Part shown: positions 1 through 64,000 of the stretch, one piece after another | How positions within the stretch are numbered: position 1 is the stretch's first letter | Layout: every line of letters begins with the position of its first letter | Translations under genes and position numbers: made by a program | The notes under the pieces: model-generated | Databases searched by the model: none | What the model was told of the DNA's origin: nothing | What the model saw: only the letters and a program-made list of their open reading frames with translations | Sequence record: ON287375.1 | Length of the DNA stretch: 64,000 nucleotides | Strand: one strand, 5' to 3'

Positions 1-65
1 ACATAACAAACATAACCCCTACCCACTCCTTAATTGGAGGGGTAGGGAGTGTATGAATAAATTTT

Positions 66-704
66 TTATGGGTTCTTAGCTTTCAACTGAGCTTCTAACT
101 GATTGATGTAAGTATACAGTTGTTGGTTCTCAGTTGTCAGTTCTTCAATACGAACCACATCAGATGGGTTACGGGTGATCGTCTGTTGACGAGTATTCTC
201 CCAAGCATCAGCTTGTTCTTTAGAAACATAACCACGAGTTGGAATAGTTCCAATCACAGTTCTTGGATCTTGAATACCCACTGCATTTTTAATGTATTCA
301 TTAAAGTGTGCAATAACAGAATTGATCCGATCTTTGAATGCCGGAGGGCAAGCTCCTAAGTCAGAGATAATACAAACTCTTTCATAGATAACTCCATCCA
401 CCAGAGGGAAGGATTTCAGATACGTTGATAACAAATACGTATCAGGTCTTCCACGGCTAGTAAGAACAATAACTACAGCATTATTGGCAATAGCCTGATC
501 GACGTAGCTTTGATATTGGTCCTGGGTAATACCAACAGGCTCAAATATCAGTTTGTATAAATCTTCCTTTTCAGCTTGCATCTCAGGGATGGTGCGGACC
601 GCTTCGACGGTGTAGAAGACTTTTGGGTCAACTACATTACTAAAAGGATTTTCAGCCTCGAAGGAACCTTTAGCCCATACCGCTGGAATTAAGTTCTGAC
701 TCAT
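66..704 (-). CDS. Hypothetical protein, probably virion-associated
   Basis: 212-aa ORF; 4-nt overlap with the upstream 443-aa ORF; ends at a hairpin. Confidence 0.75.
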   Translation of the reverse strand: MSQNLIPAVWAKGSFEAENPFSNVVDPKVFYTVEAVRTIPEMQAEKEDLYKLIFEPVGITQDQYQSYVDQAIANNAVVIVLTSRGRPDTYLLSTYLKSFPLVDGVIYERVCIISDLGACPPAFKDRINSVIAHFNEYIKNAVGIQDPRTVIGTIPTRGYVSKEQADAWENTRQQTITRNPSDVVRIEELTTENQQLYTYINQLEAQLKAKNP

Positions 705-2032
705 TCAGGGATTACCTTATCTTTGACAAATTGATAACGGGAGATCATCGTCAGTTTAACTTTAGATGAACGTCTCGTAATATACAGTTTGCCGTCCTTG
801 ATAACACGCTGAATACCTTTTGGTGGCATGCCATCTGGAGTAACAATTTCACCGGCTGCAAGCATCTCTTCTAGATCGAAGATAAACTTAACAGTGTCTT
901 TGGACATCATCCCAGCTTGAGAATCAGTAGAAGGAATCAACTGATAGTCAGGGAAGATATCGCGGATCTTATCACGACCTGCATGGTTCTTAGGTTTACC
1001 TACAAATGCCATATGAGCTGACTTATACAGGTGTGGTACAATCTGCGTCGATTCTATGACGCTGTTCTCGCCCCAGAGGCTTGCATACTTCTTAGGAAGA
1101 GTTAAACCATCCTTAACAGTATAGATCGGGGTGTAAGTCGAACCAGCGATAGTTTCGTTCTCAAGACCAATTTCATTCCAATAAGGAACGATGGCAAATT
1201 CCAGTGGGTTGAACAGATCTGGGATAATGTCAGCCCATTCCTCTTCGGTATGTTTGGAGTGCGTGAGAATGCATTCCTTGATTTTCTCATACGTTTCTTC
1301 TTCCGCGTCATTAGGGTTACCATAATAAATGATAGTCCAATCGCCACGGTTATAATGAGGGACGTTGATTAAATCATAAATATCGAAAGACATTACAATA
1401 CGTGCAGTATACGGATTGGTATTATCACCAACCAGTTTCTGTACACGTTCTTCGATCATGGCCGTTGTTTCATCGGCCAGGCGTTGACCAACTTGCTTAT
1501 AGTTTTTATCAGCAAGGAAATCGATATCGTCGATCGGAATTGGGTGAATAACGTAGATTTCACGATATGGGAATTCAACGCGGAAATATTCGTTCGCAAA
1601 CCAGATCTTGAATTCGCAAGTTACTTTACCTACAGTTAGAGCGAAGGAAATACTAGACGGCAACCAAATTGCGTTATTGGTGACCATCACGCTAACATCT
1701 TTCCATTCCCACCCTTTAGTGTAGGTTGCTTTGAGTAATTGGAGACAACCCTGAGAAGAGTCAGTTGTTTTGTTTTGAGTGGCTTGGTCATACAACCACT
1801 TACACATGTTGATAACTGGTGTAACAAAATCCTGAGGAACTTTCTCGAACATGGAAGTATCAGATACACCACGAAACACATGGAGATCGACCGGGTTATC
1901 AGGACCGAAATAAATATCAGGTTCTTTGGAGTAAGTCATCGTACTGTTGGTTAGTTCACCAATGGGAGAGGTGGAACCATTGATTACCAAGTCGTGAATT
2001 ACAGCAAAGCAACTATACAGAGTTGTTGACAT
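701..2032 (-). CDS. Putative virion structural protein (phiKZ gp157-like by size and position)
   Basis: 443-aa ORF; position next to the RNase H-like/UvsX block recalled from phiKZ-like gene order. Confidence 0.55.
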   Translation of the reverse strand: MSTTLYSCFAVIHDLVINGSTSPIGELTNSTMTYSKEPDIYFGPDNPVDLHVFRGVSDTSMFEKVPQDFVTPVINMCKWLYDQATQNKTTDSSQGCLQLLKATYTKGWEWKDVSVMVTNNAIWLPSSISFALTVGKVTCEFKIWFANEYFRVEFPYREIYVIHPIPIDDIDFLADKNYKQVGQRLADETTAMIEERVQKLVGDNTNPYTARIVMSFDIYDLINVPHYNRGDWTIIYYGNPNDAEEETYEKIKECILTHSKHTEEEWADIIPDLFNPLEFAIVPYWNEIGLENETIAGSTYTPIYTVKDGLTLPKKYASLWGENSVIESTQIVPHLYKSAHMAFVGKPKNHAGRDKIRDIFPDYQLIPSTDSQAGMMSKDTVKFIFDLEEMLAAGEIVTPDGMPPKGIQRVIKDGKLYITRRSSKVKLTMISRYQFVKDKVIPE

Positions 2033-2054
2033 ATTGCAACCTTTTAGCTATAAT
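2026..2054 (+). promoter_or_regulatory. Perfect sigma70-consensus promoter sequence
   Basis: TTGACA 2026-2031, 17-nt spacer, TATAAT 2049-2054. Confidence 0.45.
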
Positions 2055-2086
2055 GAAACATATTTTTGAAAAGTGGTGGACACAGC

Positions 2087-2491
2087 ATGAACTTCTTTCT
2101 GAGGGAACTAATCAATAGGATAATTAGTTACTTTATCCGTGTATCCAAAGGTGACTCATATGAAGACAAGATAGAACACTTGTTACGTAAGTCACTGTTA
2201 TTTACATTTATGGCTTTGATATTTGCACTCACTATGACTTCCAAATATCTGGTTGCCAACTGGTACCTAGAAGATTTGGAGAAGAGTCTCAACAAAGTTG
2301 ATACCTTCATGGTAGAGCAGCAAAACAACATGAACAACCTTTTCCGCATAAACGGTGATCAGTTAAAACAAATCGACGACCTCAATCATGAGAACGATGA
2401 TCTAAGATCTGATATCCGCACGTTACTGCATAACCAAGCTGTACTGGAAAAGCAGAACAAGGAGTTGCAGAAAAGGAATGGTAAGAAATAG
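2087..2491 (+). CDS. Membrane-anchored coiled-coil protein
   Basis: ATG 2087 after GGTGGA; hydrophobic SLLFTFMALIFALTMT followed by a heptad-rich C-terminus. Confidence 0.7.
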   Translation: MNFFLRELINRIISYFIRVSKGDSYEDKIEHLLRKSLLFTFMALIFALTMTSKYLVANWYLEDLEKSLNKVDTFMVEQQNNMNNLFRINGDQLKQIDDLNHENDDLRSDIRTLLHNQAVLEKQNKELQKRNGKK

Positions 2492-2551
2492 TAATTTAAG
2501 ACAAGGATGTCCATTAGTTGTTACATCACAAATTGGCAGGTATAACTAACA

Positions 2552-3973
2552 ATGAACATTGTCTACTATATCGTAAGTTCTTTTATCAAAGATAAAAATG
2601 TCGGACTATCTGGCGGTCATGGCTATTCTTACGATCCCGGTAACGAGAGTAAACGTAAGTTACAGAAAGACGTACCATCAGTTTATGGATACTACGTTAA
2701 TGGTAACTATCAAAATATCGCAGTGGATCAGATCGATATTTATAACGGTCGTATCCTGAAGCAACCAAATGAAGTAGATGCCTACCTGACCCATCTTGAA
2801 CTGATCATTAATAAATGGTTAGAAGATAAGAAGGAAGGTAATAAACTCCTTGTGATTGGTAACTGTGTCAAAGCGCACAAGATGCTTGAGAAAAACAAGT
2901 GTCCCGAAGCTTATAATGCTGAGCTGTTTAATCGTGTTTACGCTTTGATGCAAGAACATAAGAAAGATATCATTCACGATATTGAGTATTATGCTAAAGG
3001 TGGTGAAGGCCCTAAGACAGCTCATAAACAACTTGAGCTGGCTGAAGCCTTAGCTGATCTTCCTAATCCAGATACTATTACTCTTGATAAAATGGATGTT
3101 AAAGAGTATAAGAATCCAGAGATTGATTTTAATAAACTGGTTACAGCAACACGCTGGTATTTTAACACCGGTGATAAATCAACTTTCTATGATCTTGATG
3201 AAGAAGGTTATCGCCACTACACCTTTGGTCGTGTTGACCCAGATAAAAACTATTACGGTAAGGCTACGCCGGATGTGTTCTATTCTGCCTTGTACACGAA
3301 AACACCAATTAAGGTTTTGGATAAGTTATTCTCATTCTGTCAAAAGAACAGACCTAACCCATATAACATCATGGCGGCGGGCAACCTGAACCATATCAAG
3401 TCTAAGGAAATCGCTCGTGTTATCGATACGATCCCTGGGACGTTTGGTAAGAAGGAATTGGTTGCTCCAATGACGTTAGGTAATAACGAAGGTGCAAATC
3501 TGGTAGAGTTTATTGATCCACCTGGTCTGTCCTATCGTATCCGTGACTTCCATGCTAAGCTTGCTGCCATCTTCCGTTTTTGGAGAAAGCGTGATGCTAA
3601 TGGATGTTATCAGAAACATAAGTTTGTTGATATCACGGAACTGTTCTTTGTTAAAGATCCGAAAGGTAAATGGAAAATCCATCCGGACTTTACTAACAAC
3701 ACTTTGAAAATGCCGGTGACTATTGAAGCACCTGGTTGCGTTAAACCAGTTACGATCAATCTGAGTATGAAGTTTGATACTCCTGAACGTAATGCTTTAA
3801 ACAGTTTGATTGTAAATAAAGTGGAAGATATTAAAGTCTTCCTGGCTTTGGATTTCTCAGATGACTCTGGTGTGAGTTATTGCACCATTGTTAATACCCC
3901 TGAGTTTGATTACATTCATTCTAATAGCATCGCTAACCTACGGGTTTACAGTTTGAAAGAACTGGGCAAATAA
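2552..3973 (+). CDS. RNase H-like protein (phiKZ gp155-like), active site apparently degenerate
   Basis: 473 aa; N-terminal GGHGYSY pattern and position upstream of UvsX; canonical DG/E/D residues not seen. Confidence 0.5.
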   Translation: MNIVYYIVSSFIKDKNVGLSGGHGYSYDPGNESKRKLQKDVPSVYGYYVNGNYQNIAVDQIDIYNGRILKQPNEVDAYLTHLELIINKWLEDKKEGNKLLVIGNCVKAHKMLEKNKCPEAYNAELFNRVYALMQEHKKDIIHDIEYYAKGGEGPKTAHKQLELAEALADLPNPDTITLDKMDVKEYKNPEIDFNKLVTATRWYFNTGDKSTFYDLDEEGYRHYTFGRVDPDKNYYGKATPDVFYSALYTKTPIKVLDKLFSFCQKNRPNPYNIMAAGNLNHIKSKEIARVIDTIPGTFGKKELVAPMTLGNNEGANLVEFIDPPGLSYRIRDFHAKLAAIFRFWRKRDANGCYQKHKFVDITELFFVKDPKGKWKIHPDFTNNTLKMPVTIEAPGCVKPVTINLSMKFDTPERNALNSLIVNKVEDIKVFLALDFSDDSGVSYCTIVNTPEFDYIHSNSIANLRVYSLKELGK

Positions 3974-3977
3974 AAAG

Positions 3978-4020
3978 CATACTCCCTTACCCCTCCGCAA
4001 GGAAGGGTAAGGGTTATATG
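3978..4020. terminator. Repeated palindromic hairpin, likely bidirectional terminator
   Basis: catactcccttacccctccgcaaggaagggtaagggttatatg between convergent genes; identical copy at 8342-8384. Confidence 0.75.
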
Positions 4021-4025
4021 TTTCT

Positions 4026-5090
4026 TTAGTCCATGAAGGTGTCATTTAACTGACGAAGGTAAGTAGCAGCATCTTCAGATACTTCTTCTTTAGCCAGTTT
4101 AATTGCTTCTTTAACAATCGCCTTACTGGTTTTCTTTTCACCAATCTGGAGTTGAGAATCCAAAGTGATGACAGCATCACGATAACGAGCAGCAATAGAA
4201 CTCAATTCCTTCACTATAGAAACAGCACGGGATAAGCTACGACGTTTACCTTCATCGGTAGTGTCTTTATCAGCTTCATTCATTTTATCCAGAGCTACTG
4301 TTGCAGAAGCCAGAACGGATTGAACATCACCGGCGGCATCGATTAGATCACGAGTCACTATAGTAAGCTGACTAATTTTAGTTCCAGTAAACCCAGCATC
4401 CAGTCTGGTCAGTTTAGCAGCTTTCTCAAGAGCCTCAGTGGACGTATTCAGAGCCTTTAATGTTTCACCATTTGGATCAATACGTTTGATCTCTTTAATA
4501 TGACCATCAATACCAGCTAATTGGCGTTTAACAGTCCCGGCAATACGTTCCATAGTCTCACTCTGAATTTCTTCATGGCGAGCCTCTGCTTCATCACTAA
4601 GGGCTACTTCCTTGATCTTCTGGTTAATGATGACTTTATCGGCACTAGATAACCGTCTAATGATCCGAATTACTTCATGGTTAGAACCATCAGTGGCTAA
4701 ACCATCAATACCCTTAGTGGCAAGTTTCTTAACTTGTCTATTAACAACGTCACCTTCTAAAGATTTCTTAACTTTAGTGAACTCTCTAGCCGTTGCGCCG
4801 TTGATCCAATCTTTAATAGCACGCAGTAAGTTCTTGATCCATTCATAAACTTTCTGGCTACCTTTCTTTACACTGTCAAGGAAACCTTCCTGACCTTCAA
4901 CTTCAATCAGATCGATATCGTGAAGTTTAAGAACAGTGTCTGCGTATACAGCATCACCGCTTAGTTCGTTATCACCAACTTGTTCTTTAGCTAATTCAGC
5001 CAGACCATTAGTGATTGCACAAGTGTGTTCAAATTCTGAGTTAAGAGACTCAAAACCTGTAATATCTTTCAGTTCCATTTTGTTTACCAT
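4026..5090 (-). CDS. Putative internal head protein with protease-processed N-terminus
   Basis: 354 aa, helical; TGFE|SL and EGQE|GFLDSVKK...WIKNLL resemble phiKZ-like head-protein propeptide junctions. Confidence 0.55.
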   Translation of the reverse strand: MVNKMELKDITGFESLNSEFEHTCAITNGLAELAKEQVGDNELSGDAVYADTVLKLHDIDLIEVEGQEGFLDSVKKGSQKVYEWIKNLLRAIKDWINGATAREFTKVKKSLEGDVVNRQVKKLATKGIDGLATDGSNHEVIRIIRRLSSADKVIINQKIKEVALSDEAEARHEEIQSETMERIAGTVKRQLAGIDGHIKEIKRIDPNGETLKALNTSTEALEKAAKLTRLDAGFTGTKISQLTIVTRDLIDAAGDVQSVLASATVALDKMNEADKDTTDEGKRRSLSRAVSIVKELSSIAARYRDAVITLDSQLQIGEKKTSKAIVKEAIKLAKEEVSEDAATYLRQLNDTFMD

Positions 5091-5115
5091 TAGTAAGGGG
5101 CCGAAGCCCCATTAA

Positions 5116-7215
5116 TTAAAAGAGATCACCCAGAGAATAATTCTTGAATGAAACACGATGATCGAAGTGTTGGGAGTCTAAGGCGTAACCTTCCATACCA
5201 ACCATGTTCATCAGGTTCATTTTACCAGCAACAGCTTTGGTGTTAGCACCACCTGCCATTGTCAGTTTACCACCACCCAGAAGGATCTCAACTTGTTCTT
5301 TAGACCATTCCATGATGTCAATAGAGCGAGAAGTGATATTCTCTTCTGAGCCAGTATCCAGATCGATGAGCCAAATGAAGCATTCCGCATCTTGACCTTT
5401 ACGATAAATACGCGCAATGGTCTGTTTCATTTCATAAGAACGGAAAGGAGCATTCATCATGATTAACTGGTTACACATCAGTAAAGGATAACCTTCACGA
5501 AGGGTATTAAAGGTGGTGATCAATGGGTTAACATTTGGATCATTTTCTACCGTCTTAATAACTTTTTCAATATCACTTGAGTTTTCACCATGAACAGAAA
5601 TGGAATCTATCCCTTCGTTTTCAAAGTAATTCTCAAGTTCTTTGATGACTTCAATATAAGAAGTGTAGATAGCAGTCTTTTTCTGAACTGACCGAATAAA
5701 CTTAGGAAGATCAGCATGCTTGATAATGTCTCTGACAGCCTCCATGCGAGCACGAGACAGAACCCGACCTAATGCTTCACCTCTGATCTTAAGTCCCACA
5801 TACTTGACTGCAGACTTAATATGACGGAAGTATTTAAGGTCATCGCCCTTCAGTTCATTCTCAATGTCCTTTTCAACAGAGTGAGCAAACTTGGACTTAT
5901 CAGAATCAGTAAAGTTGTTATACCCATGCTTCTGGAAGTAGTTAACGATCTCGATATATTTATCCAGCCGAGCTTCTTCCTTCGAGTCACCTTCAATCCA
6001 GGAACGGTATTGATCAACATACTTTTCCCAATCGGATACATACTTAGGCATATGTTCGTTATAGAACTTAACTCGATCTTCGATGAAGTCCAGCATCAAA
6101 GCGCGAATGTTATTTAGGGTGTATTTCTCAGCCCCTGGGAACTTAACTGGAACTACCACGGGTTCAGGAGCTTCACCCATGCCTTCAACTTTGGTAATCG
6201 TAAACTTAATACGACCCAAACGGTGAGCAAGCATCTGACTAAGGAAGTCGTTATCCCGGCCATACATTTTGAGGAAATCTGTCTGGACGTCTTTATCAAA
6301 GAACTTATCAATGACAGTGAACAAAGCAAACGTTTCACGACCTTGAGCTTTGATAGGAGTGCCCGACATGAACAGTACATCAGAAACAAACTTATTAGAG
6401 CACAGGTCAATCAGACCTTGTGTTTGTTGTGACTTGTGTTCATTATAGTTATGTGATTCGTCAACGATAACTTTAATCGGTTCTTTACCCTGTTTGGAGA
6501 TAACGTTGATCAACCCATCAAACTCACGACTACGGAGATTTTCTTTATAGATAATAAAGTACTCTGCATCTGCATGATTAAGTGGATCAGTACCATCAAG
6601 AGAAGTCCAAATCTTAGGAGCTTCCTTAAAGTACTTAGTGGTCATCTCACTAACCCAAGGTGTTTGGACCAAGTGTTTAGGAACTATAATGATAGTCTTA
6701 TAGGGAGAGATCATTCTGGACCAAACTAGGCTGGTATAAGTTTTACCACTACCTGGTTCAGCGTCAAGTAAACAACCCCTTAACTGGTAACCGTATTTTA
6801 TACGGGAGTATCCTTCGAGAAACTCGCGTTGATCTGGGAACGGTCTAAGTTTAAAACTTTTGAGTGCTTTATCAACATCATAAGGTGGATAATCTTGGAA
6901 TGTAGTTTCGATCCAAGTCTTAGCTTTAATCTCGTTATAGAGTTGGTTGTACTTATACATCCCAACACGATAGCGGTCCACCTGTCGTTTATTACGGTTA
7001 GTTGTAAAGTGGTCAAGAATCCATGCCAGCTCCACCATGAAGAATTGGTGAATTTTGAAACGGCGGTTATTCAACTTAGTAATCATTCGGCTAGCAATAA
7101 CGGATGTACCGAAGTTAGACTTAAGGTCTAGCTCAAATGCATTTATATTTATACCGTTGATAACATAGTAGGAACCGACCTTTTCCACAGATGGCGAAAA
7201 GTTAAAGAATTCCAT
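5116..7215 (-). CDS. SF2 (SNF2/DEAD-like) helicase
   Basis: Walker A PGSGKT, Walker B IVDESH, motif III SGTP, motif VI QTIARIYRKGQ. Confidence 0.9.
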   Translation of the reverse strand: MEFFNFSPSVEKVGSYYVINGININAFELDLKSNFGTSVIASRMITKLNNRRFKIHQFFMVELAWILDHFTTNRNKRQVDRYRVGMYKYNQLYNEIKAKTWIETTFQDYPPYDVDKALKSFKLRPFPDQREFLEGYSRIKYGYQLRGCLLDAEPGSGKTYTSLVWSRMISPYKTIIIVPKHLVQTPWVSEMTTKYFKEAPKIWTSLDGTDPLNHADAEYFIIYKENLRSREFDGLINVISKQGKEPIKVIVDESHNYNEHKSQQTQGLIDLCSNKFVSDVLFMSGTPIKAQGRETFALFTVIDKFFDKDVQTDFLKMYGRDNDFLSQMLAHRLGRIKFTITKVEGMGEAPEPVVVPVKFPGAEKYTLNNIRALMLDFIEDRVKFYNEHMPKYVSDWEKYVDQYRSWIEGDSKEEARLDKYIEIVNYFQKHGYNNFTDSDKSKFAHSVEKDIENELKGDDLKYFRHIKSAVKYVGLKIRGEALGRVLSRARMEAVRDIIKHADLPKFIRSVQKKTAIYTSYIEVIKELENYFENEGIDSISVHGENSSDIEKVIKTVENDPNVNPLITTFNTLREGYPLLMCNQLIMMNAPFRSYEMKQTIARIYRKGQDAECFIWLIDLDTGSEENITSRSIDIMEWSKEQVEILLGGGKLTMAGGANTKAVAGKMNLMNMVGMEGYALDSQHFDHRVSFKNYSLGDLF

Positions 7216-7233
7216 AGTAAGGACCTATTGAAA

Positions 7234-8337
7234 ATGAACGAAAAAGAATTTGAATTCGAAAGTGATAACCACTATAACCTGTACTCTTTCGCTGAGCTGT
7301 CTCAAAAGAAAGTCTTTCATGACTCAGCTTTCATTGTTAAAACTCAGGATTACCACGATCGTTACAAAGTATCCTTGGGTGGGTATGTTTGGTATGTTGC
7401 TGCCAAGTTTATCGGTAAGTTCTGGCTTATGCTTGAGAAAGCTGAATATGCAGAACTGAACTCAGTAATTGAGCAGGGTAAAGAAGTTAAGGAAGGTGTT
7501 TATATTCCTTACGATAAAATTACCGGTGAACCAGATATGACTGGTCCTTTCTACGAACTCGTTGGTGAAGATTTCATCAATGTAGAAAACCGTTTAAGTG
7601 GTTTGGTTAAAGCCGTAGCACAGAGCATTCGTGAAGTAGCCACGATCGTCAATGAAGAGATGGAAGTCGTAGCTAAAGACGGCGATATCGTTAAAGACTT
7701 CGACGGCTATATGACCTTTGATACCAAACTGGGTACAGAGTTCGAAGTTAAGTTGTGTTTTGACAAGATCAAGCCAATTGCTGAAGACAATGCATCAGCT
7801 TGGATTGAACGCACTCCAATCACTAAAGAAGACCTGGCAACCTATTTCCCTAATGTGGGTGAAAAGATCATGAGTAAACTTGCTCATGTGAATGGCATGG
7901 TTAAAGCCATGTTTGAAGCTAAGGCTGTAGCCCGTAATCCAGAACTGGTTGAATACGCTGGTTGGTTGGTTACTGGGACACTGGTGAATGCTTACCTTAA
8001 TCAGAACGTGACCTATATCAGCTTCGGCGGTAAAGATAACTGGAGTGTCTTGGGTAAAGAAACCAAGAACAACCTGGAATGCTTTAAATACCTGGATCAG
8101 GAAATTGAATCCATCATTAAGATGCTGGATGGTATTGAGAAAACTGAAGGTGTTGATATCTACTCCATGGATATTGATACATTTGCAGTATTTGGTCGTA
8201 ACTTCGATAACAAAGTTGTTACTCCGGCTCTGCAAGGTTATGTCCAGCCTCTGTTGGATAAATACTCTAAGGGCTTCGAACAAACGCTTGCAACTCGCAT
8301 GGCGATGATCGATAACCAACACTTCTTTAAAGCATAA
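7234..8337 (+). CDS. Hypothetical protein
   Basis: ~367-aa ORF with phage-like codon usage; ATG 7234 preferred over TTG 7228. Confidence 0.75.
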   Translation: MNEKEFEFESDNHYNLYSFAELSQKKVFHDSAFIVKTQDYHDRYKVSLGGYVWYVAAKFIGKFWLMLEKAEYAELNSVIEQGKEVKEGVYIPYDKITGEPDMTGPFYELVGEDFINVENRLSGLVKAVAQSIREVATIVNEEMEVVAKDGDIVKDFDGYMTFDTKLGTEFEVKLCFDKIKPIAEDNASAWIERTPITKEDLATYFPNVGEKIMSKLAHVNGMVKAMFEAKAVARNPELVEYAGWLVTGTLVNAYLNQNVTYISFGGKDNWSVLGKETKNNLECFKYLDQEIESIIKMLDGIEKTEGVDIYSMDIDTFAVFGRNFDNKVVTPALQGYVQPLLDKYSKGFEQTLATRMAMIDNQHFFKA

Positions 8338-8341
8338 CAAA

Positions 8342-8384
8342 CATACTCCCTTACCCCTCCGCAAGGAAGGGTAAGGGTTATATG
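8342..8384. terminator. Repeated palindromic hairpin, identical to 3978-4020
   Basis: 43-nt exact repeat between convergent genes. Confidence 0.75.
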
Positions 8385-8386
8385 AT

Positions 8387-9166
8387 TTATGCTAATTTTT
8401 TAGCTTCATCAATCTGCAATTGCAGTACACGAGTCAGTTCGCTCAATTGAGCCAACATCAGACCTGCAAAGTTAGCATTGTCTACCAGTTCACCAATCGC
8501 CATATTAAGGGATTCAGCTTCTTTGGCATTCAGGATAACTTCTGATTCAGCAACTTTAGCTTTCAACAGGTTAGTTACATAAACAACATTATCCATACGC
8601 TTAGAGACCACTTCAACATCGCGTGAGCTTAGAGTCTGTACGATACGGTTAAAATCATTCACTACTTCTGAAGCAGCATTAAAGTTAGGATACAGTTCAT
8701 TCAGACCACGAGTGTATGCACCAGTATCTTTCATTGAGTTCTGGAAAGTCTCGCGAGCTTTAGAGATCAGTACCAGATCATTTACATTGCGGATGCTGAA
8801 AGGAACTTGTCCAGTAGCTGCCGCTTTTTTAATACCGCGATAAACATTATCAGCTTGGGAATCGACCATCTTGATAATAGGAACCGCTTGAAGAACAAAG
8901 TCAATGAAGTCTTTGAAAGACCAAACTGTTGGGTTAAAGAATACTGGAGATGGGATATGTTTGATAGCAGCAGAAAAGTACACATTCTGACTCGCTAAAT
9001 CTTTCCACACTTCACCACCTTTAACAGTATGAATTGACTTGTTAAAATTCTTAGCATTAAAAGCATCAAAGTTAACACTTAGCTCTTTAAAGAAAGAAGT
9101 AAAGCGTTCACCGACAGAGAGGGCTTCGTTGCCACTTACTTCGGTATTTAATAATTCGGTAGACAT
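8387..9166 (-). CDS. Putative virion protein (phiKZ gp153-like position)
   Basis: 259 aa; N-terminal SGNE|A motif; divergent from UvsX. Confidence 0.55.
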   Translation of the reverse strand: MSTELLNTEVSGNEALSVGERFTSFFKELSVNFDAFNAKNFNKSIHTVKGGEVWKDLASQNVYFSAAIKHIPSPVFFNPTVWSFKDFIDFVLQAVPIIKMVDSQADNVYRGIKKAAATGQVPFSIRNVNDLVLISKARETFQNSMKDTGAYTRGLNELYPNFNAASEVVNDFNRIVQTLSSRDVEVVSKRMDNVVYVTNLLKAKVAESEVILNAKEAESLNMAIGELVDNANFAGLMLAQLSELTRVLQLQIDEAKKLA

Positions 9167-9231
9167 GCTATGGCAAACTCCACTAGTGTGTTATTGAAAC
9201 GTTTCATAACATTTAAATAAAAGGTATTACA

Positions 9232-10701
9232 ATGCTGACAGCATTAAACTTTCTGAAGGACTACGGCGCTGAATCTAACCTCCAGATCGGCTTAAACGTA
9301 TCTCCTATCTTTGACCTGTTAACAACAACTATGATCAAAGGTAAAGACGGTGTTTGGTATATGAATGGTGGGCTGATGCCTATCAATGGTCTTGCAGGTG
9401 GTAATAACACCCAGAAGACTGGTAAGACCGTAAAAGATGTAGCTAAGCTTCTGCACCGTTTCCAGCACTCTATCATTCTGTATGGTGATACTGAATCAAC
9501 TCTAGACGTATCTCGTCTGGCAGAAGAAGTGGATCGTCTGTTCGGTATCGACGGTTACTTCGAAGAACATATTCAGGATGTGCGGTTCCACTATATGCCT
9601 AACTCTGCTGGCATCGACGGTACTGAACTCCACAATAAAGTAATCGAGATTTACAAAACGATTACTGCACTGTCTGAATCAAAAGACAAAGAGGAACAAG
9701 CTGCTTATAAATCTCTGTTCCTCGATACTCCATTCTGGTCTCAGAAAGCTAACAAGTATGTTCAGGTTATGCAACCCATCCTGTTCATCTGTGACTCGAT
9801 CTCTGAAGTTCTGTTTGATAACTTGATGTTCAAACAGTTCGATGAAGGTGAAATGGATGAAGGCGGTAAGAAACGTACTCGTGATATGGAGATCGGTAAC
9901 CTTCGTCGTATCTTGATGACCGATACCTGTATCCTCGGTCCACGTGTTGGTCTGCGTTCTTATTGGATTGCTCAGTCTGCTGATGTAATCAACATGGACG
10001 GTAAGCCAAAAGAGAAAGACTCTACCTTCCTGCGTCATAACAAAAAGCTGGCTGCTCCTAAAGCAATGCTTAAGTTACCGCACATCGGTATTGAGATCAT
10101 CAAAGGTCAAGTGTTGAAACAACCAGACCACTCTGTTACCTATCCTCGTGGTAAAGACTCAACGATCTCTTCTAACGCTAAGTCTAACCCAGAACTGGTT
10201 CAGTATTACACCACGGTCTTCCGTAACAAATCTGGTAGCTCCGGTGGTGACATTAGTTTCGTAGCGGGTCAGGCAGAAGGTATCCTTGAATACTTATCCA
10301 TGTATGACGCATTGAAAGATAACAAATACTTTGGTTTGGAAGGTTCAGCTATTCGTCATAGCTGCGCTCTGATGCCAGATGTTAGTATCATGCGTACTAC
10401 CGTTCGTGAACTGCTTGAAGGTCCTGAAGCTAATCATAAGCTGCAACGTGCAATTGAACTGTGTTATCACATTTGGCACATGCAAACATTCTGGGATAAC
10501 TTCCCTGAAGAATGGCGTCTGACTCCATCTGAGATCTATGCTAAAGGTAAAGAGCAAGGTTTGGATTGGGATGACATTCTCGAAAACACCATCTACTACT
10601 GGCATGACAACCCAGAGATCAAGAAACATACATTGACTGTTTACGAATTGATGGAAATCATCGTAAATGGTAAGAAACCATATTGGAAGGATAAGAAATA
10701 A
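9232..10701 (+). CDS. uvsX: UvsX/RecA-like recombinase (phiKZ gp152-like)
   Basis: 489 aa; P-loop variant GLAGGNNTQKT, IILYGDTE, ILFICDSISE; position upstream of the vRNAP beta fragment. Confidence 0.75.
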   Translation: MLTALNFLKDYGAESNLQIGLNVSPIFDLLTTTMIKGKDGVWYMNGGLMPINGLAGGNNTQKTGKTVKDVAKLLHRFQHSIILYGDTESTLDVSRLAEEVDRLFGIDGYFEEHIQDVRFHYMPNSAGIDGTELHNKVIEIYKTITALSESKDKEEQAAYKSLFLDTPFWSQKANKYVQVMQPILFICDSISEVLFDNLMFKQFDEGEMDEGGKKRTRDMEIGNLRRILMTDTCILGPRVGLRSYWIAQSADVINMDGKPKEKDSTFLRHNKKLAAPKAMLKLPHIGIEIIKGQVLKQPDHSVTYPRGKDSTISSNAKSNPELVQYYTTVFRNKSGSSGGDISFVAGQAEGILEYLSMYDALKDNKYFGLEGSAIRHSCALMPDVSIMRTTVRELLEGPEANHKLQRAIELCYHIWHMQTFWDNFPEEWRLTPSEIYAKGKEQGLDWDDILENTIYYWHDNPEIKKHTLTVYELMEIIVNGKKPYWKDKK

Positions 10702-10702
10702 A

Positions 10703-11065
10703 ATGACAGACTTTAGCTACGATTATTCGGTACTCGTTATCGCAGAACCCGACTTCCTCAACAAAGGCAAGGATTGCGAAGCGTACAGAGAGAAGTTGAT
10801 GAACTTCTTGGAGAAACGTGCTGGGGAGAGTACGCTGCGTGCAATCAGTATCACTGGTAGCTACGGTCTCCCTATGGAAACTCAGATTGCGGTTGATGAT
10901 CGCAATAAGACTTCCTTTGTTAAATCACTTGATGATCAACTGCTTCAATTTAATGAGATCGTGATAATCACGAACTTTGAGAATGATAGCTTCATTGATG
11001 CATTGAGTATTCGTGCAGCTGAACTCTCAAAAACCTTAACGATTTATGGTTACGAGACTAACTGA
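10703..11065 (+). CDS. Hypothetical protein
   Basis: ATG 1 nt after the uvsX stop; coupled to the next gene. Confidence 0.75.
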   Translation: MTDFSYDYSVLVIAEPDFLNKGKDCEAYREKLMNFLEKRAGESTLRAISITGSYGLPMETQIAVDDRNKTSFVKSLDDQLLQFNEIVIITNFENDSFIDALSIRAAELSKTLTIYGYETN

Positions 11066-11742
11066 TGAAAAACCGGAAAGAGATAGAGAGTGATATTCTT
11101 GCATTAGCTAAGAAGTTTACTCTCGGTGGTGGAAACCACAAACTCTATTCCGAACTGTTCGGGCGTCTTGATGACGCCCAGTTTGCTAAGTTCTGGAATA
11201 GTATTTGCGACAACAAGTTTATTCCTATGTTTGTTGATAACTTCAATATCAAAGAAGGGATCAACTATGATCACATGGTTAAAGTCGCAGCTGAGTATGA
11301 TATCCCGCTGGAACAACAACTCGTTTTAACTGACCCAGATACTGGTCTGAAATTCACAACACCAGAAACTGCGTTAGTTGGTTATGCAGAAGCTCGTAAA
11401 CAACGTCAGCTTCAAGCCAAGAAGTTTGGTGCATCCAAACATGACTATGAGACTGAAGACTTAACTGGTCAGCCTACTGGTGATTCTAAAGCCGGTGGTA
11501 TCTCTAACCCAGAGATTCAGGTTCTCCTGTCGCTTGGTCTTCCTACTCTGGCAAAAGAGTTGGCTGACGTTCGTGGTGGCGATGCTGGAGCATATCGTGC
11601 TTATAAGAATGACATCTTGACTTCTGGTCAAGCTACAACCGAATCTGCGTTAACTCGTGGTACTGGTGTTAAGTCACTTCAAACAGCACACTACTTACTG
11701 TTGGGTCAGCATATCGATAACAACCTGAATTCGAGAGACTAA
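11065..11742 (+). CDS. rpoB: Virion RNA polymerase beta subunit, C-terminal fragment (phiKZ gp149-like)
   Basis: LTGQPTGDSKAGGISNPEIQVLLSLG parallels the RpoB C-terminal segment TQQPLGG...GEME. Confidence 0.85.
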   Translation: MKNRKEIESDILALAKKFTLGGGNHKLYSELFGRLDDAQFAKFWNSICDNKFIPMFVDNFNIKEGINYDHMVKVAAEYDIPLEQQLVLTDPDTGLKFTTPETALVGYAEARKQRQLQAKKFGASKHDYETEDLTGQPTGDSKAGGISNPEIQVLLSLGLPTLAKELADVRGGDAGAYRAYKNDILTSGQATTESALTRGTGVKSLQTAHYLLLGQHIDNNLNSRD

Positions 11743-12227
11743 TGGAACAACAAATTAGTAACGATCCTATTCTTCAGTTGATCAATTATGTTGCCGAAGA
11801 GTTACAACAGGAAATTCTTCTTAATGAAGATAGTACTGGATTCTGGAAAAAGGCTCAGGATTATATTTTCGATAACAGCGTCGCTTCTGTTCGTGAAGGG
11901 ATTGATACCTTATCGGAAGGGATCGGGGAATCTCCTGATTTGTATAACTACCTAAGCGTCTTTGTATTCAGGGTCTTCTCTCAGCCATACACCATCTCTG
12001 CTTTGGATAATTTCTCTAAAGGCTTTGATATGGTAGCGGGCGATGTATTCTTCCGTGACGGGTTTAACTTTAAAGCGGGTGAGATGACTAAAGTACAACA
12101 ACTACTTTTGTTCATCACTGTCCATCGCAATCAAATCCAGATTGCTTTCCTTCAAGCAGAAGAAGCGGCTGAAAGGGAAAGGCAGGAAGCAGCAGCTCGT
12201 TTAAGAAGAGGTCGTAATCAACAATGA
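11742..12227 (+). CDS. Hypothetical protein
   Basis: 161-aa ORF with overlapping start/stop coupling. Confidence 0.75.
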   Translation: MEQQISNDPILQLINYVAEELQQEILLNEDSTGFWKKAQDYIFDNSVASVREGIDTLSEGIGESPDLYNYLSVFVFRVFSQPYTISALDNFSKGFDMVAGDVFFRDGFNFKAGEMTKVQQLLLFITVHRNQIQIAFLQAEEAAERERQEAAARLRRGRNQQ

Positions 12228-12952
12228 ACATTGAAGTCTATACTGAAATGGACTCGTTGTTTGACGCTCGGCGTGGCATCATTATTAAGTGCGCTTTGGA
12301 ATCGGGCAACAAACGTTTTGATTGGGACAGGAACTTTAAAGAGATCTATGCCCGTCGTCGTTTCGATTACTTTCATCAACCTGAGCTAGGTATTACTGAT
12401 GAAGGTTTCAAAGCTCGGTATGCTCGGCGGTCTATAGCCGATTTTGCTGATGAAACGCAAGCATACATTATTCCAAGTAATCTCATTTACAATATCTTCA
12501 AGATAGTACGTGAGATTGAGTTCGGGGTAGGTCAGATCATCTCGGTGTCCAAGTTCAATTTAACTGTTAACTTGTACCCTTATGTTTTGGATCAAAACCT
12601 AGCCGATGAACTTGCTTCTGTAATCCGTGGAGCGGTTCCATTTAACATCGGACTATCCTTTGTAAATATACCGTATGAAAATTTAACTCCTGCGGTTTTA
12701 CATTCTTATCAGTATTGTTTCATCTATGACTTCCTGACTGGTGAACATCGTAAAGCTTACTGGGAAAATTATATTCCGGCGAGTAATACGAACACCAAGT
12801 TCATAGTTCCAGATGTTCTGCTGAATAAGGAACTTCCAGAAGAAATGAGAAGCGAAAAGCCGATCAATTTAATTGGAAAGATGAATGCTACTCAAGGTGG
12901 TAAAATAACCTGGGTCCCATACTCAAAAACCATATTCGATTATAAAGAATAA
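12224..12952 (+). CDS. Hypothetical protein
   Basis: 242-aa ORF, ATGA overlap. Confidence 0.75.
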   Translation: MNIEVYTEMDSLFDARRGIIIKCALESGNKRFDWDRNFKEIYARRRFDYFHQPELGITDEGFKARYARRSIADFADETQAYIIPSNLIYNIFKIVREIEFGVGQIISVSKFNLTVNLYPYVLDQNLADELASVIRGAVPFNIGLSFVNIPYENLTPAVLHSYQYCFIYDFLTGEHRKAYWENYIPASNTNTKFIVPDVLLNKELPEEMRSEKPINLIGKMNATQGGKITWVPYSKTIFDYKE

Positions 12953-12956
12953 GGTC

Positions 12957-12989
12957 ACCCTAGGAGCCCCGCAAGGGCTCCTAGGAGTG
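12957..12989. terminator. Hairpin terminator between convergent genes
   Basis: ctaggagccc-cgcaa-gggctcctag. Confidence 0.7.
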
Positions 12990-13000
12990 TTTGTTGTCTA

Positions 13001-13603
13001 TTAGGATTCTGGATCAAATTCTTCATCGTCATCTTCAGGAGCATCGGTGGTATTCACCTCTACTTCTAAATCATCTTCATCGAAAGTTTTCTCAATTTCT
13101 TTAGAATCGACGATCTGACGACCTTGATACAATTCGTCATCTTTGATCTCATCATCTGGATCTTCGATACGAATGATCGGTGCCAGTGGATCAAGTACAA
13201 AGGCTTGATTACCATAGGTAGGAATAACCAGTTTACCTGCAGCTACTTCATTAAGAGCATTTACGAAGGTTGCAAAGTTAGCTCGGTTGTCTTCCAATTC
13301 TCTGTCCTTGAGTCTCTCTTTACGATCGTCACGAACAGTCTTTTCAAGTTGAGCAAGAATGGTATTAATAGAATCTAATAGTTTAGGGTTATTAGGTTTA
13401 TTAATAAAAGTCTGAGTAGCGATGTCCAACAACAGCGTACGTTGTTTCTGGATGATGCCGACTAATTCATTCTCAGCTTCTTTACTTTGTGGGCCTTTAA
13501 GAACTTTATTAATCTCTGCAATCAGAGCGTCCTTATCGGTTACAGTTTTTAATTTGTCATCAGACGGCGGGGCCGGATGAATTTCATCGTCATGGTCAAA
13601 CAT
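13001..13603 (-). CDS. Hypothetical protein with acidic C-terminus
   Basis: 200-aa ORF, upstream GGAG. Confidence 0.75.
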   Translation of the reverse strand: MFDHDDEIHPAPPSDDKLKTVTDKDALIAEINKVLKGPQSKEAENELVGIIQKQRTLLLDIATQTFINKPNNPKLLDSINTILAQLEKTVRDDRKERLKDRELEDNRANFATFVNALNEVAAGKLVIPTYGNQAFVLDPLAPIIRIEDPDDEIKDDELYQGRQIVDSKEIEKTFDEDDLEVEVNTTDAPEDDDEEFDPES

Positions 13604-13637
13604 AACTACTCCATATTCTTTAGCGACTATTATATTT

Positions 13638-13652
13638 CAAACAAATATTATC
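13638..13652 (+). promoter_or_regulatory. Putative phage early-type promoter motif
   Basis: TCAAACAAATATTATC; matches the motif at 36832, 38416, 41349, 43988 and 63644. Confidence 0.5.
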
Positions 13653-13712
13653 AAAGTAGATACGGTGGAAATCTAATTTAATAATATACGTTATAGTCTT
13701 GAGGTAAATAAG

Positions 13713-14264
13713 ATGTTCTTTGATAAGCTATTAAACAAGATTCCTTTCTTCCGTAATCGTCGTATTAAGAAGATTAAGGAGGATCTCGTTGAGATTAAAC
13801 ATGACTTCACTGAGGGTCACTTTAATGAGCAATACATCAGTGGTCTTCACAATATCCTAAATAGTCCGCTAATCGACTTCTCAGACGATTTAGTATCGTC
13901 GTCACTCAATGACATTACGACGTATACAAAGTCCTCTATGGGAGCTTCCAAGCTCGCAGAAAAGCCGATTATTTCGAAAGCAACTCTGGGTCTTTCCCCG
14001 CTGTTATCTCTTAACAGATCAACTGGGTATTTCTCAGAATGGTATTCTAATGAGGACTCCTTATTAGAATTTATAAACGTGATGAAACTGTACTTGCAAG
14101 CCCATGCCTGGCAGATAGCAAGCCCTGATTACCAGAATCAGGAGAAGGTTTCTGAACTCATTAATAGCATGAATCCTGAGTTTTTGGACTCACTATTATA
14201 TAGACTATTATTAGAAGATCTGGTCAGTATAATAACATTCTACGTAGAGAGCAAATATGATTGA
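13713..14264 (+). CDS. Hypothetical protein
   Basis: 183-aa ORF with GAGG RBS. Confidence 0.7.
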   Translation: MFFDKLLNKIPFFRNRRIKKIKEDLVEIKHDFTEGHFNEQYISGLHNILNSPLIDFSDDLVSSSLNDITTYTKSSMGASKLAEKPIISKATLGLSPLLSLNRSTGYFSEWYSNEDSLLEFINVMKLYLQAHAWQIASPDYQNQEKVSELINSMNPEFLDSLLYRLLLEDLVSIITFYVESKYD

Positions 14265-14667
14265 GAAGAATAAGGGCCTGTCGTTTAGCAAGAATAAGAA
14301 CTTTGTTCCTGCTGAACAGTTAACTGACGTACCAAGCCGTCTTTTCAGAAAGATCATTGACGTACTGAAGATTAACAATGCAAAGTGGAAGACGTATTTA
14401 GATGACTATCTACGTTGGCAGCATCCTGATGATTCCGGTCCAGCAGCTGAGGTTAAACGTCAGCGTTCGACTGCATTAGGAAATTTGCAGAGCACCTTGT
14501 TTTACTCCAAGAACTTGACTTGGAACAAACTGTTGGTGGCTTTAAAGATTTGTCGTGTGACAAAGATACGTGTGATCTTTGAAATAGAGACAGAATCTGG
14601 TGAGCAACACACCATCACCGAAACTACAGTTCTACGCAAATCACCAAAGGGTACTGTAGACGAATAA
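14257..14667 (+). CDS. Hypothetical protein
   Basis: 136-aa ORF overlapping the previous stop. Confidence 0.7.
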   Translation: MIEKNKGLSFSKNKNFVPAEQLTDVPSRLFRKIIDVLKINNAKWKTYLDDYLRWQHPDDSGPAAEVKRQRSTALGNLQSTLFYSKNLTWNKLLVALKICRVTKIRVIFEIETESGEQHTITETTVLRKSPKGTVDE

Positions 14668-14675
14668 CTGGATGT

Positions 14676-14701
14676 GTTACCTTACCTTCGGGTAAGGTAA
14701 C
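14676..14701 (+). terminator. Hairpin terminator
   Basis: gttaccttacc-ttcg-ggtaaggtaac followed by T-rich sequence. Confidence 0.7.
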
Positions 14702-14736
14702 CTCTTTATATAACTTATTTTTTTTAGGATTTATTT

Positions 14737-15852
14737 ATGGCAACTTTAGTCCAGAAAGCAAGTTTGTTTGAAGGTGTTGATTTAGGAAACAAACTACAAG
14801 AAGCTAGCCGTTCAATGTCTGAAACGGTATCAGGTTTAACCACACAGTTAATCAATCCATTTAAATCAGTAACAGAAGCTACAGAGTCTGGCGTTGCATT
14901 AATTAGTGAAAAACAATCACAGATTGCCTCTAATATCAGTGCGTATAAATCTCAAGCATTGACCGGTATCAATAATGCGATAAAAGGTTTAACCGGTGGT
15001 CTGTTAAATATCGGTGATATTGGTAGTATCGTAACCTATCAAGATGGTTTCAAAGTAAACACTGATGAGCTATTACGGTTGGGTAGTAAAGGGTTAGGTT
15101 TCAACGTTAACTCAATGCGCGACCTAAAACAACAAATCGGTGATGGGTTCATTAATGAACTCGACAAGATGACAGGTGGTTTAGCCTCTGGTTTGTTCTT
15201 TGCTGATGGAACCAAACTTCATATAGCTGATGGTTGGAAAATGAATATGGGGATGTCACTCATTGACTTCCTCGGCAAAGATGATCCAGATGGCTTTGGT
15301 ACAATTGTCAACGTTGCTGCGATGAACTCTATCCTTAATACCATGCTTGACCAAACCGTTGGTTACGGTATGTGGCAAGGTTATGGCAATTATGGCAACA
15401 TGTATTTGTTCCAATCGGATTATCATGATCAGCTGATTGATTCTCTTGGTTTGGCTATTGGTCGTGGGGACTGCAAATCTATTCAGGTCATCTTTGATAT
15501 CATCAAGCAAGAAGGGATTAATAAAGTTAAGGCGAAATACCCTGACCTTATCGAGCAGATGCTTTCTAACTTTACTTTTAGTTCTGATGAAGATGCTGCC
15601 GATTATGAACCAATCAAGAAACTTCTACTGGAAGTTATTGAAACAGTAGGCGGTAAAAACTGGTATCAGTACCCTACTTCATTTGGGCCGGCCACTAACT
15701 TAGGAATGGTTAACTTTATTTCTGATGATGCTAAGCTATTACTATCAGAAGAAGATAACCTAATCCCCTTACTTTGTAGTTCCGGAATCTTTATCGATCA
15801 AGCTGCTCCAGATGTATTTATGCAAGATTTCCCTAAAGCTGTAGAGTTCTAA
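14737..15852 (+). CDS. Putative virion structural protein
   Basis: 371-aa ORF next to tail genes. Confidence 0.55.
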   Translation: MATLVQKASLFEGVDLGNKLQEASRSMSETVSGLTTQLINPFKSVTEATESGVALISEKQSQIASNISAYKSQALTGINNAIKGLTGGLLNIGDIGSIVTYQDGFKVNTDELLRLGSKGLGFNVNSMRDLKQQIGDGFINELDKMTGGLASGLFFADGTKLHIADGWKMNMGMSLIDFLGKDDPDGFGTIVNVAAMNSILNTMLDQTVGYGMWQGYGNYGNMYLFQSDYHDQLIDSLGLAIGRGDCKSIQVIFDIIKQEGINKVKAKYPDLIEQMLSNFTFSSDEDAADYEPIKKLLLEVIETVGGKNWYQYPTSFGPATNLGMVNFISDDAKLLLSEEDNLIPLLCSSGIFIDQAAPDVFMQDFPKAVEF

Positions 15853-15857
15853 ACAAG

Positions 15858-15899
15858 CATAACCCTTACCCCTCCTCACGGAGTGGGTAAGGGAATATG
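15858..15899. terminator. Member of the repeated palindrome family
   Basis: cataacccttacccctcc-tcac-ggagtgggtaagggaatatg between convergent genes. Confidence 0.7.
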
Positions 15900-15911
15900 T
15901 CTTATTTTTTT

Positions 15912-18116
15912 TTATCTGTTCAATGGGCGACCAGTAAAGATACGTGCGATATCACCAACGATGCTATCGTTAACGACACCTGCAATAGTAGCCGGTTTAA
16001 ACATGTTCTGGACGTCTGTAGTTAGACGAGTCATACGACGGTTCAAATCATTATAACGCAGAACTGTATCCAGGTAATCAACACCTGCTACACGGTTCAC
16101 CCAGTCATTGTATTTACCAATATCTCCCAAGTAGCGAGCAGATACACCAGCAACGTTCAACAGAGCCAGAGGGTTAGTTACACGAGCAATTGGAACGCTC
16201 ATAACTTTATCCAAATCAGCTACTGTTAAATCTACACGGACATTTCGAGGTTTCATGTCGGTAGTCCAACCTAGTGGACCGTTACCAAATGTGAATGATG
16301 CGTTCTGCACAATACCTGTACGGATTATCGATCTACCACGACTAAAACACTTAACCAAGAATGGGGAAGTGTAAGTAGACCCACCTGTGGAGAATGGGAC
16401 TACGAATGGCATGATCAATGATAATGGTAAGAACACGTTAGTGGCAATGGAGTATGGGTGCGCATATGGGGCTTCAAAGTAGAAACTGAATTGTTCACTA
16501 TGTAAACTAGTATCTGAGTCTGACCAGTGTTCAGGAATATCTACTTTAGCGTTACCCAGTAAAGCCAATGGAACGTTACCGATAACAGAACCCGCTGCTA
16601 AACCTGCTGCCGCATCTTTGATCCCACCAACAAAGCTATCAATAATATCGATACCGGTATTACCGCCTGCGATATTGAATTTAAAATCTTGAACAGCTTG
16701 TACTGTGTTATTAAAGGTAGAGGCAATTGCAGATTGAGTGGTTTGGTTACTAAAGGTATCGCTAACCGTTCCGATTCCTTCAGTACGGAATGTAACACCA
16801 TCCATACCACCGTAGAACCCATCCATAAGCAACTGACCGATCTGACCGAACCAACTAGACTCATCCAAGTCAGGAGCGTCTGTAGCGCCTCGTGGGACTG
16901 TTCCTTGCATATCAGGTCCAGTGGTTCCACTCTCTCCATTAGTCACACCAAATGAACTCATACCTTCAGTTTGAACTTGTGCTCTTAACTTATCGATATA
17001 AGAACCTTCAGTACCAACACCTGCTGCTGCAGTTGCTTGTGAGTCAGAAGGTTTGATGTTAACGCCAGCTTGTACACTGGTGTATGCAGATGCTACTTCA
17101 GGATACGAGATCTCATCAGTACCACGGTCTTTAGCAACAGTCTTGAGTTCTTCCATCAGATATTGACTAGTAGACATTCCAGAAGTGAAACCACCATTAG
17201 CATTAACAAATGACGAGTCTCTGATCAGGTCATCAAGAATGTTTTCAATTGCGGTGTCTTTTTGTTCAACACTACGGATACTAATATTGTTATCGAGATC
17301 TTTAACTTTCTTCATGAAGTAACGGAACTTACGAACCCCACGAGTAGAAACTTTCATGATATCGATGGTGCCATCTTTATTGATTGCGTCTGGGAACAGA
17401 CTGTTCAAATAAGAGGCATTGTTGCGAGCAGCTTGAGAATCTTTGATATAACCTTTTTCACCACCACCATTAAAGTCACGGTCACCTTTCTTAGTGTTAC
17501 CCTGATCTTGACGGTCATTAGGAAGAACAGTGAGCGCATAACCTGCTGCAATCATCAGGTCATTAAAGATACCCTGAGCTGCAGTGAAGTACATCCCCAT
17601 CGCAGGCTTACAGTAATACCATTTGTTCTTCGGGGTATTGGAAAGATATTCAAAGAAGTTAAATGATGTCGCTACGATCTGTGCTGGCCAGAAAGCAATG
17701 GCACCTGCAGCTTGTCCGATATAGAAAGCCCAAGTTGGAGCACGACCTTTGTTAGCCATGATTGCTGCTGAATAATCAAACATGTTCAGAATGAAAGTAA
17801 TCATCCCTGTGAACTCAGCCACACCTGCGGTAAGTGTAACTGAAAGGGCATTATCATTATGAATACGTTTGTAATAACGTCCTTGGTTACCTAAACGGTT
17901 TTCCATTAAAGGTTTAGGATGGGGATCGGTATTTAAACCAAACCCAGGTAAAGGGTTAATGAACTTGTTATCACCAGTGGCGGTGGAAAAGAAGCTCGTG
18001 TAAAGATCATAGTCTGATCTGATTAAGACCTTTTCGGGATCTTTAAGTCCGTCACTCATAATTCTAAATGAACGACTGACTATATTTGCATCCTTATAAG
18101 GAACTGATACGCTCAT
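15912..18116 (-). CDS. Tail/baseplate-associated structural protein (phiKZ gp182-like)
   Basis: 734 aa directly downstream of the tape-measure gene; phiKZ synteny. Confidence 0.6.
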   Translation of the reverse strand: MSVSVPYKDANIVSRSFRIMSDGLKDPEKVLIRSDYDLYTSFFSTATGDNKFINPLPGFGLNTDPHPKPLMENRLGNQGRYYKRIHNDNALSVTLTAGVAEFTGMITFILNMFDYSAAIMANKGRAPTWAFYIGQAAGAIAFWPAQIVATSFNFFEYLSNTPKNKWYYCKPAMGMYFTAAQGIFNDLMIAAGYALTVLPNDRQDQGNTKKGDRDFNGGGEKGYIKDSQAARNNASYLNSLFPDAINKDGTIDIMKVSTRGVRKFRYFMKKVKDLDNNISIRSVEQKDTAIENILDDLIRDSSFVNANGGFTSGMSTSQYLMEELKTVAKDRGTDEISYPEVASAYTSVQAGVNIKPSDSQATAAAGVGTEGSYIDKLRAQVQTEGMSSFGVTNGESGTTGPDMQGTVPRGATDAPDLDESSWFGQIGQLLMDGFYGGMDGVTFRTEGIGTVSDTFSNQTTQSAIASTFNNTVQAVQDFKFNIAGGNTGIDIIDSFVGGIKDAAAGLAAGSVIGNVPLALLGNAKVDIPEHWSDSDTSLHSEQFSFYFEAPYAHPYSIATNVFLPLSLIMPFVVPFSTGGSTYTSPFLVKCFSRGRSIIRTGIVQNASFTFGNGPLGWTTDMKPRNVRVDLTVADLDKVMSVPIARVTNPLALLNVAGVSARYLGDIGKYNDWVNRVAGVDYLDTVLRYNDLNRRMTRLTTDVQNMFKPATIAGVVNDSIVGDIARIFTGRPLNR

Positions 18117-18154
18117 GTTTACCTCTAAAGTAAGGGGACCGAAGTCCCCTCATC

Positions 18155-21100
18155 TTAATTCATTCTTACCGTTGGTTGATTACTCTGACTTCTTTCCAAC
18201 AGCTGGGCAATCTTGTTAAGCGTTTGGTTCGCAATAGCAAGTTGACTAGCCGCAGTAGCGTCAGTGGTATTGATATGATCAGGCATTGCAGGAGCTGGTG
18301 TAGCTTTAACTTCTGCTTGCTTATCAACTGGTTTAGCTGCTTCTTTGACAGAAGCTGGTTTAGAAGCTGTAGGACCAGAAGATGAAGTAGGAGCAGAAGG
18401 CTGACCTTTGGATGGGACACTGGAGTTAACTGTATTAACCGGACCATCATTATCGTCACCTGCAACCACACCACTATCAAACGTTGATGCTGTTTGCATT
18501 GGAGGTGGAGTGCCTGCATTAGATGGTGCAGATTTCTGAGCATCCGCTTTTAATAAGTCAGGAACAGTATTCTGTCCAACAGGAGTTGCAATTGGTGTGT
18601 CGATAGCCGGAGAGCCAGCAGGCGCACCTTTATCGGCAGCAGCTGGAGGTTGATCAGTTGGAGCAGGAGGAGTACTAGCAGCTTGTTCTGCTTCAGCACC
18701 ATCCAGAGCCAAATCACCATTACGTAGTTTGTTCAAGTATTCCTGGTAATATTGACGACGTTCATCTGTGGCAGGGACTGAATTCCCACCATTGATTCCA
18801 CGAACCGCTGTGTCAAAGTCTCCAGTCTTAGCAATAGAAAGCATTGCTTTGTTGTTCTTAAGGAATCTAACGGCTGATTCAGCCATTACATTTGGATCCT
18901 CAGAAACCAATTGTGGATTATTGACAACATCAATACCCGTTTCTTTCTTGAACCTTTCGTAGTTTGCTTTACCAGTTAATTGGAAGAAACCACGACCTCG
19001 ATATTTCCAACCGTCTTCAGGACTCTGATTACCTAACTGTGGACCTTTCGGTGCACGACCATAAACCCACATAGCACGTTCAGGAGGAGACATTGCTGCG
19101 ACCTTCTGAGCTGTAGCTGCGTCAGGTATATTCTTGAAGTATTTCAACAGGGTAGGTGCCGACCAGTTAGTGTTCTCCACTGTGTTCTGGTAGTTACCTG
19201 TTTCCTTCTTAACCATCGCTAATGCAAGCGCAATAGTTTTGACATCAGTAATGCCTGCCTTGAGAAGATGATTAAGCATGAGCTTCTCACCTTGTTCAGG
19301 AGACATCTTGATCCCTTTATCTTCACCTGCTTTCTTCAAGAACTCTGGATTAAAGTTAGCATCAGGTTTGCCCATGAATTGACCAGCAGAACCAGCACCA
19401 CCACCTTCGATACTCATGGTAGGGTTAGGGTAGACACTTGTAGGCCCACCGGTTCTTACGCCACTCATGGATGGAGTGAATGAAGAACCCCCAATACCTT
19501 TATTACCACCAAAGACTTCTTGGATGGCGGATTGGGCTACTTGCTTGTTCCTTGCTGCTTGAGCCAATTGTACTGGATCATCACCAGAAGTACCACGAGA
19601 TTTCTCTTCTTCCAACTCTGGATCTTTGAGTCTTGCTTCCTGAGCTTTAACATCCAAGATCTTCAGATATTTATCAGCACGGTCGGACCATTTACCAGAA
19701 GTAGAATTAGGGAATGGAGAAGCAGCTATTTCCCAAACGGTTTTAAGTTGTTGATCAACCGTCACCATTTGTTCAGTAAGCTTTCTAGCAATCTTAGCAC
19801 GGTTAGTTGCAGACAACTGTTTCCAACCACGGGAAGGTATCACACCTGTTAATTTCTTAACCTCGACAGTATAAGTCATCAAGGTAGGTAAGAAACGATC
19901 ACGGAACCAAGTTAACCAATTCATTTCTGAAAGCTGGTTAGAGATTCGGAATGCAGGTTTGAACAATTCTAACAGTTGGGAAGATTTGCCGGTGAATCTA
20001 GCTTGATCCCCAATAACCATGATGTAAGATTCCACATAACGTTCTAAACGTAATACGGCTTCTACACGCCATGGCATGTTATCAATGTTACCATACACTG
20101 CGAGACGGGTCATTACAAATGGATCCATCTCTTGATCACCACCAGGCATCAAGTCAGAAATATCAATAGTCTTAACCTGTTCAGGTTGACTAAAGCGTTT
20201 AGCAATATCGTCCATAGAAGCTTTAGCTGCTATTTTAGACATTGCATCCTGAGCTATGATGTCTGCACTTGGACCTGTTTCTTTAGGCGTACCTGGAGCC
20301 TGTGCTTTAGCTTGCGCTTCAACAGTCGGCGCTATCTTCTCAACAGCCATCGGTGGCTTAGGATAAGTTTTCTCCATATCCTTGAGAACTGCATCGATTT
20401 TGTGTCTCGTAGATTCTGGACCCATTGTCCCGTACTTCGAATCCACACGAACATCAATAGTGAATGGATTAGGGGAGAATGTATTTAGAGTCTGTTGAAC
20501 TCGTTCCAATACCTGTACAACTTCATAGCCCTTGGCATTATCAAACGACTCCAGGTCTCCCATCTTAGCAACAGAGACTGCCGCATTAGAAACAAGGAAG
20601 ACTGGTTTGAAACGAGCAATAAACCAAGTTTGCACTGCACCTGCGTCGCGATTAGAACCTGTATCCGAATTCAAGAAATCAGTCAGGATCTTTTCAATCG
20701 GAGTATCGTTCTTCAACGAAGCTCTATTATCACGAATAGTCACGTAAGGATAGAGGACTTGCTCCAACCAACCAATACGTCTACCAAAGGAAGATTGTTG
20801 ATCAGAACAACCATACATAGCAAAGCGAACAGCACGAGGTTGAGTAGCGTACTGAGGTTTCAGTTCACCGTAGCCGTCTGCTGTTTTAGAGATGCCATTG
20901 ATCTTATCTTCCCAAGCTTCCATCTCATCACGTTTAAAGAAGAACTTCTTATCACTAGACCAGAAAATCCCGTAGTTGTTAGCACTCTCTCTGGTTTCTT
21001 TATCCATAGGAAGAGAATCAGCAGCAGCTTTAGCCAACATACCGGAAGGAAGCCAAGAGGTTAATGTATCAACAACAGCATCACCTTGAGTACGATAATG

Positions 21101-24100
21101 TCCTGTTACTGAATCACGTTCCCCTATGCCAACATCAGCCCCAGAGGTTGGTGTTGCATCTTGGGTATCGTCACCAAACATATCAGCAAGCAGATAGCTA
21201 CCAATGGCAGTAGTAGGTGACCCAAAGGCCATTCTTCCCATTCTTGCTAAACGACCACCACGAGCAACTTTACCAGCTTTGCCTACTTTACCATTCTTAC
21301 GTTTACCGGCTTGACCACGTTGTTCTACATCGAGATCATCTACAGGAGAACCTCTACCCAGTAAACCTTTCAGACCACCGCCTGCTGCTTTGCCCATCAC
21401 GAATGCTTGAGCAAGTTTAACAAAGCCAGTCTTCAGAAGTTTATAAATAGGTGAAGCTAAACCGAGAACACCTGAGAACAATGCAGTGCCGATTTTACCT
21501 AGACGCTTAATAGAAGCCGCAGTAGTTCCGATTGCGAACTTACCAAGACCACCGAGTACATCCCCAATGGCGCCAAGAGGATTCTTAAACAGTTTGACAG
21601 CAAAGCCACCGGCACCCATGATCAAGCCTTTCAGTTTATCAAATAAACCGTTGCCTTCTTTCTTAGGTCCTTTTTCATCTTTACTTCCACCAAGGGTTTC
21701 AGAGATGTTGATGATGGCTTCATTTACACGATGCTTCTCTTTCTTCTCAGCTTCTTTTTCTTTCCAAGCCAAGGAGTTTAAACGCATTCCACCTGTTGAA
21801 GGTTCACCAGTTACACCTAACGGTTCATCTGGATCTACTTCACCTGGGATATCAAACTGTTTGCACAATAGGCGATAGATTTTATCTAGACGACGCTCCA
21901 CCCCATTTGGACCAGTTTTGTTTGGACCATTTCCCCCAGGACCTGCATTAGGGCCTTGAGTATACCCAAACCTTCCGAGGAGGTTATTGATTCCAGATTT
22001 AACCAACCCCGCTGCACCGCCAACCATATTAGCAGCCATGCCGCCCACATTACGTACAGCAGCACCTGAGGCAGTGACCAGACCGGACTGATATTCCTCT
22101 TCACTAACCAGTTGATTACCTTGGTTATCATAAACAGCTCCATCAATCTCATTCCAGCCAGAGATTGGTTTGAAACTACCATTGTCATCACGAACGAAGT
22201 AATCACCGGCTTTAAACTTAGATGCTCTCAGAACAGGATTCTTTAAATCCGATTTGAGATAAACATCCTGTTGATACATGAACTCCTTACCCATCTGGAT
22301 AGTTGATCTAATACGATCCATCGGGTTAACGAGGTTGTATGCGCCCACAGCAGCGTCTCTAACAGCACGAAGACCCTTAAGTGCCACTGCTCTACCATCT
22401 GGTCCAAAGATCTTACCAGCAAGCTCTCTAGCCCCAATTACAGTCTTAGTTGTAACATCCATAATTGGACCACGAATATCTTCCCAAGTTTTAATGATCT
22501 TCTTGGTAGCCATATCCATGTAGTCGCCCATTCTCAGCTTAGAAGCTTTCAGAATAGGTTCGCCAGACTCGTCAATGATATCTTCATCATCACTTGGCAT
22601 GTCCCCATCAGGAGCAGCACCGGACTTCTGACGGTGTTGTAAATAAGCACCGCCCAGTAAACCTAATCCAGCCACAGAAGCAGCCATGATTGGATTCTGC
22701 ATGAATGATGATGCAACACCACCTAATAAGCCACCCAGAATAAGTGGGTTATTCTTCATGAGGAATTCGGCAGATCTACCCAGGATGTTTTCTGGAACCA
22801 GTTTCTTGACTCTATCCAGAACAGAACGCTTAGCAGTTTCTTCTTGTCTCTCTTCACGAGGACCAGGAGCACCTGAGAATAGTTTACCTGCTTTGGCTAA
22901 ATCAAGTAGGGTAGTGAGAAGCATGGACATTTCTGTCGTCTTATCAAGGATACCCTGATTACTTGTTTTGATGTCACTAAAGACACCAGACTGAGAATCC
23001 CAATTAACAGTTGTAGAAGATCTAAGTTGGTCAAGATTACTTAGTCTTTCATTCAACGTTCCTAAGGTATTGTTCAGATCTTCGTAAGGATTAACAGTCG
23101 GACCTGCTCCAGCTCGTAATCCACCCAGTGTTGGGGTAGGACCATTACCGCTAGGGGTCGCACCTTTCAGTACAGGGTTATCTGGGTTATCCATGTACTG
23201 ACCAATACGATCATGGAATGCCTGGATATTAATTCGATCGATACCATTATCGGTATAGATAACCCCTAAGTCGCGAAGCATCTGTTCGTTACCAGTAGCA
23301 CGTAACAGATTAATACGTTCAGCGATATTAGGAATGTTAGCTTTCAAGTCCTGTGCTTGGGAACTTGCAGCATTTAAACGTTCACGACCTTCAGCAGTCC
23401 CTAAACGACCAAGCATCTTGGTTCTGGTCATTCCATCGCCAGACTGGAACTGTTGAACTTCAGAATCAGTGATTCCAAAGTGACGTTTCATTACTGCATG
23501 GATCTCTTTCAGGTTTTCTGGAGAAACACCTGGAATGTCACCTAAGTAATAAAGTGGTTGGAATCCATACTCTTTATCCACATCGACAACGATCTGTTTT
23601 GCCAGAGCTTTACGAGCGCCTGGTGACAGCATTTTATCAGGGTCTAAAGAGTCAACCATATTCAAAGCAGCAGATGTAAAGCTACGGAACTCTGAATGAG
23701 GCATCAAATCAGATGCAACAGAGATTCTACGATCGGAGTCTTTCTGGAATTGACCACGAGTATAGTTATAACCAACTGACTCAACATCATCTCGACCAGT
23801 TCTCATCTTTTCCAAGATAAGGTTGGTTTGAGAAATCAATCCTGGAAGGACTTCATTCAACGTGATGTTGTTCATCTCTTTCCAAATACCTGGTTTATCC
23901 AAGTCTTTAGGATTACGACGATTGATGGTGTATTGAGTCCCACGTGAACGTGTGGTCTCACTCATCAGTCGGTTAAGAGATTGTTTAGCTTTGTTCTCTG
24001 CAGCGTTCTTAGCAGCCCATACAGCTTTAGGAAGTGGCTTACGACCAGGAGGTAATGAATCAACATACTCCTCATAATCGTAGAAACGCATTTCATCTAA

Positions 24101-25351
24101 AGGCTGCCAGTTATCTGCCATGTAGTTGGCGATACCTGTACCAGACATTGCAATATGGGAAACGGTATTACCCATATCGGTAACTTTGGCAATTTGATCT
24201 TTGATGAAGGCCCCTTGTTCAGGATACTTTCTAATCAATGAATCAACTGCTCGTTTACCTGGACCACGAGTAAAGAAGTAGGGAAGTTGATCAACAGCTA
24301 CGCCAGCAACCATCTTACCGATGATATTACCGAGTAACCCGCGACTAAACCCAACATCACTACCCATCTCCAAGCCGTCTGCAAGGTTCCCTAAGAGGTC
24401 CCCAACAACACCATAGGTCTCTTTACGAGAATCAGTATTAAAACGATCACGGAGCATCCCAGTGATACCACCGACACGTTTACCAACAGCATTGAAAACA
24501 CTGTTACGCATGTACGCTTTAGATGCAGTGAGGTTACTAGTTTTCTCGAAGTCTGAAAGTTTGGTATATTGAACAATGCGTTTTAGTTCTGCCACTTCAG
24601 CATGGATACCTGCCTCCATGAACTTATAGAACTTAGCGTCTTGTACATATGAACGAGCCATCAAGTTTAACTGGGCCTGGTCTAACTTAGCCTGGACGTT
24701 TCTTTGATAACTCAGAAGGTCTCTAATACCACCTTCTATATTTACCAGTTGACGGTTACCAGCACCAATGGTAGCTGATAGTTGACCACCAACACTAGCG
24801 GCCATGCTGTTAATTGATTCACCCAAAGAGGCGAACATTGAAGACTGAGCCATAACTGAAGCATCAATAGCTTGGTCGACATCGTCTTCATTAACACCAT
24901 CAATTCTGGTTTTGAAGTTTGGATTTTCAGGATCTAAACGTTCCCACATGGAGAAGTCTTTATCGCTGAAATTACCTAATGCATTTTGAGCGAAACCCGG
25001 AAGCTTTGACCCCATTCTCTGATTGAGGTGGGAAGCAATGCTTTGTAAGGATTTGGCGGATTCAGCATTTTCCTCTTTAAACTCTCTGACTAAGTCGTCA
25101 ACACGACTACTGACAAATGAAAGTTTATCGAGGGCATTGCTGTAAGAACTTGGTAAGATAGTTCTCAGTGTTCTCATACGAGCAGCACCGGAACCTAAAG
25201 TCTCATCTACAGCACCTTGCAGGAAACCTGTGGTGAGGCTGCGGATGAAACCCTTACCTTTAAAGGGATCCATATCGAAGTCCATATCGAAATCTATATC
25301 CCCGGCAAATGGATCATCTCCCCAATCCATATCGAAATTATCGCTTGCCAT
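18155..25351 (-). CDS. Tape-measure/tail protein with C-terminal GH19 muralytic domain (phiKZ gp181 position)
   Basis: 2398 aa; KKETG...WKYRGRGFFQLTGKANY...INGG GH19 motifs; divergent from vRNAP beta'. Confidence 0.85.
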   Translation of the reverse strand: MASDNFDMDWGDDPFAGDIDFDMDFDMDPFKGKGFIRSLTTGFLQGAVDETLGSGAARMRTLRTILPSSYSNALDKLSFVSSRVDDLVREFKEENAESAKSLQSIASHLNQRMGSKLPGFAQNALGNFSDKDFSMWERLDPENPNFKTRIDGVNEDDVDQAIDASVMAQSSMFASLGESINSMAASVGGQLSATIGAGNRQLVNIEGGIRDLLSYQRNVQAKLDQAQLNLMARSYVQDAKFYKFMEAGIHAEVAELKRIVQYTKLSDFEKTSNLTASKAYMRNSVFNAVGKRVGGITGMLRDRFNTDSRKETYGVVGDLLGNLADGLEMGSDVGFSRGLLGNIIGKMVAGVAVDQLPYFFTRGPGKRAVDSLIRKYPEQGAFIKDQIAKVTDMGNTVSHIAMSGTGIANYMADNWQPLDEMRFYDYEEYVDSLPPGRKPLPKAVWAAKNAAENKAKQSLNRLMSETTRSRGTQYTINRRNPKDLDKPGIWKEMNNITLNEVLPGLISQTNLILEKMRTGRDDVESVGYNYTRGQFQKDSDRRISVASDLMPHSEFRSFTSAALNMVDSLDPDKMLSPGARKALAKQIVVDVDKEYGFQPLYYLGDIPGVSPENLKEIHAVMKRHFGITDSEVQQFQSGDGMTRTKMLGRLGTAEGRERLNAASSQAQDLKANIPNIAERINLLRATGNEQMLRDLGVIYTDNGIDRINIQAFHDRIGQYMDNPDNPVLKGATPSGNGPTPTLGGLRAGAGPTVNPYEDLNNTLGTLNERLSNLDQLRSSTTVNWDSQSGVFSDIKTSNQGILDKTTEMSMLLTTLLDLAKAGKLFSGAPGPREERQEETAKRSVLDRVKKLVPENILGRSAEFLMKNNPLILGGLLGGVASSFMQNPIMAASVAGLGLLGGAYLQHRQKSGAAPDGDMPSDDEDIIDESGEPILKASKLRMGDYMDMATKKIIKTWEDIRGPIMDVTTKTVIGARELAGKIFGPDGRAVALKGLRAVRDAAVGAYNLVNPMDRIRSTIQMGKEFMYQQDVYLKSDLKNPVLRASKFKAGDYFVRDDNGSFKPISGWNEIDGAVYDNQGNQLVSEEEYQSGLVTASGAAVRNVGGMAANMVGGAAGLVKSGINNLLGRFGYTQGPNAGPGGNGPNKTGPNGVERRLDKIYRLLCKQFDIPGEVDPDEPLGVTGEPSTGGMRLNSLAWKEKEAEKKEKHRVNEAIINISETLGGSKDEKGPKKEGNGLFDKLKGLIMGAGGFAVKLFKNPLGAIGDVLGGLGKFAIGTTAASIKRLGKIGTALFSGVLGLASPIYKLLKTGFVKLAQAFVMGKAAGGGLKGLLGRGSPVDDLDVEQRGQAGKRKNGKVGKAGKVARGGRLARMGRMAFGSPTTAIGSYLLADMFGDDTQDATPTSGADVGIGERDSVTGHYRTQGDAVVDTLTSWLPSGMLAKAAADSLPMDKETRESANNYGIFWSSDKKFFFKRDEMEAWEDKINGISKTADGYGELKPQYATQPRAVRFAMYGCSDQQSSFGRRIGWLEQVLYPYVTIRDNRASLKNDTPIEKILTDFLNSDTGSNRDAGAVQTWFIARFKPVFLVSNAAVSVAKMGDLESFDNAKGYEVVQVLERVQQTLNTFSPNPFTIDVRVDSKYGTMGPESTRHKIDAVLKDMEKTYPKPPMAVEKIAPTVEAQAKAQAPGTPKETGPSADIIAQDAMSKIAAKASMDDIAKRFSQPEQVKTIDISDLMPGGDQEMDPFVMTRLAVYGNIDNMPWRVEAVLRLERYVESYIMVIGDQARFTGKSSQLLELFKPAFRISNQLSEMNWLTWFRDRFLPTLMTYTVEVKKLTGVIPSRGWKQLSATNRAKIARKLTEQMVTVDQQLKTVWEIAASPFPNSTSGKWSDRADKYLKILDVKAQEARLKDPELEEEKSRGTSGDDPVQLAQAARNKQVAQSAIQEVFGGNKGIGGSSFTPSMSGVRTGGPTSVYPNPTMSIEGGGAGSAGQFMGKPDANFNPEFLKKAGEDKGIKMSPEQGEKLMLNHLLKAGITDVKTIALALAMVKKETGNYQNTVENTNWSAPTLLKYFKNIPDAATAQKVAAMSPPERAMWVYGRAPKGPQLGNQSPEDGWKYRGRGFFQLTGKANYERFKKETGIDVVNNPQLVSEDPNVMAESAVRFLKNNKAMLSIAKTGDFDTAVRGINGGNSVPATDERRQYYQEYLNKLRNGDLALDGAEAEQAASTPPAPTDQPPAAADKGAPAGSPAIDTPIATPVGQNTVPDLLKADAQKSAPSNAGTPPPMQTASTFDSGVVAGDDNDGPVNTVNSSVPSKGQPSAPTSSSGPTASKPASVKEAAKPVDKQAEVKATPAPAMPDHINTTDATAASQLAIANQTLNKIAQLLERSQSNQPTVRMN

Positions 25352-25381
25352 TAATTTACCCTCGTTTAGGATATCTCAGTA

Positions 25382-26998
25382 ATGAGCAGAAAACCTACTA
25401 ACTTTACCTTGCTTGATACAAACAAGGTGCCCTGGGGAATGATGACACCTGTTACGGTGGCAGACTCATTCGAAGGGCAAACTAGTAACTTGAATGATGA
25501 TGGTCTTTATTCAACTTCCATCTTTGGCCGTGTAGGCACAGATGAACGTGATAAGACTACCTCATATATAGATGTTACTCTCCCAATATTCAACCCCACG
25601 TATTTTAAAGCTCTAATCCAATTGAAAGCTTTGTACGGTGAAATCATCCGGGGTAGAGCATATGCAGTTTGGGATGCTGCGGATAAGGATTTCATAAAAT
25701 CCAACATTCTGGAAGGCGATACTGGATATGCATTCTTTATGTCTCATTTCCATGAACTCGATCCAGCTCAGAATGAATCTTTCAAACGTAAACAGAAGAT
25801 CGACTTGATAGAAGAATTCAGAGACAAAGCACTTTCTAATAAAGTCATTGTTATTCCTGCCGGTATCCGTGATATCGAAATGAATAATGGAGTTGTATCT
25901 GAAAATGAAATCAACGACCTTTATCGTAAACTGATTTTCCGTTCTAAATCACTTAACGTCAGAAACGTTGATATTGAAGATCCGGTTTACGATAACATTC
26001 GCTGGGGCTTACAAGAATCCTTCAACAACATTGCAGACTTCTTATTTAAGATGCAAGAAGGTAAACGTGGCTTCATGCAACGTCGTATGTCACGTCGTAG
26101 TATCTTTGGTGCAACTCGTAACGTTATTACTTCTCGTAAAGTCTCCGTTGAGAACTGCGATGAGAACGTCACAGGGGATCCTAACTCAACGATCATCGGT
26201 TTGTATCAAGCATTGCTTGGATTCAACCTGGTGGCCATCCACGAACTCTCAAACGGGTTCCTGAGTGAAGTCTTCACTTCTGGTATGGGTGTTGCACGTT
26301 TAGTCGATCCTAAAACCTTAAAAGGTACTTATGTTGATGTGAGTCCTGTCATTGTTGACAAGTTCACTTCTTCTGATGGTTTGACTTCTCTGTTTAATGG
26401 TTATGGTTCTCCTAACCTGAGAAACCGCGATATTCGGGTAGCTGGTCATTATCTTGGATTGGTTTATGACGACGGTAAGAATGTCATGCTTCTTCATGAC
26501 ATCGACGACCTTCCTGAATCGTTCGATAAAAAGAAAGTAAGACCGGTAACTTATACTCAGTTCTTCTACATGCAATGTGTGAAAGCAATTGAGAAGAAGA
26601 TGTTGCAGGTTACACGTTATCCAATTACAGGTATCGGTTCTATTTACCCAAGCCGTGTATTTGTAATGCCTACTAACTCCACTTCCAGCAAACGTACTTT
26701 ATTAGATATTGACGGTTCTCCGCTTGATACTTATAATTACTTCCCAGAATGGACTAAGAATCCAAGTTACTTCGACGGCATGTCTATTGCGAACATTCGC
26801 TTAGGTTTGGCCGGTGGTGACTTCGATGGTGACGCCTTGTCTGCTAACTCCATTATGGCTGAAGACTCCATTGCTGAAATTGAAAGTTTGTTTGGTAAAC
26901 GTGATTTCTATATCTCAGGTTCTGGTGACTTCTTATATGACCCAGTACAAGAGCCGCATGAATTCCTTTTACGCTCATTAACAAATGGATTAGCATAA
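25382..26998 (+). CDS. rpoC: Virion RNA polymerase beta' subunit (phiKZ gp180-like)
   Basis: Catalytic GGDFDGD motif; RKQKI...VIPAGIRD; 538 aa. Confidence 0.92.
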   Translation: MSRKPTNFTLLDTNKVPWGMMTPVTVADSFEGQTSNLNDDGLYSTSIFGRVGTDERDKTTSYIDVTLPIFNPTYFKALIQLKALYGEIIRGRAYAVWDAADKDFIKSNILEGDTGYAFFMSHFHELDPAQNESFKRKQKIDLIEEFRDKALSNKVIVIPAGIRDIEMNNGVVSENEINDLYRKLIFRSKSLNVRNVDIEDPVYDNIRWGLQESFNNIADFLFKMQEGKRGFMQRRMSRRSIFGATRNVITSRKVSVENCDENVTGDPNSTIIGLYQALLGFNLVAIHELSNGFLSEVFTSGMGVARLVDPKTLKGTYVDVSPVIVDKFTSSDGLTSLFNGYGSPNLRNRDIRVAGHYLGLVYDDGKNVMLLHDIDDLPESFDKKKVRPVTYTQFFYMQCVKAIEKKMLQVTRYPITGIGSIYPSRVFVMPTNSTSSKRTLLDIDGSPLDTYNYFPEWTKNPSYFDGMSIANIRLGLAGGDFDGDALSANSIMAEDSIAEIESLFGKRDFYISGSGDFLYDPVQEPHEFLLRSLTNGLA

Positions 26999-29900
26999 TG
27001 TTCAAAGAACCTATCATGATTGATGGGAATGAGGCCATGCAGTATAACATGTTCGTTAAACTGTATGGTACTCGTGAGAAAGTAAATGATGTCACCAATC
27101 CCCGCTATACACCTGTCGGGGATATCATGCTTCCACGTAACTCACTCATTCACTATCAACAGCAACATCCTGGTGAAATAGGTCCGAGTAACACCGCACC
27201 TTTTATTAGTAACTTTGATAAACGGATTAACATTTACTTTAATGTTAACTATGAAACTGTATTGGGTACGACTAAGATCGAAAATATCCAGTTAAGTAAA
27301 GTTATCAAAGGTTATGAAGGTTCACACTTTATCTATAGCCGTGTACGTCAGTATCAGACTGCGGTTGGTAAAGAAGGTGAGCTGTTAGTGAATGACTTGG
27401 CTGTGGGTCAGATACCTGTTGTATATAAACGCAGGACTGTCTTTACACCATTCCAAAAGTCTTACAACGAAATGTACACGTTGTTTGATTCCGTTAATGA
27501 ATTCGCTAAGTTTGGTCGTCATCAGTTTATTCAAATTGAACTTCCTCGTGTATTCCCGACCTTCAAGAGTCTTCAGTTGAACTTTGAGAAATATAAGAAG
27601 TTCTTTAATGAAGATTATGAAATTGTCCGGTATGATAAGATTCCACTTCAACCTTTCCAAGCTGAACAGTCATTCTGGCTGTTAGATCTGTTTGGTATCT
27701 TGATGGGATTCAACGATGCCAAGTACAGTCAGTTTAACCGTTTAAGTGATCAGGCTCGTCAACAGCTTGAAATCATCTTTACTTATAACGGTAAGTGCTG
27801 GATCGTTAACTTACAAAATCTGATTAACGTTTTGAGTTATTCAGATAAACCTAAAGATGAATCCGCAAGCTCTCTGAAGATCAACTACTTCAAACGCTTT
27901 TATTTATCTTTAATTAATTTGGTCACACCAATCTCAGAAAGTGTTGGGAAAGTTAAGGATGAAGAAGAAGATAGCAACGACGATGACCAAGACGAGCAGG
28001 GAACAAGAAGAGAAACTGCTGATGACAAATCGTCCGAAGAAGGGGTTCCTGGGAAGGGTGCCGCTGTGGGTGATAATCCTGGGAGTAGTTCTTTGGCTGA
28101 TCTTTACGCCAGCACTCCGAGAGTTGATCCTGTACAAAACGACACCTTACGAAGTGAGGGAACGCAAACTGATCCTGAAACATATGACACAGGGTCCGTT
28201 GAGTCAGATAACGAAGACGACGTAGAAACAGATAGTTGGGGGCAAGATGTTCCTGATGAACTGTTTGAAAGAGCTACCATTGAGAACGTTAGTCTGACTG
28301 TTGCTCAAGCGGCAAGCCCAACTTCCACTATTAACCGTCAACTGAACGAACTCTCTCGCAGTGGTCAACTGACCTCTAAAGAGAAAGACTTCTATGAAAG
28401 AGCTGCCAACAGTTATCACGATATCGAGTTTGGTGGTCGCACCCTAGCGGAGATTGTGAATATCAAACCTGAGGACATGGTTCTCAAAGATACTCCAATC
28501 GCTCCTGACTCACTCGTCATTACTGACAAGTCCACTTTGAAATCTCGTACTGAATTACTTTCAGATGAGTACATCAAGAACATTCACCAGCGCAACATCC
28601 TGGAAATGATTCTCCATGTTCAAAATGGTGGAACTGCTCTAACTGATTTAGAAGTAGAAAGGACCATTACCGCTGACTCTAAGTATGATGTTTATACCAT
28701 GAAGTTCCAGCGCGTTAAAGGTGGTCAATCTACCCGTCGTATGCGTTTACCTGTTGTTGAGGAAGATGGTACCTTTACCATTAACGGTGTTAAGTCTTAT
28801 ATGCAGTTGATGCGTATGGAATTACCAATCCGTAAAATCTCTCCAACTAAGGTAGCCCTGACTTCTTATTACGATAAGAAAGTTATGGTTGAACGCTCTA
28901 CTAAGAAAGTTGATGATTATGCTCGTTGGTTAAAGGCAAGTATTATCGAACGTTCTTATGTCGACAAAACTCTCCAAGTAAGTCTCGGTGGGTTCAAACC
29001 ACCTAAAGACGAAGTTTGCTATTACTACTCCGTATTGGCTTCTCGTTTTAAATCCATCATAACGCCTGATTACAATTTCGATTTCGATACTGTTACTCTG
29101 GTAGATGGTAAACGTGAACTGGCTAAACTGTGTAATGCTAATAGCTGGCTGATTGGTTTCAAAGGTGAACATCCTATCTTAATCGATAGCAGCGGTTTGA
29201 TCACTGTAGATGGTGCAGAGCAAGGTTACATTGAAGAGATCTTAGGGTTGAACATTTCTAAGGCTCCGATTCCTACTGCTACTGTTAATATCAATGGTTA
29301 TCATTTCCCAGCGATTGTTGTTCTCTCTTACTGGATTGGTTTCAGTAACGTCCTGAAAGCTTTGAAAGCTCAGTACAGAACTGTTGATCCAGATCAACGC
29401 CCTAACTTGGGTGCTGATGAATATATGATCCAATTGGCTGATGAACGTTTAATCTTCAACCGCCGTGATGAACTGACAACTCTGGTAATGTCAGGTCTTC
29501 GTAAGTTGAACAACCTGAGTAACTTCTCTCGTTCCAACTTAGACGATCCGAATATCTGGTTTGGTCTGGTAGGTGATCAACGTGTTAAGCCAAGTCACTT
29601 CAAAGAAATGACTATGCTGTATGACATGTTCATCGATCCAATCACAATGCGTCTGTTAGAGAAATTCAAATATCCAGTCGTTATGGATAAGCTGATTATT
29701 GAAGCTGTTAAATTGATGCTCTCTAATGAATCTAAACACGAGATCGAAATCACCGAACAACGTTTTGTTGGTTATGAACGTTTCGCTGGTCACGTTTATC
29801 GTGAGATGGTTAAAGCAACTCGTCAAGCACGTAACAAACCAAATAACGGTAAAGTTACTTTCGACCTTAACCCTGAAGCGGTAATGATGAATATCATCAC

Positions 29901-31338
29901 TGACTCTTCTGCTCAAGCTTGTGAAGAAGTTAACCCTGTTCACCAAGTTAAGCAACAAGAAGAAGTTACCTTCGGTGGTACTCTGGGTCGTAGTGATCGT
30001 GCAATGGTTCGTCGTACTCGTGGTCAGTTACCTAACTATGAAGGGATCATCTCTGAAGCAGGTAAAGACTCCGGTAAAGTTGGCTTCATTAGTTATCTGA
30101 CTTCTGATGCTAAGATCGTTGACCTTTATGGTAACATTGACGTCAAAGAGAAGACCACTAATGCTGGTCGTGGCTCTGTTGTCATGAACCTACTGTACGG
30201 TACAACGAAAGACGATACCAAACGTACTCTGTTCTCTGGTGTTCAGCAATCTCAGGTAATGGCTGCTGACAACTACGTGATGAACCCACTGCGTACTTCT
30301 TACGACACTGTTCTTGCTTATCGTACTTCTGAACTTTATTCCTCTGTTGCAAAACAAGAAGGTGAAGTTACTGAAGTAACTCAGTACGGTATGAAGGTTC
30401 GTTATGAAGATGGCTCTGAAGACAAGTTCCCATTAGGTTATGAGATTGGTAAAGGTGCGGGTGAATATCACAAACACATGAAGATCACTGACTTTAATGT
30501 TGGGGATAAGTTTGACAAAGGAACTATCTTAGCGTGGGATGAAATGTTCTTTGCTCGTGACAACGTAGATCCAACTCGTGTTGTCTGGAAGGCAGGTGCA
30601 CTTGCTCGTATTGCTTTGATTGAAGACCAGTTTACCTTTGAAGACTCCATCGGTATCGTTAAAGGGTTTGCAGAAGCATCTACTTCTCCATTCCTGAAAC
30701 CGAATGACTTCAAGGTTGATGCTGTTCAATCTATCAAGATGCATGTGAAGGTTGGTGATACTGTTGAGTATGATCAGATCCTATGTGACATCGAGAACCC
30801 AGTCTCGGCTGTATTTGAAGCTGACGACAATGGAGATTTCGATGGTCTTGATCGTGCGGGTATCAAACAGATTAAAGCTAAGCAGTCTGGGGTGATCTCT
30901 AAAATTGAAGTTGTTTATAACGGCGACATCGATGGTTGGAGTGAATCTCTTCGTTCCTTTATTAACAAGCAAAACGGAATCCGTTCTAAAGTAGCTGCTT
31001 ATAAAGCGAACACCGCTACAACTGGTAACGTGGGTGGCAACACCTCGGTCGGTAAGTCTAAGGTTTATCCTGACACTGCCGTTGTCTATATTTATATTGA
31101 CAACAAGATCAAAACGACTACAGCGGATAAGTTTGTTGTAGGTAACCAGATGAAGGGGACTGTTGGGTTTATCTATGAACACCCAATCTACACTACCGAC
31201 GGTCGTCCTGTAGATATCACGTTCTCTCTTAAGTCACTGCTGAACCGAATGGTATTGAGCCTTCGTGATAAGTTAGTGGCTAATGAAGTGAACAACGTTT
31301 ATACAGAACGCATGGTTTCGAAATACGGAAAATATTAA
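26998..31338 (+). CDS. rpoB: Virion RNA polymerase beta subunit (phiKZ gp178-like)
   Basis: 1446 aa; ISEAGKDSGKVG, FEDSI, DKFVVGNQMKGTV, GRPVDITF motifs. Confidence 0.92.
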   Translation: MFKEPIMIDGNEAMQYNMFVKLYGTREKVNDVTNPRYTPVGDIMLPRNSLIHYQQQHPGEIGPSNTAPFISNFDKRINIYFNVNYETVLGTTKIENIQLSKVIKGYEGSHFIYSRVRQYQTAVGKEGELLVNDLAVGQIPVVYKRRTVFTPFQKSYNEMYTLFDSVNEFAKFGRHQFIQIELPRVFPTFKSLQLNFEKYKKFFNEDYEIVRYDKIPLQPFQAEQSFWLLDLFGILMGFNDAKYSQFNRLSDQARQQLEIIFTYNGKCWIVNLQNLINVLSYSDKPKDESASSLKINYFKRFYLSLINLVTPISESVGKVKDEEEDSNDDDQDEQGTRRETADDKSSEEGVPGKGAAVGDNPGSSSLADLYASTPRVDPVQNDTLRSEGTQTDPETYDTGSVESDNEDDVETDSWGQDVPDELFERATIENVSLTVAQAASPTSTINRQLNELSRSGQLTSKEKDFYERAANSYHDIEFGGRTLAEIVNIKPEDMVLKDTPIAPDSLVITDKSTLKSRTELLSDEYIKNIHQRNILEMILHVQNGGTALTDLEVERTITADSKYDVYTMKFQRVKGGQSTRRMRLPVVEEDGTFTINGVKSYMQLMRMELPIRKISPTKVALTSYYDKKVMVERSTKKVDDYARWLKASIIERSYVDKTLQVSLGGFKPPKDEVCYYYSVLASRFKSIITPDYNFDFDTVTLVDGKRELAKLCNANSWLIGFKGEHPILIDSSGLITVDGAEQGYIEEILGLNISKAPIPTATVNINGYHFPAIVVLSYWIGFSNVLKALKAQYRTVDPDQRPNLGADEYMIQLADERLIFNRRDELTTLVMSGLRKLNNLSNFSRSNLDDPNIWFGLVGDQRVKPSHFKEMTMLYDMFIDPITMRLLEKFKYPVVMDKLIIEAVKLMLSNESKHEIEITEQRFVGYERFAGHVYREMVKATRQARNKPNNGKVTFDLNPEAVMMNIITDSSAQACEEVNPVHQVKQQEEVTFGGTLGRSDRAMVRRTRGQLPNYEGIISEAGKDSGKVGFISYLTSDAKIVDLYGNIDVKEKTTNAGRGSVVMNLLYGTTKDDTKRTLFSGVQQSQVMAADNYVMNPLRTSYDTVLAYRTSELYSSVAKQEGEVTEVTQYGMKVRYEDGSEDKFPLGYEIGKGAGEYHKHMKITDFNVGDKFDKGTILAWDEMFFARDNVDPTRVVWKAGALARIALIEDQFTFEDSIGIVKGFAEASTSPFLKPNDFKVDAVQSIKMHVKVGDTVEYDQILCDIENPVSAVFEADDNGDFDGLDRAGIKQIKAKQSGVISKIEVVYNGDIDGWSESLRSFINKQNGIRSKVAAYKANTATTGNVGGNTSVGKSKVYPDTAVVYIYIDNKIKTTTADKFVVGNQMKGTVGFIYEHPIYTTDGRPVDITFSLKSLLNRMVLSLRDKLVANEVNNVYTERMVSKYGKY

Positions 31339-31340
31339 AG

Positions 31341-32204
31341 ATGGCAAACAGTAACACTAATGTATTCGCAATTAAAACATTGCAATCATTGTTACGTGAG
31401 CTTTCCCTCTACAAAGGCCGCATTGACGGCCTTTTTGGGCAAGGCTGTCGTGACGCTTTTATTCTGATGTTGAAAACTCATACACCGAGCTTCAACAAAA
31501 CTTTATATCAAGGTAGCTATGATGCAAGTCAAGTGTTTACTTTGGTTCAAACTGGTTTGGCTGCTGTTGGTCTTTATACCAAGCGTATTGATGGTCTGTG
31601 GGGTCAAGGTACTCTGGATGGCTTTAATGAGCTTGTGGAATTCTATCGCAAAGCCAAGGGTCTCCCATCGTACTGGTTTGCGTGGTCTGGCAATCCAAAT
31701 GTCCCAGCGGCAGGTGTTGAGAAATACCAAGCATGGTTAGCGCATTGGGGTAAGCCTGCTGATAACGTTTCTTATATCTTAAGCTGTAATGCTTTAGAGA
31801 CCGGTCGTACATTTAACCCTGCTGCCCGCAACCCTAAATCTGGCGCTGTTGGTCTGATTCAATTCATGCCTAAAACAACTGCTCCTGACCTGGGAACTAC
31901 GGCAGATGCTCTTGCTAAAATGACTTTTGTTGAGCAGCAAGATTATGTCTTCAAATATTTTGAAAAGTACGGTTATATTAAGAAGTGCAAAACTCTGGAA
32001 GATTATTACCTTTCTATCTTCATGCCGAAGCTAGTTGGTAAGAGCCCAGATGAAGTTGTTGCTTCCCGTGGTTCATTAACTTACTCCCAGAACGTAGGGT
32101 TTGATATCGGTAACAAAGGCTATTACACCGTTGGTGATATTGCCTCCGCTATTAACCAGTTCTATTGGGACGGTATGGATCCTAAGAACCGTAAAGTTAT
32201 TTAA
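31341..32204 (+). CDS. Modular endolysin: peptidoglycan-binding domain plus lytic transglycosylase
   Basis: Two IDGL(F/W)GQG repeats; ALETG catalytic Glu and AVGLIQFMP SLT motif. Confidence 0.85.
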   Translation: MANSNTNVFAIKTLQSLLRELSLYKGRIDGLFGQGCRDAFILMLKTHTPSFNKTLYQGSYDASQVFTLVQTGLAAVGLYTKRIDGLWGQGTLDGFNELVEFYRKAKGLPSYWFAWSGNPNVPAAGVEKYQAWLAHWGKPADNVSYILSCNALETGRTFNPAARNPKSGAVGLIQFMPKTTAPDLGTTADALAKMTFVEQQDYVFKYFEKYGYIKKCKTLEDYYLSIFMPKLVGKSPDEVVASRGSLTYSQNVGFDIGNKGYYTVGDIASAINQFYWDGMDPKNRKVI

Positions 32205-32235
32205 TTAGCCGTCTCAAGAGTATAAGGAAAATTAC

Positions 32236-32403
32236 ATGTCTGCTGTAGACAATATCATTACCGTTAGCAACTTGTTTGAAGTTGTTAGTAAGGTTAAAGA
32301 AAAGGTTGGTTATGAGTTCCAAGCTCCTCTGGAAGCTGATGAGCAGAACGAAGTTACCTCCCGTGCCATCAAACAGAAAATCTTGGAGAATAGCCCAGAA
32401 TGA
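32236..32403 (+). CDS. Small hypothetical protein (55 aa), not in the ORF track
   Basis: AAGGA RBS; MSAVDNIITV...LENSPE; stop overlaps the next ATG (ATGA). Confidence 0.7.
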   Translation: MSAVDNIITVSNLFEVVSKVKEKVGYEFQAPLEADEQNEVTSRAIKQKILENSPE

Positions 32404-33917
32404 TTACTCAACAAACCGTCCTGATGGCTACCCCAATTGCACTGCTTGCAACTGAGAAAGGCATCGACCTTCATGATAATGTCAGCGACGTTATTAAAGG
32501 TCTTAATGAATGTACCGCTAGCATTCGTGGTTTCACTGAAGAAAACATTGCTGTAGATCTTCCTGACTTTACTGCGACTGTTGGTGAACATACCCTGGTG
32601 CTGGAAGAAGCCACGGATATCATTGCAGAGCGTATTCGTTCTGCTCTGAACCTGATCTCTAAAACCGTTAAACCTATCCTGAAAGATGTAGAACAGAAAC
32701 TGCGTTCTGAAATCGATCCAGGTAACGTTGCAGATACTATCTTCAGTTATCTGGACGTTGAGATGGTTAACGTTGAACCAAGCTTCCTGAATAGCCCGTA
32801 TTACCCAAATGCTATTCCTCAGAACTTCATCGATATCCCGACCATTCGTCTGAACCAACTGCTGCAGGGGACCTACCCTTCAATGTCGGCTGAAGATCTG
32901 GTTGAACTGATCGCTGTTAATGTTGACGACCTGACTGGTTTCTGGTCCAACCCTGAAGAAGTTAAACGTATTTACGAAACCTTCTTCGTTGAGAAGAACT
33001 GGTACGAACTGTTTAATGGTTCTGCTATCTCCAATGGTTCTGCTGACCTGGGTAACTATGAGAACTATGCATTTAAAGCATTCCGTCCTCTGGTTATCGG
33101 TAGTCTGCTTCTGAACCGTTTGGTTGCTATGGATGAACCGCTGGATGGTGTGACTGGTGTTAGCCTGGATGACTATCGTACTTCACTGCGTGTAACTCGC
33201 GATCTGTTTAACGCAATGCTGTTCAAGTTCAAACAAATCTGGGAAACTCGTGCGGCTGCCGGTGTTGTTATTATCAATGACAATGTACGTCTTGAAAATG
33301 CCGATTGGGGTAATCTGGTAGGGACTCCTGTTCTGACTGGTAAACTGTTGGTTGGTTATAACAATGCTGTACTGGAAATGTTTGCAGATAAAGAAGAGAT
33401 GTCTCTGTCTGAATTTGCTGCCGGTTACGCTTACGCTAAGATCCGTGACTATGCTGTTAAAGATATCATCACTGATAAAGAAACCGTGACTGATGCATGG
33501 CGTGAATATTGCGGTAACGTTAATACCGCTCTGGTACTTGGTAAAGGTAATGTTGCAAAACGCATTTTCTGCCAAGTTCTAGAAGGTCTGTATGCTAAAG
33601 AAGAATACAAACCTTTCATCGATATCATCGATGAACATATTCACCCTACTCAGCGTATTCTGTCTCGCATCCAACAGCGTGTCGATCTGGATGCATTCTT
33701 CGCTAATACCCCAATGCTGGATGCAATTGTTCGTGAAGAGAACTCTCTGATGAACACCGTACTGGGTGCTATTATGGCTGGTGCTTTCGACTCTCCTATC
33801 GCAGAAGAGATCCTGACCATCAACGCATCTATGCCAGCTCACTCTCTGGTACAACAGCGTAAACACCTGTCTCGTTCCATTGACCTGGTTATCCTTAACA
33901 GACTGATCAAACTGTAA
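32400..33917 (+). CDS. Conserved phiKZ-like protein (gp177-like position)
   Basis: 505 aa with strongly biased codons; synteny. Confidence 0.6.
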   Translation: MITQQTVLMATPIALLATEKGIDLHDNVSDVIKGLNECTASIRGFTEENIAVDLPDFTATVGEHTLVLEEATDIIAERIRSALNLISKTVKPILKDVEQKLRSEIDPGNVADTIFSYLDVEMVNVEPSFLNSPYYPNAIPQNFIDIPTIRLNQLLQGTYPSMSAEDLVELIAVNVDDLTGFWSNPEEVKRIYETFFVEKNWYELFNGSAISNGSADLGNYENYAFKAFRPLVIGSLLLNRLVAMDEPLDGVTGVSLDDYRTSLRVTRDLFNAMLFKFKQIWETRAAAGVVIINDNVRLENADWGNLVGTPVLTGKLLVGYNNAVLEMFADKEEMSLSEFAAGYAYAKIRDYAVKDIITDKETVTDAWREYCGNVNTALVLGKGNVAKRIFCQVLEGLYAKEEYKPFIDIIDEHIHPTQRILSRIQQRVDLDAFFANTPMLDAIVREENSLMNTVLGAIMAGAFDSPIAEEILTINASMPAHSLVQQRKHLSRSIDLVILNRLIKL

Positions 33918-34654
33918 TGGAAATAGAAAAGCTGAAGAAAGACCGAGGGCGGATTGATGCCGCCCTTAAAGTCTTACCAGATGGTAGTGTTGTAGCTTTA
34001 AAGAAACTGACAGTTTGTTTCCCTAAACGTTTTGAACAAAGTAACTTAGCGGAAATCTCTGACGTTGTTACATCTATCCTTATGTTAGGTGTTATCGTTG
34101 GAGATTCATATGGTTTCCTGGGTGGTATGGTTAAGGTTAATCTCCACCCAGGAGATATCTATGAAGAGACGATTGGTAATGATCGTTATTTCATGCTTGA
34201 GTTTGAACCAGGTGATGTAGTGATCGAGTCGTTGACAGTTCCTATGGACTCCAACATCGGTTATTACTATTACTTGGAGTTTACCAAGTATGCTCGTATC
34301 CCATGGTACTTTGACGCAGCTGATTTGCTGAGCGTTTATGACGAAGCTAAATTCTACACTGGTAAGTCAATGGGGACAAGTAACCAAGCCATTCGCGTAT
34401 TCTACGCTTTGACTCAACGTGATCCTAAAGACTTAGGTATTCCGTTCCGTTACTCGTCAAGTCTCAAAGACCCAGCAGTGAAACCTCGTATTATCGGCAT
34501 CAACAACCCAGGGCAGTTGCTCAACTCTACCTTTAGCCGTCTGGCTTCTGGTTATATGACTGACAACATTATCTCTGGTATTCTGAATCCGGATACTAAG
34601 GTTACTCACCTGGAAGAAGTTATTCGTGGCCTTCCGGCTGCAGGTGGAAATTAA
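33917..34654 (+). CDS. Conserved phiKZ-like protein (gp176-like position)
   Basis: 245 aa; synteny. Confidence 0.6.
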   Translation: MEIEKLKKDRGRIDAALKVLPDGSVVALKKLTVCFPKRFEQSNLAEISDVVTSILMLGVIVGDSYGFLGGMVKVNLHPGDIYEETIGNDRYFMLEFEPGDVVIESLTVPMDSNIGYYYYLEFTKYARIPWYFDAADLLSVYDEAKFYTGKSMGTSNQAIRVFYALTQRDPKDLGIPFRYSSSLKDPAVKPRIIGINNPGQLLNSTFSRLASGYMTDNIISGILNPDTKVTHLEEVIRGLPAAGGN

Positions 34655-34655
34655 G

Positions 34656-35504
34656 ATGGATGAAATTAGCTTAGGTAATATCGTTCTTGCTCATTCAGGT
34701 AAGAAAGGTATTCTTCGTCCTGATGAAGATGGGTTGTATGAATTGAATGCTGGGGGTTTTAATATCCCCAACCATGCTGGTATCGTTTATCCGGCCAACG
34801 ATTACATCATCTCTCAGATCGAAGAGAACAGTGACCTTAACCGTCGTGTTAAAATGGGTTACTGCAAAATGGAAGTTGAACACCCAGAACCTTTCGTTTA
34901 CGTCATTGAGAATGGTGTTAAATACCGTGCTCCTATGACTGACGTTATTCAGTGGATCAACCGTCTGCGTTCCTTTGATCCGGATCGTATTTGTGGTTTG
35001 ATTAGTAAAGTTATTTGGCGTCCTGAAGACAACAATAACTTATCCAAGCCTATTTGGAACCTGATCAAGTGTAAACCATTTGGTCCTCGTGGTCCTGAGT
35101 TCCAAGAGTCTCTGGAAACTCCACAGCACAATACCGCTGTAAGTATCCGTACTCAGATCTCTCCATTCCGTCCTGGTGAACTCCAGAAGAATGTTGAATA
35201 CTGGACTGGTTACGATTGGGTTTCTGAACCAGGTATGGTTCACGCTAACAAACATATGAGTGCTGGCTGTGAATCCTTCTTGAATGATTTCGGTATGGTT
35301 GACAACATGAAGAAATTCAAAGTTGCTGACGTTATCGAAAAACTGGATCATGCTCTTGCTACTGCAACTTCTGGTGAAGAACTGGATCGGGTTGGTGGTA
35401 TGGAAGCTTTAGGTCAGTATCGTGACATGCTGTCTGCTATCAAGAAGAACTACCGTACTGGTGAAACCACCACTATGGGTGTTAGCTTTACCGATATCTT
35501 CTAA
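34656..35504 (+). CDS. Prohead protease (phiKZ gp175/T4 gp21 family)
   Basis: EVEHP (His), KPFGPRG, AVSIRT (Ser), GYDWVSEPG (Asp). Confidence 0.85.
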   Translation: MDEISLGNIVLAHSGKKGILRPDEDGLYELNAGGFNIPNHAGIVYPANDYIISQIEENSDLNRRVKMGYCKMEVEHPEPFVYVIENGVKYRAPMTDVIQWINRLRSFDPDRICGLISKVIWRPEDNNNLSKPIWNLIKCKPFGPRGPEFQESLETPQHNTAVSIRTQISPFRPGELQKNVEYWTGYDWVSEPGMVHANKHMSAGCESFLNDFGMVDNMKKFKVADVIEKLDHALATATSGEELDRVGGMEALGQYRDMLSAIKKNYRTGETTTMGVSFTDIF

Positions 35505-35511
35505 TTAGATA

Positions 35512-35539
35512 AGTAGGGGTCCTTCGGGATCTCTACTTA
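35512..35539 (+). terminator. Intrinsic terminator
   Basis: aagtaggggtcc-ttcg-ggatctctactt followed by attttg. Confidence 0.7.
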
Positions 35540-35607
35540 TTTTGTTATGCGTGTATCTATTATACGTTAAGAACAGAAAACCATTTAATACAAAAAGGAA
35601 ATAAGAA

Positions 35608-36207
35608 ATGTCCGAAGTTAAACCAATTAACCTGAACACTCTTCGCATTGCTACTCAGGTTCGTGAACTGGTCCTCCAGGGCGTTACCCTGAAGAACACT
35701 TTGAAAGATATGCATGAAGTTTGGATGTCTTTGTACAGTGAAGATAAGAAGTGTCTTATTGTAGAGATGCAGGCAACTAAAGTTCGTGCTCAGCTAATTA
35801 ACCTGTATGCAATCAAACTGATCAAATATGTCAACAGTATTGTTGGTCTGGATTTGGTTCCACTGGCACAACAAGTTAACCCAGCATCTGCCGATATGCA
35901 GAATACCGACCCAGCTACTTTCTCATGGAAGATGGATAGTGTATTGCTGAACATCTGCTCTAACAAAATTGATGATCATGAACATCTGTTCAAACTGTTG
36001 ATGATCAACCTGTTTGGTGTTTCCGAACAAATTGTTGCTTTCTCCCTGAACCCTACTTGGACCGATCTGCGCGACATCATTATCAAAACCTATGACTTTG
36101 ATCTGGGTGACGTCGAAGGTGCAACAGGTATTCCAGAGCTGGAACTGGTAGAAGGTGCTCTATATAACTATCTGAGTAATCCAGAACAAGGTTACAAAGC
36201 TTACTAA
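35608..36207 (+). CDS. Hypothetical protein
   Basis: 199-aa ORF, AAGGA upstream. Confidence 0.75.
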   Translation: MSEVKPINLNTLRIATQVRELVLQGVTLKNTLKDMHEVWMSLYSEDKKCLIVEMQATKVRAQLINLYAIKLIKYVNSIVGLDLVPLAQQVNPASADMQNTDPATFSWKMDSVLLNICSNKIDDHEHLFKLLMINLFGVSEQIVAFSLNPTWTDLRDIIIKTYDFDLGDVEGATGIPELELVEGALYNYLSNPEQGYKAY

Positions 36208-36261
36208 TCAAATATAAGTGTTGGGGGTTAACGCCCCTGACCTTAATCAATTAAAGAGAAC

Positions 36262-36831
36262 ATGATGAAAACTGTCGTATTACCAACACTGGGTAAAGAA
36301 CCTATCTATTCCACAGAAAGGAATGTTTCATCTAGTGAAGGTTATCGCTCAATGCGTTTAAACCATCATAAGTTAGGTGATCTTAACTATGAAGTTGTTC
36401 TTTCAGTAGTTAACCGTCCTGGTACCGAGGATGGTAAAGTCGTCTTTGCTGCTGAACGGGATTGGGTAGACGAAGCCATGCAGAAATTCATCAATAATCC
36501 AATTGGTGAAAATGATCATATTGCAGTAGGTCGTGAAGCACGGTCGTGGAATAATTTTGATGACTCCACTAATCGTTTTAATACAATCATAATTGAACGA
36601 TGTGCTGGGGTGCTTAATAGTTTTGAATTATCAGGTATCCGTGACTTCTCTAAATCAATCGTTATCCAAGGCAACATTACAGTAACTGAAGAAGTAGCTA
36701 GTATGTTAGATAGTGGGGCGTATGTTTATGCCTTACGTTCTCAAGTCGCTCATAATGAATCTGGGTCCAGCCTTATAAAGATCATTGCCTTTGACTTACT
36801 TATGGCTGATAATTTGAATACATCTATTTAA
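36262..36831 (+). CDS. Prohead-protease-like paralogue, probably inactive
   Basis: GENDH, NRF...ER, YALRS and IAFDL are co-linear with the protease motifs; catalytic Ser position is Ala. Confidence 0.45.
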   Translation: MMKTVVLPTLGKEPIYSTERNVSSSEGYRSMRLNHHKLGDLNYEVVLSVVNRPGTEDGKVVFAAERDWVDEAMQKFINNPIGENDHIAVGREARSWNNFDDSTNRFNTIIIERCAGVLNSFELSGIRDFSKSIVIQGNITVTEEVASMLDSGAYVYALRSQVAHNESGSSLIKIIAFDLLMADNLNTSI

Positions 36832-36849
36832 TTTAAAGCAGATATTATT
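36832..36849 (+). promoter_or_regulatory. Putative phage early promoter
   Basis: TTTAAAGCAGATATTATT. Confidence 0.55.
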
Positions 36850-36901
36850 AACGTGTTGAAGTAAACATAATTTATCTTAAACTTTATCTGGAGTATTAAT
36901 A

Positions 36902-37288
36902 ATGTCTGAAATTACTGAAATCAAAACCCTGGAAGAACTGATCGAAGTTACTTCTCCTAAAACTGTCTTCATCGCAGTTGAGAAAGAAGATCACCCTATC
37001 GGTGATGAAGAAGATGCTGAAGGTAAAGCTGATCACGCTGTTCGTGCAGTTAGCATTACTGAGCGTGTTCTTGCTCAGCTGGATAAATGCGAAGTTATCA
37101 ACAGGGCTGTAATTAAAGTGACACCTAAAGAAGGTGACGCTGTTGTTACCAACCAGTATGCATTTGTTGATGTTAAACAAAACTGGACCAAAGCACTGAC
37201 TTCCGATATTGCTTTCGTATATCGCCTGGATGGTAAGATTGAGATTATCCGTGGTGGGGATGTTAAACCATATACGCTGTTAGATTGA
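36902..37288 (+). CDS. Hypothetical protein
   Basis: 128 aa, GGAG RBS. Confidence 0.75.
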   Translation: MSEITEIKTLEELIEVTSPKTVFIAVEKEDHPIGDEEDAEGKADHAVRAVSITERVLAQLDKCEVINRAVIKVTPKEGDAVVTNQYAFVDVKQNWTKALTSDIAFVYRLDGKIEIIRGGDVKPYTLLD

Positions 37289-37289
37289 G

Positions 37290-37619
37290 ATGGTCGATAT
37301 CAAAAGAACTATCATTGCTGTGGCTATCGCCATGGCAATGGTTGTCCCTGTAAAGGCCGTTGTGATCGTTGTGAACACTGCCGCTACAACTGCCGCCATT
37401 GCTGCTAGTAATGCAGCTATAGCCGCTAGTAACGCTTCACGTGCTGCCGTTATTGCACAGCAAGCCAAAGAAGTTGAAGCAAAGAAGAGAGCTGCTAAAC
37501 TTCATCGGTTTAATGTTAGAAAGCAATGGTTAAATCAACAGCCGCCATCCAAAACTTCAACTGAGAGTGAAAGCTCTTTTAGGAACTTTAATGTCAGTAG
37601 CACTTACGAATCTCGTTAA
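37290..37619 (+). CDS. Signal-peptide-bearing Ala-rich protein
   Basis: TIIAVAIAMAMVVPVKA followed by AATTAAIAASNAAIAASNAS. Confidence 0.6.
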   Translation: MVDIKRTIIAVAIAMAMVVPVKAVVIVVNTAATTAAIAASNAAIAASNASRAAVIAQQAKEVEAKKRAAKLHRFNVRKQWLNQQPPSKTSTESESSFRNFNVSSTYESR

Positions 37620-38145
37620 GAACATTGCTAAGACTAATCATGGGTTAAGTAAAGAGGATAAACTCAAGATGAAAGAATTGTTAGAATCTGAAAAGGTCGT
37701 CTATATCGAAGATCTGTGTAAGATCGCTAAACCTAAGACTATCTTCATCATGATGGCTAACTATAACCATTCGGTACTGACTGATGAAGCTAAGGCCGCT
37801 GCGCGCCTTCGTGCTGAAAAGTTCATCAAGCATTATCATGAAACCGTTGATAGTGAAGCGGTGTTTGATTATAGTCATGCCATTCGTGAAGAAAAGGATC
37901 CGAGTAAGATCTTTGAAAGTAACTTAAAGATCGTTCCTCGCGAAGGTCAAGATAAACAAGCGATCTCTCGTTTGTCATTCTTATCTGATCTGGCGCTGAT
38001 TATCTATCTGGATGAATCTATCGTCCTGGCTCGTAGTCGTGATCTCCCTACCGGATATCGTGCACAGTGGCATCATGGTCTGACTGAATCTCAGTTGAAA
38101 GACCAAATGGAATTCAAACCTTCTGAAACCAAGGAAGAGAAATGA
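37591..38145 (+). CDS. Hypothetical protein
   Basis: ATG 37591 after AGGA. Confidence 0.7.
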   Translation: MSVALTNLVKNIAKTNHGLSKEDKLKMKELLESEKVVYIEDLCKIAKPKTIFIMMANYNHSVLTDEAKAAARLRAEKFIKHYHETVDSEAVFDYSHAIREEKDPSKIFESNLKIVPREGQDKQAISRLSFLSDLALIIYLDESIVLARSRDLPTGYRAQWHHGLTESQLKDQMEFKPSETKEEK

Positions 38146-38390
38146 AAAAGGTACTGATTGCTTTATTGGCTGTTGTTAGCTTTGGTGTAGGTGCGGCAAC
38201 TACTGAACGTGCTAAAAGTAATTCTGAGTATGTTGATCCAGATCGCTTTGTCGTTAGTGTCATGACCGGTCGTATGGATTCCATCATCACTGACACTAAG
38301 ACCGGTTGTCAGTATTTGGAAATCAATCTGAGAACAGCACAACTGTTGGGTTGTTTTGATGAATATAAAAAGGACACTAAAAAGAAATAA
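38142..38390 (+). CDS. Small secreted protein
   Basis: MKKVLIALLAVVSFGVGA signal peptide; IITDTKTGCQYL motif. Confidence 0.7.
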   Translation: MKKVLIALLAVVSFGVGAATTERAKSNSEYVDPDRFVVSVMTGRMDSIITDTKTGCQYLEINLRTAQLLGCFDEYKKDTKKK

Positions 38391-38415
38391 AATTTTAGTG
38401 AAGCCAAAATGCTTC

Positions 38416-38428
38416 AGGTATATATTAT
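38416..38428 (+). promoter_or_regulatory. Putative phage early promoter
   Basis: CAGGTATATTATTAC. Confidence 0.5.
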
Positions 38429-38495
38429 TACCGTGAAGCAGAAATGCTGGGAAGACGAACACGTACTTCTCTCTTATACTTTTTAGGAGTTTAGA

Positions 38496-38954
38496 ATGAA
38501 TCAAGTTGAACTGAGTGAACGTTCTCTTAAACGTTTTGGTTTCTTACTCGTTGATCCAGAAACTGGTATGACAGTCAGTGAAGAAGAACAGTTGGTATTT
38601 ATCGAGAGCATTCGTAACATCCAACCAAAAACAACACCGACTAGCTTGAAGACTACCAAGTTGTCTAAGATCATTGAGCTGGCTGATTGCAAGACAATCC
38701 TAATCCAGGTTTCCCAAGGTCCAAAGTTTAAGGAAGAGATTTCTGAACGCACACTTCACTTAGTTAAACAGATCTTCAAACTTTCTCCTGGATCAGATAT
38801 TTCTATCGTTAAGTTTGATGCCAATGGTAACGGGAATATGGCCGACCATTTGACTCACTCTTTGGTGTTCACTGTATTTCCTGGAAACGTGAACATTGAT
38901 AAAACTCGTGGCTTGCCTGGAACTGAAGGCTCCACTCTGTTAGTAACTGAATAA
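38496..38954 (+). CDS. Hypothetical protein
   Basis: 152 aa, AGGAG RBS. Confidence 0.75.
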   Translation: MNQVELSERSLKRFGFLLVDPETGMTVSEEEQLVFIESIRNIQPKTTPTSLKTTKLSKIIELADCKTILIQVSQGPKFKEEISERTLHLVKQIFKLSPGSDISIVKFDANGNGNMADHLTHSLVFTVFPGNVNIDKTRGLPGTEGSTLLVTE

Positions 38955-38991
38955 ACAAACCACTCACCAAAGTAAATAGGAAATAAGTATC

Positions 38992-39432
38992 ATGGCTAAG
39001 ACTAACAAACCTTTCGGTAAAGTAATTGACGCTCAGGTAGCAGAACTGGTAAAAGGTGCAGAGATTCATAAAGAAACTCACCATATCAAATTCGGTGCTC
39101 CAGCGATGCCAGAAGGTGTAACTAATGAGAGTCTGAAGACTCACGTTGATTTCATCAACCAAACTGGTCTGGCTGTTGAAGCGGCGACTTTCCAGATCGC
39201 TCAAGATCAATTCCCAGAAACCAAGCAAGAAGCTTGGGATGGTCGTCTGGAAATGTTCGAAGGCTTGACCTTCAACTCTGATGTTCGACTGCGTGAAGTA
39301 GTTGGTGAAGAAACTCTGTATGGTACAACGCAGACCTTCATCGATCATCCACATTCTCAGGAAATGGTTGATTGGTATTCCTCCTTCCGCGATCGCAATG
39401 TTGAGCTGGCCACTAATCTGTTTAAAGATTAA
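38992..39432 (+). CDS. Hypothetical protein
   Basis: 146 aa, codon usage typical of highly expressed genes; followed by hairpin at 39447-39472. Confidence 0.8.
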   Translation: MAKTNKPFGKVIDAQVAELVKGAEIHKETHHIKFGAPAMPEGVTNESLKTHVDFINQTGLAVEAATFQIAQDQFPETKQEAWDGRLEMFEGLTFNSDVRLREVVGEETLYGTTQTFIDHPHSQEMVDWYSSFRDRNVELATNLFKD

Positions 39433-39496
39433 TAAGCCCTAGTTCCTCTCCTGGGTTTTAGCCCAGGAGAGGTTCATCAATAGAGGTTTAATTTTT

Positions 39497-39898
39497 ATGT
39501 CTGAGATTATGGCACCGATGGAGTTTAATTCCAGACTGTCTTTAATGGCAATAAACATTGCTGATTCAGTCAGGGATAAATATCCTAAAGCTGTACACTT
39601 TAAAAAGGTAAAGGGTGAACTGAGGAAGATGGGGATGTTCTTAAATAGAAACCCTAACTGCATTCCCGTGTCATTCGAATACCTTAAAGTGAAAGTTATC
39701 ACTAACAATGCGGAAGGTATCGCATTCATATTAAGCGGTAAGAGCGGAGGTGATGAATTGTTAATCACTTCTAAAAACAAACACCTCATTAATAATTGGT
39801 ATAAGACCAGTTACAAACCTTCAACTTTAGCTGAGTGGAGAAATTATTATGGTGACAATTGGCGACAGCCCATTCGACCTGTACATCGAGTTCTCTAA
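39497..39898 (+). CDS. Hypothetical protein
   Basis: 133 aa, GAGG RBS. Confidence 0.65.
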   Translation: MSEIMAPMEFNSRLSLMAINIADSVRDKYPKAVHFKKVKGELRKMGMFLNRNPNCIPVSFEYLKVKVITNNAEGIAFILSGKSGGDELLITSKNKHLINNWYKTSYKPSTLAEWRNYYGDNWRQPIRPVHRVL

Positions 39899-40259
39899 GT
39901 TTCGTGTCAACACTTTTAACTCGATTAAATCCAAGCGTAAGCCTGAATTAGTTTGGCGTGATATTGATAAGGTATTGACACGTATTGCCAACTCTATCGA
40001 GAAGGGTTATACCTTATCTAATCGTTTCAGTGCTTTTGATCAACAAGAGTACCGACCGTATCCTTACTTCGAGATCACTTGGTCTGAAATCGATAATCCA
40101 CGGAATATGACCGTGACGATTACACGTGGTGCTTTAAGTATTACAATCACTCAGGATTCCTGGAGTAAGTTTCATGTTTGGGCCACTAAGTGGAAAGCTA
40201 CCAAACCTGCCACTCTGGAAGAATGCCAAGATGTCAATTTCTACACACGGTGGTGGTAA
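39849..40259 (+). CDS. Hypothetical protein
   Basis: 136 aa, GGAG upstream. Confidence 0.6.
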   Translation: MVTIGDSPFDLYIEFSKFRVNTFNSIKSKRKPELVWRDIDKVLTRIANSIEKGYTLSNRFSAFDQQEYRPYPYFEITWSEIDNPRNMTVTITRGALSITITQDSWSKFHVWATKWKATKPATLEECQDVNFYTRWW

Positions 40260-40735
40260 TGAACGATAAATTAAAGCAGCAACGTATTTCTGATCTTCAT
40301 ACAACTTGGAACTACCTTCGTAATCGGATTGCTAGTTCTCATCCTGCAAGGCGCTTAAAGCTTCAAGTATATGAATCTATCGATAAGGAATTCAGAAGAC
40401 TAGCCAGGGCGATTTATTCCCGTAAGCTCAGTGTTCTGAGTTATAAGGTCATTCAGTTTGGTAACATTGACTTTAATAACGGTTGGATTGATATACGGTC
40501 CAGAAGTGGTTTCACTGTTAGGCTTAAATTCACTGATATCGATATCTTTAGTGATTGGGCATTTAGCGAATGTCCAGAAAAAGAAGTTGAAATGAAGAAG
40601 ATGATCAAAATAGGTAACAGTGTATACGAGACCTATGAAACTGATTCTAAAGGAAATAGAATTCCAAAACAAGCTCACGAAATAGCTGAAGATGCAGATA
40701 AGTTATTGAACGGAGATGATGCCGGAGATATTTAA
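40259..40735 (+). CDS. Hypothetical protein
   Basis: ATG overlapping the previous TAA; GGTGG RBS. Confidence 0.65.
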   Translation: MNDKLKQQRISDLHTTWNYLRNRIASSHPARRLKLQVYESIDKEFRRLARAIYSRKLSVLSYKVIQFGNIDFNNGWIDIRSRSGFTVRLKFTDIDIFSDWAFSECPEKEVEMKKMIKIGNSVYETYETDSKGNRIPKQAHEIAEDADKLLNGDDAGDI

Positions 40736-41337
40736 TGGCATGGCTGAAACGTAGTTATAAGCGAGACTGGCTTCAACGTTCTCCTAAGTTGAATACAGTT
40801 AGTTATCGTCATGAACTTAGTAACATGACAACTTGGGAACTTAAACCTGAATCTGAGGATAAAGATCCTAACAAAAGAACTTGGGCTGATGACTATTATC
40901 CGGTAGAGGTTATACAAGCTACTTTTGAACTCACGTTCTCCATTGGATCTGAGATCATACGGATACATGCCCCTGACTTTATTGGTGCTAGTGATGCTTT
41001 AAAAGACTATACCAGAAAACTGGAATATCTTAGAGACATCATACAACGCTTCATGAACGAATATAGGCCGTTTCATGATAAAGACAAGGCATTCATCATC
41101 AAAGAGTTTTTAAACCCAGGAGAAGGCCCTACAGCGATCTATACGAGCACTGTCGCTATAAGTTATTCCACTAGTCATGGTTTCTTCTTTGAAATAGGTT
41201 CTTGCGATGATAAAGCCAGACTCTATGTCGAAAAAGAAAAGGACTTCTTAGAGTTGTTAATTAAACTCACTAAGTTCTTAACCAGTGCGATAACTGACGC
41301 GAAGACTTCTATGGATACTTATAAAGGTCGGTTGTGA
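40735..41337 (+). CDS. Hypothetical protein
   Basis: 200 aa, coupled start. Confidence 0.7.
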   Translation: MAWLKRSYKRDWLQRSPKLNTVSYRHELSNMTTWELKPESEDKDPNKRTWADDYYPVEVIQATFELTFSIGSEIIRIHAPDFIGASDALKDYTRKLEYLRDIIQRFMNEYRPFHDKDKAFIIKEFLNPGEGPTAIYTSTVAISYSTSHGFFFEIGSCDDKARLYVEKEKDFLELLIKLTKFLTSAITDAKTSMDTYKGRL

Positions 41338-41348
41338 TTTAGTTGTAT

Positions 41349-41370
41349 TTGAAATCAGGTCTATATTATC
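41349..41370 (+). promoter_or_regulatory. Putative phage early promoter
   Basis: TTGAAATCAGGTCTATATTATC. Confidence 0.5.
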
Positions 41371-41411
41371 TAAGTGTATAGACCTACAACAATTTAATTA
41401 GGAGTTTAGAT

Positions 41412-41936
41412 ATGAAACTGATCAACATTATTCTGGTTGCTGTATCCCTGTTTGCTTCCTCTGTGTTTGCTGCTGGTTGGGAGATCGATTCCACCAATGG
41501 TAACAAACTTACCTCGATTATCAACTCTGGTGATCAGGGTGGAGTACTGAAACTGTCCTGTGACACCAGCACTAAGAAGTTGGCATTACAGTACATGTTC
41601 GAAGGTAAAGTTTACGACTTCTTTGTCATCCGTAAATTTGGCGACATTAATGGAAGTGTTGCTGAAGGCAAAATCTCTATTGGGCTGGGAACCACCACTC
41701 AAGCTCAGGTATTTAAAGAACTGATGTTCAACAAAGGTGCTATTGCCGTGATTCGTTTCCCTGTTGGCACTAAAGCTATTTGGGATAAAGCCATTGAGGA
41801 TGTAGCTCCAGTTCCACCTGCATTAGAGCAGGAAGGTGAGGAGTTCTTCTTAACCGGTAACGATATTACAACACTGATGAATAAAATCGGTTCTAGCTGC
41901 CCATTCAATCCAGCTGATAAAGATCCTATCTTTTAA
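41412..41936 (+). CDS. Secreted/periplasmic protein
   Basis: MKLINIILVAVSLFASSVFA signal peptide; two Cys. Confidence 0.75.
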   Translation: MKLINIILVAVSLFASSVFAAGWEIDSTNGNKLTSIINSGDQGGVLKLSCDTSTKKLALQYMFEGKVYDFFVIRKFGDINGSVAEGKISIGLGTTTQAQVFKELMFNKGAIAVIRFPVGTKAIWDKAIEDVAPVPPALEQEGEEFFLTGNDITTLMNKIGSSCPFNPADKDPIF

Positions 41937-42032
41937 GTTGAATGGGATTTGAGAAATATATAATCTAATTGATTTTAAACCTTGCGGTCTTTGGGTTTTC
42001 CAGAGACCCTAAATTTAATTATGGATACCAAA

Positions 42033-42674
42033 ATGAAAAAGTCTCAATCTTTGTTTATGATGTTTATTATTATCCTGATTGCCGGTGGTCTGTATTCCTG
42101 CAGCGCACGTGGTGCTTCTTATGATATCAAAGAAGATATCGTATTGCCAGCGCTACCTAAAAACGCGGTAGTCTCAGTTAAGGCTGAGAAAGTTATGGAT
42201 GGCGTGACCGATCTGAATGTTTATACTCAGGTTGGTAAAAACAAAGAGCGCTTCATTCTACAGTGTGATGCTAACCAGCAGACCATGAGTGTCTATTACT
42301 TCATGAAAGATACACTGGGTGGTAAAGCTAAAGGTGCTGATGCTTGGGGTATCACTTTGTATGAAGGCACTGATACTCACTATGTTGAAGGCGGTCGTGG
42401 TTTCATTTATAACTCTGAAATCATCGGCAGTAACTTCCGTGAAAAGTTGAGCAAGATCGCCAACTCAGGGATCAACGGTTATATGGTATTTGAGTTCTAC
42501 CAGACCATGGCTGATGGTTCCCGCTCTACCATCGCACAATCAAATCCAATTAAATTCAGTATCGCCAAAGACATGCTGAAAGCAGTGGATGCGATTCCTA
42601 ACTCTGAAGGTTGTAATCTGGAAGGTGGATTCACCACAGTTCAACCATTAGTCCGTTACGGTGATTCATTTTAA
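42033..42674 (+). CDS. Putative lipoprotein
   Basis: MKK + hydrophobic stretch + GLYSC lipobox-like; two further Cys. Confidence 0.7.
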   Translation: MKKSQSLFMMFIIILIAGGLYSCSARGASYDIKEDIVLPALPKNAVVSVKAEKVMDGVTDLNVYTQVGKNKERFILQCDANQQTMSVYYFMKDTLGGKAKGADAWGITLYEGTDTHYVEGGRGFIYNSEIIGSNFREKLSKIANSGINGYMVFEFYQTMADGSRSTIAQSNPIKFSIAKDMLKAVDAIPNSEGCNLEGGFTTVQPLVRYGDSF

Positions 42675-42689
42675 TCTATAGGTATTGAC

Positions 42690-43199
42690 ATGACCAAAGT
42701 AAATAAAGTTGCTGTCGCATTACTGGTTTTCGTAGCTGTCATTATTTTCAAACTAACGCAGACCGGTTCCGCACCTGCTGAACCTTATGTAGCTCCACCA
42801 GTCTTCACTATGTCTCAAAGTGACAAAGGTTTAACTGCCGAGTTTGTCTGTATCCGTGAAGGTCGCCGTGATGGTTACAAAATACAGATCGTTGACACGG
42901 AAGGTAAAGTAGTTCCAGAAGCTAAGCTTTGGTACAACGTCAATCCTTATGCCGGCAAATATATTGCCGATGTTGAATGGAAAACCGTTCCTCGTGTTAA
43001 TGAAGAATTCCCAGCGGGTGATGTTTTTATGTTGACTGTTTTGCAGTTCTCCCCGTTGTTGAATAATCCTGATTCAGCCATCCAATATTACCTGGGTGAA
43101 AAACCACCAACTACAAAATCCAAGATCAAATATATCGAAGGTCCTGATATGATCTTAGCCGCTGAACACACAGCGCGATCGGAATGTATGAAGAAATAA
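42690..43199 (+). CDS. Membrane-anchored periplasmic protein
   Basis: N-terminal signal anchor VAVALLVFVAVIIF; two Cys. Confidence 0.7.
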   Translation: MTKVNKVAVALLVFVAVIIFKLTQTGSAPAEPYVAPPVFTMSQSDKGLTAEFVCIREGRRDGYKIQIVDTEGKVVPEAKLWYNVNPYAGKYIADVEWKTVPRVNEEFPAGDVFMLTVLQFSPLLNNPDSAIQYYLGEKPPTTKSKIKYIEGPDMILAAEHTARSECMKK

Positions 43200-43221
43200 C
43201 CCAACTAAACTTTAGAGAGAA

Positions 43222-43902
43222 ATGAAAATGAAAAACGTATTTAAAACTGTTGCAGTAATGTTCCTGGCTTTCGGTCTGATGGCTTGTGATTCCAAAGATG
43301 GGTTCGATCAAGACCTCAGTAAAAATGAAGCGGTGGCTGCTGAGATGCGTGGTGAAGTTCTTCACCGTGTGGACTATGCCCAAAAGCTGATGGTGAAATC
43401 TGTCAAAGTAATGGATGGGGTTTACACCTTCGGTATCTCTATCAAATCTCCAACTCGTCAGCCACAGGTGATTGCCTTTACCTGTGCTCCTGAAGCAAAT
43501 GCAGCCGGGATTGCGCACACCATCCTGGATGAAGATAACCAGCCTATCCGTGATGTTTCTACTTTGAGCATCATGAAGTATCGCAAGAATATCAAACAAG
43601 TTACTGAGTTTGATGAGAACAATACTCCACTGTTCTCTACTGCTAATGGTGACAGTGATTTCATCTCTGCGATGAATAAACTGAAAATCCTGGATAAAGA
43701 TACTCCAATTGCATTCACCATCGAAACTCCTGATGATGAAGGCATGGCGGATACTAAAGGTTGGTCCATCATGATGAAAGCAGGTGATCTGTACGATGCT
43801 TGGAAAGATGCGCCTACTGCTTCTTGTAAAGGCACCCACCTGACCATCGAACGTGAAGATGTCATCGTCGGTATGACAAATCGCCAGATGATGGGTAAAT
43901 AA
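43222..43902 (+). CDS. Putative lipoprotein
   Basis: FLAFGLMAC|DS lipobox; two further Cys. Confidence 0.75.
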   Translation: MKMKNVFKTVAVMFLAFGLMACDSKDGFDQDLSKNEAVAAEMRGEVLHRVDYAQKLMVKSVKVMDGVYTFGISIKSPTRQPQVIAFTCAPEANAAGIAHTILDEDNQPIRDVSTLSIMKYRKNIKQVTEFDENNTPLFSTANGDSDFISAMNKLKILDKDTPIAFTIETPDDEGMADTKGWSIMMKAGDLYDAWKDAPTASCKGTHLTIEREDVIVGMTNRQMMGK

Positions 43903-43919
43903 AATAATTATGTGATAAG

Positions 43920-43944
43920 GTTAGAGGGCTTCGGCTCTCTAGCC
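43920..43944 (+). terminator. Hairpin terminator
   Basis: gttagagggc-ttcg-gctctctagc. Confidence 0.65.
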
Positions 43945-43987
43945 TAATCCATAAAAGACCTTTTCTTTTTGCCTGCATTTAAAATTA

Positions 43988-44004
43988 TTCAAACAGATAT
44001 TATT
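43988..44004 (+). promoter_or_regulatory. Putative phage early promoter
   Basis: TTCAAACAGATATTATT. Confidence 0.55.
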
Positions 44005-44047
44005 AGCATGAATACGAATAGTTTTAATTAAATATAGAGAGATCAAT

Positions 44048-44752
44048 ATGAATAACATCGCTTTGACCGAAGAGGAAGCCAAAGTCCAAGCCGATAAAGA
44101 CTGGGCACAGTTGTTCGGTTACAAAATGCAGAAAGAACTTCTGCGTTACTGTGTCTGGTCAATTTCTCTAAATGATATTGCTCATAACCTTGGTCATGTC
44201 TGGGATGTCTGTAATCTGGGGATTTGGATATCTGAAGAACTGGGGTTAGATGAACGTTCAGCTCAGTTGGTAAACGTTGGTTGTTTACTTCACGATATCG
44301 GTTGTCGGTATGAACGTAAGCATCATCATTTGATAGGATATGGGCTTGTATATGAACTCGTTGGTCGTTACTGGCCAGGAGAGTTTAATGATGAAGAACT
44401 ATTGACTATCGCCACTGCGGTACTGGAGCATCGCAGTTCAAATCCGAACAAACCAACCAACCTTATTAGTAGTGTCGTAAGTGTTGCTGATTCTGGAGCC
44501 CCGGATTTTAATAAGTATATACGGCGAGCAGTTCAATTCAGAATTGGGAAGATGGATAAGGAACTTCTGATTGAAGAAGTTTATAAACATCTGTTAGAGA
44601 AGTTTGGGGTCGAGGGTTATCACTGGAAAAGTTATCCTGATATTGGATTGTCGCTCTTTAAGGACGAGTGGGATGATTTCTCTAAGAAACTCTATGACGA
44701 TAAATACACACTGTCTTTGATAGAGACAACGTATGATGCCATAGGAGGCTAA
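44048..44752 (+). CDS. HD-domain phosphohydrolase
   Basis: AHNLGH...CLLHDIG...HH...EH...VADS motif order. Confidence 0.85.
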   Translation: MNNIALTEEEAKVQADKDWAQLFGYKMQKELLRYCVWSISLNDIAHNLGHVWDVCNLGIWISEELGLDERSAQLVNVGCLLHDIGCRYERKHHHLIGYGLVYELVGRYWPGEFNDEELLTIATAVLEHRSSNPNKPTNLISSVVSVADSGAPDFNKYIRRAVQFRIGKMDKELLIEEVYKHLLEKFGVEGYHWKSYPDIGLSLFKDEWDDFSKKLYDDKYTLSLIETTYDAIGG

Positions 44753-44754
44753 AT

Positions 44755-45213
44755 GTGCACAGTAACTCAGCTGAATACATGCTGACCGCTGTGGTTGTAA
44801 TAGTGATGCTAATTTGTATCCTTGGTGTCTTATGGGCTTTCTTGCACGATCGCTCTGCCGATCAAAAGTTCAGCTGGCACCAACTTGTTAAAAACAGTTT
44901 CCATGTCGTAGTAATTTGTACGGATGGAAAGGAATATGTAATTGACATTCATTACAACTGCAAAGCACAAACCCCGGTATTTAAGTTGAAAGGACAAAGA
45001 GGGTTGGTATTCTATTTACCGCTTGGCTTTACACGTCAAGCGTTCTTGGATTATATCAATAACCTCTCAGGAATTGACGACCAGTTACTCAAGGTCATCA
45101 AGTGTATTAGGAATGAAAGCATCTTGAAAGGATGTAATTTCACACATGAGGATATTTCAGCTTATCGGGATTTCAAACGACACTTGTTATTAAAGGCTTT
45201 AAGAAATAGATGA
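44755..45213 (+). CDS. Membrane-anchored hypothetical protein
   Basis: GTG start after GGAGG; N-terminal TM helix. Confidence 0.65.
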   Translation: MHSNSAEYMLTAVVVIVMLICILGVLWAFLHDRSADQKFSWHQLVKNSFHVVVICTDGKEYVIDIHYNCKAQTPVFKLKGQRGLVFYLPLGFTRQAFLDYINNLSGIDDQLLKVIKCIRNESILKGCNFTHEDISAYRDFKRHLLLKALRNR

Positions 45214-45620
45214 CCATCATACTCTTTGCAACGTTGTTCTTCTTTGCCTGTCTGATTGGTAATTGGATCATGGGTAGCCAGAAGTCCAAGATGAGTTCTA
45301 CCATCGAAGGTAAGGTGATGACAATAAGATATCGAGACAGAATTCTTAATGTAACTGGAGACCGTAGTGTGAGGTTGGTTCTTTACACTCGTTTTAAGAA
45401 TGTCGAACATATCGTCATTCCAATCGGAAGAGGAAAGGAAACAGCAGATCAGGTGGAAAGATTCTTCTTGAACTCTAGGAAGACATCCATACTTGCAAGG
45501 AGACTATTTACTTTTAGTTCTGCGATTAATCCGATTGAGTTGATGCAGTTTGATCCTTCTTGTGCCTCTGAATTAGTTGAAGCTCAACTGAAGTTACATT
45601 CTTTCTGTAAAATGATTTAA
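45210..45620 (+). CDS. Membrane-anchored hypothetical protein
   Basis: N-terminal TM helix; ATGA overlap. Confidence 0.65.
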   Translation: MTIILFATLFFFACLIGNWIMGSQKSKMSSTIEGKVMTIRYRDRILNVTGDRSVRLVLYTRFKNVEHIVIPIGRGKETADQVERFFLNSRKTSILARRLFTFSSAINPIELMQFDPSCASELVEAQLKLHSFCKMI

Positions 45621-45624
45621 ACAA

Positions 45625-45668
45625 CATAAAACCCCTACCCCTCCTTTCGGAGTGGGTAGGGGATAATA
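45625..45668. terminator. Member of the repeated palindrome family
   Basis: cccctacccctcc-tttc-ggagtgggtagggg between convergent genes. Confidence 0.7.
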
Positions 45669-45684
45669 ACTTATGTTATTTTTT

Positions 45685-46587
45685 TTAGCCCATGTACTTA
45701 GGCTGGGTTACGGTACGAGCATCTTTATTCATGATGTCGATCAGACCGTTGTTCTGAATGCCCTGCAGTGTAGCAGTTGGCTGTTTGAAGCCAGCAGGTG
45801 CAGCACGACCACCTGGGTTGTAAAGAGGCATACGTTGCATTACAGCACGTGCAATCTCTTTAGCCGCCAGAGTATCGAACTCCATCAGACCAGTGAACTC
45901 AGTGTTGATTTCGCGAACAGCACCAGAGGAGTTGTCAACGTCAAAGCTGAATTCATAGTTCGCACCTTCTTTAGGCATCTGAGCCAGAACCAGGCAAGCG
46001 TGACGCACATCGCGCCAGTTACGACTTGGTTCAAAGTAGATGGAACTCATGGAGATTTCATCCAGAAGCATTTCTCCCTGATAGTTCAGAGTGATGATCT
46101 TAGGATGACGAATCACCGGGTCTTGCAGCAGGTAGCTGATCCAGGTATCCATCAGTTTGGAGAAGGATTCACCTTCTGGATCCAGAGCCATGTGGCTGAT
46201 CGCACCGAAGGTACGAGTGGACCCAACTGGGAAGCTCAGGGTAGAACCACCAGCCCAAGTGATGTCATGGTAATCAACTGCAGTACGAACGCTCAGACCG
46301 GACCAGTTACGGCTACGAGTTTCCATGTATGCACGAAGCAGACCATGAAGCTCTTGACCACCAGGCAGTGCAGAGAACGCAGCTGGAGTTGACAGGTTGA
46401 CGCAGTAAGGACGCTGGGATACATACGGTTGTTCCTGAACAAAACGGAAGTTGTTAGGAGCAAAGCCATACTGACCGCCGAATGCAGCGTTGATTACCGG
46501 AGTGTTCCGGATATCAAATGCACGGACGAAGTCAGAGTTCCCCGGCATCAGCGTCATATTGTCGCGATATGGGTAGTTAGTTGCCAT
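45685..46587 (-). CDS. Tail tube protein (phiKZ gp30-like)
   Basis: 300 aa immediately downstream of the sheath gene; extreme codon bias. Confidence 0.75.
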   Translation of the reverse strand: MATNYPYRDNMTLMPGNSDFVRAFDIRNTPVINAAFGGQYGFAPNNFRFVQEQPYVSQRPYCVNLSTPAAFSALPGGQELHGLLRAYMETRSRNWSGLSVRTAVDYHDITWAGGSTLSFPVGSTRTFGAISHMALDPEGESFSKLMDTWISYLLQDPVIRHPKIITLNYQGEMLLDEISMSSIYFEPSRNWRDVRHACLVLAQMPKEGANYEFSFDVDNSSGAVREINTEFTGLMEFDTLAAKEIARAVMQRMPLYNPGGRAAPAGFKQPTATLQGIQNNGLIDIMNKDARTVTQPKYMG

Positions 46588-46598
46588 CTTTTAATTCC

Positions 46599-48794
46599 TT
46601 ATTCTGCTGCGAGGCTGTCTTCGTTGTAAGCTTCCAGCGTAGAATCCATCATGTAAACGCCTTTACCCAGCCACAGGCGAGTTACTGCGTACATAACAGA
46701 TTTAGAAGTAGGAGAATCTTCACGGAACGAAGTCTCAACTTCCCAGTTGGAAATTACAGAACCAAACAGATCACGGATGCGTGCTTCTGCACCGTCTTTA
46801 ACGCGAGCCAGATAACCTTCACGACCCAGCTGTGGATCGCCAGAAACCTGAATCCACTGATCTTGCAGAATCTTCTCAACGCAGACACATTTCCAAACGT
46901 TGGTCAGATCTTTCAGCACACTGTTGATGTTGTCATAAACAGTCGGAAGTGCTGGACGGCAGAACTGAGACTCGGTGATTGGAGTAACAGTAATCGAACC
47001 GTTGATCAGGTTGTTAGCAGCAGGATCGTCAGCTTCGAACTGTACCTGTGGATCGTGAGCGATACGCAGAATACGGTTAGCGTCGTGATCAGGCATTTGA
47101 GAAGCAAACATCTTACCGTCTGCACCACCACCTGCTACTGCGAATGCATACATCAGGTCGATGTTCAGAGAGAAGCGTTCCCAAGTAGGTTCGTTGATAT
47201 AACGAGCATCCCACAGGTTGATGGACGAACGGCAAGCCGAAGCCTTATACACTTCTGATTCTGGAATCATGACGATGCGGGTGTTCAGCATAGTAGCGGT
47301 AGAGTAGATCTCATCTTGAGTTTTCTTACGCAGCCATTCGGTTGCACAAGGAACAACGATGATATCTTTACGCTTAGACATGAACTGGATCAGGATGTCT
47401 TTGATACGCTGGTTATAACCAACGTCCCACATGAACGAAGCACGGTTACGAATAACGTCTTTAACGTCCAGGGAGTTTTGATACTCAAGCAGATAAGCTT
47501 CCAGCAGTACCTGGTTCATTTCCCAGCACTGTTTGGTAGAGATCACTGCATCAGGATCAGTCACGTCTTCAACCCAAACACCATCTACTGCATCTACCCA
47601 AGTACTAGGTTTAGCAGGGAATTTACCTTCAGCATCAGCATAAGGGTTTACACCGCCGCTAGCTTGCAGGTAATGGTTAGGGCTGATACGAGTACCAGTC
47701 AGGGAACCTTCAACGTCCAGGTTACCACCGAACACAACGTGATGATATGGCTTACCAAAGTGGTTCACCAGATCCAGCATGTTCATGATAGCGAACTTAG
47801 GCAGACGTTTAGATTGTACAGTTGGAGGCAGAATAGTGCCATCGCCATATTCAGCTTCGTACAGTTCTTTAGCTACCAAACTGATGTTTTGTGTATAAGA
47901 GTATACAGTATCAAATGGAGCGTCACGAAGTTCAACTGGACGGTTAACGTTGTTACCGGTGTACTGGTCGACTGCAGTTTTCAGACTGTAGCGAACGTTC
48001 AGATCGGAAACAGTGTCGAACATGGTGAAGGTGGTATCTGGAACACCATTGATGGTATTAGCAGGTACGCGCAGACCATTATCCAACAGGACACCCATAT
48101 TCAGGATGAATGGGTAAGAACCGTTAGTCATAACGAAACGAGCAACTTCATTCCAGTCAGTATTTGTATTATGACCGATGGTTACATAGTTAGCGTTATA
48201 GACATCACCAATCCCAGAGATAACTTCACTCAGTGGGTAGAAGGTACCTTTAGTACCAACTGGGATATCTGGGGTGCTATCACCAGCAGTTACTTCCAAG
48301 TTCTTAACAGAACCGATTTCACCTTTGGTGGCAGCAACAGCTGGACAGACCCAAACACCTTTGACGGTTGGTGCTTCTTTATTGACTACCGGGTTACCAG
48401 TTGCATCTTGTTCGTAATCGTCATTTACATCACGAACATAATTCGGGATATCGCCTTTAAAGATAGCTACACCGAAGATAGTACGTGCTTTGACGTTGTT
48501 GTTCACCAGACGTTTAAAACGGAAAGACGCCTGACCCGCGCGACCTAATTGCTGGATAGCATAGGTAACTGGGTTGTAGTACATACCGAACGCATCAGTA
48601 GTGTCGCCGAACTTTTCAGTGAAAGTCCCAACAGCTACCGTACCGCCTTTGGTTGGCCCCTTAGGGGTTACCGAAGCGAAGTCCGGAAAGTGAGCAGGGG
48701 AAGAGATAACTGGTACGCCGGCTGGGAATTGTTCCCGACTAACGATACCATTATTTACCACTTTACCTGGAATCACTTTGTTAAAAGTATCCAT
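46599..48794 (-). CDS. Tail sheath protein (phiKZ gp29-like)
   Basis: 731 aa; FMWDVGY and RKDIIVV sheath-type C-terminal motifs; synteny with terminase. Confidence 0.85.
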   Translation of the reverse strand: MDTFNKVIPGKVVNNGIVSREQFPAGVPVISSPAHFPDFASVTPKGPTKGGTVAVGTFTEKFGDTTDAFGMYYNPVTYAIQQLGRAGQASFRFKRLVNNNVKARTIFGVAIFKGDIPNYVRDVNDDYEQDATGNPVVNKEAPTVKGVWVCPAVAATKGEIGSVKNLEVTAGDSTPDIPVGTKGTFYPLSEVISGIGDVYNANYVTIGHNTNTDWNEVARFVMTNGSYPFILNMGVLLDNGLRVPANTINGVPDTTFTMFDTVSDLNVRYSLKTAVDQYTGNNVNRPVELRDAPFDTVYSYTQNISLVAKELYEAEYGDGTILPPTVQSKRLPKFAIMNMLDLVNHFGKPYHHVVFGGNLDVEGSLTGTRISPNHYLQASGGVNPYADAEGKFPAKPSTWVDAVDGVWVEDVTDPDAVISTKQCWEMNQVLLEAYLLEYQNSLDVKDVIRNRASFMWDVGYNQRIKDILIQFMSKRKDIIVVPCATEWLRKKTQDEIYSTATMLNTRIVMIPESEVYKASACRSSINLWDARYINEPTWERFSLNIDLMYAFAVAGGGADGKMFASQMPDHDANRILRIAHDPQVQFEADDPAANNLINGSITVTPITESQFCRPALPTVYDNINSVLKDLTNVWKCVCVEKILQDQWIQVSGDPQLGREGYLARVKDGAEARIRDLFGSVISNWEVETSFREDSPTSKSVMYAVTRLWLGKGVYMMDSTLEAYNEDSLAAE

Positions 48795-48901
48795 AGTAAA
48801 ACCTCATTAATTTTTTTGATCAAAAAAATCAATCGTATGACCCTAAAATCGGGCATGACAGTTAACGTTAACACGCATAACATTATTTCAGGACTAGAGT
48901 T

Positions 48902-49777
48902 ATGATATTAAATGGTTACGATACTACCGTGGGTAGTAGATTCAAAGTTAAAGATAAAGTAACTGAAACGATTAATGCTTTACAAAGTACTGATCGTTTA
49001 GAGTTAGTTGATAATCGTGGTGTGTTCGCAGTTGATCACAAAAACGATTTTGGCCTGCCTCCATTTATCTTCCCTATCTCTCTCATTAACTACATGAGAG
49101 AACCAGTTACCGTTTTTGACCAACGCACTTACTTTAATAAAGCAGGACGTAATATTAACGTTCCTGAATATAACGTAATGTTGCTGGCAAGTATCCTTCA
49201 ACAGGATGCACAAAAAGGTAACCTTACTTTAATTAAATCAGTTCGTCCATTCACTATCAAAGCATTCGCTAATGCTGTTGGTAATGCCATCGGTCGTACA
49301 ACAACACTTGATATTGTTCAGAAGATAACACTGCGTGTCATTCTGGGCTATTACTTCGTCTGTTTATCTGAAAGTCCTAATGTGGATTATTCATTTATTG
49401 CACAGAACGCGGTATCTCGTGCTTTGCGTATTCCGCAAGCTCAGGTTCAAGAAATCATTAAAGACCTGGGTTATCTGGCTAAAGTTGAAGACCTGCTGAA
49501 AGCGATCAAAGAAGAACCATCTCTGTTCTCTCTGAGTCGTTTGGATATCGGTGGTTTAGTTGCTGCTGGCTCCAGTGTATTCTTCTCTACTTCTGGTTTC
49601 CGTATGTTGATGGGTGCTGCTCTGGAAATGCCAACTCTGTTCACAGCTATCTGCTGGGGCGCGGCTACTCAGAAAATCTATCAGAACACAGCGGTTGGTC
49701 AGGAACTGAATGTTAAAGAAGATAAGACAGTTTCTAGCTTCATTGCTACAACTGAATACTACTTCACAGGTCGTTAA
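48902..49777 (+). CDS. Virion structural protein (phiKZ gp28-like)
   Basis: 291 aa, divergent from sheath; synteny. Confidence 0.65.
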   Translation: MILNGYDTTVGSRFKVKDKVTETINALQSTDRLELVDNRGVFAVDHKNDFGLPPFIFPISLINYMREPVTVFDQRTYFNKAGRNINVPEYNVMLLASILQQDAQKGNLTLIKSVRPFTIKAFANAVGNAIGRTTTLDIVQKITLRVILGYYFVCLSESPNVDYSFIAQNAVSRALRIPQAQVQEIIKDLGYLAKVEDLLKAIKEEPSLFSLSRLDIGGLVAAGSSVFFSTSGFRMLMGAALEMPTLFTAICWGAATQKIYQNTAVGQELNVKEDKTVSSFIATTEYYFTGR

Positions 49778-49795
49778 TCTTTTTATTATCTTGGG

Positions 49796-52618
49796 GTGAT
49801 ATCAATGCCTGCATATCAACTCTGCTATTCCCAAGAAGATAATCCATTGGTCGACTACTCCATTAAGAACATGTGGGGTAATCCAGAGCTGGACTCTCAA
49901 TACCAGATTAAACTGGCTAGAGTGTCCGGCCTCCAAGGTTTTGTTAATGACTTTGCTTACACCGGTAAACGCCGTTACTTACCTACCACTCTAGAATTCT
50001 ATCATGTCTTTACCTTAGGTGGTTTAGATACTGGATTCTGGAACTTGGGTAACCGTCAGCAAAGTTGGTATCCAATGGATGCCTGGGTAAGAGCATCTGA
50101 TTACTCTACTAAACGTGGAGTGGCTTTAGATTTTTATAAAGCCGATGGGAGTATGTTCCCACGAACTCAAGTATTCATCATGCCTTGCTTTGATGGTACG
50201 ACTTTAGTTTGCCTTCCTCGAAACGATAACTTCCCATTACCTTTAGATAAGAACTTGTACATGCACTGTTATACAACAGACATCAACACTTCTCTTATCA
50301 GTAATGAAAACCTACCTAAGTTTTCCTTTGGCTACTCTGGTGGTATTTATGTCCAACATGAGGACATGGAAACAGTACGTCTGAATTATGACACCTGGAA
50401 GAAGTTTAATATGGGGATGGTTTCTTTCTACCATAATGGTACATTGAAACCTATTGACTCTGTGACTTTAAAACCAGGTGATTTAATTGAAGCGTGTTAT
50501 GACCCTTCAATTGAAATGATTCTGAGTTACAAGTATAAGGGAATGCCTGACTACTATTCTACTCTGGACGAGAAGCGTAAAGTTATCTTGTTCCCAGGGT
50601 TCAAAGATGTTCCTCGGATGTATCGTTATTATGACGATTGTCGCTTCTATGTGAAGAACAAACGTAATAACAATGCTTACTACTATAACCGTAATAGTGA
50701 AGATGCTGTAAGACAGTTGACTCATCAAGACTACGGCATGGCGGCAAGTTATATTGAGTTCTTAGCTAACCGTTTGATTGCTGAGGATACATCTAAGAAA
50801 ACAACGATGAATGACATCGAGATCATGGTTGCTTATCATGCTACTCGTTGGCAGTTTAAACTCGGTCCTACTTCCAGTCGTATTAACGATCTTTATTTAC
50901 TTGAAGATCCTGTTAAGATTCTGGATGCAATGACGGGTTCTAATTCCAACGTTAAGGAGTGGCAAGCTGCTACACTGGAAGGTTCTCCAACCAACCATGT
51001 GTTAAACTCGATTGCACCTAAGTTAACTTCTGAACTGGTACGTGAAGGTTTGGGTTATCATGGTTGTTCTGTTGCCATGTCTAACTCTCCTTTATATATG
51101 CCTGCTGTTACTCCTGGTCAACCTGGGTTTAATGACATTTACCCAACGCCACCTTATACCTCTGGTTTAGGTTATGAAGTCCCTCCTACATTCGTACAGT
51201 CTTCAACCGCTTACGAATATGATATTGATGGGCTGCTTTTAAGAAAGCAATACGTCAAGAATCAAGAGTGGTATGCTCCTAATAAAGATACTGCTTATGT
51301 AGAATGGGTTCTGGGTAAAGCAACGACTTGGTTGGACTGGGAAGTCAGTCATGACGATATCAAGATTCGTTGTGGGTATGGTTTCAGGGTTTATAAAGCA
51401 CCATGGGCTATTGACCCAGATTGGGAACCTAAGGATCCAGTTCCTAATGAAATCAAGATCAGTAAAGATGGGACTAACCCATATCCACCTGATGGCGCTG
51501 AACTGAAGATTCTTAAGTACGGCGAAACCCCAACTGATCCAGATCCTTCTCTTCCTGAAGGTGGTAAAGTTGCAGGACCTTGGGTTGATATTACTGATAC
51601 TGATCAATACCGTATTGAGAATGGATATATCGTCTGGAACTTCGATACTGTAAACTATGTTGGGATGGTGGTGTTTGATACAGCTCACTTGTATAATGAG
51701 TTTGAATTGTCACACATCGATAACAGCTTAAGTTTCGGTATTACACACCAGTGGCCAATTGGTGGTCCTTTAGTGACTATTGAACCTGGTCAGTTAGATA
51801 TCTGGATGAACCGTCACCCTCTGATTGAGAACGTGGATTACATTGTGGATTTCCCAATGGTTCACATTATCAGTAAGATGTGGTTAGTAGATGGTCCTCA
51901 ATTTATCCAGTATCGTGGTACAGGTCTTTCTAAGAACGGACTAGTTCATACTAGTGAACTTGGCTTTGTTGCTGATGGTGTTATTGGTTATAATGGTCGT
52001 TACAATCTTCGTATTGATCGTCCAACCAAAACTATCATCGGTGGTAGACTTTATTTAACCCCAACTGTTGACTGGGCTGAAGATATCCATCACGGTCACA
52101 ACTTGAATAAATTAAATGGCTGGCCTTATGAGGTTAAACATATTTATTCTGCTAACAAGTATGTTGATTGGTATAACACGTACTGGGGTTATGATGCTGC
52201 TCTGGAAGTAGATAAACGGGTTTCTGATTATCTTACTGAGTACGCTACATATAAAGCGCCATGGTCTCCAATTCTCCCTTATCTTGAAGAAGATAAATAT
52301 ACCTTGTTCAGTCCTTTCCTTAGCAGGATTGTAAATGAACTGGTATTGGGGTTCTTAGATGCGCCTAAACCATCTGGGTTAGAAGTCCCTTATCCAGACC
52401 AGACTGTTTATGAATTGATCAAGCCTTATGAATGGATGCTTAAATATGATCCTATCACACTGGGTTATGATCTTCGTTACTTCACAGTCCATCCGTACAG
52501 TAACTTGAAGAAACTTACTGTAACTCCTGATCAAATGACTTTTATAAGTGTCGTCAATAATTTGTTCCTGGAAGGGAAGATAAAAATTGAAGGTCACTTT
52601 GAGGTGAAACATGTTTGA
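49796..52618 (+). CDS. Virion structural protein, baseplate candidate (phiKZ gp27-like)
   Basis: 940 aa; synteny (ATG 49805 is an alternative start). Confidence 0.65.
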   Translation: MISMPAYQLCYSQEDNPLVDYSIKNMWGNPELDSQYQIKLARVSGLQGFVNDFAYTGKRRYLPTTLEFYHVFTLGGLDTGFWNLGNRQQSWYPMDAWVRASDYSTKRGVALDFYKADGSMFPRTQVFIMPCFDGTTLVCLPRNDNFPLPLDKNLYMHCYTTDINTSLISNENLPKFSFGYSGGIYVQHEDMETVRLNYDTWKKFNMGMVSFYHNGTLKPIDSVTLKPGDLIEACYDPSIEMILSYKYKGMPDYYSTLDEKRKVILFPGFKDVPRMYRYYDDCRFYVKNKRNNNAYYYNRNSEDAVRQLTHQDYGMAASYIEFLANRLIAEDTSKKTTMNDIEIMVAYHATRWQFKLGPTSSRINDLYLLEDPVKILDAMTGSNSNVKEWQAATLEGSPTNHVLNSIAPKLTSELVREGLGYHGCSVAMSNSPLYMPAVTPGQPGFNDIYPTPPYTSGLGYEVPPTFVQSSTAYEYDIDGLLLRKQYVKNQEWYAPNKDTAYVEWVLGKATTWLDWEVSHDDIKIRCGYGFRVYKAPWAIDPDWEPKDPVPNEIKISKDGTNPYPPDGAELKILKYGETPTDPDPSLPEGGKVAGPWVDITDTDQYRIENGYIVWNFDTVNYVGMVVFDTAHLYNEFELSHIDNSLSFGITHQWPIGGPLVTIEPGQLDIWMNRHPLIENVDYIVDFPMVHIISKMWLVDGPQFIQYRGTGLSKNGLVHTSELGFVADGVIGYNGRYNLRIDRPTKTIIGGRLYLTPTVDWAEDIHHGHNLNKLNGWPYEVKHIYSANKYVDWYNTYWGYDAALEVDKRVSDYLTEYATYKAPWSPILPYLEEDKYTLFSPFLSRIVNELVLGFLDAPKPSGLEVPYPDQTVYELIKPYEWMLKYDPITLGYDLRYFTVHPYSNLKKLTVTPDQMTFISVVNNLFLEGKIKIEGHFEVKHV

Positions 52619-54353
52619 TAACAAGCCGCTACCACCCGGCCAAGGTCCCATCGCTCCAGGTAATGATCCTCAGATCAGGAACGAAGGTGACTTAAAACGG
52701 GTTTGGTATTTGGATCAGATTTATAACCCTGATATCCACCCTGTTAAAGACATGATGAAATATGTAATTCCTCTTGAAGGGGAATTAGTCCACGATACAG
52801 CTAACCACCGTATCTTGGAAGTTTCGCATGTCGATCGTTATGCAACCTGGAAGACTACCTTTGTAAACTACTTCTTGTTACCTGAGAAAGATGAATCGGA
52901 TTACGATCTCTTCCCAAGTCATGAGTATGGTTTCCTGCAAGGTGAGTTGGCATTAGCAATCGATTACTCTGTACGTCCTCCTGTGGCTCGTGTGGATAGT
53001 AACTGCGTTGCTCCTAATGCTGCTTATGGTCTGTTATACCTGGGTAGTATCATTGGTGAGAAAGGCAAGATTATTTCCTCGACTTATTCTGGTCAGGATT
53101 TCATCAGTAATAAGATCCCAGTATCTCCTGTTGTTTATGACAACTTAGAGAACAAGGTTATTGTTGGTGCCGATAGTTTCTCTGTTCAATTGAACGAAGC
53201 TGCTCTGCCAAATGGTACTCGTTGTACTCTGGTTTATTACGATAATGCCGGTCGTCCAATTCCACCTACTTATCCAGTAGTGGTTCAACACTGTGCTTAT
53301 CTGAGAGATCATCAGTTGGATAAACGTTACGTTAAATCCATCGAGCTGATTTCTCCATGGTTCACTAACAGTACCAAACCGAACACCATGTTCGTCCCTG
53401 TTAACTTGCCATTGACTGCTGTTGAATTCAGAGCCCGTGTACTTTATAGTAATGGTGATTCTGAAGAGATGCCGGTCAACTCGTTTAACGGTGATAACGG
53501 GTTTACTCTTATTGGTACTGACCAGTATAAACCAACTACCCCAGGTCAGGTTTCTGATGCACTGGTTCTTACCTACGCATTTAAAGAATCTGAACAAGCT
53601 CTGATTGCACAACCTGGTTCTCCTAATCACATGTCGGTTAGTTATGAGATTGTAGCGACTCCAAGCCAAGGTGCTTATAGTCCTCGTATCTATACCTACC
53701 CATATTGGGATCCAGCTGACGGTTATAAACTCCGTCACTACTTGACTGACTTGGATCGTAAGTACTGTCGTGATGTTACTGATAAGGTAACACTCAATGA
53801 AGGTTCTCCAGTCTTTGAAGGTCAGAAGTACGGTGAAGAACAACCAATGATCTTTAACCTGAATATGCGCGATGTTTCTCCTACCTATGAACCATGGGCA
53901 TTCATTCAGTATACAACGATCACACTGTTCAACGCAGCTTTGGCAACTGGTCGTAAATGGGATGTCCGACATTCCTATAACCGTCCAGCTTTCCACAACC
54001 TGACCATGGAATTCGTTCCACAGACTGGCGGAAACAATATTGCTAAGTTCGCAGACATCACTACTGATGCTGATTTCTTGGATAAAGGTTATTGGGCATT
54101 CGAGCCAATTTATGACCCACGTCAAGAAGTTAAAGCACCTACACCAACTCACTTCGATTTGGTTAAAGTAGATGGTACTGCAGTTACTGCTATCCCAATT
54201 GCAAGTTGGAAGAATCCTCCATTAGCAAGTCTACCTGTTAATGACGGTGAAACTCTTTACATTCGTTGGGTGCGTCGTGACGCTACCGGTGCAGAACTCC
54301 AATTGGGTGTTTCAGCAACCATGTGTAAGAAAGTTACTGCTTTAAGCAAATAA
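52611..54353 (+). CDS. Virion structural protein (phiKZ gp26-like)
   Basis: 580 aa; synteny. Confidence 0.65.
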   Translation: MFDNKPLPPGQGPIAPGNDPQIRNEGDLKRVWYLDQIYNPDIHPVKDMMKYVIPLEGELVHDTANHRILEVSHVDRYATWKTTFVNYFLLPEKDESDYDLFPSHEYGFLQGELALAIDYSVRPPVARVDSNCVAPNAAYGLLYLGSIIGEKGKIISSTYSGQDFISNKIPVSPVVYDNLENKVIVGADSFSVQLNEAALPNGTRCTLVYYDNAGRPIPPTYPVVVQHCAYLRDHQLDKRYVKSIELISPWFTNSTKPNTMFVPVNLPLTAVEFRARVLYSNGDSEEMPVNSFNGDNGFTLIGTDQYKPTTPGQVSDALVLTYAFKESEQALIAQPGSPNHMSVSYEIVATPSQGAYSPRIYTYPYWDPADGYKLRHYLTDLDRKYCRDVTDKVTLNEGSPVFEGQKYGEEQPMIFNLNMRDVSPTYEPWAFIQYTTITLFNAALATGRKWDVRHSYNRPAFHNLTMEFVPQTGGNNIAKFADITTDADFLDKGYWAFEPIYDPRQEVKAPTPTHFDLVKVDGTAVTAIPIASWKNPPLASLPVNDGETLYIRWVRRDATGAELQLGVSATMCKKVTALSK

Positions 54354-54358
54354 CATAA

Positions 54359-54394
54359 ACTAGCTATTCCACCCAACAGGGTGGAATAGCTATT
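54359..54394. terminator. Bidirectional hairpin terminator
   Basis: tagctattccaccc-aaca-gggtggaatagcta between convergent genes. Confidence 0.75.
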
Positions 54395-54401
54395 ATGCTG
54401 T

Positions 54402-56732
54402 TTAGTAATAACGACTACGTGTACCAAAGCGACTTGCTTTAGAACGTTGTTCGATTAAACGTTTACTACGTTCTTGTTTAGCATTCTCTATGATTTCATC
54501 GATAGTAATTGTTTTACGGAGTTCCTTAGGTATCAACTCAGACAGTTTGCGAATTTCCATCTCGATACGAACCGCTAAGGTATTATTGTCAGAACTTAAC
54601 AGTTCTTTAGTCAACAAGTTAATACGTTCACGAATCTTAGTAAAGAGATCCAACTGCGCTTTGTTATACTGAGGAGCTTGACCTTGATCTCTGAGTGAGG
54701 TGATCTCGATCATTGTTGCGCCTTGTGGAATACCATAAAGGGTTTTGTTATAACCCAGTTTGATAAACCAATAAGTTAACAACCATGCAATTACCAAGTC
54801 ATCATGACCTGAGGATTTGTGGTCAATACGACCATCCTTATCAACTTCTAATCCAATCAGCTCATCGATCAAAAGTTTGTATCTGATAACAGCGCCCGTT
54901 AATGAAATGGCTTCGTGAATAAAGCCATACATTTGTCTACGAGTTTCTGGACCAGTATGGAAACCAAACTTACCTTTGAAACGAAGATAGAATTCCTTAG
55001 TACGATGTTTGAAGTTCATCTCCATGACATCGCGATATTCATTCTTATACTTAACTGGATCTTGGAAGATATCATTAAAGATACGAGTAAATGGATCGAT
55101 ACCATATGCAGGTAATGTAATCAATAAACGTTCGATCATCATTGCTGCACGGTTACGCTCAATTACCAACATACTGTTAGGGATTCTAATCAGTAACTCT
55201 TTAACAACATCAGTTACATCATCAAGGAAAGCTAGAGCATAACGTCCTGTACCGACAACCTCACCGGACTTCATACGTCTGATAACGAGAGTACAAGCAT
55301 CTCGGTCGTTGGCATCTGAAGTATCCATCCCATAGAGTAGATATTCAGACTCGTCATGTTTGTAAGCTTCTACAATCTCTTCTGGAATGAACCAGTCAAC
55401 AAACAGGCCGGTATCACCAATCTCTTCATTTCGACAGTGTTCTACTTTACTTTCCGCAAGTTTCTCACGAGTAAAGTCATCGAAGAGTTTATTCATCCCT
55501 TCTTCAGTCCACATCATCAACAAGTCGATCTTAGCCTTAGACCAAGATAGGCCCAATTTGTCCATGGTCTCTTTAACCCAAGAATGACCAAAGCCAAGTT
55601 GAAGGTGTGTAAACATCATACCCACTTTAGGATAAGTTGTTTTAACTGGGGATGCTTTCATGATACGTTTAACGAGATGGGTCTCAGAGAAACTATCGAA
55701 GAAGCTTTCACGCCATTCAGTAGACGACATAAAGTCATCGTGCATGTAACGACCTTCCTCTTTAAGAACGGAGTTAGGTGTTGTAGCTTTGGCTGTGAAA
55801 TAAGGAATCCCTTTCTCGCGTGCTTCCTTCTGTGCAGTCAGGGTCGCAGGACCCGAACCGTTGATAATGTTCTCGATGTATTTCGTCCATGCAGGTTCGT
55901 CATACAACAGAACTTCAAAGGTTGAACCACGAGATACGTTCTCTGCACCATCTGCACCACCTGAAGGTACACGGACCTCAAAGGTGTTCTTCTTATCCTC
56001 ACCAAAGGCTTGATAGGTTAAGGCATTACCAGCATCCTTATCCTTATAAGTCATGTTAGTTAGATATTCAGGTAGACCCGCTCGTATCTTCTTAAGTGCT
56101 TCAACGAACTGCATTCGGTTAGCTGCAGCAAGTGTAATCAATCCAGTACGGAAACCACGGCCTAACAAATACTGCATAATAAATGCAAGTACCTGCATCC
56201 CAACTGTTTTACCAGACTGGCGAGGCATTAGGATGGTTGTAGGGATATGGTTAACGCAAGACCAGATAAACGAGATTACCGCACGGTTACCACGGAATCT
56301 ACGCCCACCGATTTTAATAACCTCACGGAGAATGTACCAGATGTTTTCGTTACATTCATTCAAGATCATCATACGTTGTTCATCGGTCAAGTCTTCCGAC
56401 CAAGGATCGAGATCTTTAATAAGTGGGTTGTTAATCTGCAGCAGGAAGTAATAGTTCTTAATTCCCATCTGTCTGAATAGTTCAGCAGTACGCAAGAAAC
56501 TCTTGTTAGTTGTTTCTGTATGTACCCCTGCACCATAACGAGAGAAGTCTTTCAAGAACCTTACCGTTTTAAGTGTCCAGAGAGAATCCTCATTATAGTG
56601 AGCCATGATTCGTTCATCATGATCTTCTAATTTGTTACGCTCATTCTTATCGTCCATCAGGTATTCTGGTAAAGACCCAGGCTTTAGTCCCTGATGCGCT
56701 AAGAGCTTCTTAGCGATGTCTAATTGATTCAT
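54402..56732 (-). CDS. terL: Terminase large subunit
   Basis: Walker A MPRQSGKT, Walker B LLYDEP, nuclease YGMDTS and HDDLVIAW. Confidence 0.92.
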   Translation of the reverse strand: MNQLDIAKKLLAHQGLKPGSLPEYLMDDKNERNKLEDHDERIMAHYNEDSLWTLKTVRFLKDFSRYGAGVHTETTNKSFLRTAELFRQMGIKNYYFLLQINNPLIKDLDPWSEDLTDEQRMMILNECNENIWYILREVIKIGGRRFRGNRAVISFIWSCVNHIPTTILMPRQSGKTVGMQVLAFIMQYLLGRGFRTGLITLAAANRMQFVEALKKIRAGLPEYLTNMTYKDKDAGNALTYQAFGEDKKNTFEVRVPSGGADGAENVSRGSTFEVLLYDEPAWTKYIENIINGSGPATLTAQKEAREKGIPYFTAKATTPNSVLKEEGRYMHDDFMSSTEWRESFFDSFSETHLVKRIMKASPVKTTYPKVGMMFTHLQLGFGHSWVKETMDKLGLSWSKAKIDLLMMWTEEGMNKLFDDFTREKLAESKVEHCRNEEIGDTGLFVDWFIPEEIVEAYKHDESEYLLYGMDTSDANDRDACTLVIRRMKSGEVVGTGRYALAFLDDVTDVVKELLIRIPNSMLVIERNRAAMMIERLLITLPAYGIDPFTRIFNDIFQDPVKYKNEYRDVMEMNFKHRTKEFYLRFKGKFGFHTGPETRRQMYGFIHEAISLTGAVIRYKLLIDELIGLEVDKDGRIDHKSSGHDDLVIAWLLTYWFIKLGYNKTLYGIPQGATMIEITSLRDQGQAPQYNKAQLDLFTKIRERINLLTKELLSSDNNTLAVRIEMEIRKLSELIPKELRKTITIDEIIENAKQERSKRLIEQRSKASRFGTRSRYY

Positions 56733-56817
56733 TTGATAAACTACCCCTCTAATTTTTGAAAGCCCGCATAGGCCCTTGCAGGCACTCTAATACAAAGTAT
56801 TACGATAAACAACAAAG

Positions 56818-56852
56818 ACCCCTACCCACCCCAGTTAAGGAGTGAGTAGGAA
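56818..56852 (-). terminator. Degenerate member of the repeated palindrome family
   Basis: cctacccacccc-agttaa-ggagtgagtagg downstream of tmk. Confidence 0.5.
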
Positions 56853-56863
56853 TCTTTATAAGG

Positions 56864-57490
56864 TTATGCAAATTTAGCTTGCGCTTCTTTGATTAACCCA
56901 ATGACTTCTTCAACAGGAGTTGCTGGTTTAATCGTCACGATAACAGTTCGACGATCACCACTACTCAACAACTCAATGGCGTCTAAATATTTTTGACGCT
57001 GAGCTTCGAAGTTAGTTGGATTCTGTAGCCAGATTTCTTTATTATCGAGAACGCGAGTACCGTTATTACAACGTTCCATGTAAGTCTCATAATCAAGATC
57101 AATAAAGACCAGGATATCTGGGATAGCAGAATAACCATAACTGTTGAGAATATCTTCGTTCATTTTCAGAACGGTTGCTTGATCAGCTTCTTTCGAAGAT
57201 TGGTATACCATCGAACTGACAACACAACGATCAGAGATAATATCCCGACCTCTCGAAAGGTAAGGGTGCTTGACTTTCTGGTTAGCTTCGACACGTTGAG
57301 CGATCAAAGCCATGATCTCATAAACCTTAGGTGCTTGGTTTTGAGTGATCATATCTTTCACTTGTTTAGAGTGCAACGTTTCTGTGAACGGTTCACCAAC
57401 ATGGCGTGCTTTAAATGCATACGCAAGTTGTTTAGCAAGTGTAGATTTACCAGAGAGATCGAGGCCCTCTAAAGCTATATCAAAAGACAT
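56864..57490 (-). CDS. tmk: Thymidylate kinase
   Basis: IALEGLDLSGKST P-loop; IISDR...SSMVYQ motif. Confidence 0.92.
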   Translation of the reverse strand: MSFDIALEGLDLSGKSTLAKQLAYAFKARHVGEPFTETLHSKQVKDMITQNQAPKVYEIMALIAQRVEANQKVKHPYLSRGRDIISDRCVVSSMVYQSSKEADQATVLKMNEDILNSYGYSAIPDILVFIDLDYETYMERCNNGTRVLDNKEIWLQNPTNFEAQRQKYLDAIELLSSGDRRTVIVTIKPATPVEEVIGLIKEAQAKFA

Positions 57491-58956
57491 TACCGGTATG
57501 ACTCCATAGTTAAGGTTCTTAAAACAATATACAACATTAAAGAGGTTCTGAGAGAAGTGATCTTGATATCAGTTTTGATACCCGTCATCGCTTTAACTAA
57601 CTCATCACCATTTTTTCTCAATTTGAATAACAGAGCATTTGTGGACTTACTTGAAGTATAAGCACCACGGATCTTGAAGAACACATTCTTCAGGTCATTA
57701 TGCCGAATAGAGTTGGTCGCTAAATACTCAAACAAGTGAGTGGTGACATCATCAACAAACTCACGATATTGTTCTCCCTTCGGATGAGAATACTGAGCTG
57801 GGAAATCACGGATGATCATTTCCAACTTATCTTCATCAGTACGAGGGATTGCTTTAGCTGCATAAGTTGCGAGTTCCTGTTTAAAGAAACTGTTCTTATC
57901 CACCAGTACGGTACCGATATAGTTCTTATAACGGTTAACCTGTTTCTGAACATCTTTAATGTTCAGCTCTCCATCCAGTACAGCAAGACCTGAGTCTGTC
58001 TCTACTAAATCAACTGAGTCTTTAATTTCATACAGAACCTTAGTGTAGTCATTGATGACACCCTTAAGACGGGATTCCATGTCATTGACCATATATACTA
58101 TTTTCTTATCATTATCCATCTTAGCAAAGGCATCGAAGTGAATACCTGTACGAGGGTCGATAATGAACTCACCACGAGCACGGAAGAGATCAGTCCATGA
58201 ACCATAGCGCTTAATATCAAACTTCAAGGAGAGCTTGTTATAGGCTGTTACAGCAACACTCGGTTTCACCAGATAACCGAAGTAGTGGTTCATGATCGAA
58301 GTCATAATGCGGTAGTGGAACAACATTACTAAATTGATCAGCGCATCTTCTTTCAAGTTTCTAGGGAGACTTGAAATTTGAACACGGTGCATCAGATAAA
58401 CGATCGACAAGTTAAAAGCTTCAGAAGAAACTTTAAAGTCTTTGTTGATCCATTTGGTTTTAATCAATTCATCACGGAGTCTTACTTCATCAACATCAAT
58501 AATGTCACGGAAGAAAGTCACGCGGTCAGAAGTTTTAAACAAGATACGGTGAGTACCTAAGTAAGGAGAACCGAAGAACTCTGTATGATCATTGTCTTTG
58601 GTAGCAAACCCATAAACATATCTTTTCAGGTTTCTTGTCCAGCGTTCATTAATTACCAGGTCATCAACTAATGCATCAAAGATATCTTTAACTGCATCAT
58701 CACGATCATAGTTAAAGTTAGGCTGTAAGGCTTCAAAGCCAGCCATGTACTCTGCATTATTCAGATAGGACTCAAACCCACCAAACTGATTTAGAGCGAC
58801 TTCAGGACCAAACAGGGTGAATGGTTGATCCCGTTGTTCTAAACCTGCTAGTAAGGCTCTCAGCTCGTTATCTGATAATGATTCTTCCATACGGTCTTCT
58901 TCAGACTGTGGAATATAACTTTGCCTAATTGAATAGGCTGCATTGGAGAGATTCAT
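57490..58956 (-). CDS. Conserved virion protein (phiKZ gp32-like)
   Basis: 488 aa; GFE motifs in the N-terminus; synteny. Confidence 0.6.
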   Translation of the reverse strand: MNLSNAAYSIRQSYIPQSEEDRMEESLSDNELRALLAGLEQRDQPFTLFGPEVALNQFGGFESYLNNAEYMAGFEALQPNFNYDRDDAVKDIFDALVDDLVINERWTRNLKRYVYGFATKDNDHTEFFGSPYLGTHRILFKTSDRVTFFRDIIDVDEVRLRDELIKTKWINKDFKVSSEAFNLSIVYLMHRVQISSLPRNLKEDALINLVMLFHYRIMTSIMNHYFGYLVKPSVAVTAYNKLSLKFDIKRYGSWTDLFRARGEFIIDPRTGIHFDAFAKMDNDKKIVYMVNDMESRLKGVINDYTKVLYEIKDSVDLVETDSGLAVLDGELNIKDVQKQVNRYKNYIGTVLVDKNSFFKQELATYAAKAIPRTDEDKLEMIIRDFPAQYSHPKGEQYREFVDDVTTHLFEYLATNSIRHNDLKNVFFKIRGAYTSSKSTNALLFKLRKNGDELVKAMTGIKTDIKITSLRTSLMLYIVLRTLTMESYR

Positions 58957-59801
58957 TAACGTTTCCTTGGGACTGTCATCTTAATTGCATCAGACTTACC
59001 TTTCGGATCAGCATAAGCAAGATATTTCTTAATCTCATTATTATACAGATCTTTGAACTCACGGTGAGCATCGGCATAACCTTGGATATCATCCTGAACA
59101 TCTTCAACAGTTACACCGAAACGTGAAACTGCTTCTTGCATACCACGACGACATGTCTTATAGATATAAGCTTTAACACCAAGTTCTACTAGCTCGGCAA
59201 ACTTGTCATACATTCTTGCAGGTATAACGCTGAAGTGTTCGTCATAAGACAGAATAACTTTAGCGATCATATTAAACATCGCAGAACCAGCGTCACGGAT
59301 AATAAAGGAGTTATTACCTGTCATGGTGAAGCTAGTAAAGGAACGTTGAACCTGACCATCGTCCAAACCGTTAATTAAGCGGTTAAGACTATTGTTCATC
59401 ATACCAGAACCACAAGCTGCATAGTTATTAAAGTTATAACCATTGTTGATAGCTCGGTTGATGTTACCTGGGTAAACTTCCAAGACAGAAAGAATACGAC
59501 GACCACCTGTCATGAAGTCAGGAACGTTAACTGCGATGATACCACCGGAAAGGTTTTCAATATGTGCTGCGCTAAGATCGATGATCTCCGTAGTACCGCC
59601 AGCCACATTAAGTAAAGGACCAACCATTTTCATGATGACCTTTTCACGAATACCTTGTTCTACAGTAAACTCGTCATTCACTGGAGCCCAGATACTTCCA
59701 TAACCGTTATTTGGATTATGGAAGGCTAGCTTCAATAAATATTCAGAGATGTCGGTAGGACCATTGATCACATACTCAACACTAAAATCAACTGGATTCA
59801 C
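58956..59801 (-). CDS. Conserved phiKZ-like protein (gp33-like position)
   Basis: 281 aa, GTG start after GGAGG. Confidence 0.65.
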   Translation of the reverse strand: MNPVDFSVEYVINGPTDISEYLLKLAFHNPNNGYGSIWAPVNDEFTVEQGIREKVIMKMVGPLLNVAGGTTEIIDLSAAHIENLSGGIIAVNVPDFMTGGRRILSVLEVYPGNINRAINNGYNFNNYAACGSGMMNNSLNRLINGLDDGQVQRSFTSFTMTGNNSFIIRDAGSAMFNMIAKVILSYDEHFSVIPARMYDKFAELVELGVKAYIYKTCRRGMQEAVSRFGVTVEDVQDDIQGYADAHREFKDLYNNEIKKYLAYADPKGKSDAIKMTVPRKR

Positions 59802-59924
59802 TTGAACCCTCCTAAATACTATTTCGAAATAGACCTTTATAGAAAGGCAATGATCTCACTATCCAACCATCCTAGGTTTGTTAATAGAGAGAAGACGTCA
59901 TATGATTTAAAACTAAAAGACAAA

Positions 59925-59969
59925 CATAAACCCCTACCCCAACCTTTCGGAAGGGGTAGGGAGTAAATG
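59925..59969 (-). terminator. Member of the repeated palindrome family, closing the RNA operon
   Basis: cccctacccc...ggggtaggg hairpin. Confidence 0.65.
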
Positions 59970-59974
59970 CTTAG

Positions 59975-60901
59975 TTACATGGACACTCGAAAGAGCAATC
60001 AATAATCTCAGGGTTGCAAATCCCTTCATATTACAATCACTCAGACGGCTGTCTACGGTTGATGTCAACAACTTTCCCCTGGCATGGAGACGGACCGTTT
60101 GCGTCTGGCTTGGTACGCTATAATGCCATATAGTTACCTTCCAGTTAAAGCGCTGTTGTCTCACCCTTGAACATCGGGTGGCTGCTCACGGTTAGGGCAC
60201 AGCTGTTCTATGACGGTTCCAATGGTGCTGGAGACACCTTATTGGATACCCGTTTCGTCTACTTGTTTTATGTCGTCAGACTCGTCAGATAGTACGACAA
60301 CCCTCACCAAAGGGATTAGGGTGGTCCTCTGATATCGCATGAGTAATCTCATTACTCTCCCAGGTTATTTGAACATCAATGTTCAACCTTAAGTTATGCT
60401 TTCGTTCAGAAGGACCGATGGGTGTGTCTCCGTATCATCAACTCTCAAGCTCATCACATTTATGCATATATAGCTAGGGTTTGTTCGATACCAAGACACA
60501 TATGGGTACAGCGTTCCCAGTTAAGATAGATATTGTTTTTTATGACCGCCCAGGATGGAGTTCGGGTTCTACCATCATCGATAATCCAATAGTCACGTAT
60601 CGGAAGTGCATTCAGCTTATGCTACTGGGCATTCTATCAAACGCGCTGCTATGTCGCCGAGGCTTAACCAGGACAACACCCACCAAGAGCTACTTACAAT
60701 AGCGGACTCTCGCCGCCGTTCACTCTTGGATTTAAACCTGGCATACTAGCCAGGTATTGCCTCTGTACTTGTCTGCCCAGTAGGGCCGAACTTACAGAGG
60801 TCTTACATCCCAATACCGTTGACTGGCAAACCCCTTCCAACCCCGAATCAATCGGCTCATTGGACCAGACTTACACTTCCCAACTTAACTGGGTTACTAC
60901 A
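59975..60901 (-). ncRNA. Candidate large ornate non-coding RNA (~925 nt), family unassigned
   Basis: No credible ORF; >12 helices including two 10-bp long-range pairings; starts right after tRNA-Ile CCA and ends at a hairpin. Confidence 0.65.
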
Positions 60902-60978
60902 TGGTGGCCCTGACAGGACTTGAACCTGTGACCAGGCGATTATGAGTCACTTGCTCTAACCAACTGAGCTACAGGGCC
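60902..60978 (-). tRNA. tRNA-Ile2(CAU), or Met
   Basis: GGCCCTGTAGCTCAGTTGGTTAGAGC...CTCATAA...GGTTCAAGTCC...GGGCCACCA; closely resembles enterobacterial ileX. Confidence 0.92.
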
Positions 60979-60984
60979 GCACTA

Positions 60985-61251
60985 TCAAGCTTCTTTTTGA
61001 GGAAGACTTGCTTTGTGTTTAGCAACAACTGGCATCAGACCTTGGAAGCCATGTGGATTATATTTACCATCCACAAACACTTGAGGAACTGAAGTTACAG
61101 TCTGACCACAGATTTCACTAAGCTTAGGGGCATCGATCCCAACTTGAGTAATGTCGATGCATTCATGTTCAATACCTTCAACATCTTTAACCAGGTTCTT
61201 AGCGCGATCACACCATGGGCAATTCGGTTTGCCATAGATTACAACTTTCAT
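60985..61251 (-). CDS. Glutaredoxin
   Basis: YGKPNCPWC active site; TVTSVPQVFVDG. Confidence 0.92.
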   Translation of the reverse strand: MKVVIYGKPNCPWCDRAKNLVKDVEGIEHECIDITQVGIDAPKLSEICGQTVTSVPQVFVDGKYNPHGFQGLMPVVAKHKASLPQKEA

Positions 61252-61261
61252 TTAAATATTC

Positions 61262-61390
61262 CTAACCAAATGTAATATGGACGAAAGAGAAAAGCCAACG
61301 TAGTGTTTCAATAACGCCCCAACCAACTACAGCACAAAGTAATCCAAAGATTACAAAAGCCCCTGTCCAGGAGCCACCGCCGAAGTACAT
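61262..61390 (-). CDS. Small membrane protein (42 aa), not in the ORF track
   Basis: AAGGAG RBS; MYFGGGSWTGAFVIFGLLCAVVGWGVIETLRWLFSFVHITFG. Confidence 0.7.
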   Translation of the reverse strand: MYFGGGSWTGAFVIFGLLCAVVGWGVIETLRWLFSFVHITFG

Positions 61391-61407
61391 AGTAACTCCT
61401 TAATAAG

Positions 61408-61484
61408 TGGTCCACTCTACTGGATTCGAACCAGTGACCGATTGCTTAGAAGGCAATTGCTCTATCCTGCTGAGCTAAGAGCGG
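61408..61484 (-). tRNA. tRNA-Arg(UCU)
   Basis: ATTGC-CTTCTAA-GCAAT anticodon arm, GGTTCGAATCC T-arm, CCA end. Confidence 0.95.
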
Positions 61485-61488
61485 GAAA

Positions 61489-61577
61489 TGGCAGAGAGTA
61501 AGGGATTCGAACCCTTGTGCCCCGAAGGACAACCTCCTTAGCAGGGAGGCGACTTAAACCAACTCATCCAACTCTCT
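61489..61577 (-). tRNA. tRNA-Ser(GCU)
   Basis: CCTCC-CTGCTAA-GGAGG anticodon arm, long variable arm, CCA end. Confidence 0.95.
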
Positions 61578-61582
61578 TCATA

Positions 61583-61678
61583 TGGTGCCCTTGTGTGATG
61601 ATTCGTTTCACAACAATGGTTTATGGATAATAGAATCTGGAGATTTGATAATCCACCATTCCCTCATCACTATAGGGC
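61583..61678 (-). ncRNA. tRNA-like RNA or degenerate tRNA-Trp(CCA) ending in ACCA
   Basis: GCCCT/AGGGC-ACCA acceptor-like end, TGTGA-AACGAATCA-TCACA T-like arm, CTCCAGA loop on a poor stem. Confidence 0.45.
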
Positions 61679-61684
61679 ATTGAT

Positions 61685-61760
61685 TGGCGCTCATGACAGG
61701 GCTCGAACCTGTGACATACGGATTAACAGTCCGCCGTTCTACCGACTGAACTACATGAGC
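61685..61760 (-). tRNA. tRNA-Asn(GUU)
   Basis: GCGGA-CTGTTAA-TCCGT anticodon arm, GGTTCGAGCCC, CCA end. Confidence 0.95.
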
Positions 61761-61907
61761 TTGGGTGGGAGTCACTAGCTCCCAGGTCAGACAATGTCCA
61801 ACTGTAACTCGGTTTGATTACCTCGCGGTAACCCTGCTCTGGCATCACATGGGTCTCACCCATTATCCCCCAGACTTGGCCTACGATGGCTCCTTTGGCG
61901 CACCCAA
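61761..61907 (-). ncRNA. Candidate structured small RNA (~147 nt)
   Basis: TTGGGTG/CACCCAA closing stem; TTACC-GCGA-GGTAA and ATGGG-TGAGA-CCCAT hairpins. Confidence 0.5.
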
Positions 61908-61969
61908 CCCGAAACGCTCGCTCAAAGACTTATCGTAATAAAGCTTTAAGCAAATGTTTAAAGAAAACA

Positions 61970-62095
61970 CCCCACTTCGACATTTAAGTCAGTACTGATT
62001 CTTACTTGTAATTCAACAATCCGTTTCGGCTTACCTGACACCTTGGTCAATGTAACGCCCGGTTCGTATCTATTACGTTGGGAAGGACAGTGGGG
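61970..62095 (-). ncRNA. Candidate structured small RNA (~126 nt)
   Basis: CCCCACT/AGTGGGG closing stem; several short internal hairpins. Confidence 0.4.
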
Positions 62096-62447
62096 ATAAT
62101 TGTTTTTTGTCTGCGATAACTTAGATCCTGCTCAACTGGATCTCTTCTCCCTGAGGCTGAGAGCACTATTTAAGATTAACGCTTAGTATAACGAAGTATA
62201 TCTAAAAAGCCGAACTTAATCGGTAGTTGTTGAGTATCGTAGAGGGACTCGTTTCCAAATTGTGGTCCTGCCATTATACTACACTAGTTAGGCTGGAACA
62301 TGTAATCGCTAGTGAAGTTCCTATTCGCTGCAACGCGGCCCTAGGAAGGGAATTGGCGAACCGACTGATCCAGGTGAATGACCATGGCGTAATCATTCCT
62401 TTTGTTATCAGCCGGCTCTTGTTCTTAACAGAATATAGTAAACTCTG

Positions 62448-62660
62448 TTAATTAAATACTTTTGGTGGGACTATGGTATTTGGTCTTGGTCTGTATTTCA
62501 TCATGGTTTTGTTAATTCCTTCTTCCCCATGATTGTTCCAGATCTTGATGATTTCCTTTTCATCTAAATGATTCATCAGGAACTTGACCTTTCTCAATAC
62601 CGCATTGGTCCATAGCTTAGACTTGTTCTTAGCAGACCACCATGTTTTAAAGCTCAGCAA
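62448..62660 (-). CDS. Possible small hypothetical protein; start uncertain
   Basis: Open frame ...KNKSKLWTNAVLRKVKFLMNH...; no clear ATG. Confidence 0.3.
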   Translation of the reverse strand: MLSFKTWWSAKNKSKLWTNAVLRKVKFLMNHLDEKEIIKIWNNHGEEGINKTMMKYRPRPNTIVPPKVFN

Positions 62661-62892
62661 ACAAACCACCCCATTCCAACCAGTCTTCTGCCAACAGATC
62701 AGAGATTGAAGGAACCCAGGTATTGGATATAAGTTTTGCCGCATCGATTATTAAGAAGAATGGTTGAATCCCAGGAACATTATGAATAGTTACACATAGA
62801 CCTTTACCGTTCCAACCTTTACGCTGGTATCTTTTCCCTTCTTTAAGTCCTTCAAGAACTTCTGAGAAAGTAAGCAACTTAGTTTCTTGCAT
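62647..62892 (-). CDS. tad2: DUF2829/Tad2-like protein (anti-Thoeris nucleotide-signal sponge family)
   Basis: TFSEVLEGLKEGKRYQRKGWNGKG...WVPSISDLLAEDW signature; AAGGA RBS. Confidence 0.75.
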   Translation of the reverse strand: MQETKLLTFSEVLEGLKEGKRYQRKGWNGKGLCVTIHNVPGIQPFFLIIDAAKLISNTWVPSISDLLAEDWLEWGGLFAEL

Positions 62893-62915
62893 GACAATTC
62901 CTTAGGGAGAAAAAG

Positions 62916-63550
62916 GCCCCATATCAAACACTAGGATATGGGGCAAAGGGAATCCTCAATGGAACACATTAACCATTGAGGCAAGCAGCAACCAGCTGGC
63001 GGTTACGCTTTTAATATGGACTTGTTAGATCATATTAAAAGTGCCAGAGATTCATTCCTCTGGCTGCTCAATATAAGCTTAAACACATACGCTTGAAGTT
63101 TAGGCAGCTATAACTTCCATATCCATATTTCAGAAAACAAACATATGGAAGTAGGGTCTTTCGACCCTTACCAACCTCACTGAAGACTTCCTTGCCTTCC
63201 CTAGGAATACTATTTCTAATACCCTTAGGGAAAGCAAATGCATACCAGGAAAAGGAGTACGCACTCACCTTCTTACCTATTGTGAAGATATCAAAGCCGC
63301 GGAGCACGATCCCTTCTTTATATCTACTCGTTCTAATTGAATAGGTTATAAAGAAAGGGGGAAGGGCAGACTTCCCACCTTTGGCTAAGGGCATGAACAA
63401 TGGCTACAAAAACCCAGGCGGGGGTAATCGTAGTGAAAGCACGATGGCAGTACGTGATTCTTTAAGAGTACTTATTCCGGTCAAGATCGCTTAAAGAATC
63501 AGAGATATTAATCGTGACATAATATCTCTGGCCTGTGTAAATATTCACAG
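62916..63550 (-). other. Non-coding array of about 12 tandem hairpins
   Basis: Perfect 7-12 bp stems of unrelated sequence packed nearly end to end. Confidence 0.7.
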
Positions 63551-63643
63551 TTAAATGTGTATGAGCAATGCAACTTGAACGACAAGAAGTGAAGTGGAAG
63601 AAGTTCACTTTTTGTTACATAATATAAATAAGTTCCATTATTA

Positions 63644-63660
63644 ATTAAATAGATATTATC
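63644..63660 (+). promoter_or_regulatory. Putative phage early promoter
   Basis: ATTAAATAGATATTATC in an AT-rich tract upstream of the ORF at 63713. Confidence 0.55.
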
Positions 63661-63712
63661 AAAGGGAATATACATTGATATTAATTTTCATTAGAGTATA
63701 GAGGAACTTATT

Positions 63713-64000
63713 ATGCACATTCCAGAAATCGAAATTAACCGTATGCGTAAAATCATTAGCAGTTCTTTATCTGAACGTTTTCACGTTAATCAGGTAACTG
63801 TTGAACAAGTAAAACCAGATGCACTTCATGAAGGTCATATCTGGGAGTCTGAAGTTTATGCATTTGAATTCATTATCAATGGTACTGATCGTTATATCAC
63901 TTTCTGTACCTTGCGCCTTGGTCGTACCATGTTCACCAGGGCTAAACAAGGGATCTGTGAATCTCTTGCCAAACTAATCAGACCGCATGATTTTGGTTTG
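63713..64000 (+). CDS. Hypothetical protein, 3'-truncated by the window
   Basis: GAGGA RBS; MHIPEIEINRMRK... open to the window end. Confidence 0.75.
   Translation, partial: MHIPEIEINRMRKIISSSLSERFHVNQVTVEQVKPDALHEGHIWESEVYAFEFIINGTDRYITFCTLRLGRTMFTRAKQGICESLAKLIRPHDFGL

Follow-up and report, generated by a model that had tools for sequence, protein, structure and literature searches.

GOLLD and ROOL, the large ornate RNAs of phages and prophages, appear to be the closest analogues of a large RNA encoded in the locus described here; GOLLD env-38 directly follows a Met-tRNA. In the tRNA cluster of phage T4, the stable small RNAs species 1 and 2 are co-transcribed with the tRNAs and freed by tRNA-processing enzymes, and in mitochondrial transcripts tRNAs serve as punctuation, the mRNAs being released by the same kind of processing. 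Self-cleaving ribozymes are a further element of phage transcripts. Hammerheads, which are known to have pseudoknots joining stems I and II, flank genes in prophage transcripts, and a role in processing long transcripts is attributed to them (Perreault et al. 2011, PMC3088659). The HDV-like theta ribozymes directly adjoin tRNAs in phage tRNA regions and act in RNA maturation (PMC10879173). Among proteins, Tad2 (Thoeris anti-defence 2) belongs to the DUF2829 family, some members of which are anti-CRISPR proteins (AcrIIA7).

The window analysed is a 64,000-nucleotide stretch of record ON287375.1, whose positions 59800-64000 are identical to 183800-188000 of that record (Serratia jumbo phage vB_SmaM-Yubaba, hereafter Yubaba). 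The right end of the window holds a conserved island of tRNAs and of structured RNAs not described before. All features given below lie on the minus strand. A preliminary description of this DNA had listed twelve elements in a set order on that strand. Order and strand were right and eleven of the twelve are real, the exception being a "tRNA mimic"; the real elements comprise four tRNAs, a Tad2-like gene, a glutaredoxin gene, a gene for a 42-aa membrane protein, a strong terminator and three non-coding stretches. Comparisons with related phages showed that the gene order is common to N1M2, Kc263, pEt-SU, Survivor, SXP01, OBP, AH04 and four IMG/VR or metagenome contigs. Across ~13 related jumbo phages, each of the three non-coding stretches is conserved at the nucleotide level with many compensatory base-pair changes, and none of them matches an Rfam family, so the description of the locus as RNA-rich and largely undescribed holds. 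Because covariation is found in every stretch, the non-tRNA segments are conserved structured RNAs and not spacers. HNH endonuclease genes are inserted in the islands of N1M2 and pAEv1810. The preliminary description lacked a hammerhead ribozyme, conserved promoter-like boxes, two hairpins resembling terminators that lie 5' of the Tad2-like gene, and an unannotated ORF that overlaps this gene at its 3' end.

The large RNA and its hammerhead ribozyme

The large RNA spans 60901-59922 with its terminator (~0.95 kb) and starts at the first base after tRNA-Ile2; the body conserved among relatives, 60901-59963, is ~940 nt long. The 5' domain (60305-60901), aligned in 11 and later 13 sequences, is a multi-junction structure with many invariant blocks and compensatory changes in 16/26 and 11/24 predicted pairs, and long-range helices covary as well. 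The 3' domain (59963-60211) has a conserved structure in nine sequences, with compensatory changes in 24 of 52 predicted pairs, and is missing from pEt-SU, Survivor and SXP01. The intrinsic terminator (59962-59922), a G+C-rich stem of 9-10 bp followed by a T tract, is kept in all relatives with compensatory changes in the stem, which bears out its earlier assignment. The virion genes begin 120 nt past the terminator.

Searches against Rfam gave no match to the large RNA in the window at E<=10 and none in six relatives at E<=1. Membership in GOLLD or ROOL was rejected, as neither model matches at these thresholds. The large RNA belongs to a family outside Rfam; its body has an ornate covarying structure and includes a canonical type I hammerhead. 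It resembles GOLLD and ROOL in its length of more than 500 nt, its multi-junction, pseudoknotted covarying structure and its occurrence in phage tRNA islands. It differs from them in its hosts, which are jumbo phages of Gammaproteobacteria, and in its hammerhead, as two papers on GOLLD and ROOL report none.

The type I hammerhead ribozyme (60204-60304), a processing device overlooked when the large RNA was first noted, is identified by its core and by covariation. Every nucleotide of the core elements CUGAnGA, GAAA and GUC is invariant in 13 sequences; stems I-III covary, as does a pseudoknot that joins loop II to the 5' flank of stem I. For the 26 pairs of the ribozyme, 90% of the cells are paired, compared with 28-49% in slid controls, and 14 of the 26 pairs are changed on both sides, a number equalled by 0 of 500 shuffles. 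A covariance model found a single copy in each genome, always in the same position (77-101 bits), and the search pattern also recovers ordinary hammerheads elsewhere. None of the Rfam hammerhead models reached its threshold, the best being Hammerhead_3 with 14 bits against 48.5; stem I has only 3-4 bp. Cleavage is predicted 3' of C60212, between 60212 and 60211. In the three phages without the 3' domain, the hammerhead is followed almost immediately by the terminator.

The ribozyme shares with the hammerheads of prophage and phage transcripts (PMC3088659) the canonical core, the three stems, the I-II pseudoknot, the phage context and a presumed role in transcript processing. However, it is embedded as a domain of a ~0.95-kb structured RNA whereas those flank genes, its pseudoknot is formed with the 5' flank of a stem I that is open, it has a long stem III with a conserved distal loop and it falls below all Rfam hammerhead thresholds. 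The theta ribozymes (PMC10879173) are likewise small self-cleaving ribozymes of phage tRNA regions that act in RNA maturation, but they belong to a different class and directly adjoin tRNAs, whereas the Yubaba hammerhead lies ~690 nt downstream of a tRNA and would trim the large RNA instead of the tRNA.

Hairpin array, Tad2-like gene and RNA modules

The hairpin-array RNA (63035-63612), which had been placed correctly, forms a conserved series of hairpins in an alignment of eight phages, with compensatory changes in 19/46 and 13/38 pairs by alignment folding. It contains at least three copies of one unit, a stem of CUUUCUUUAUA and UAUAAAGAAAG with GAGU in the loop, and has a homologue in Aeromonas phage pAEv1810 (nhmmer, E 1.5e-15). 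Its 5' edge is marked by an AT-rich box, TATATTATGTAA (63615-63626), present at that edge in 12 of 12 related loci checked; the array starts at ~63626, beyond the limit of 63550 first given. In the AH04/IMG clade the same box additionally lies directly 5' of the large RNA. Early-promoter motifs of ~10 nt, also AT-rich, are known from jumbo phages with RNA polymerases of their own (PMC7598289), and the conservation of the boxes suggests that they are promoters. A sigma-70 promoter scan of the region gave chance-level results, as expected because the phage uses its own polymerases.

Two hairpins with T tracts resembling intrinsic terminators separate the array from the Tad2-like gene. The one at the 3' end of the array (63064-63035), found by a terminator scan, differs in stem sequence yet stays paired in six of eight phages, showing covariation. 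The other (62908-62943), evident on inspection of the sequence, immediately precedes the ribosome-binding site of the Tad2-like gene and is present in four of the eight (Yubaba, N1M2, Kc263 and OBP). Both are putative stops for the jumbo-phage polymerases.

The Tad2-like (DUF2829) gene (62647-62892) encodes 81 aa, and its initial assignment agrees with a full-length match to Pfam PF11195 (E 7.6e-17, 62 bits against a cut-off of 25) and with PDB matches to ModTad2 (9eib) and Tad2 (8v3e) at E 5e-11, as well as to AcrIIA7-type DUF2829 entries. Orthologues are present in all relatives; the Yubaba and N1M2 proteins lack an internal segment of ~20 residues found in the other island orthologues. An unannotated ORF of at most 98 aa with an uncertain start codon (62448-62744) overlaps the 3' end of the gene in another frame. 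Yubaba and N1M2 share this reading frame, their differences being of synonymous type and free of indels, and the ORF has no match in Pfam or PHROG. Nor is it homologous to the C-termini of Tad2 proteins.

The stretch between the Tad2-like gene and tRNA-Asn is non-coding RNA, as first described, but consists of three modules and a hairpin instead of two small RNAs. A variant of the promoter-like box, TATATTCTGTTAA (62425-62437), lies upstream of module A; its core is invariant in eight phages, it occurs once within the 64-kb window, and an exact-pattern scan found it at this place in 10 of 13 sequences. Module A (62200-62352) is kept in nine phages with compensatory changes in 8/14 predicted pairs and has no Rfam match. 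A variable cassette (62105-62254) links modules A and B. Comparison of Yubaba with Sureiya and ORF translations showed a conserved ORF of 67-74 aa in the cassettes of Sureiya, Kc263, Survivor and AH04, with an unannotated copy in OBP suggested by DNA alignment, whereas the cassettes of Yubaba and N1M2 are shorter and lack it. Module B (61970-62098), closed by a terminal helix and kept in Yubaba, N1M2, Kc263, Survivor and OBP, has compensatory changes in 14/41 pairs and a single-sequence fold z of -1.95. Alignment, folding (z = -2.35) and pattern search identified a conserved hairpin of the array-unit type, CUUAAAG ... AAGU ... CUUUGAG (61916-61954). Module C (61764-61912) is 87% identical over 190 nt to an IMG/VR locus, is also present in Sureiya and is split by an HNH endonuclease gene in N1M2; it has too few divergent copies for covariation and is left out of the covariation counts.

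The four tRNAs named in the preliminary description were all recovered: tRNA-Asn (GUU, 61685-61760; ARAGORN, Rfam 74 bits), tRNA-Ser (GCU, 61489-61577) and tRNA-Arg (UCU, 61408-61484), the latter two by ARAGORN and Rfam, and a tRNA(CAU) (60902-60978). The last is of the Ile2 (lysidine) type, as its best E. coli matches are all annotated tRNA-Ile (84-88% identity over the full length, against <=80% for tRNA-Met). The supposed tRNA mimic (61578-61684) is a spacer with a long hairpin, a 6-bp terminal stem and a following ACCA. It gave no tRNA call by ARAGORN and no Rfam match, folds only mildly better than shuffles (z = -2.3) and is not conserved: OBP and Survivor have a spacer of 4 nt, and those of SXP01 and Kc263 are unrelated. 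The single-pass membrane protein of 42 aa (61262-61390) is conserved, with 61-68% identity to the pEt-SU and AH04 orthologues and an unannotated copy in N1M2, and its gene lies upstream of the glutaredoxin gene in every case. The glutaredoxin (60985-61251, 88 aa) is confirmed by Pfam PF00462 (E 1.9e-12) and PHROG 22.

Transcription units and alternative explanations

The reading we favour, and hold to be fairly probable, is that of a conserved tRNA/non-coding-RNA island of an OBP-like jumbo phage with two or three minus-strand transcription units and a large RNA processed by a hammerhead. The preliminary description had instead proposed a single counter-defence operon, in which tRNA punctuation frees novel RNAs, combined with replacement tRNAs and a Tad2-like signal sponge. 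The elements are tightly packed on one strand, a known anti-defence family is represented by the Tad2-like gene, and the tRNAs directly abut other RNAs as that proposal held: 3 nt separate module C from tRNA-Asn, and the large RNA follows tRNA-Ile2 without a gap. Moreover, a role against tRNA-targeting defences has been proposed for phage tRNAs (PMC10264068). However, the subdivision of the island by the two terminator-like hairpins and by the boxes before the array and module A makes one operon doubtful. Protein genes come between the tRNAs and the large RNA in the AH04 clade, where that RNA has a box to itself; in Kc263, pEt-SU and Survivor it follows a thioredoxin gene and not a tRNA. The Tad2-like protein is the only island product with an established tie to defence; Pfam and PHROG place no further island gene in defence or anti-defence families. 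Codon use in the window of 41.7% GC (AGA 7.0 and AUA 4.9 per 1000 codons) bears on the tRNAs: codon supply for a 42% GC phage fits this set of AGA, AUA, AGY and AAY decoders at least as well as counter-defence. The single operon is an unlikely explanation as a whole.

It is also rather improbable that the large RNA lacks an independent function, being a cis-acting 3' region of the tRNA/glutaredoxin transcript in which the hammerhead and its structured flanks only set transcript stability or insulate the island from the downstream virion-gene module. The position of the hammerhead immediately before the terminator in three phages, the proximity of the virion genes and the processing of long transcripts ascribed to prophage hammerheads (PMC3088659) would suit such a region, but ~600 nt of invariant blocks and covarying multi-junctions upstream of the ribozyme exceed the needs of a processing signal, the 3' domain is itself a conserved structure, and the AH04 clade appears to transcribe the large RNA from its own box. 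As an account of the non-coding stretches, decayed genes, tRNA remnants or a selfish ribozyme-bearing relic, kept by recent common descent alone, are disfavoured and very improbable. The HNH insertions in the N1M2 and pAEv1810 islands, the variable presence of the 67-74-aa ORF and the degraded appearance of the "mimic" spacer and of the N1M2 Asn-Arg spacer point that way. Against this stand compensatory changes across lineages that are 70-80% identical, motifs invariant across phages of Serratia, Pseudomonas, Shewanella, Erwinia and Edwardsiella, a fixed syntenic position with one copy per genome, and indel lengths that are not multiples of three.

For the favoured island of two or three units, the units, RNA ends and cleavage are all predicted. 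The first unit would run from the promoter-like box through the ~570-nt hairpin array to its terminator, and the second would comprise the Tad2-like gene, a separate candidate for an anti-Thoeris-type sponge, and the small overlapping ORF. The third would run from the second box through modules A, B and C, tRNA-Asn, tRNA-Ser and tRNA-Arg, the 42-aa and glutaredoxin genes, tRNA-Ile2 and the large RNA to the strong terminator, its tRNAs mainly supplying AGA, AUA, AGY and AAY decoding. Judged by the biology of RNase P and 3' processing, tRNA-based punctuation is plausible where RNAs adjoin tRNAs. The Yubaba modules exceed T4 species 1 and 2 and the RNAs of mitochondrial punctuation in size and number, and a ribozyme acts in at least one of them. 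In the Yubaba clade the 5' end of the large RNA would be set by processing of tRNA-Ile2 at its 3' end, and in the AH04 clade by a promoter box of the RNA's own. Cleavage by the hammerhead after C60212 would then yield two products. One, of ~690 nt, would retain the folded ribozyme and terminate in a 2',3'-cyclic phosphate; the other, a 3' RNA of ~250 nt with a 5'-OH start, would in three phages be the terminator only. Both types of end should slow exonuclease-dependent and 5'-phosphate-dependent decay. The products may be stable structural RNAs made alongside the phage tRNAs, with a role comparable to that of GOLLD and ROOL, and by this analogy the island RNAs may function in trans.

A large RNA that carries a hammerhead ribozyme

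Comparison of related genomes indicates that the minus strand at the right end of the window, which is from the Serratia jumbo phage vB_SmaM-Yubaba, encodes a new conserved ~0.95-kb structured RNA bearing a canonical hammerhead ribozyme (60901-59922). The ~980 nt between tRNA-Ile2 and a virion gene are alignable in 13 sequences and contain many invariant blocks, between which the helices are compensated. A multi-junction structure of ~600 nt lies 5' of the ribozyme (60304-60204). On the 3' side, a ~250-nt domain (60211-59963), in which 24 of the 52 pairs are compensated, is followed by a G+C-rich terminator with a covarying stem (59962-59922). The central domain, when cut out at a fixed length, aligned poorly and showed almost no structure, so the covariation scan of the full alignment was relied on for this part. 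The 3' domain is missing in the phages pEt-SU, Survivor and SXP01, in which the ribozyme stands immediately before the terminator, suggesting that the common product of the large RNA would consist of the 5' domain and the ribozyme and terminate in a cyclic phosphate.

The hammerhead elements are arranged in the order stem I 5' strand, CUGAnGA, stem II, GAAA, a long stem III, GUC and stem I 3' strand. Every position of the core (CUGANGA, GAAA, the A15.1-U16.1 pair and the NUH triplet, which is GUC) is invariant in all 13 sequences. Stems II and III are closed by loops and stem I is open, the topology of type I. In the 13-sequence alignment, 90% of the cells of the 26-pair model are paired, compared with 28-49% when the partners are slid, and 14 pairs have changes on both sides, a number reached by none of 500 shuffles. 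Such changes occur in stem I (4/4), stem II (1/4), stem III (2/8) and the distal hairpin of stem III (3/4). A 6-bp pseudoknot joins the 6 nt directly 5' of stem I to loop II, with 97% of its cells paired and four of its six pairs changed on both sides. Pseudoknots of this type between stems I and II are found in ~40% of natural hammerheads, and fast cleavage requires them (PMC3088659). Cleavage is predicted between 60212 and 60211, which would leave 2',3'-cyclic phosphate and 5'-OH ends.

When the alignment was turned into a covariance model, the model found exactly one copy per genome at a constant position (77-101 bits); ordinary hammerheads of other contigs, unrelated to the element, scored 19-31 bits. 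Three collections were scanned with ribozyme patterns whose letters were taken from the invariant alignment columns; two further family members were gained, and the other matches were ordinary hammerheads or chance. The Rfam hammerhead thresholds are not reached: the best score for the 116-nt ribozyme at E<=10 is 14 bits with Hammerhead_3 against a threshold of 48.5, and Rfam scans of 59800-64000 (E<=10) and of six relatives (E<=1) gave no hammerhead match. The low score is probably due to the 17-nt loop II and the ~45-nt insert in stem III. Judged by its sequence and pairing, the element is a type I hammerhead below the Rfam threshold, a canonical ribozyme predicted to cleave itself, showing that Rfam models can miss a canonical ribozyme embedded within a larger RNA.

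In Yubaba, Sureiya, N1M2 and a metagenome contig the large RNA directly follows tRNA-Ile2, with no base between them; it comes after a thioredoxin gene in Kc263, pEt-SU and Survivor, and is preceded by the conserved box TATATTATGTAA in AH04 and the IMG contigs. The RNA and its hammerhead were found in the OBP, Yubaba and AH04 group only; searches with the covariance model and nhmmer found no large RNA in Aeromonas phages pAEv1810 and D6, where the syntenic regions lack it, or in phage EL. No published description of it was found in a literature search.

The island and its other conserved RNAs

The large RNA closes an island of minus-strand elements in the 255.7-kb Yubaba genome (ON287375.1, genus Petsuvirus), with which 59800-64000 agrees at every base. 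The gene order of the island is identical in the cultured phages Sureiya, Klebsiella N1M2, Kosakonia Kc263, Edwardsiella pEt-SU, Pantoea Survivor, Shewanella SXP01, Pseudomonas OBP and Erwinia AH04, and the uncultured carriers are four IMG/VR contigs (260-271 kb) and one short metagenome contig. The island is flanked on one side by a divergent cluster of small genes without known function and on the other by two virion proteins, thymidylate kinase and the large terminase; the adjoining DUF7484 virion protein (281 aa) is common to phage EL and many other giant phages. All three non-coding stretches have nucleotide-level matches in phages with flanking proteins that are just 72-92% identical. 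They have no Rfam family match (window 59800-64000 at E<=10; six relatives at E<=1), and all Rfam searches together, with that of the whole window at gathering threshold, returned only tRNAs, chance-level hits and the sub-threshold Hammerhead_3 match. A protein-coding reading of these stretches, with the ORFs at 63068-63400 and 59934-60164, was rejected on indels that are not multiples of three, on the compensatory pairs and on the lack of a family match where searched. The comparisons thus indicate that the three stretches are conserved structured RNAs.

The hairpin array (~63612-63035) is a chain of conserved hairpins with compensatory changes in 19 of 46 and 13 of 38 predicted pairs. Its unit, with the stem CUUUCUUUAUA/UAUAAAGAAAG and GAGU in the loop, is present in at least three copies, and an additional hairpin of this type lies at 61954-61916. 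A homologue of the array (nhmmer E 1.5e-15) was found in Aeromonas phage pAEv1810, in the first ~500 nt of a 2.4-kb gap without annotation at the syntenic position (2458-4886 of its locus, L027), the remainder of which may contain other RNAs. Between the Tad2-like gene and tRNA-Asn, where the preliminary description placed two small RNAs, there are three modules instead. Compensated pairs number 8 of 14 in module A (9 phages) and 14 of 41 in module B (5 phages), and module C, which abuts tRNA-Asn, is represented by few divergent copies. The variable cassette from module A to module B contains a conserved 67-74-aa ORF in Sureiya, Kc263, Survivor and AH04, and a DNA alignment suggests a copy, without annotation, in OBP; the cassette of Yubaba and N1M2 is shorter and lacks this ORF. 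Several further conserved RNA modules of the island are without annotation in every deposited genome.

Further observations concern the surroundings of these RNAs. More than 170 of the 317 megablast matches of 59800-64000 are Stx-converting phages, which share tRNA-Arg and tRNA-Ile-type genes only and no toxin gene. Seven consecutive small genes with zero Pfam matches are transcribed away from the island (7914-11748 of the Yubaba locus L001, Yubaba 187713-191547, from window position 63713 on the plus strand), and the first of them (204 aa) adjoins the island in all relatives. On the other side, the stretch from the terminator to the 281-aa virion gene (59921-59802, minus strand) is kept between the Yubaba/N1M2 and AH04 clades, with the conserved blocks GATCATATGA and CCTAGGATGG and the palindrome CTATTTCGAAATAG at 59832-59819, and probably serves the virion-gene module as promoter and leader.

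tRNAs, protein genes and transcription units

Four tRNAs on the minus strand were called by both ARAGORN and Rfam, namely Asn-GUU, Ser-GCU, Arg-UCU and one with the anticodon CAU, and ARAGORN showed neither a tmRNA nor a fifth tRNA. The best matches of the CAU tRNA across all 5,426 E. coli genomes are annotated tRNA-Ile genes (84-88% identity), compared with 80% identity at most to E. coli tRNA-Met, which places it in the Ile2 (lysidine) type. The spacer between tRNA-Asn and tRNA-Ser (61684-61578), previously taken for a tRNA mimic, shows no cloverleaf by ARAGORN or by the Rfam tRNA model, even at E<=10. Its fold has a modest gain over shuffles (z = -2.3), and the spacers of the relatives range from 4 to 122 nt with unrelated sequences; a tRNA identity of this segment was rejected on both the tRNA calls and the conservation. 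At the place of tRNA-Ser, N1M2 has a 320-nt stretch ending in a T-arm-like segment, which may be a disrupted or intron-bearing tRNA. N1M2 also has an HNH endonuclease gene inserted beside tRNA-Asn, within module C; these two N1M2 features are at 4658-4977 and 5052-5639 of its locus, L002.

The protein genes named in the preliminary description are borne out. The 81-aa DUF2829 protein matches PF11195 (E 7.6e-17, 62 bits against a gathering cut-off of 25), a family that also includes anti-CRISPR members, and resembles the solved Tad2 structures 9eib and 8v3e (E 5e-11). The glutaredoxin corresponds to an 88-aa ORF, and the 42-aa ORF is a real gene, conserved in N1M2, pEt-SU and AH04, where it precedes the gene for glutaredoxin or thioredoxin. 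The N1M2 orthologue of the Tad2-like protein (L002 6436-6675, 79 aa) carries the RefSeq label 'methionine--tRNA ligase', which looks like a mis-annotation since the protein is 73% identical to the PF11195 protein of the window. An ORF without annotation at 62744-62448 (minus strand), with an ambiguous start codon, shares the 3' part of the Tad2-like gene in another frame; its frame and amino acids are conserved only between Yubaba and N1M2, and it has no family match.

The location of all elements on one strand is in line with the single operon proposed earlier, but a single unit is disfavoured by two terminator-like hairpins and by two or three conserved boxes. In every relative the box TATATTATGTAA (63626-63615) stands unchanged where the hairpin array starts, and its variant TATATTCTGTTAA (62437-62425) precedes module A. 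The core of the box occurs a third time (GATATTATGTCA, 63503-63533, minus strand) as an arm of the first conserved hairpin. The invariant near-palindrome GATAATATC (63645-63665, minus strand) is found ~25 nt 5' of the promoter-like box at the array and could, in its plus-strand reading, act for the divergent gene cluster. In jumbo phages that encode RNA polymerases of their own, short conserved motifs rich in AT act as early promoters, and the late promoters of phiKZ contain TATG (PMC7598289). By likeness to these AT-rich early motifs, the conserved boxes are plausible promoters; a sigma-70 promoter scan gave a chance-level result. Covariation in six of eight phages shows the conservation of a terminator-like hairpin with a T tract at 63064-63035, and a second one at 62943-62908 lies directly before the Tad2-like gene. 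The boxes together with the internal terminator-like hairpins suggest two or three transcription units.

Possible functions of the island

For the proposed role in counter-defence, the Tad2-like protein is a member of a known anti-defence family and is, by family, a candidate binder of Thoeris signalling nucleotides. No other element of the island falls in such a family, and codon supply suffices for the tRNAs. These decode AGA, AUA, AGY and AAY; the window has 41.7% G+C and uses AGA and AUA at 7.0 and 4.9 per 1000 codons, respectively. Both codons are rare in enterobacteria, so codon supply is a sufficient explanation of the tRNA set. The tRNAs may also allow evasion of tRNA-targeting defences, as proposed for phage tRNAs (PMC10264068). 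The interpretation of the island as one operon with a counter-defence function is unproven; the preliminary description is largely right and the locus deserves attention.

The closest known things to the large RNA are GOLLD and ROOL, whose structures are known and whose function is a standing puzzle. The likeness lies in size, complexity and context: each is a large, ornate RNA with covarying structure, encoded in a phage tRNA island. GOLLD and ROOL form RNA-only cages. Membership of either family was ruled out by model searches, in which their covariance models had no match in 59800-64000 (E<=10) or in six relatives (E<=1). The absence of matches in the Rfam scans likewise leaves group I and II introns, RNase P, tmRNA and other self-cleaving classes without support.

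A tentative reading, held with distinctly less than even confidence, is that the island encodes an undescribed class of large self-processing phage RNA. The hammerhead would give an ornate RNA of ~690 nt a precise cyclic-phosphate 3' end, this RNA would act in trans during jumbo-phage infection, and the hairpin array and modules A-C would belong to the same RNA toolkit. Within such a class, the ~690-nt RNA might form an RNA-only assembly like those of GOLLD and ROOL, or contact tRNAs, ribosomes or RNA-targeting defences. The single-nucleotide cleavage prediction is a landmark by which expression, processing and abundance of the large RNA can be measured directly. The island adds, beside GOLLD and ROOL, a third, unrelated family of large RNAs, which sits in cultured jumbo phages with hosts such as Serratia, Klebsiella, Pseudomonas and Erwinia.

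Follow-up and report, generated by a model that had tools for sequence, protein, structure and literature searches.

The minus strand of positions 59915-60901 of the Serratia jumbo phage vB_SmaM-Yubaba (ON287375.1; the window analyzed here comprises 64,000 nucleotides of this OBP/pEt-SU-like, phiKZ-related genome) is a real non-coding RNA locus, free of ORFs and of about 950 nt in all. The initial annotation had proposed a large ornate RNA fused to the tRNA cluster of a phiKZ-like jumbo phage, and this is supported; nevertheless, it had described one continuous RNA of ~925 nt, and it seems more appropriate to regard the locus as two RNA modules that a processing ribozyme connects, since an embedded hammerhead predicts cleavage into two RNAs and the parts occur separately in other phages. 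The explanation towards which we lean is that one transcript of the tRNA operon yields two stable structured non-coding RNAs, RNA-A and RNA-B, which would be released by the built-in hammerhead and would likely act in trans. By analogy, these RNAs are best read as a new family comparable to GOLLD and ROOL.

Results

A non-coding RNA locus adjacent to a tRNA gene

The absence of a credible ORF, already noted in the initial annotation, was confirmed: the longest ORF within 59934-60901 has at most 76 aa on either strand, no codon periodicity was detected in the substitutions between homologues, and the majority of indels have lengths not divisible by three and thus break the frame. The GC content of the locus is higher than that of the flanking genes (0.43-0.51 vs 0.37-0.42), and the minus strand folds with -232 kcal/mol (z -4.0) vs -199 kcal/mol (z -2.5) for the plus strand, as had been anticipated in both cases. 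Short hypothetical ORFs are annotated over the locus in phages N1M2 and Kc263, and these ORFs are not conserved between phages.

Directly upstream of RNA-A there is a tRNA gene with the anticodon CAU (60902..60978, minus strand; detected by ARAGORN and by the Rfam tRNA model with 67 bits). Both ARAGORN and GenBank call it tRNA-Met(CAT); however, because its best E. coli matches are annotated as tRNA-Ile (88% identity), it is most likely tRNA-Ile2, in line with the isoleucine identity given to it previously. The minus-strand RNA region starts right after the CCA of this tRNA, with the junction at 60902, and the same tRNA-then-RNA junction is present in N1M2 and in the metagenome contig VFSW01420984. 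The locus follows tRNA-Ile2(CAU) within a cluster of four tRNAs and on the same strand, and 3' processing of this tRNA probably sets the 5' end of RNA-A. In OBP, Kc263, pEt-SU and the IMG/VR genomes no tRNA is located directly upstream of the RNA, so its 5' end would be made otherwise there.

Rfam searches of the whole window at the gathering thresholds, and of 59800-61100 at E<=10 with permissive filters, returned only tRNAs and chance matches (L10_leader with 26 bits on the terminator, YrlA, and tmRNA_permuted with 11.8 bits overlapping the tRNA). Neither module matched GOLLD, ROOL, RNase P or the group I/II introns at E<=10, which agrees with the previous view that the RNA could be assigned to neither GOLLD nor ROOL, and ARAGORN found no tmRNA. 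The sequences AGAACCCG and GGGAAGUGUAAGUC look like CR-V/CR-I of RNase P, but this candidate was discarded given that there is no model match and no conserved P4-like pairing. In the literature, no relevant publication was retrieved on hammerheads or structured RNAs of jumbo phages, of OBP or of Yubaba.

About 13 related phages and metagenomic contigs carry the locus in the equivalent genomic position; these are Yubaba/Sureiya, N1M2, Kc263, OBP, pEt-SU, Survivor, SXP01, AH04, four IMG/VR genomes and one metagenome contig. The homologue set (about 14 distinct sequences from few related lineages) was compared by aligning sub-regions with MAFFT, by folding each sequence independently and by means of one covariance model (R1). 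Covariation, the absence of which had been named beforehand as evidence against the RNA, is abundant, and the compensatory changes include G-U pairs that are valid on the minus strand only. For every domain tested (the hammerhead, domain 2, the four-way and three-way junctions, and RNA-B) none of 500 shuffles matched the observed pairing and covariation, which were also above all slid controls; given that the sequences are few and related, the shuffle controls are not true probabilities and some covariation counts are single evolutionary events. When all columns were scanned against all others for covariation, G/U-rich segments paired indiscriminately, and the resulting noise prevented the recognition of additional long-range pairs.

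A type I hammerhead ribozyme between the two modules

An invariant core together with covarying stems and a pseudoknot identify a type I hammerhead ribozyme at 60208..60299 (minus strand). Three helices surround the core in the canonical order: stem I (CUAU 60289-92 with AUAG 60208-11), which is open and hence defines the type, stem II (60278-81 with 60257-60), and stem III (60250-53 with 60213-16), which continues into a distal hairpin at 60219-45. The core strands are CUGACGA (60282-88) and GAA (60254-56), and a pseudoknot pairs UGUCGU at 60294-99, in the 5' flank of stem I, with ACGACA of loop II at 60271-76. In 12 out of 12 sequences the residues C3-A9 (with C, U or A at position 7), G12-A14, A15.1-U16.1 and C17 are invariant, and so is the GUC of the cleavage site. 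The six base pairs of the pseudoknot are 97% paired with two-sided changes in four of them, all four pairs of stem I covary, stem II is 96% paired with U-A or C-G as its fourth pair, and stem III combines four invariant proximal base pairs with a distal part that covaries. For the whole ribozyme, 86% of cells are paired vs 74% after shuffling (0/500 shuffles match). Two elements of this structure, 60294-99/60271-76 and 60219-45, had been proposed as ordinary helices; the pairings are kept with compensatory changes, but they are actually the hammerhead pseudoknot and stem III, respectively.

The Rfam hammerhead thresholds are not reached: the best match, Hammerhead_3 (14 bits vs 48.5, E 1.5), covers only the core and has the wrong topology, and no hammerhead match was obtained in the larger Rfam searches (whole window; 59800-61100 at E<=10). 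Divergent hammerheads that score below all six Rfam thresholds have been documented.

From the H17 position relative to the invariant core and the stems, self-cleavage is predicted at 60211..60212 (minus strand), between the C of GUC and the A that follows it; the hammerhead should thus cut after C60212. According to the mechanism known for hammerheads (PMC3088659), cleavage would leave a 2',3'-cyclic phosphate on C60212, the last residue of the 5' product, and a 5'-OH on A60211, the first residue of the 3' product. The predicted 5' product, RNA-A, would have about 690 nt including the hammerhead. Immediately 5' of the ribozyme there is a small hairpin, CCCU-UUGGUG-AGGG (60301..60314, minus strand), with a conserved UGGUG loop and a covarying stem (CCCU/AGGG, CUACU/AGUAG, CUCUC/GAGAG).

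Architecture of RNA-A

All elements of RNA-A are on the minus strand. Its conservation starts at GUUGGGAAGUGUA in domain 1, a long 5' hairpin (60818..60884) closed by GUUGG/UCAAC. Independent folds of every homologue give the same topology for this domain, and its closing helix covaries (GUUG/CAAC, GUCG/CGAC, GUCA/UGAC). In the alignments, domains 1 and 2 are linked by UGUAAGACC (60799..60807), within which the eight bases GUAAGACC are invariant in 12/12 homologues and the preceding U is kept in most. Domain 2 (60683..60800) includes the hairpin CCUCUGUA/UACAGAGG with an inner hairpin, the hairpin ACCUGGC/GCCAGGU, and the helix CCAAGAG/CUCUUGG around the hairpin GGCGG-CGAGAGU-CCGCU. RNAalifold predicts 24 pairs for this domain, 15 of them with compensatory changes, and its topology is identical in the independent folds of the 12 homologues.

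Domain 3 (60504..60681) is a four-way junction closed by two sets of pairs, GGGU 60678-81 with ACCC 60504-07 and GCAGCG 60644-49 with CGCUGU 60508-13. It carries the junction helix CCCAG/CUGGG, the hairpin GCAU-AAGCUGA-AUGC (60608-22), a further hairpin at 60586-60603, and the hairpin GAUGG-UAGAACCCGAACU-CCAUC (60554-76), whose 13-nt loop is near-invariant. In this domain 92% of cells are paired vs 82% in shuffled and 32-46% in slid controls, and 19 of the 40 pairs are changed on both sides (0/500 shuffles match). A local hairpin, UGGG...CCCA at 60504-60520, was considered and rejected, since it is displaced by the covarying long-range pairings GGGU/ACCC and GCARCG/CGYUGU. Two IMG/VR relatives do not have the four-way-junction sub-domain and keep the rest of RNA-A.

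Domain 3 is followed by a variable linker (60417..60503), a single long hairpin that, according to the independent folds of all homologues, differs in every lineage both in sequence and in length (69-153 nt). Domain 4 (60323..60416) is a three-way junction with an 11-bp closing helix, GGUCCUUCUGA/UCAGAGGACC, conserved junction strands ACGAAAGC and GCGAUAUC, and inner hairpins at 60362-89 and 60341-57. Compensatory changes affect seven out of ten pairs of the closing helix, and the interior has the same topology in 12/12 homologues although the sequences differ. The AAGCUNA loop of RNA-A is conserved and contains the self-complementary AGCU.

Ten of the 12 helices proposed in the initial annotation are kept with compensatory changes. 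Within the region of RNA-A these comprise 60793-60800/60760-60767, 60749-55/60736-42, 60723-29/60683-89, 60406-16/60323-32 and the hairpins 60362-89 and 60341-57. The other two did not survive the comparison. The helix 60884-93/60516-25 is paired at 10/10 positions in Yubaba, 8/10 in N1M2 and at most 6/10 in all other homologues, and no single helix closing the suggested 5' domain of ~380 nt was found. The helix 60774-83/60622-31 is paired at 10/10 positions in Yubaba, 9/10 in N1M2, 8/10 in Survivor and at most 5/10 in the rest; the strand 60622-31 covaries instead with a downstream partner at 60549-53, and the strand 60774-83 forms a local hairpin in every homologue.

Architecture of RNA-B and the 3' end of the locus

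RNA-B (59978..60211, minus strand) has about 235 structured nucleotides, or about 295 nt up to the end of the terminator. On this strand it is formed by a hairpin with the conserved loop GCCCUAACCGUGAG (60181-60203), a second hairpin (60162-80) that had also been proposed earlier and is kept with compensatory changes, a third hairpin with the loop UGGCAU (60123-28), a core of CAAACGGUCCG, a hairpin and GAAAGUUGUU (60067-60101) with the loop AUGCCA (60080-85), and a terminal multi-helix arm (59978-60056). In the whole module, 92% of cells are paired vs 81% in shuffled controls, and 17 of the 43 pairs are changed on both sides. The previously proposed pairing 60123-28/60080-85 corresponds to a covarying kissing loop, which is kept with five different sequences. 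In addition, the loop AACNGU forms a pseudoknot with the core ACNGU, the middle pair being C-G, U-A or A-U. RNAalifold proposed the pairing AACGG/GUUGU, which was rejected; the A-U middle pair of Aeromonas phage PS1 favours the pseudoknot with the loop of hairpin 1.

A hairpin resembling an intrinsic terminator, CCCUACCCC...GGGGUAGGGG followed by the U-run UUUAUGUUUG (59915..59963, minus strand), is kept in nearly all homologues. Its arm GGGGTAGGGGTTT recurs five times in the window vs 0.9 expected, which agrees with the repeat hairpin at which the RNA had been proposed to end; the transcription unit would have its 3' end at this hairpin, which is also used at other sites of the genome. Downstream of the terminator, the U-rich motif UUUUGUAA is conserved in several homologues and suggests that the virion-protein gene has its own promoter.

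RNA-A and RNA-B occur separately in other phages

In pEt-SU, Survivor and SXP01, RNA-A and the hammerhead are followed immediately by the terminator, and RNA-B was not found elsewhere in these genomes by blastn. Conversely, the Aeromonas phages AhC3_1, PS1, D6 and AerS_266 carry RNA-B downstream of tRNAs without RNA-A or the hammerhead; the covariance model R1 detects RNA-B in these phages, and no other ribozyme was found beside it at E<=0.5. A spacer of ~600 nt without explanation precedes RNA-B in the Aeromonas phages. A scan of IMG/VR with the hammerhead pattern yielded four new genomes and one unrelated hammerhead, and a metagenome scan yielded one new contig; only a chance match was obtained from the GTDB genomes, and protein-anchored IMG/VR scans gave no further members.

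Discussion

The evidence presented here can be arranged in the following model. Transcription would proceed through tRNA-Ile2(CAU) into the region, and host processing of the tRNA 3' end would free the 5' end of RNA-A near 60901-60885. The hammerhead, whose sequence and covariation are observed, would then fold, held by the pseudoknot between loop II and the 5' flank, and cut after C60212, releasing RNA-A (~690 nt, with a 2',3'-cyclic phosphate end) and RNA-B (with a 5'-OH start and ending at the terminator, 59915-59963). Each RNA would fold into the multi-way junctions, pseudoknots and kissing loops seen in its architecture, and most likely would be a long-lived trans-acting structural RNA during infection, either RNA-only or as a ribonucleoprotein, much like GOLLD and ROOL in the tRNA islands of other phages. 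The job of the ribozyme would be processing only, i.e. to give each module a defined, exonuclease-resistant end; the occurrence of A-only and B-only phages fits this role. A function in structural RNA assembly would be suggested by analogy in size, context and kissing loops.

In a more tentative version of this model, which we consider possible but rather doubtful, RNA-A and RNA-B would constitute a new ornate class of phage RNAs, the first one known among the nucleus-forming (phiKZ-related) jumbo phages that infect Gram-negative bacteria. After release by their own hammerhead they would form homo- or hetero-oligomeric RNA-only structures, comparable to the nanocages of GOLLD and ROOL; alternatively, RNA-A would act as a large ribozyme of a new type. 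Two elements would be consistent with bridging between molecules, namely the kissing loop of RNA-B, which covaries, and the AAGCUNA loop of RNA-A; covarying pairs regarded as tertiary in ROOL and GOLLD proved to be bridges of this kind. A catalytic RNA-A, either as a large ribozyme or as the RNA subunit of an RNA-processing enzyme acting for instance on tRNAs, with the hammerhead merely maturing it, seems improbable when taken by itself. Its size (~600 nt), its several multi-way junctions, its location within a tRNA operon and the single-stranded stretches that do not vary (GUAAGACC, the loop UAGAACCCGAACU and the junction strands ACGAAAGC and GCGAUAUC) would suit such a role, and by inspection the conserved loop GAACCCG appears complementary to the T-arm-like sequence CGGGUUC. 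Nonetheless, RNA-A matches no Rfam ribozyme, RNase P or group I/II intron at E<=10, the impression of RNase P-like CR-I/CR-V is accompanied by no conserved P4-like pairing, and the two relatives devoid of the entire four-way-junction sub-domain would be unusual for a catalytic core.

Other explanations assign the locus a regulatory or a defensive role. RNA-B, or the whole region, could be a cis-regulatory leader exerting riboswitch- or attenuator-like control of read-through at the terminator (59915-59963) ahead of the virion-protein operon (58956-59801 and downstream), a view that finds some basis in the pseudoknotted, aptamer-like core of RNA-B and in its location: in Yubaba-like as well as Aeromonas phages it always directly precedes the same gene for a 281-aa virion protein, from which the terminator hairpin separates it. 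We give it little probability given that the terminator hairpin is of a generic type and also used at other sites of the genome, the last helix of RNA-B is separated from it by an unpaired spacer (~14 nt) with neither overlap nor anti-terminator pairing seen in a non-exhaustive search, and three phages (pEt-SU, Survivor, SXP01) keep terminator and gene without RNA-B; furthermore, the U-rich UUUUGUAA after the terminator in several homologues suggests a separate promoter for the gene, and 235-950 nt is far above the size of known leaders. Phage tRNA islands have been linked to counter-defence against anticodon nucleases, and the modules come and go among related phages of different hosts in the manner of accessory counter-defence genes; hence the RNAs could be decoys, that is, sponges or mimics that neutralize a host defence protein targeting RNA or tRNA. 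This is also unlikely, since neither sequence nor structure was found to mimic known targets such as tRNA, CRISPR repeats or retron RNA, and the strong conservation across Pseudomonas, Serratia and Shewanella hosts points to a core function and not to one tied to a particular host. Finally, that there is no RNA gene at all, and the helices arose by chance in a DNA-level element (a replication origin, packaging site or promoter array) or in a decayed coding sequence, is hardly credible. The region is indeed intergenic and of atypical AT/GC content, and short hypothetical ORFs are annotated there in N1M2 and Kc263; however, those ORFs are not conserved between phages, codon periodicity is absent and indels break the frame, the full hammerhead core is invariant, and dozens of base pairs are kept by double substitutions, including G-U pairs that exist only on the minus strand, so covariation already contradicts this reading.

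Few very large ornate RNAs are known from bacteria and phages (GOLLD, ROOL, OLE, raiA and HEARO), and the present locus extends this group by a family that is strongly supported by comparison and occurs in cultivated jumbo phages. Laboratory hosts exist for these phages (Serratia marcescens LVF3, Pseudomonas fluorescens, Klebsiella aerogenes and Erwinia), which makes genetic work, the mapping of transcripts and cryo-EM directly feasible, and the distribution of A only, B only and A-hammerhead-B provides natural experiments on function. The locus is also a predicted natural example of a hammerhead that separates two structured non-coding RNAs, which bears on the purpose of phage hammerheads. 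Regarding annotation, several GenBank records contain spurious ORFs over the RNA locus and label tRNA-Ile2 as tRNA-Met.

Relationship to known systems

Type I hammerheads with a pseudoknot between stems I and II have been described (Perreault et al. 2011, PMC3088659). The Yubaba ribozyme resembles them in its core (CUGANGA...GAAA...UH), its three stems in canonical order, the G10.1-C11.1 and A15.1-U16.1 pairs, the GUC site, the base pairing by which loop II contacts the flank of stem I, and the phage context. It differs in its long loop II (16-23 nt), in a stem III formed by a long hairpin (~45 nt), in scoring below every Rfam threshold and in its location between two large structured RNA modules instead of between mRNAs or in a repeat.

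GOLLD forms a 14-mer nanocage, as observed by cryo-EM (doi 10.1101/2024.12.08.627333). Like GOLLD, the locus is large (>800 nt in all), ornate, phage-encoded and part of a tRNA island, with two domains of unequal conservation and covarying kissing loops; one GOLLD is even placed directly downstream of a tRNA-Met. In contrast, the locus has no covariance-model match (E<=10), its helices and conserved sequences differ, the RNAs belong to jumbo phages of Gammaproteobacteria, and a ribozyme is predicted to separate the domains. ROOL, which assembles into an octameric nanocage, is likewise a pseudoknotted RNA of about 600 nt that phages and prophages encode near tRNA genes and for which no protein partner is known; nevertheless, the locus does not match the ROOL model, the structures are unrelated, and ROOL has no ribozyme.

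In phage T4, the tRNA gene cluster encodes the non-tRNA stable RNAs species 1 and 2 (~120-140 nt), which are released by host RNases. RNA-A and RNA-B would similarly be stable RNAs co-transcribed with a phage tRNA operon and processed out of it, but the T4 species are small and depend on host RNases, whereas the Yubaba locus has a built-in ribozyme. In engineered expression cassettes, e.g. those used for guide-RNA processing, the RNA ends are set by a flanking tRNA or ribozyme. The Yubaba locus shows the same design, with a tRNA that would set one RNA end and a hammerhead that would set the other, except that here the arrangement is natural and may work in the same way.

Results

Identity and borders of the gene-free region

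Over the 1081 bases around the RNA locus, the window has 100% identity with Serratia phage vB_SmaM-Yubaba (genus Petsuvirus; ON287375.1, 255.7 kb; record coordinate = window coordinate + 124000), and the RNA region is 99.9% identical in phage Sureiya. The Yubaba clade is OBP/pEt-SU-like; since homologues of the 281-aa virion protein encoded next to the RNA occur in EL, PhiPA3 and numerous other phiKZ-related jumbo phages, the initial annotation was right, in a broad sense, to speak of a phiKZ-like jumbo phage. The gene of this protein (58956-59801, minus strand) is the downstream border of the gene-free stretch, and a tRNA with anticodon CAT (60902-60978, minus strand) is the upstream one. Between them the largest ORF on either strand has at most 76 aa and the G+C content is 0.43-0.51 versus 0.37-0.42 in the neighbouring genes, as had been claimed from the sequence. 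Substitutions relative to the homologues are evenly distributed across the three codon positions, and only about 4-30% of the indels, depending on the homologue compared, are divisible by three. Two annotated hypothetical proteins lie within or antisense to the conserved RNA, N1M2_252 (related locus L002 3517-4029, plus strand) and Kc263 QYN80068.1 (L004 2948-3139); neither is conserved in other phages, and both are probably annotation artefacts.

The bordering tRNA is labelled tRNA-Met(CAT) by ARAGORN and GenBank; nonetheless, it is probably a lysidine-dependent tRNA-Ile2, because in 5426 E. coli genomes it is most similar (88% identity) to genes that carry the label tRNA-Ile, which supports the earlier naming of a tRNA-Ile beside the RNA. 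N1M2, OBP and numerous further phage records are likely to contain the same error. The tRNA operon includes a second ORF-free stretch of ~700 nt upstream of tRNA-Asn (61761-62460, minus strand). Blocks of it recur in OBP, Kc263, SXP01 and Survivor (74-87% conserved) and in N1M2 (91%), and Rfam gives no match at E<=5; it may be a further structured RNA or a leader of the operon. An HNH endonuclease gene adjoins its counterpart in N1M2, and Sureiya carries an insertion there.

At its 3' end the RNA region has a strong hairpin followed by a U-run (59915-59963, minus strand). Five copies of its arm GGGGTAGGGGTTT are present in the window versus 0.9 expected, all on the minus strand and two of them exact (13-25, 15860-15872, 45629-45641, 56816-56828 and 59928-59940), so that the repeat hairpin noticed initially is a reused phage terminator, also kept in related phages. 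Most relatives (L003-L007, L025, L029) conserve an (A/T)TCTTTTGTAA motif after the terminator and ahead of the virion-protein start codon, e.g. GATCTTTTGTAAGCTTAC in Kc263; it is absent in Yubaba and N1M2 and is a candidate phage promoter of the structural operon.

Conservation of the RNA region

A homologous non-coding segment was found at the same intergenic position in Klebsiella phage N1M2 (90% identity), Kosakonia phage Kc263, Pseudomonas phage OBP, Edwardsiella phage pEt-SU, Pantoea phage Survivor, Shewanella phage SXP01 and Erwinia phage AH04. In all seven, a tRNA/glutaredoxin cluster is located upstream, and two virion-protein genes, thymidylate kinase and terminase downstream; the CAU tRNA directly precedes the RNA in N1M2 and in a metagenome contig. 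Pattern scans added this one contig and four IMG/VR genomes (260-271 kb). Scanning bacteria at one genome per species yielded a chance hit only, therefore the element seems confined to the Yubaba/OBP-type phage lineage. No Rfam family matches the region, at gathering thresholds or at E<=10, in agreement with the earlier reading that it could be assigned to neither GOLLD nor ROOL, and no description of it was found in full-text literature searches. The minus strand was favoured from the outset, and the 690-nt RNA of this strand folds with -232 kcal/mol (z = -4.0) versus -199 kcal/mol (z = -2.5) for its complement.

The comparative set holds about 14 distinct sequences from few related lineages, aligned with MAFFT, a sequence aligner; counts from shuffled alignments serve as controls, not as probabilities. 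Collecting syntenic homologues had been suggested initially, and their sequence alignments revealed covarying secondary and tertiary pairs.

RNA-A, a chain of domains

The 5' module, RNA-A (about 60300-60893 plus a predicted hammerhead), was analyzed by sub-region alignments, RNAalifold and independent single-sequence folds, which concordantly describe a chain of domains. It begins with a 5' hairpin domain closed by GUUGG/UCAAC, which covaries as GUCG/CGAC and GUCA/UGAC, and the invariant GUAAGACC. A hairpin CCUCUGUA/UACAGAGG enclosing an inner hairpin, a hairpin ACCUGGC/GCCAGGU and a helix CCAAGAG/CUCUUGG surrounding the hairpin GGCGG/CCGCU come next. The following four-way junction, closed by GGGU/ACCC and GCAGCG/CGCUGU, includes three hairpins with the near-invariant loops AAGCUGA and UAGAACCCGAACU; 92% of its cells are paired versus 82% when shuffled, and 19 of 40 pairs show double changes, a level attained in 0/500 shuffles. 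This sub-domain is missing in two IMG/VR relatives, L010 (IMGVR_UViG_3300045943) and L013 (IMGVR_UViG_2030936005), that retain all the other parts. The chain proceeds with a long hairpin of variable length, supported by independent folds, a three-way junction whose 11-bp closing helix shows compensatory changes in 7/10 pairs, and a small hairpin with a UGGUG loop, and the hammerhead is placed at its 3' end.

Two long helices proposed initially are not conserved. The pairing 60884-60893/60516-60525 is perfect in Yubaba, keeps 8/10 pairs in N1M2 and 4-6/10 elsewhere, and no helix closing a ~380-nt domain was found. The pairing 60774-60783/60622-60631 is present in Yubaba (10/10), N1M2 (9/10) and Survivor (8/10), with at most 5/10 pairs in the others; its 60622-60631 strand (CCCAG) covaries rather with a downstream CUGGG (CCUG/CAGG in pEt-SU and the metagenome contig, GGUCCCU/AGGGACC in one IMG/VR genome), and in every homologue the 60774-60783 strand is taken up by a local hairpin.

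A predicted hammerhead at the end of RNA-A

In a first alignment, three blocks were invariant across all members: CUGANGAGUC, GACGAAACGGG and CCGUC. Numbered as a hammerhead, the sequence runs from C3-A9 into stem II (G10.1-C11.1), and from G12 A13 A14 into stem III (A15.1-U16.1), the cleavage nucleotide C17 and the 3' strand of stem I; cleavage is predicted after C60212, and the open stem I makes the motif a type I. Pairs were counted on an author-defined structure in a 12-sequence alignment. All four pairs of stem I change on both sides (CUAU/AUAG, CAG/CUG, ACAU/AUGU, CACC/GGUG), and the fourth pair of stem II alternates between U-A and C-G. UGUCGU, just 5' of stem I, forms a 6-bp pseudoknot with ACGACA of loop II (97% paired, 4/6 pairs covarying); pseudoknots of this kind are the usual means by which natural hammerheads keep stems I and II parallel (PMC3088659). 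Overall, 86% of the hammerhead cells are paired versus 74% when shuffled, with 0/500 shuffles as high (a control, not a probability) and 24-48% in slid controls. The helices 60294-60299/60271-60276 and 60219-60245 of the initial annotation stand as pairings, not as ordinary helices: they are the hammerhead pseudoknot and stem III. The Rfam hammerhead models stay below threshold (Hammerhead_3, 14 bits, core aligned only), probably due to the unusually long loop II (16-23 nt) and stem III (~45 nt); divergent hammerheads under all Rfam cut-offs are documented. The pattern scan also returned a hammerhead of compact, canonical form from a different viral contig, the 56 kb IMGVR_UViG_3300028914_000101 (L014 1012-1098); it has stem I UUUCG/CGAAA and is unrelated.

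RNA-B and the separate occurrence of the modules

Downstream of the predicted cleavage site, a second structured module, RNA-B (59978-60211), is common to at least eight members; 92% of its cells are paired versus 81% when shuffled, with double changes in 17/43 pairs. Its first hairpin has a conserved 14-nt loop, GCCYUAACNGUGAG, which forms one of two prominent tertiary pairings, with ACNGU of the core; here the central pair is C-G (six sequences), U-A (six) or A-U (one). The pairing 60123-60128/60080-60085, formerly read as a helix, holds in 12/12 sequences examined as a kissing interaction of two hairpin loops, 22-29 nt upstream of the RNA-B core in each; it occurs in five sequence versions, UGGCAU/AUGCCA, GGGCA/UGCCC, GUGUC/GACAC, GACGA/UCGUC and AGAGCA/UGCUCU. 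In L010 RNA-B carries a ~60-nt insertion, and the covariance model reports two split hits.

In pEt-SU, Survivor and SXP01, RNA-A and the hammerhead are directly followed by the terminator, and RNA-B was not found elsewhere in these genomes by blastn. The Aeromonas jumbo phages AhC3_1, PS1, D6 and AerS_266, whose neighbour protein is 65-72% identical to that of Yubaba, gave no RNA-A or hammerhead by nhmmer or motifs, and have RNA-B at the syntenic site, preceded by tRNAs of which some lack annotation. The RNA-B covariance model, derived from Yubaba-like sequences, matches AhC3_1 (34 bits, E 4e-6) and PS1 (27 bits, E 2e-4); the match to D6 (17 bits, E 0.07) is marginal alone, and the signature pairs are also retained; AerS_266 was missed by the model, and its signature pairs were seen by inspection. 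Neither module was found in EL, Miami or pTD1. Within the intergenic regions of the Aeromonas phages, Rfam reveals tRNA genes missing from the GenBank annotation (L025 2742-2824, L029 2544-2625, L028 2888-2965, L026 1099-1172), and PS1 has ~600 nt of unexplained non-coding DNA between tRNA and RNA-B, roughly RNA-A-sized and without detectable similarity. Given the separate occurrence of RNA-A and RNA-B, the locus is most aptly viewed as a pair of independent RNA modules, which the hammerhead would split where they adjoin; of the ~925-nt RNA first proposed, the large ornate non-coding character stands and the single unit is not supported.

Discussion

The RNA region would be co-transcribed with the tRNAs, as suggested by the shared strand, the lack of a gap after CCA, and the lack of a recognisable sigma-70 promoter above background in the region. 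Where a tRNA directly precedes the RNA, processing of the tRNA 3' end would define the 5' end of RNA-A; cutting itself after C60212, the hammerhead would leave a 2',3'-cyclic phosphate end on RNA-A and a 5'-OH on RNA-B, and transcription would terminate at 59915-59963. By analogy with GOLLD and ROOL, we think that the mature RNAs may be stable and act in trans. Rival explanations would regard the region as a cis-acting leader of the virion operon, a new ribozyme, an anti-defence decoy or an element acting at the DNA level.

Compared with the hammerhead class, the motif shows all sequence and structure features and only the Rfam score departs; it is probably a new hammerhead variant. RNA-A and RNA-B do not match the covariance models of RNase P, introns and tmRNA. 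GOLLD and ROOL are large, pseudoknotted, phage-encoded RNAs within tRNA islands that form RNA-only cages, and their intermolecular bridges were initially taken for covarying 'tertiary' pairs; the two modules share their context and scale, but not their covariance models. Since none of these models is matched, yet context and scale are shared, we regard RNA-A and RNA-B as one or two new families of the 'large ornate phage RNA in tRNA island' kind, in which a built-in predicted self-cleaving ribozyme between separable modules would be a feature so far unreported for such RNAs.
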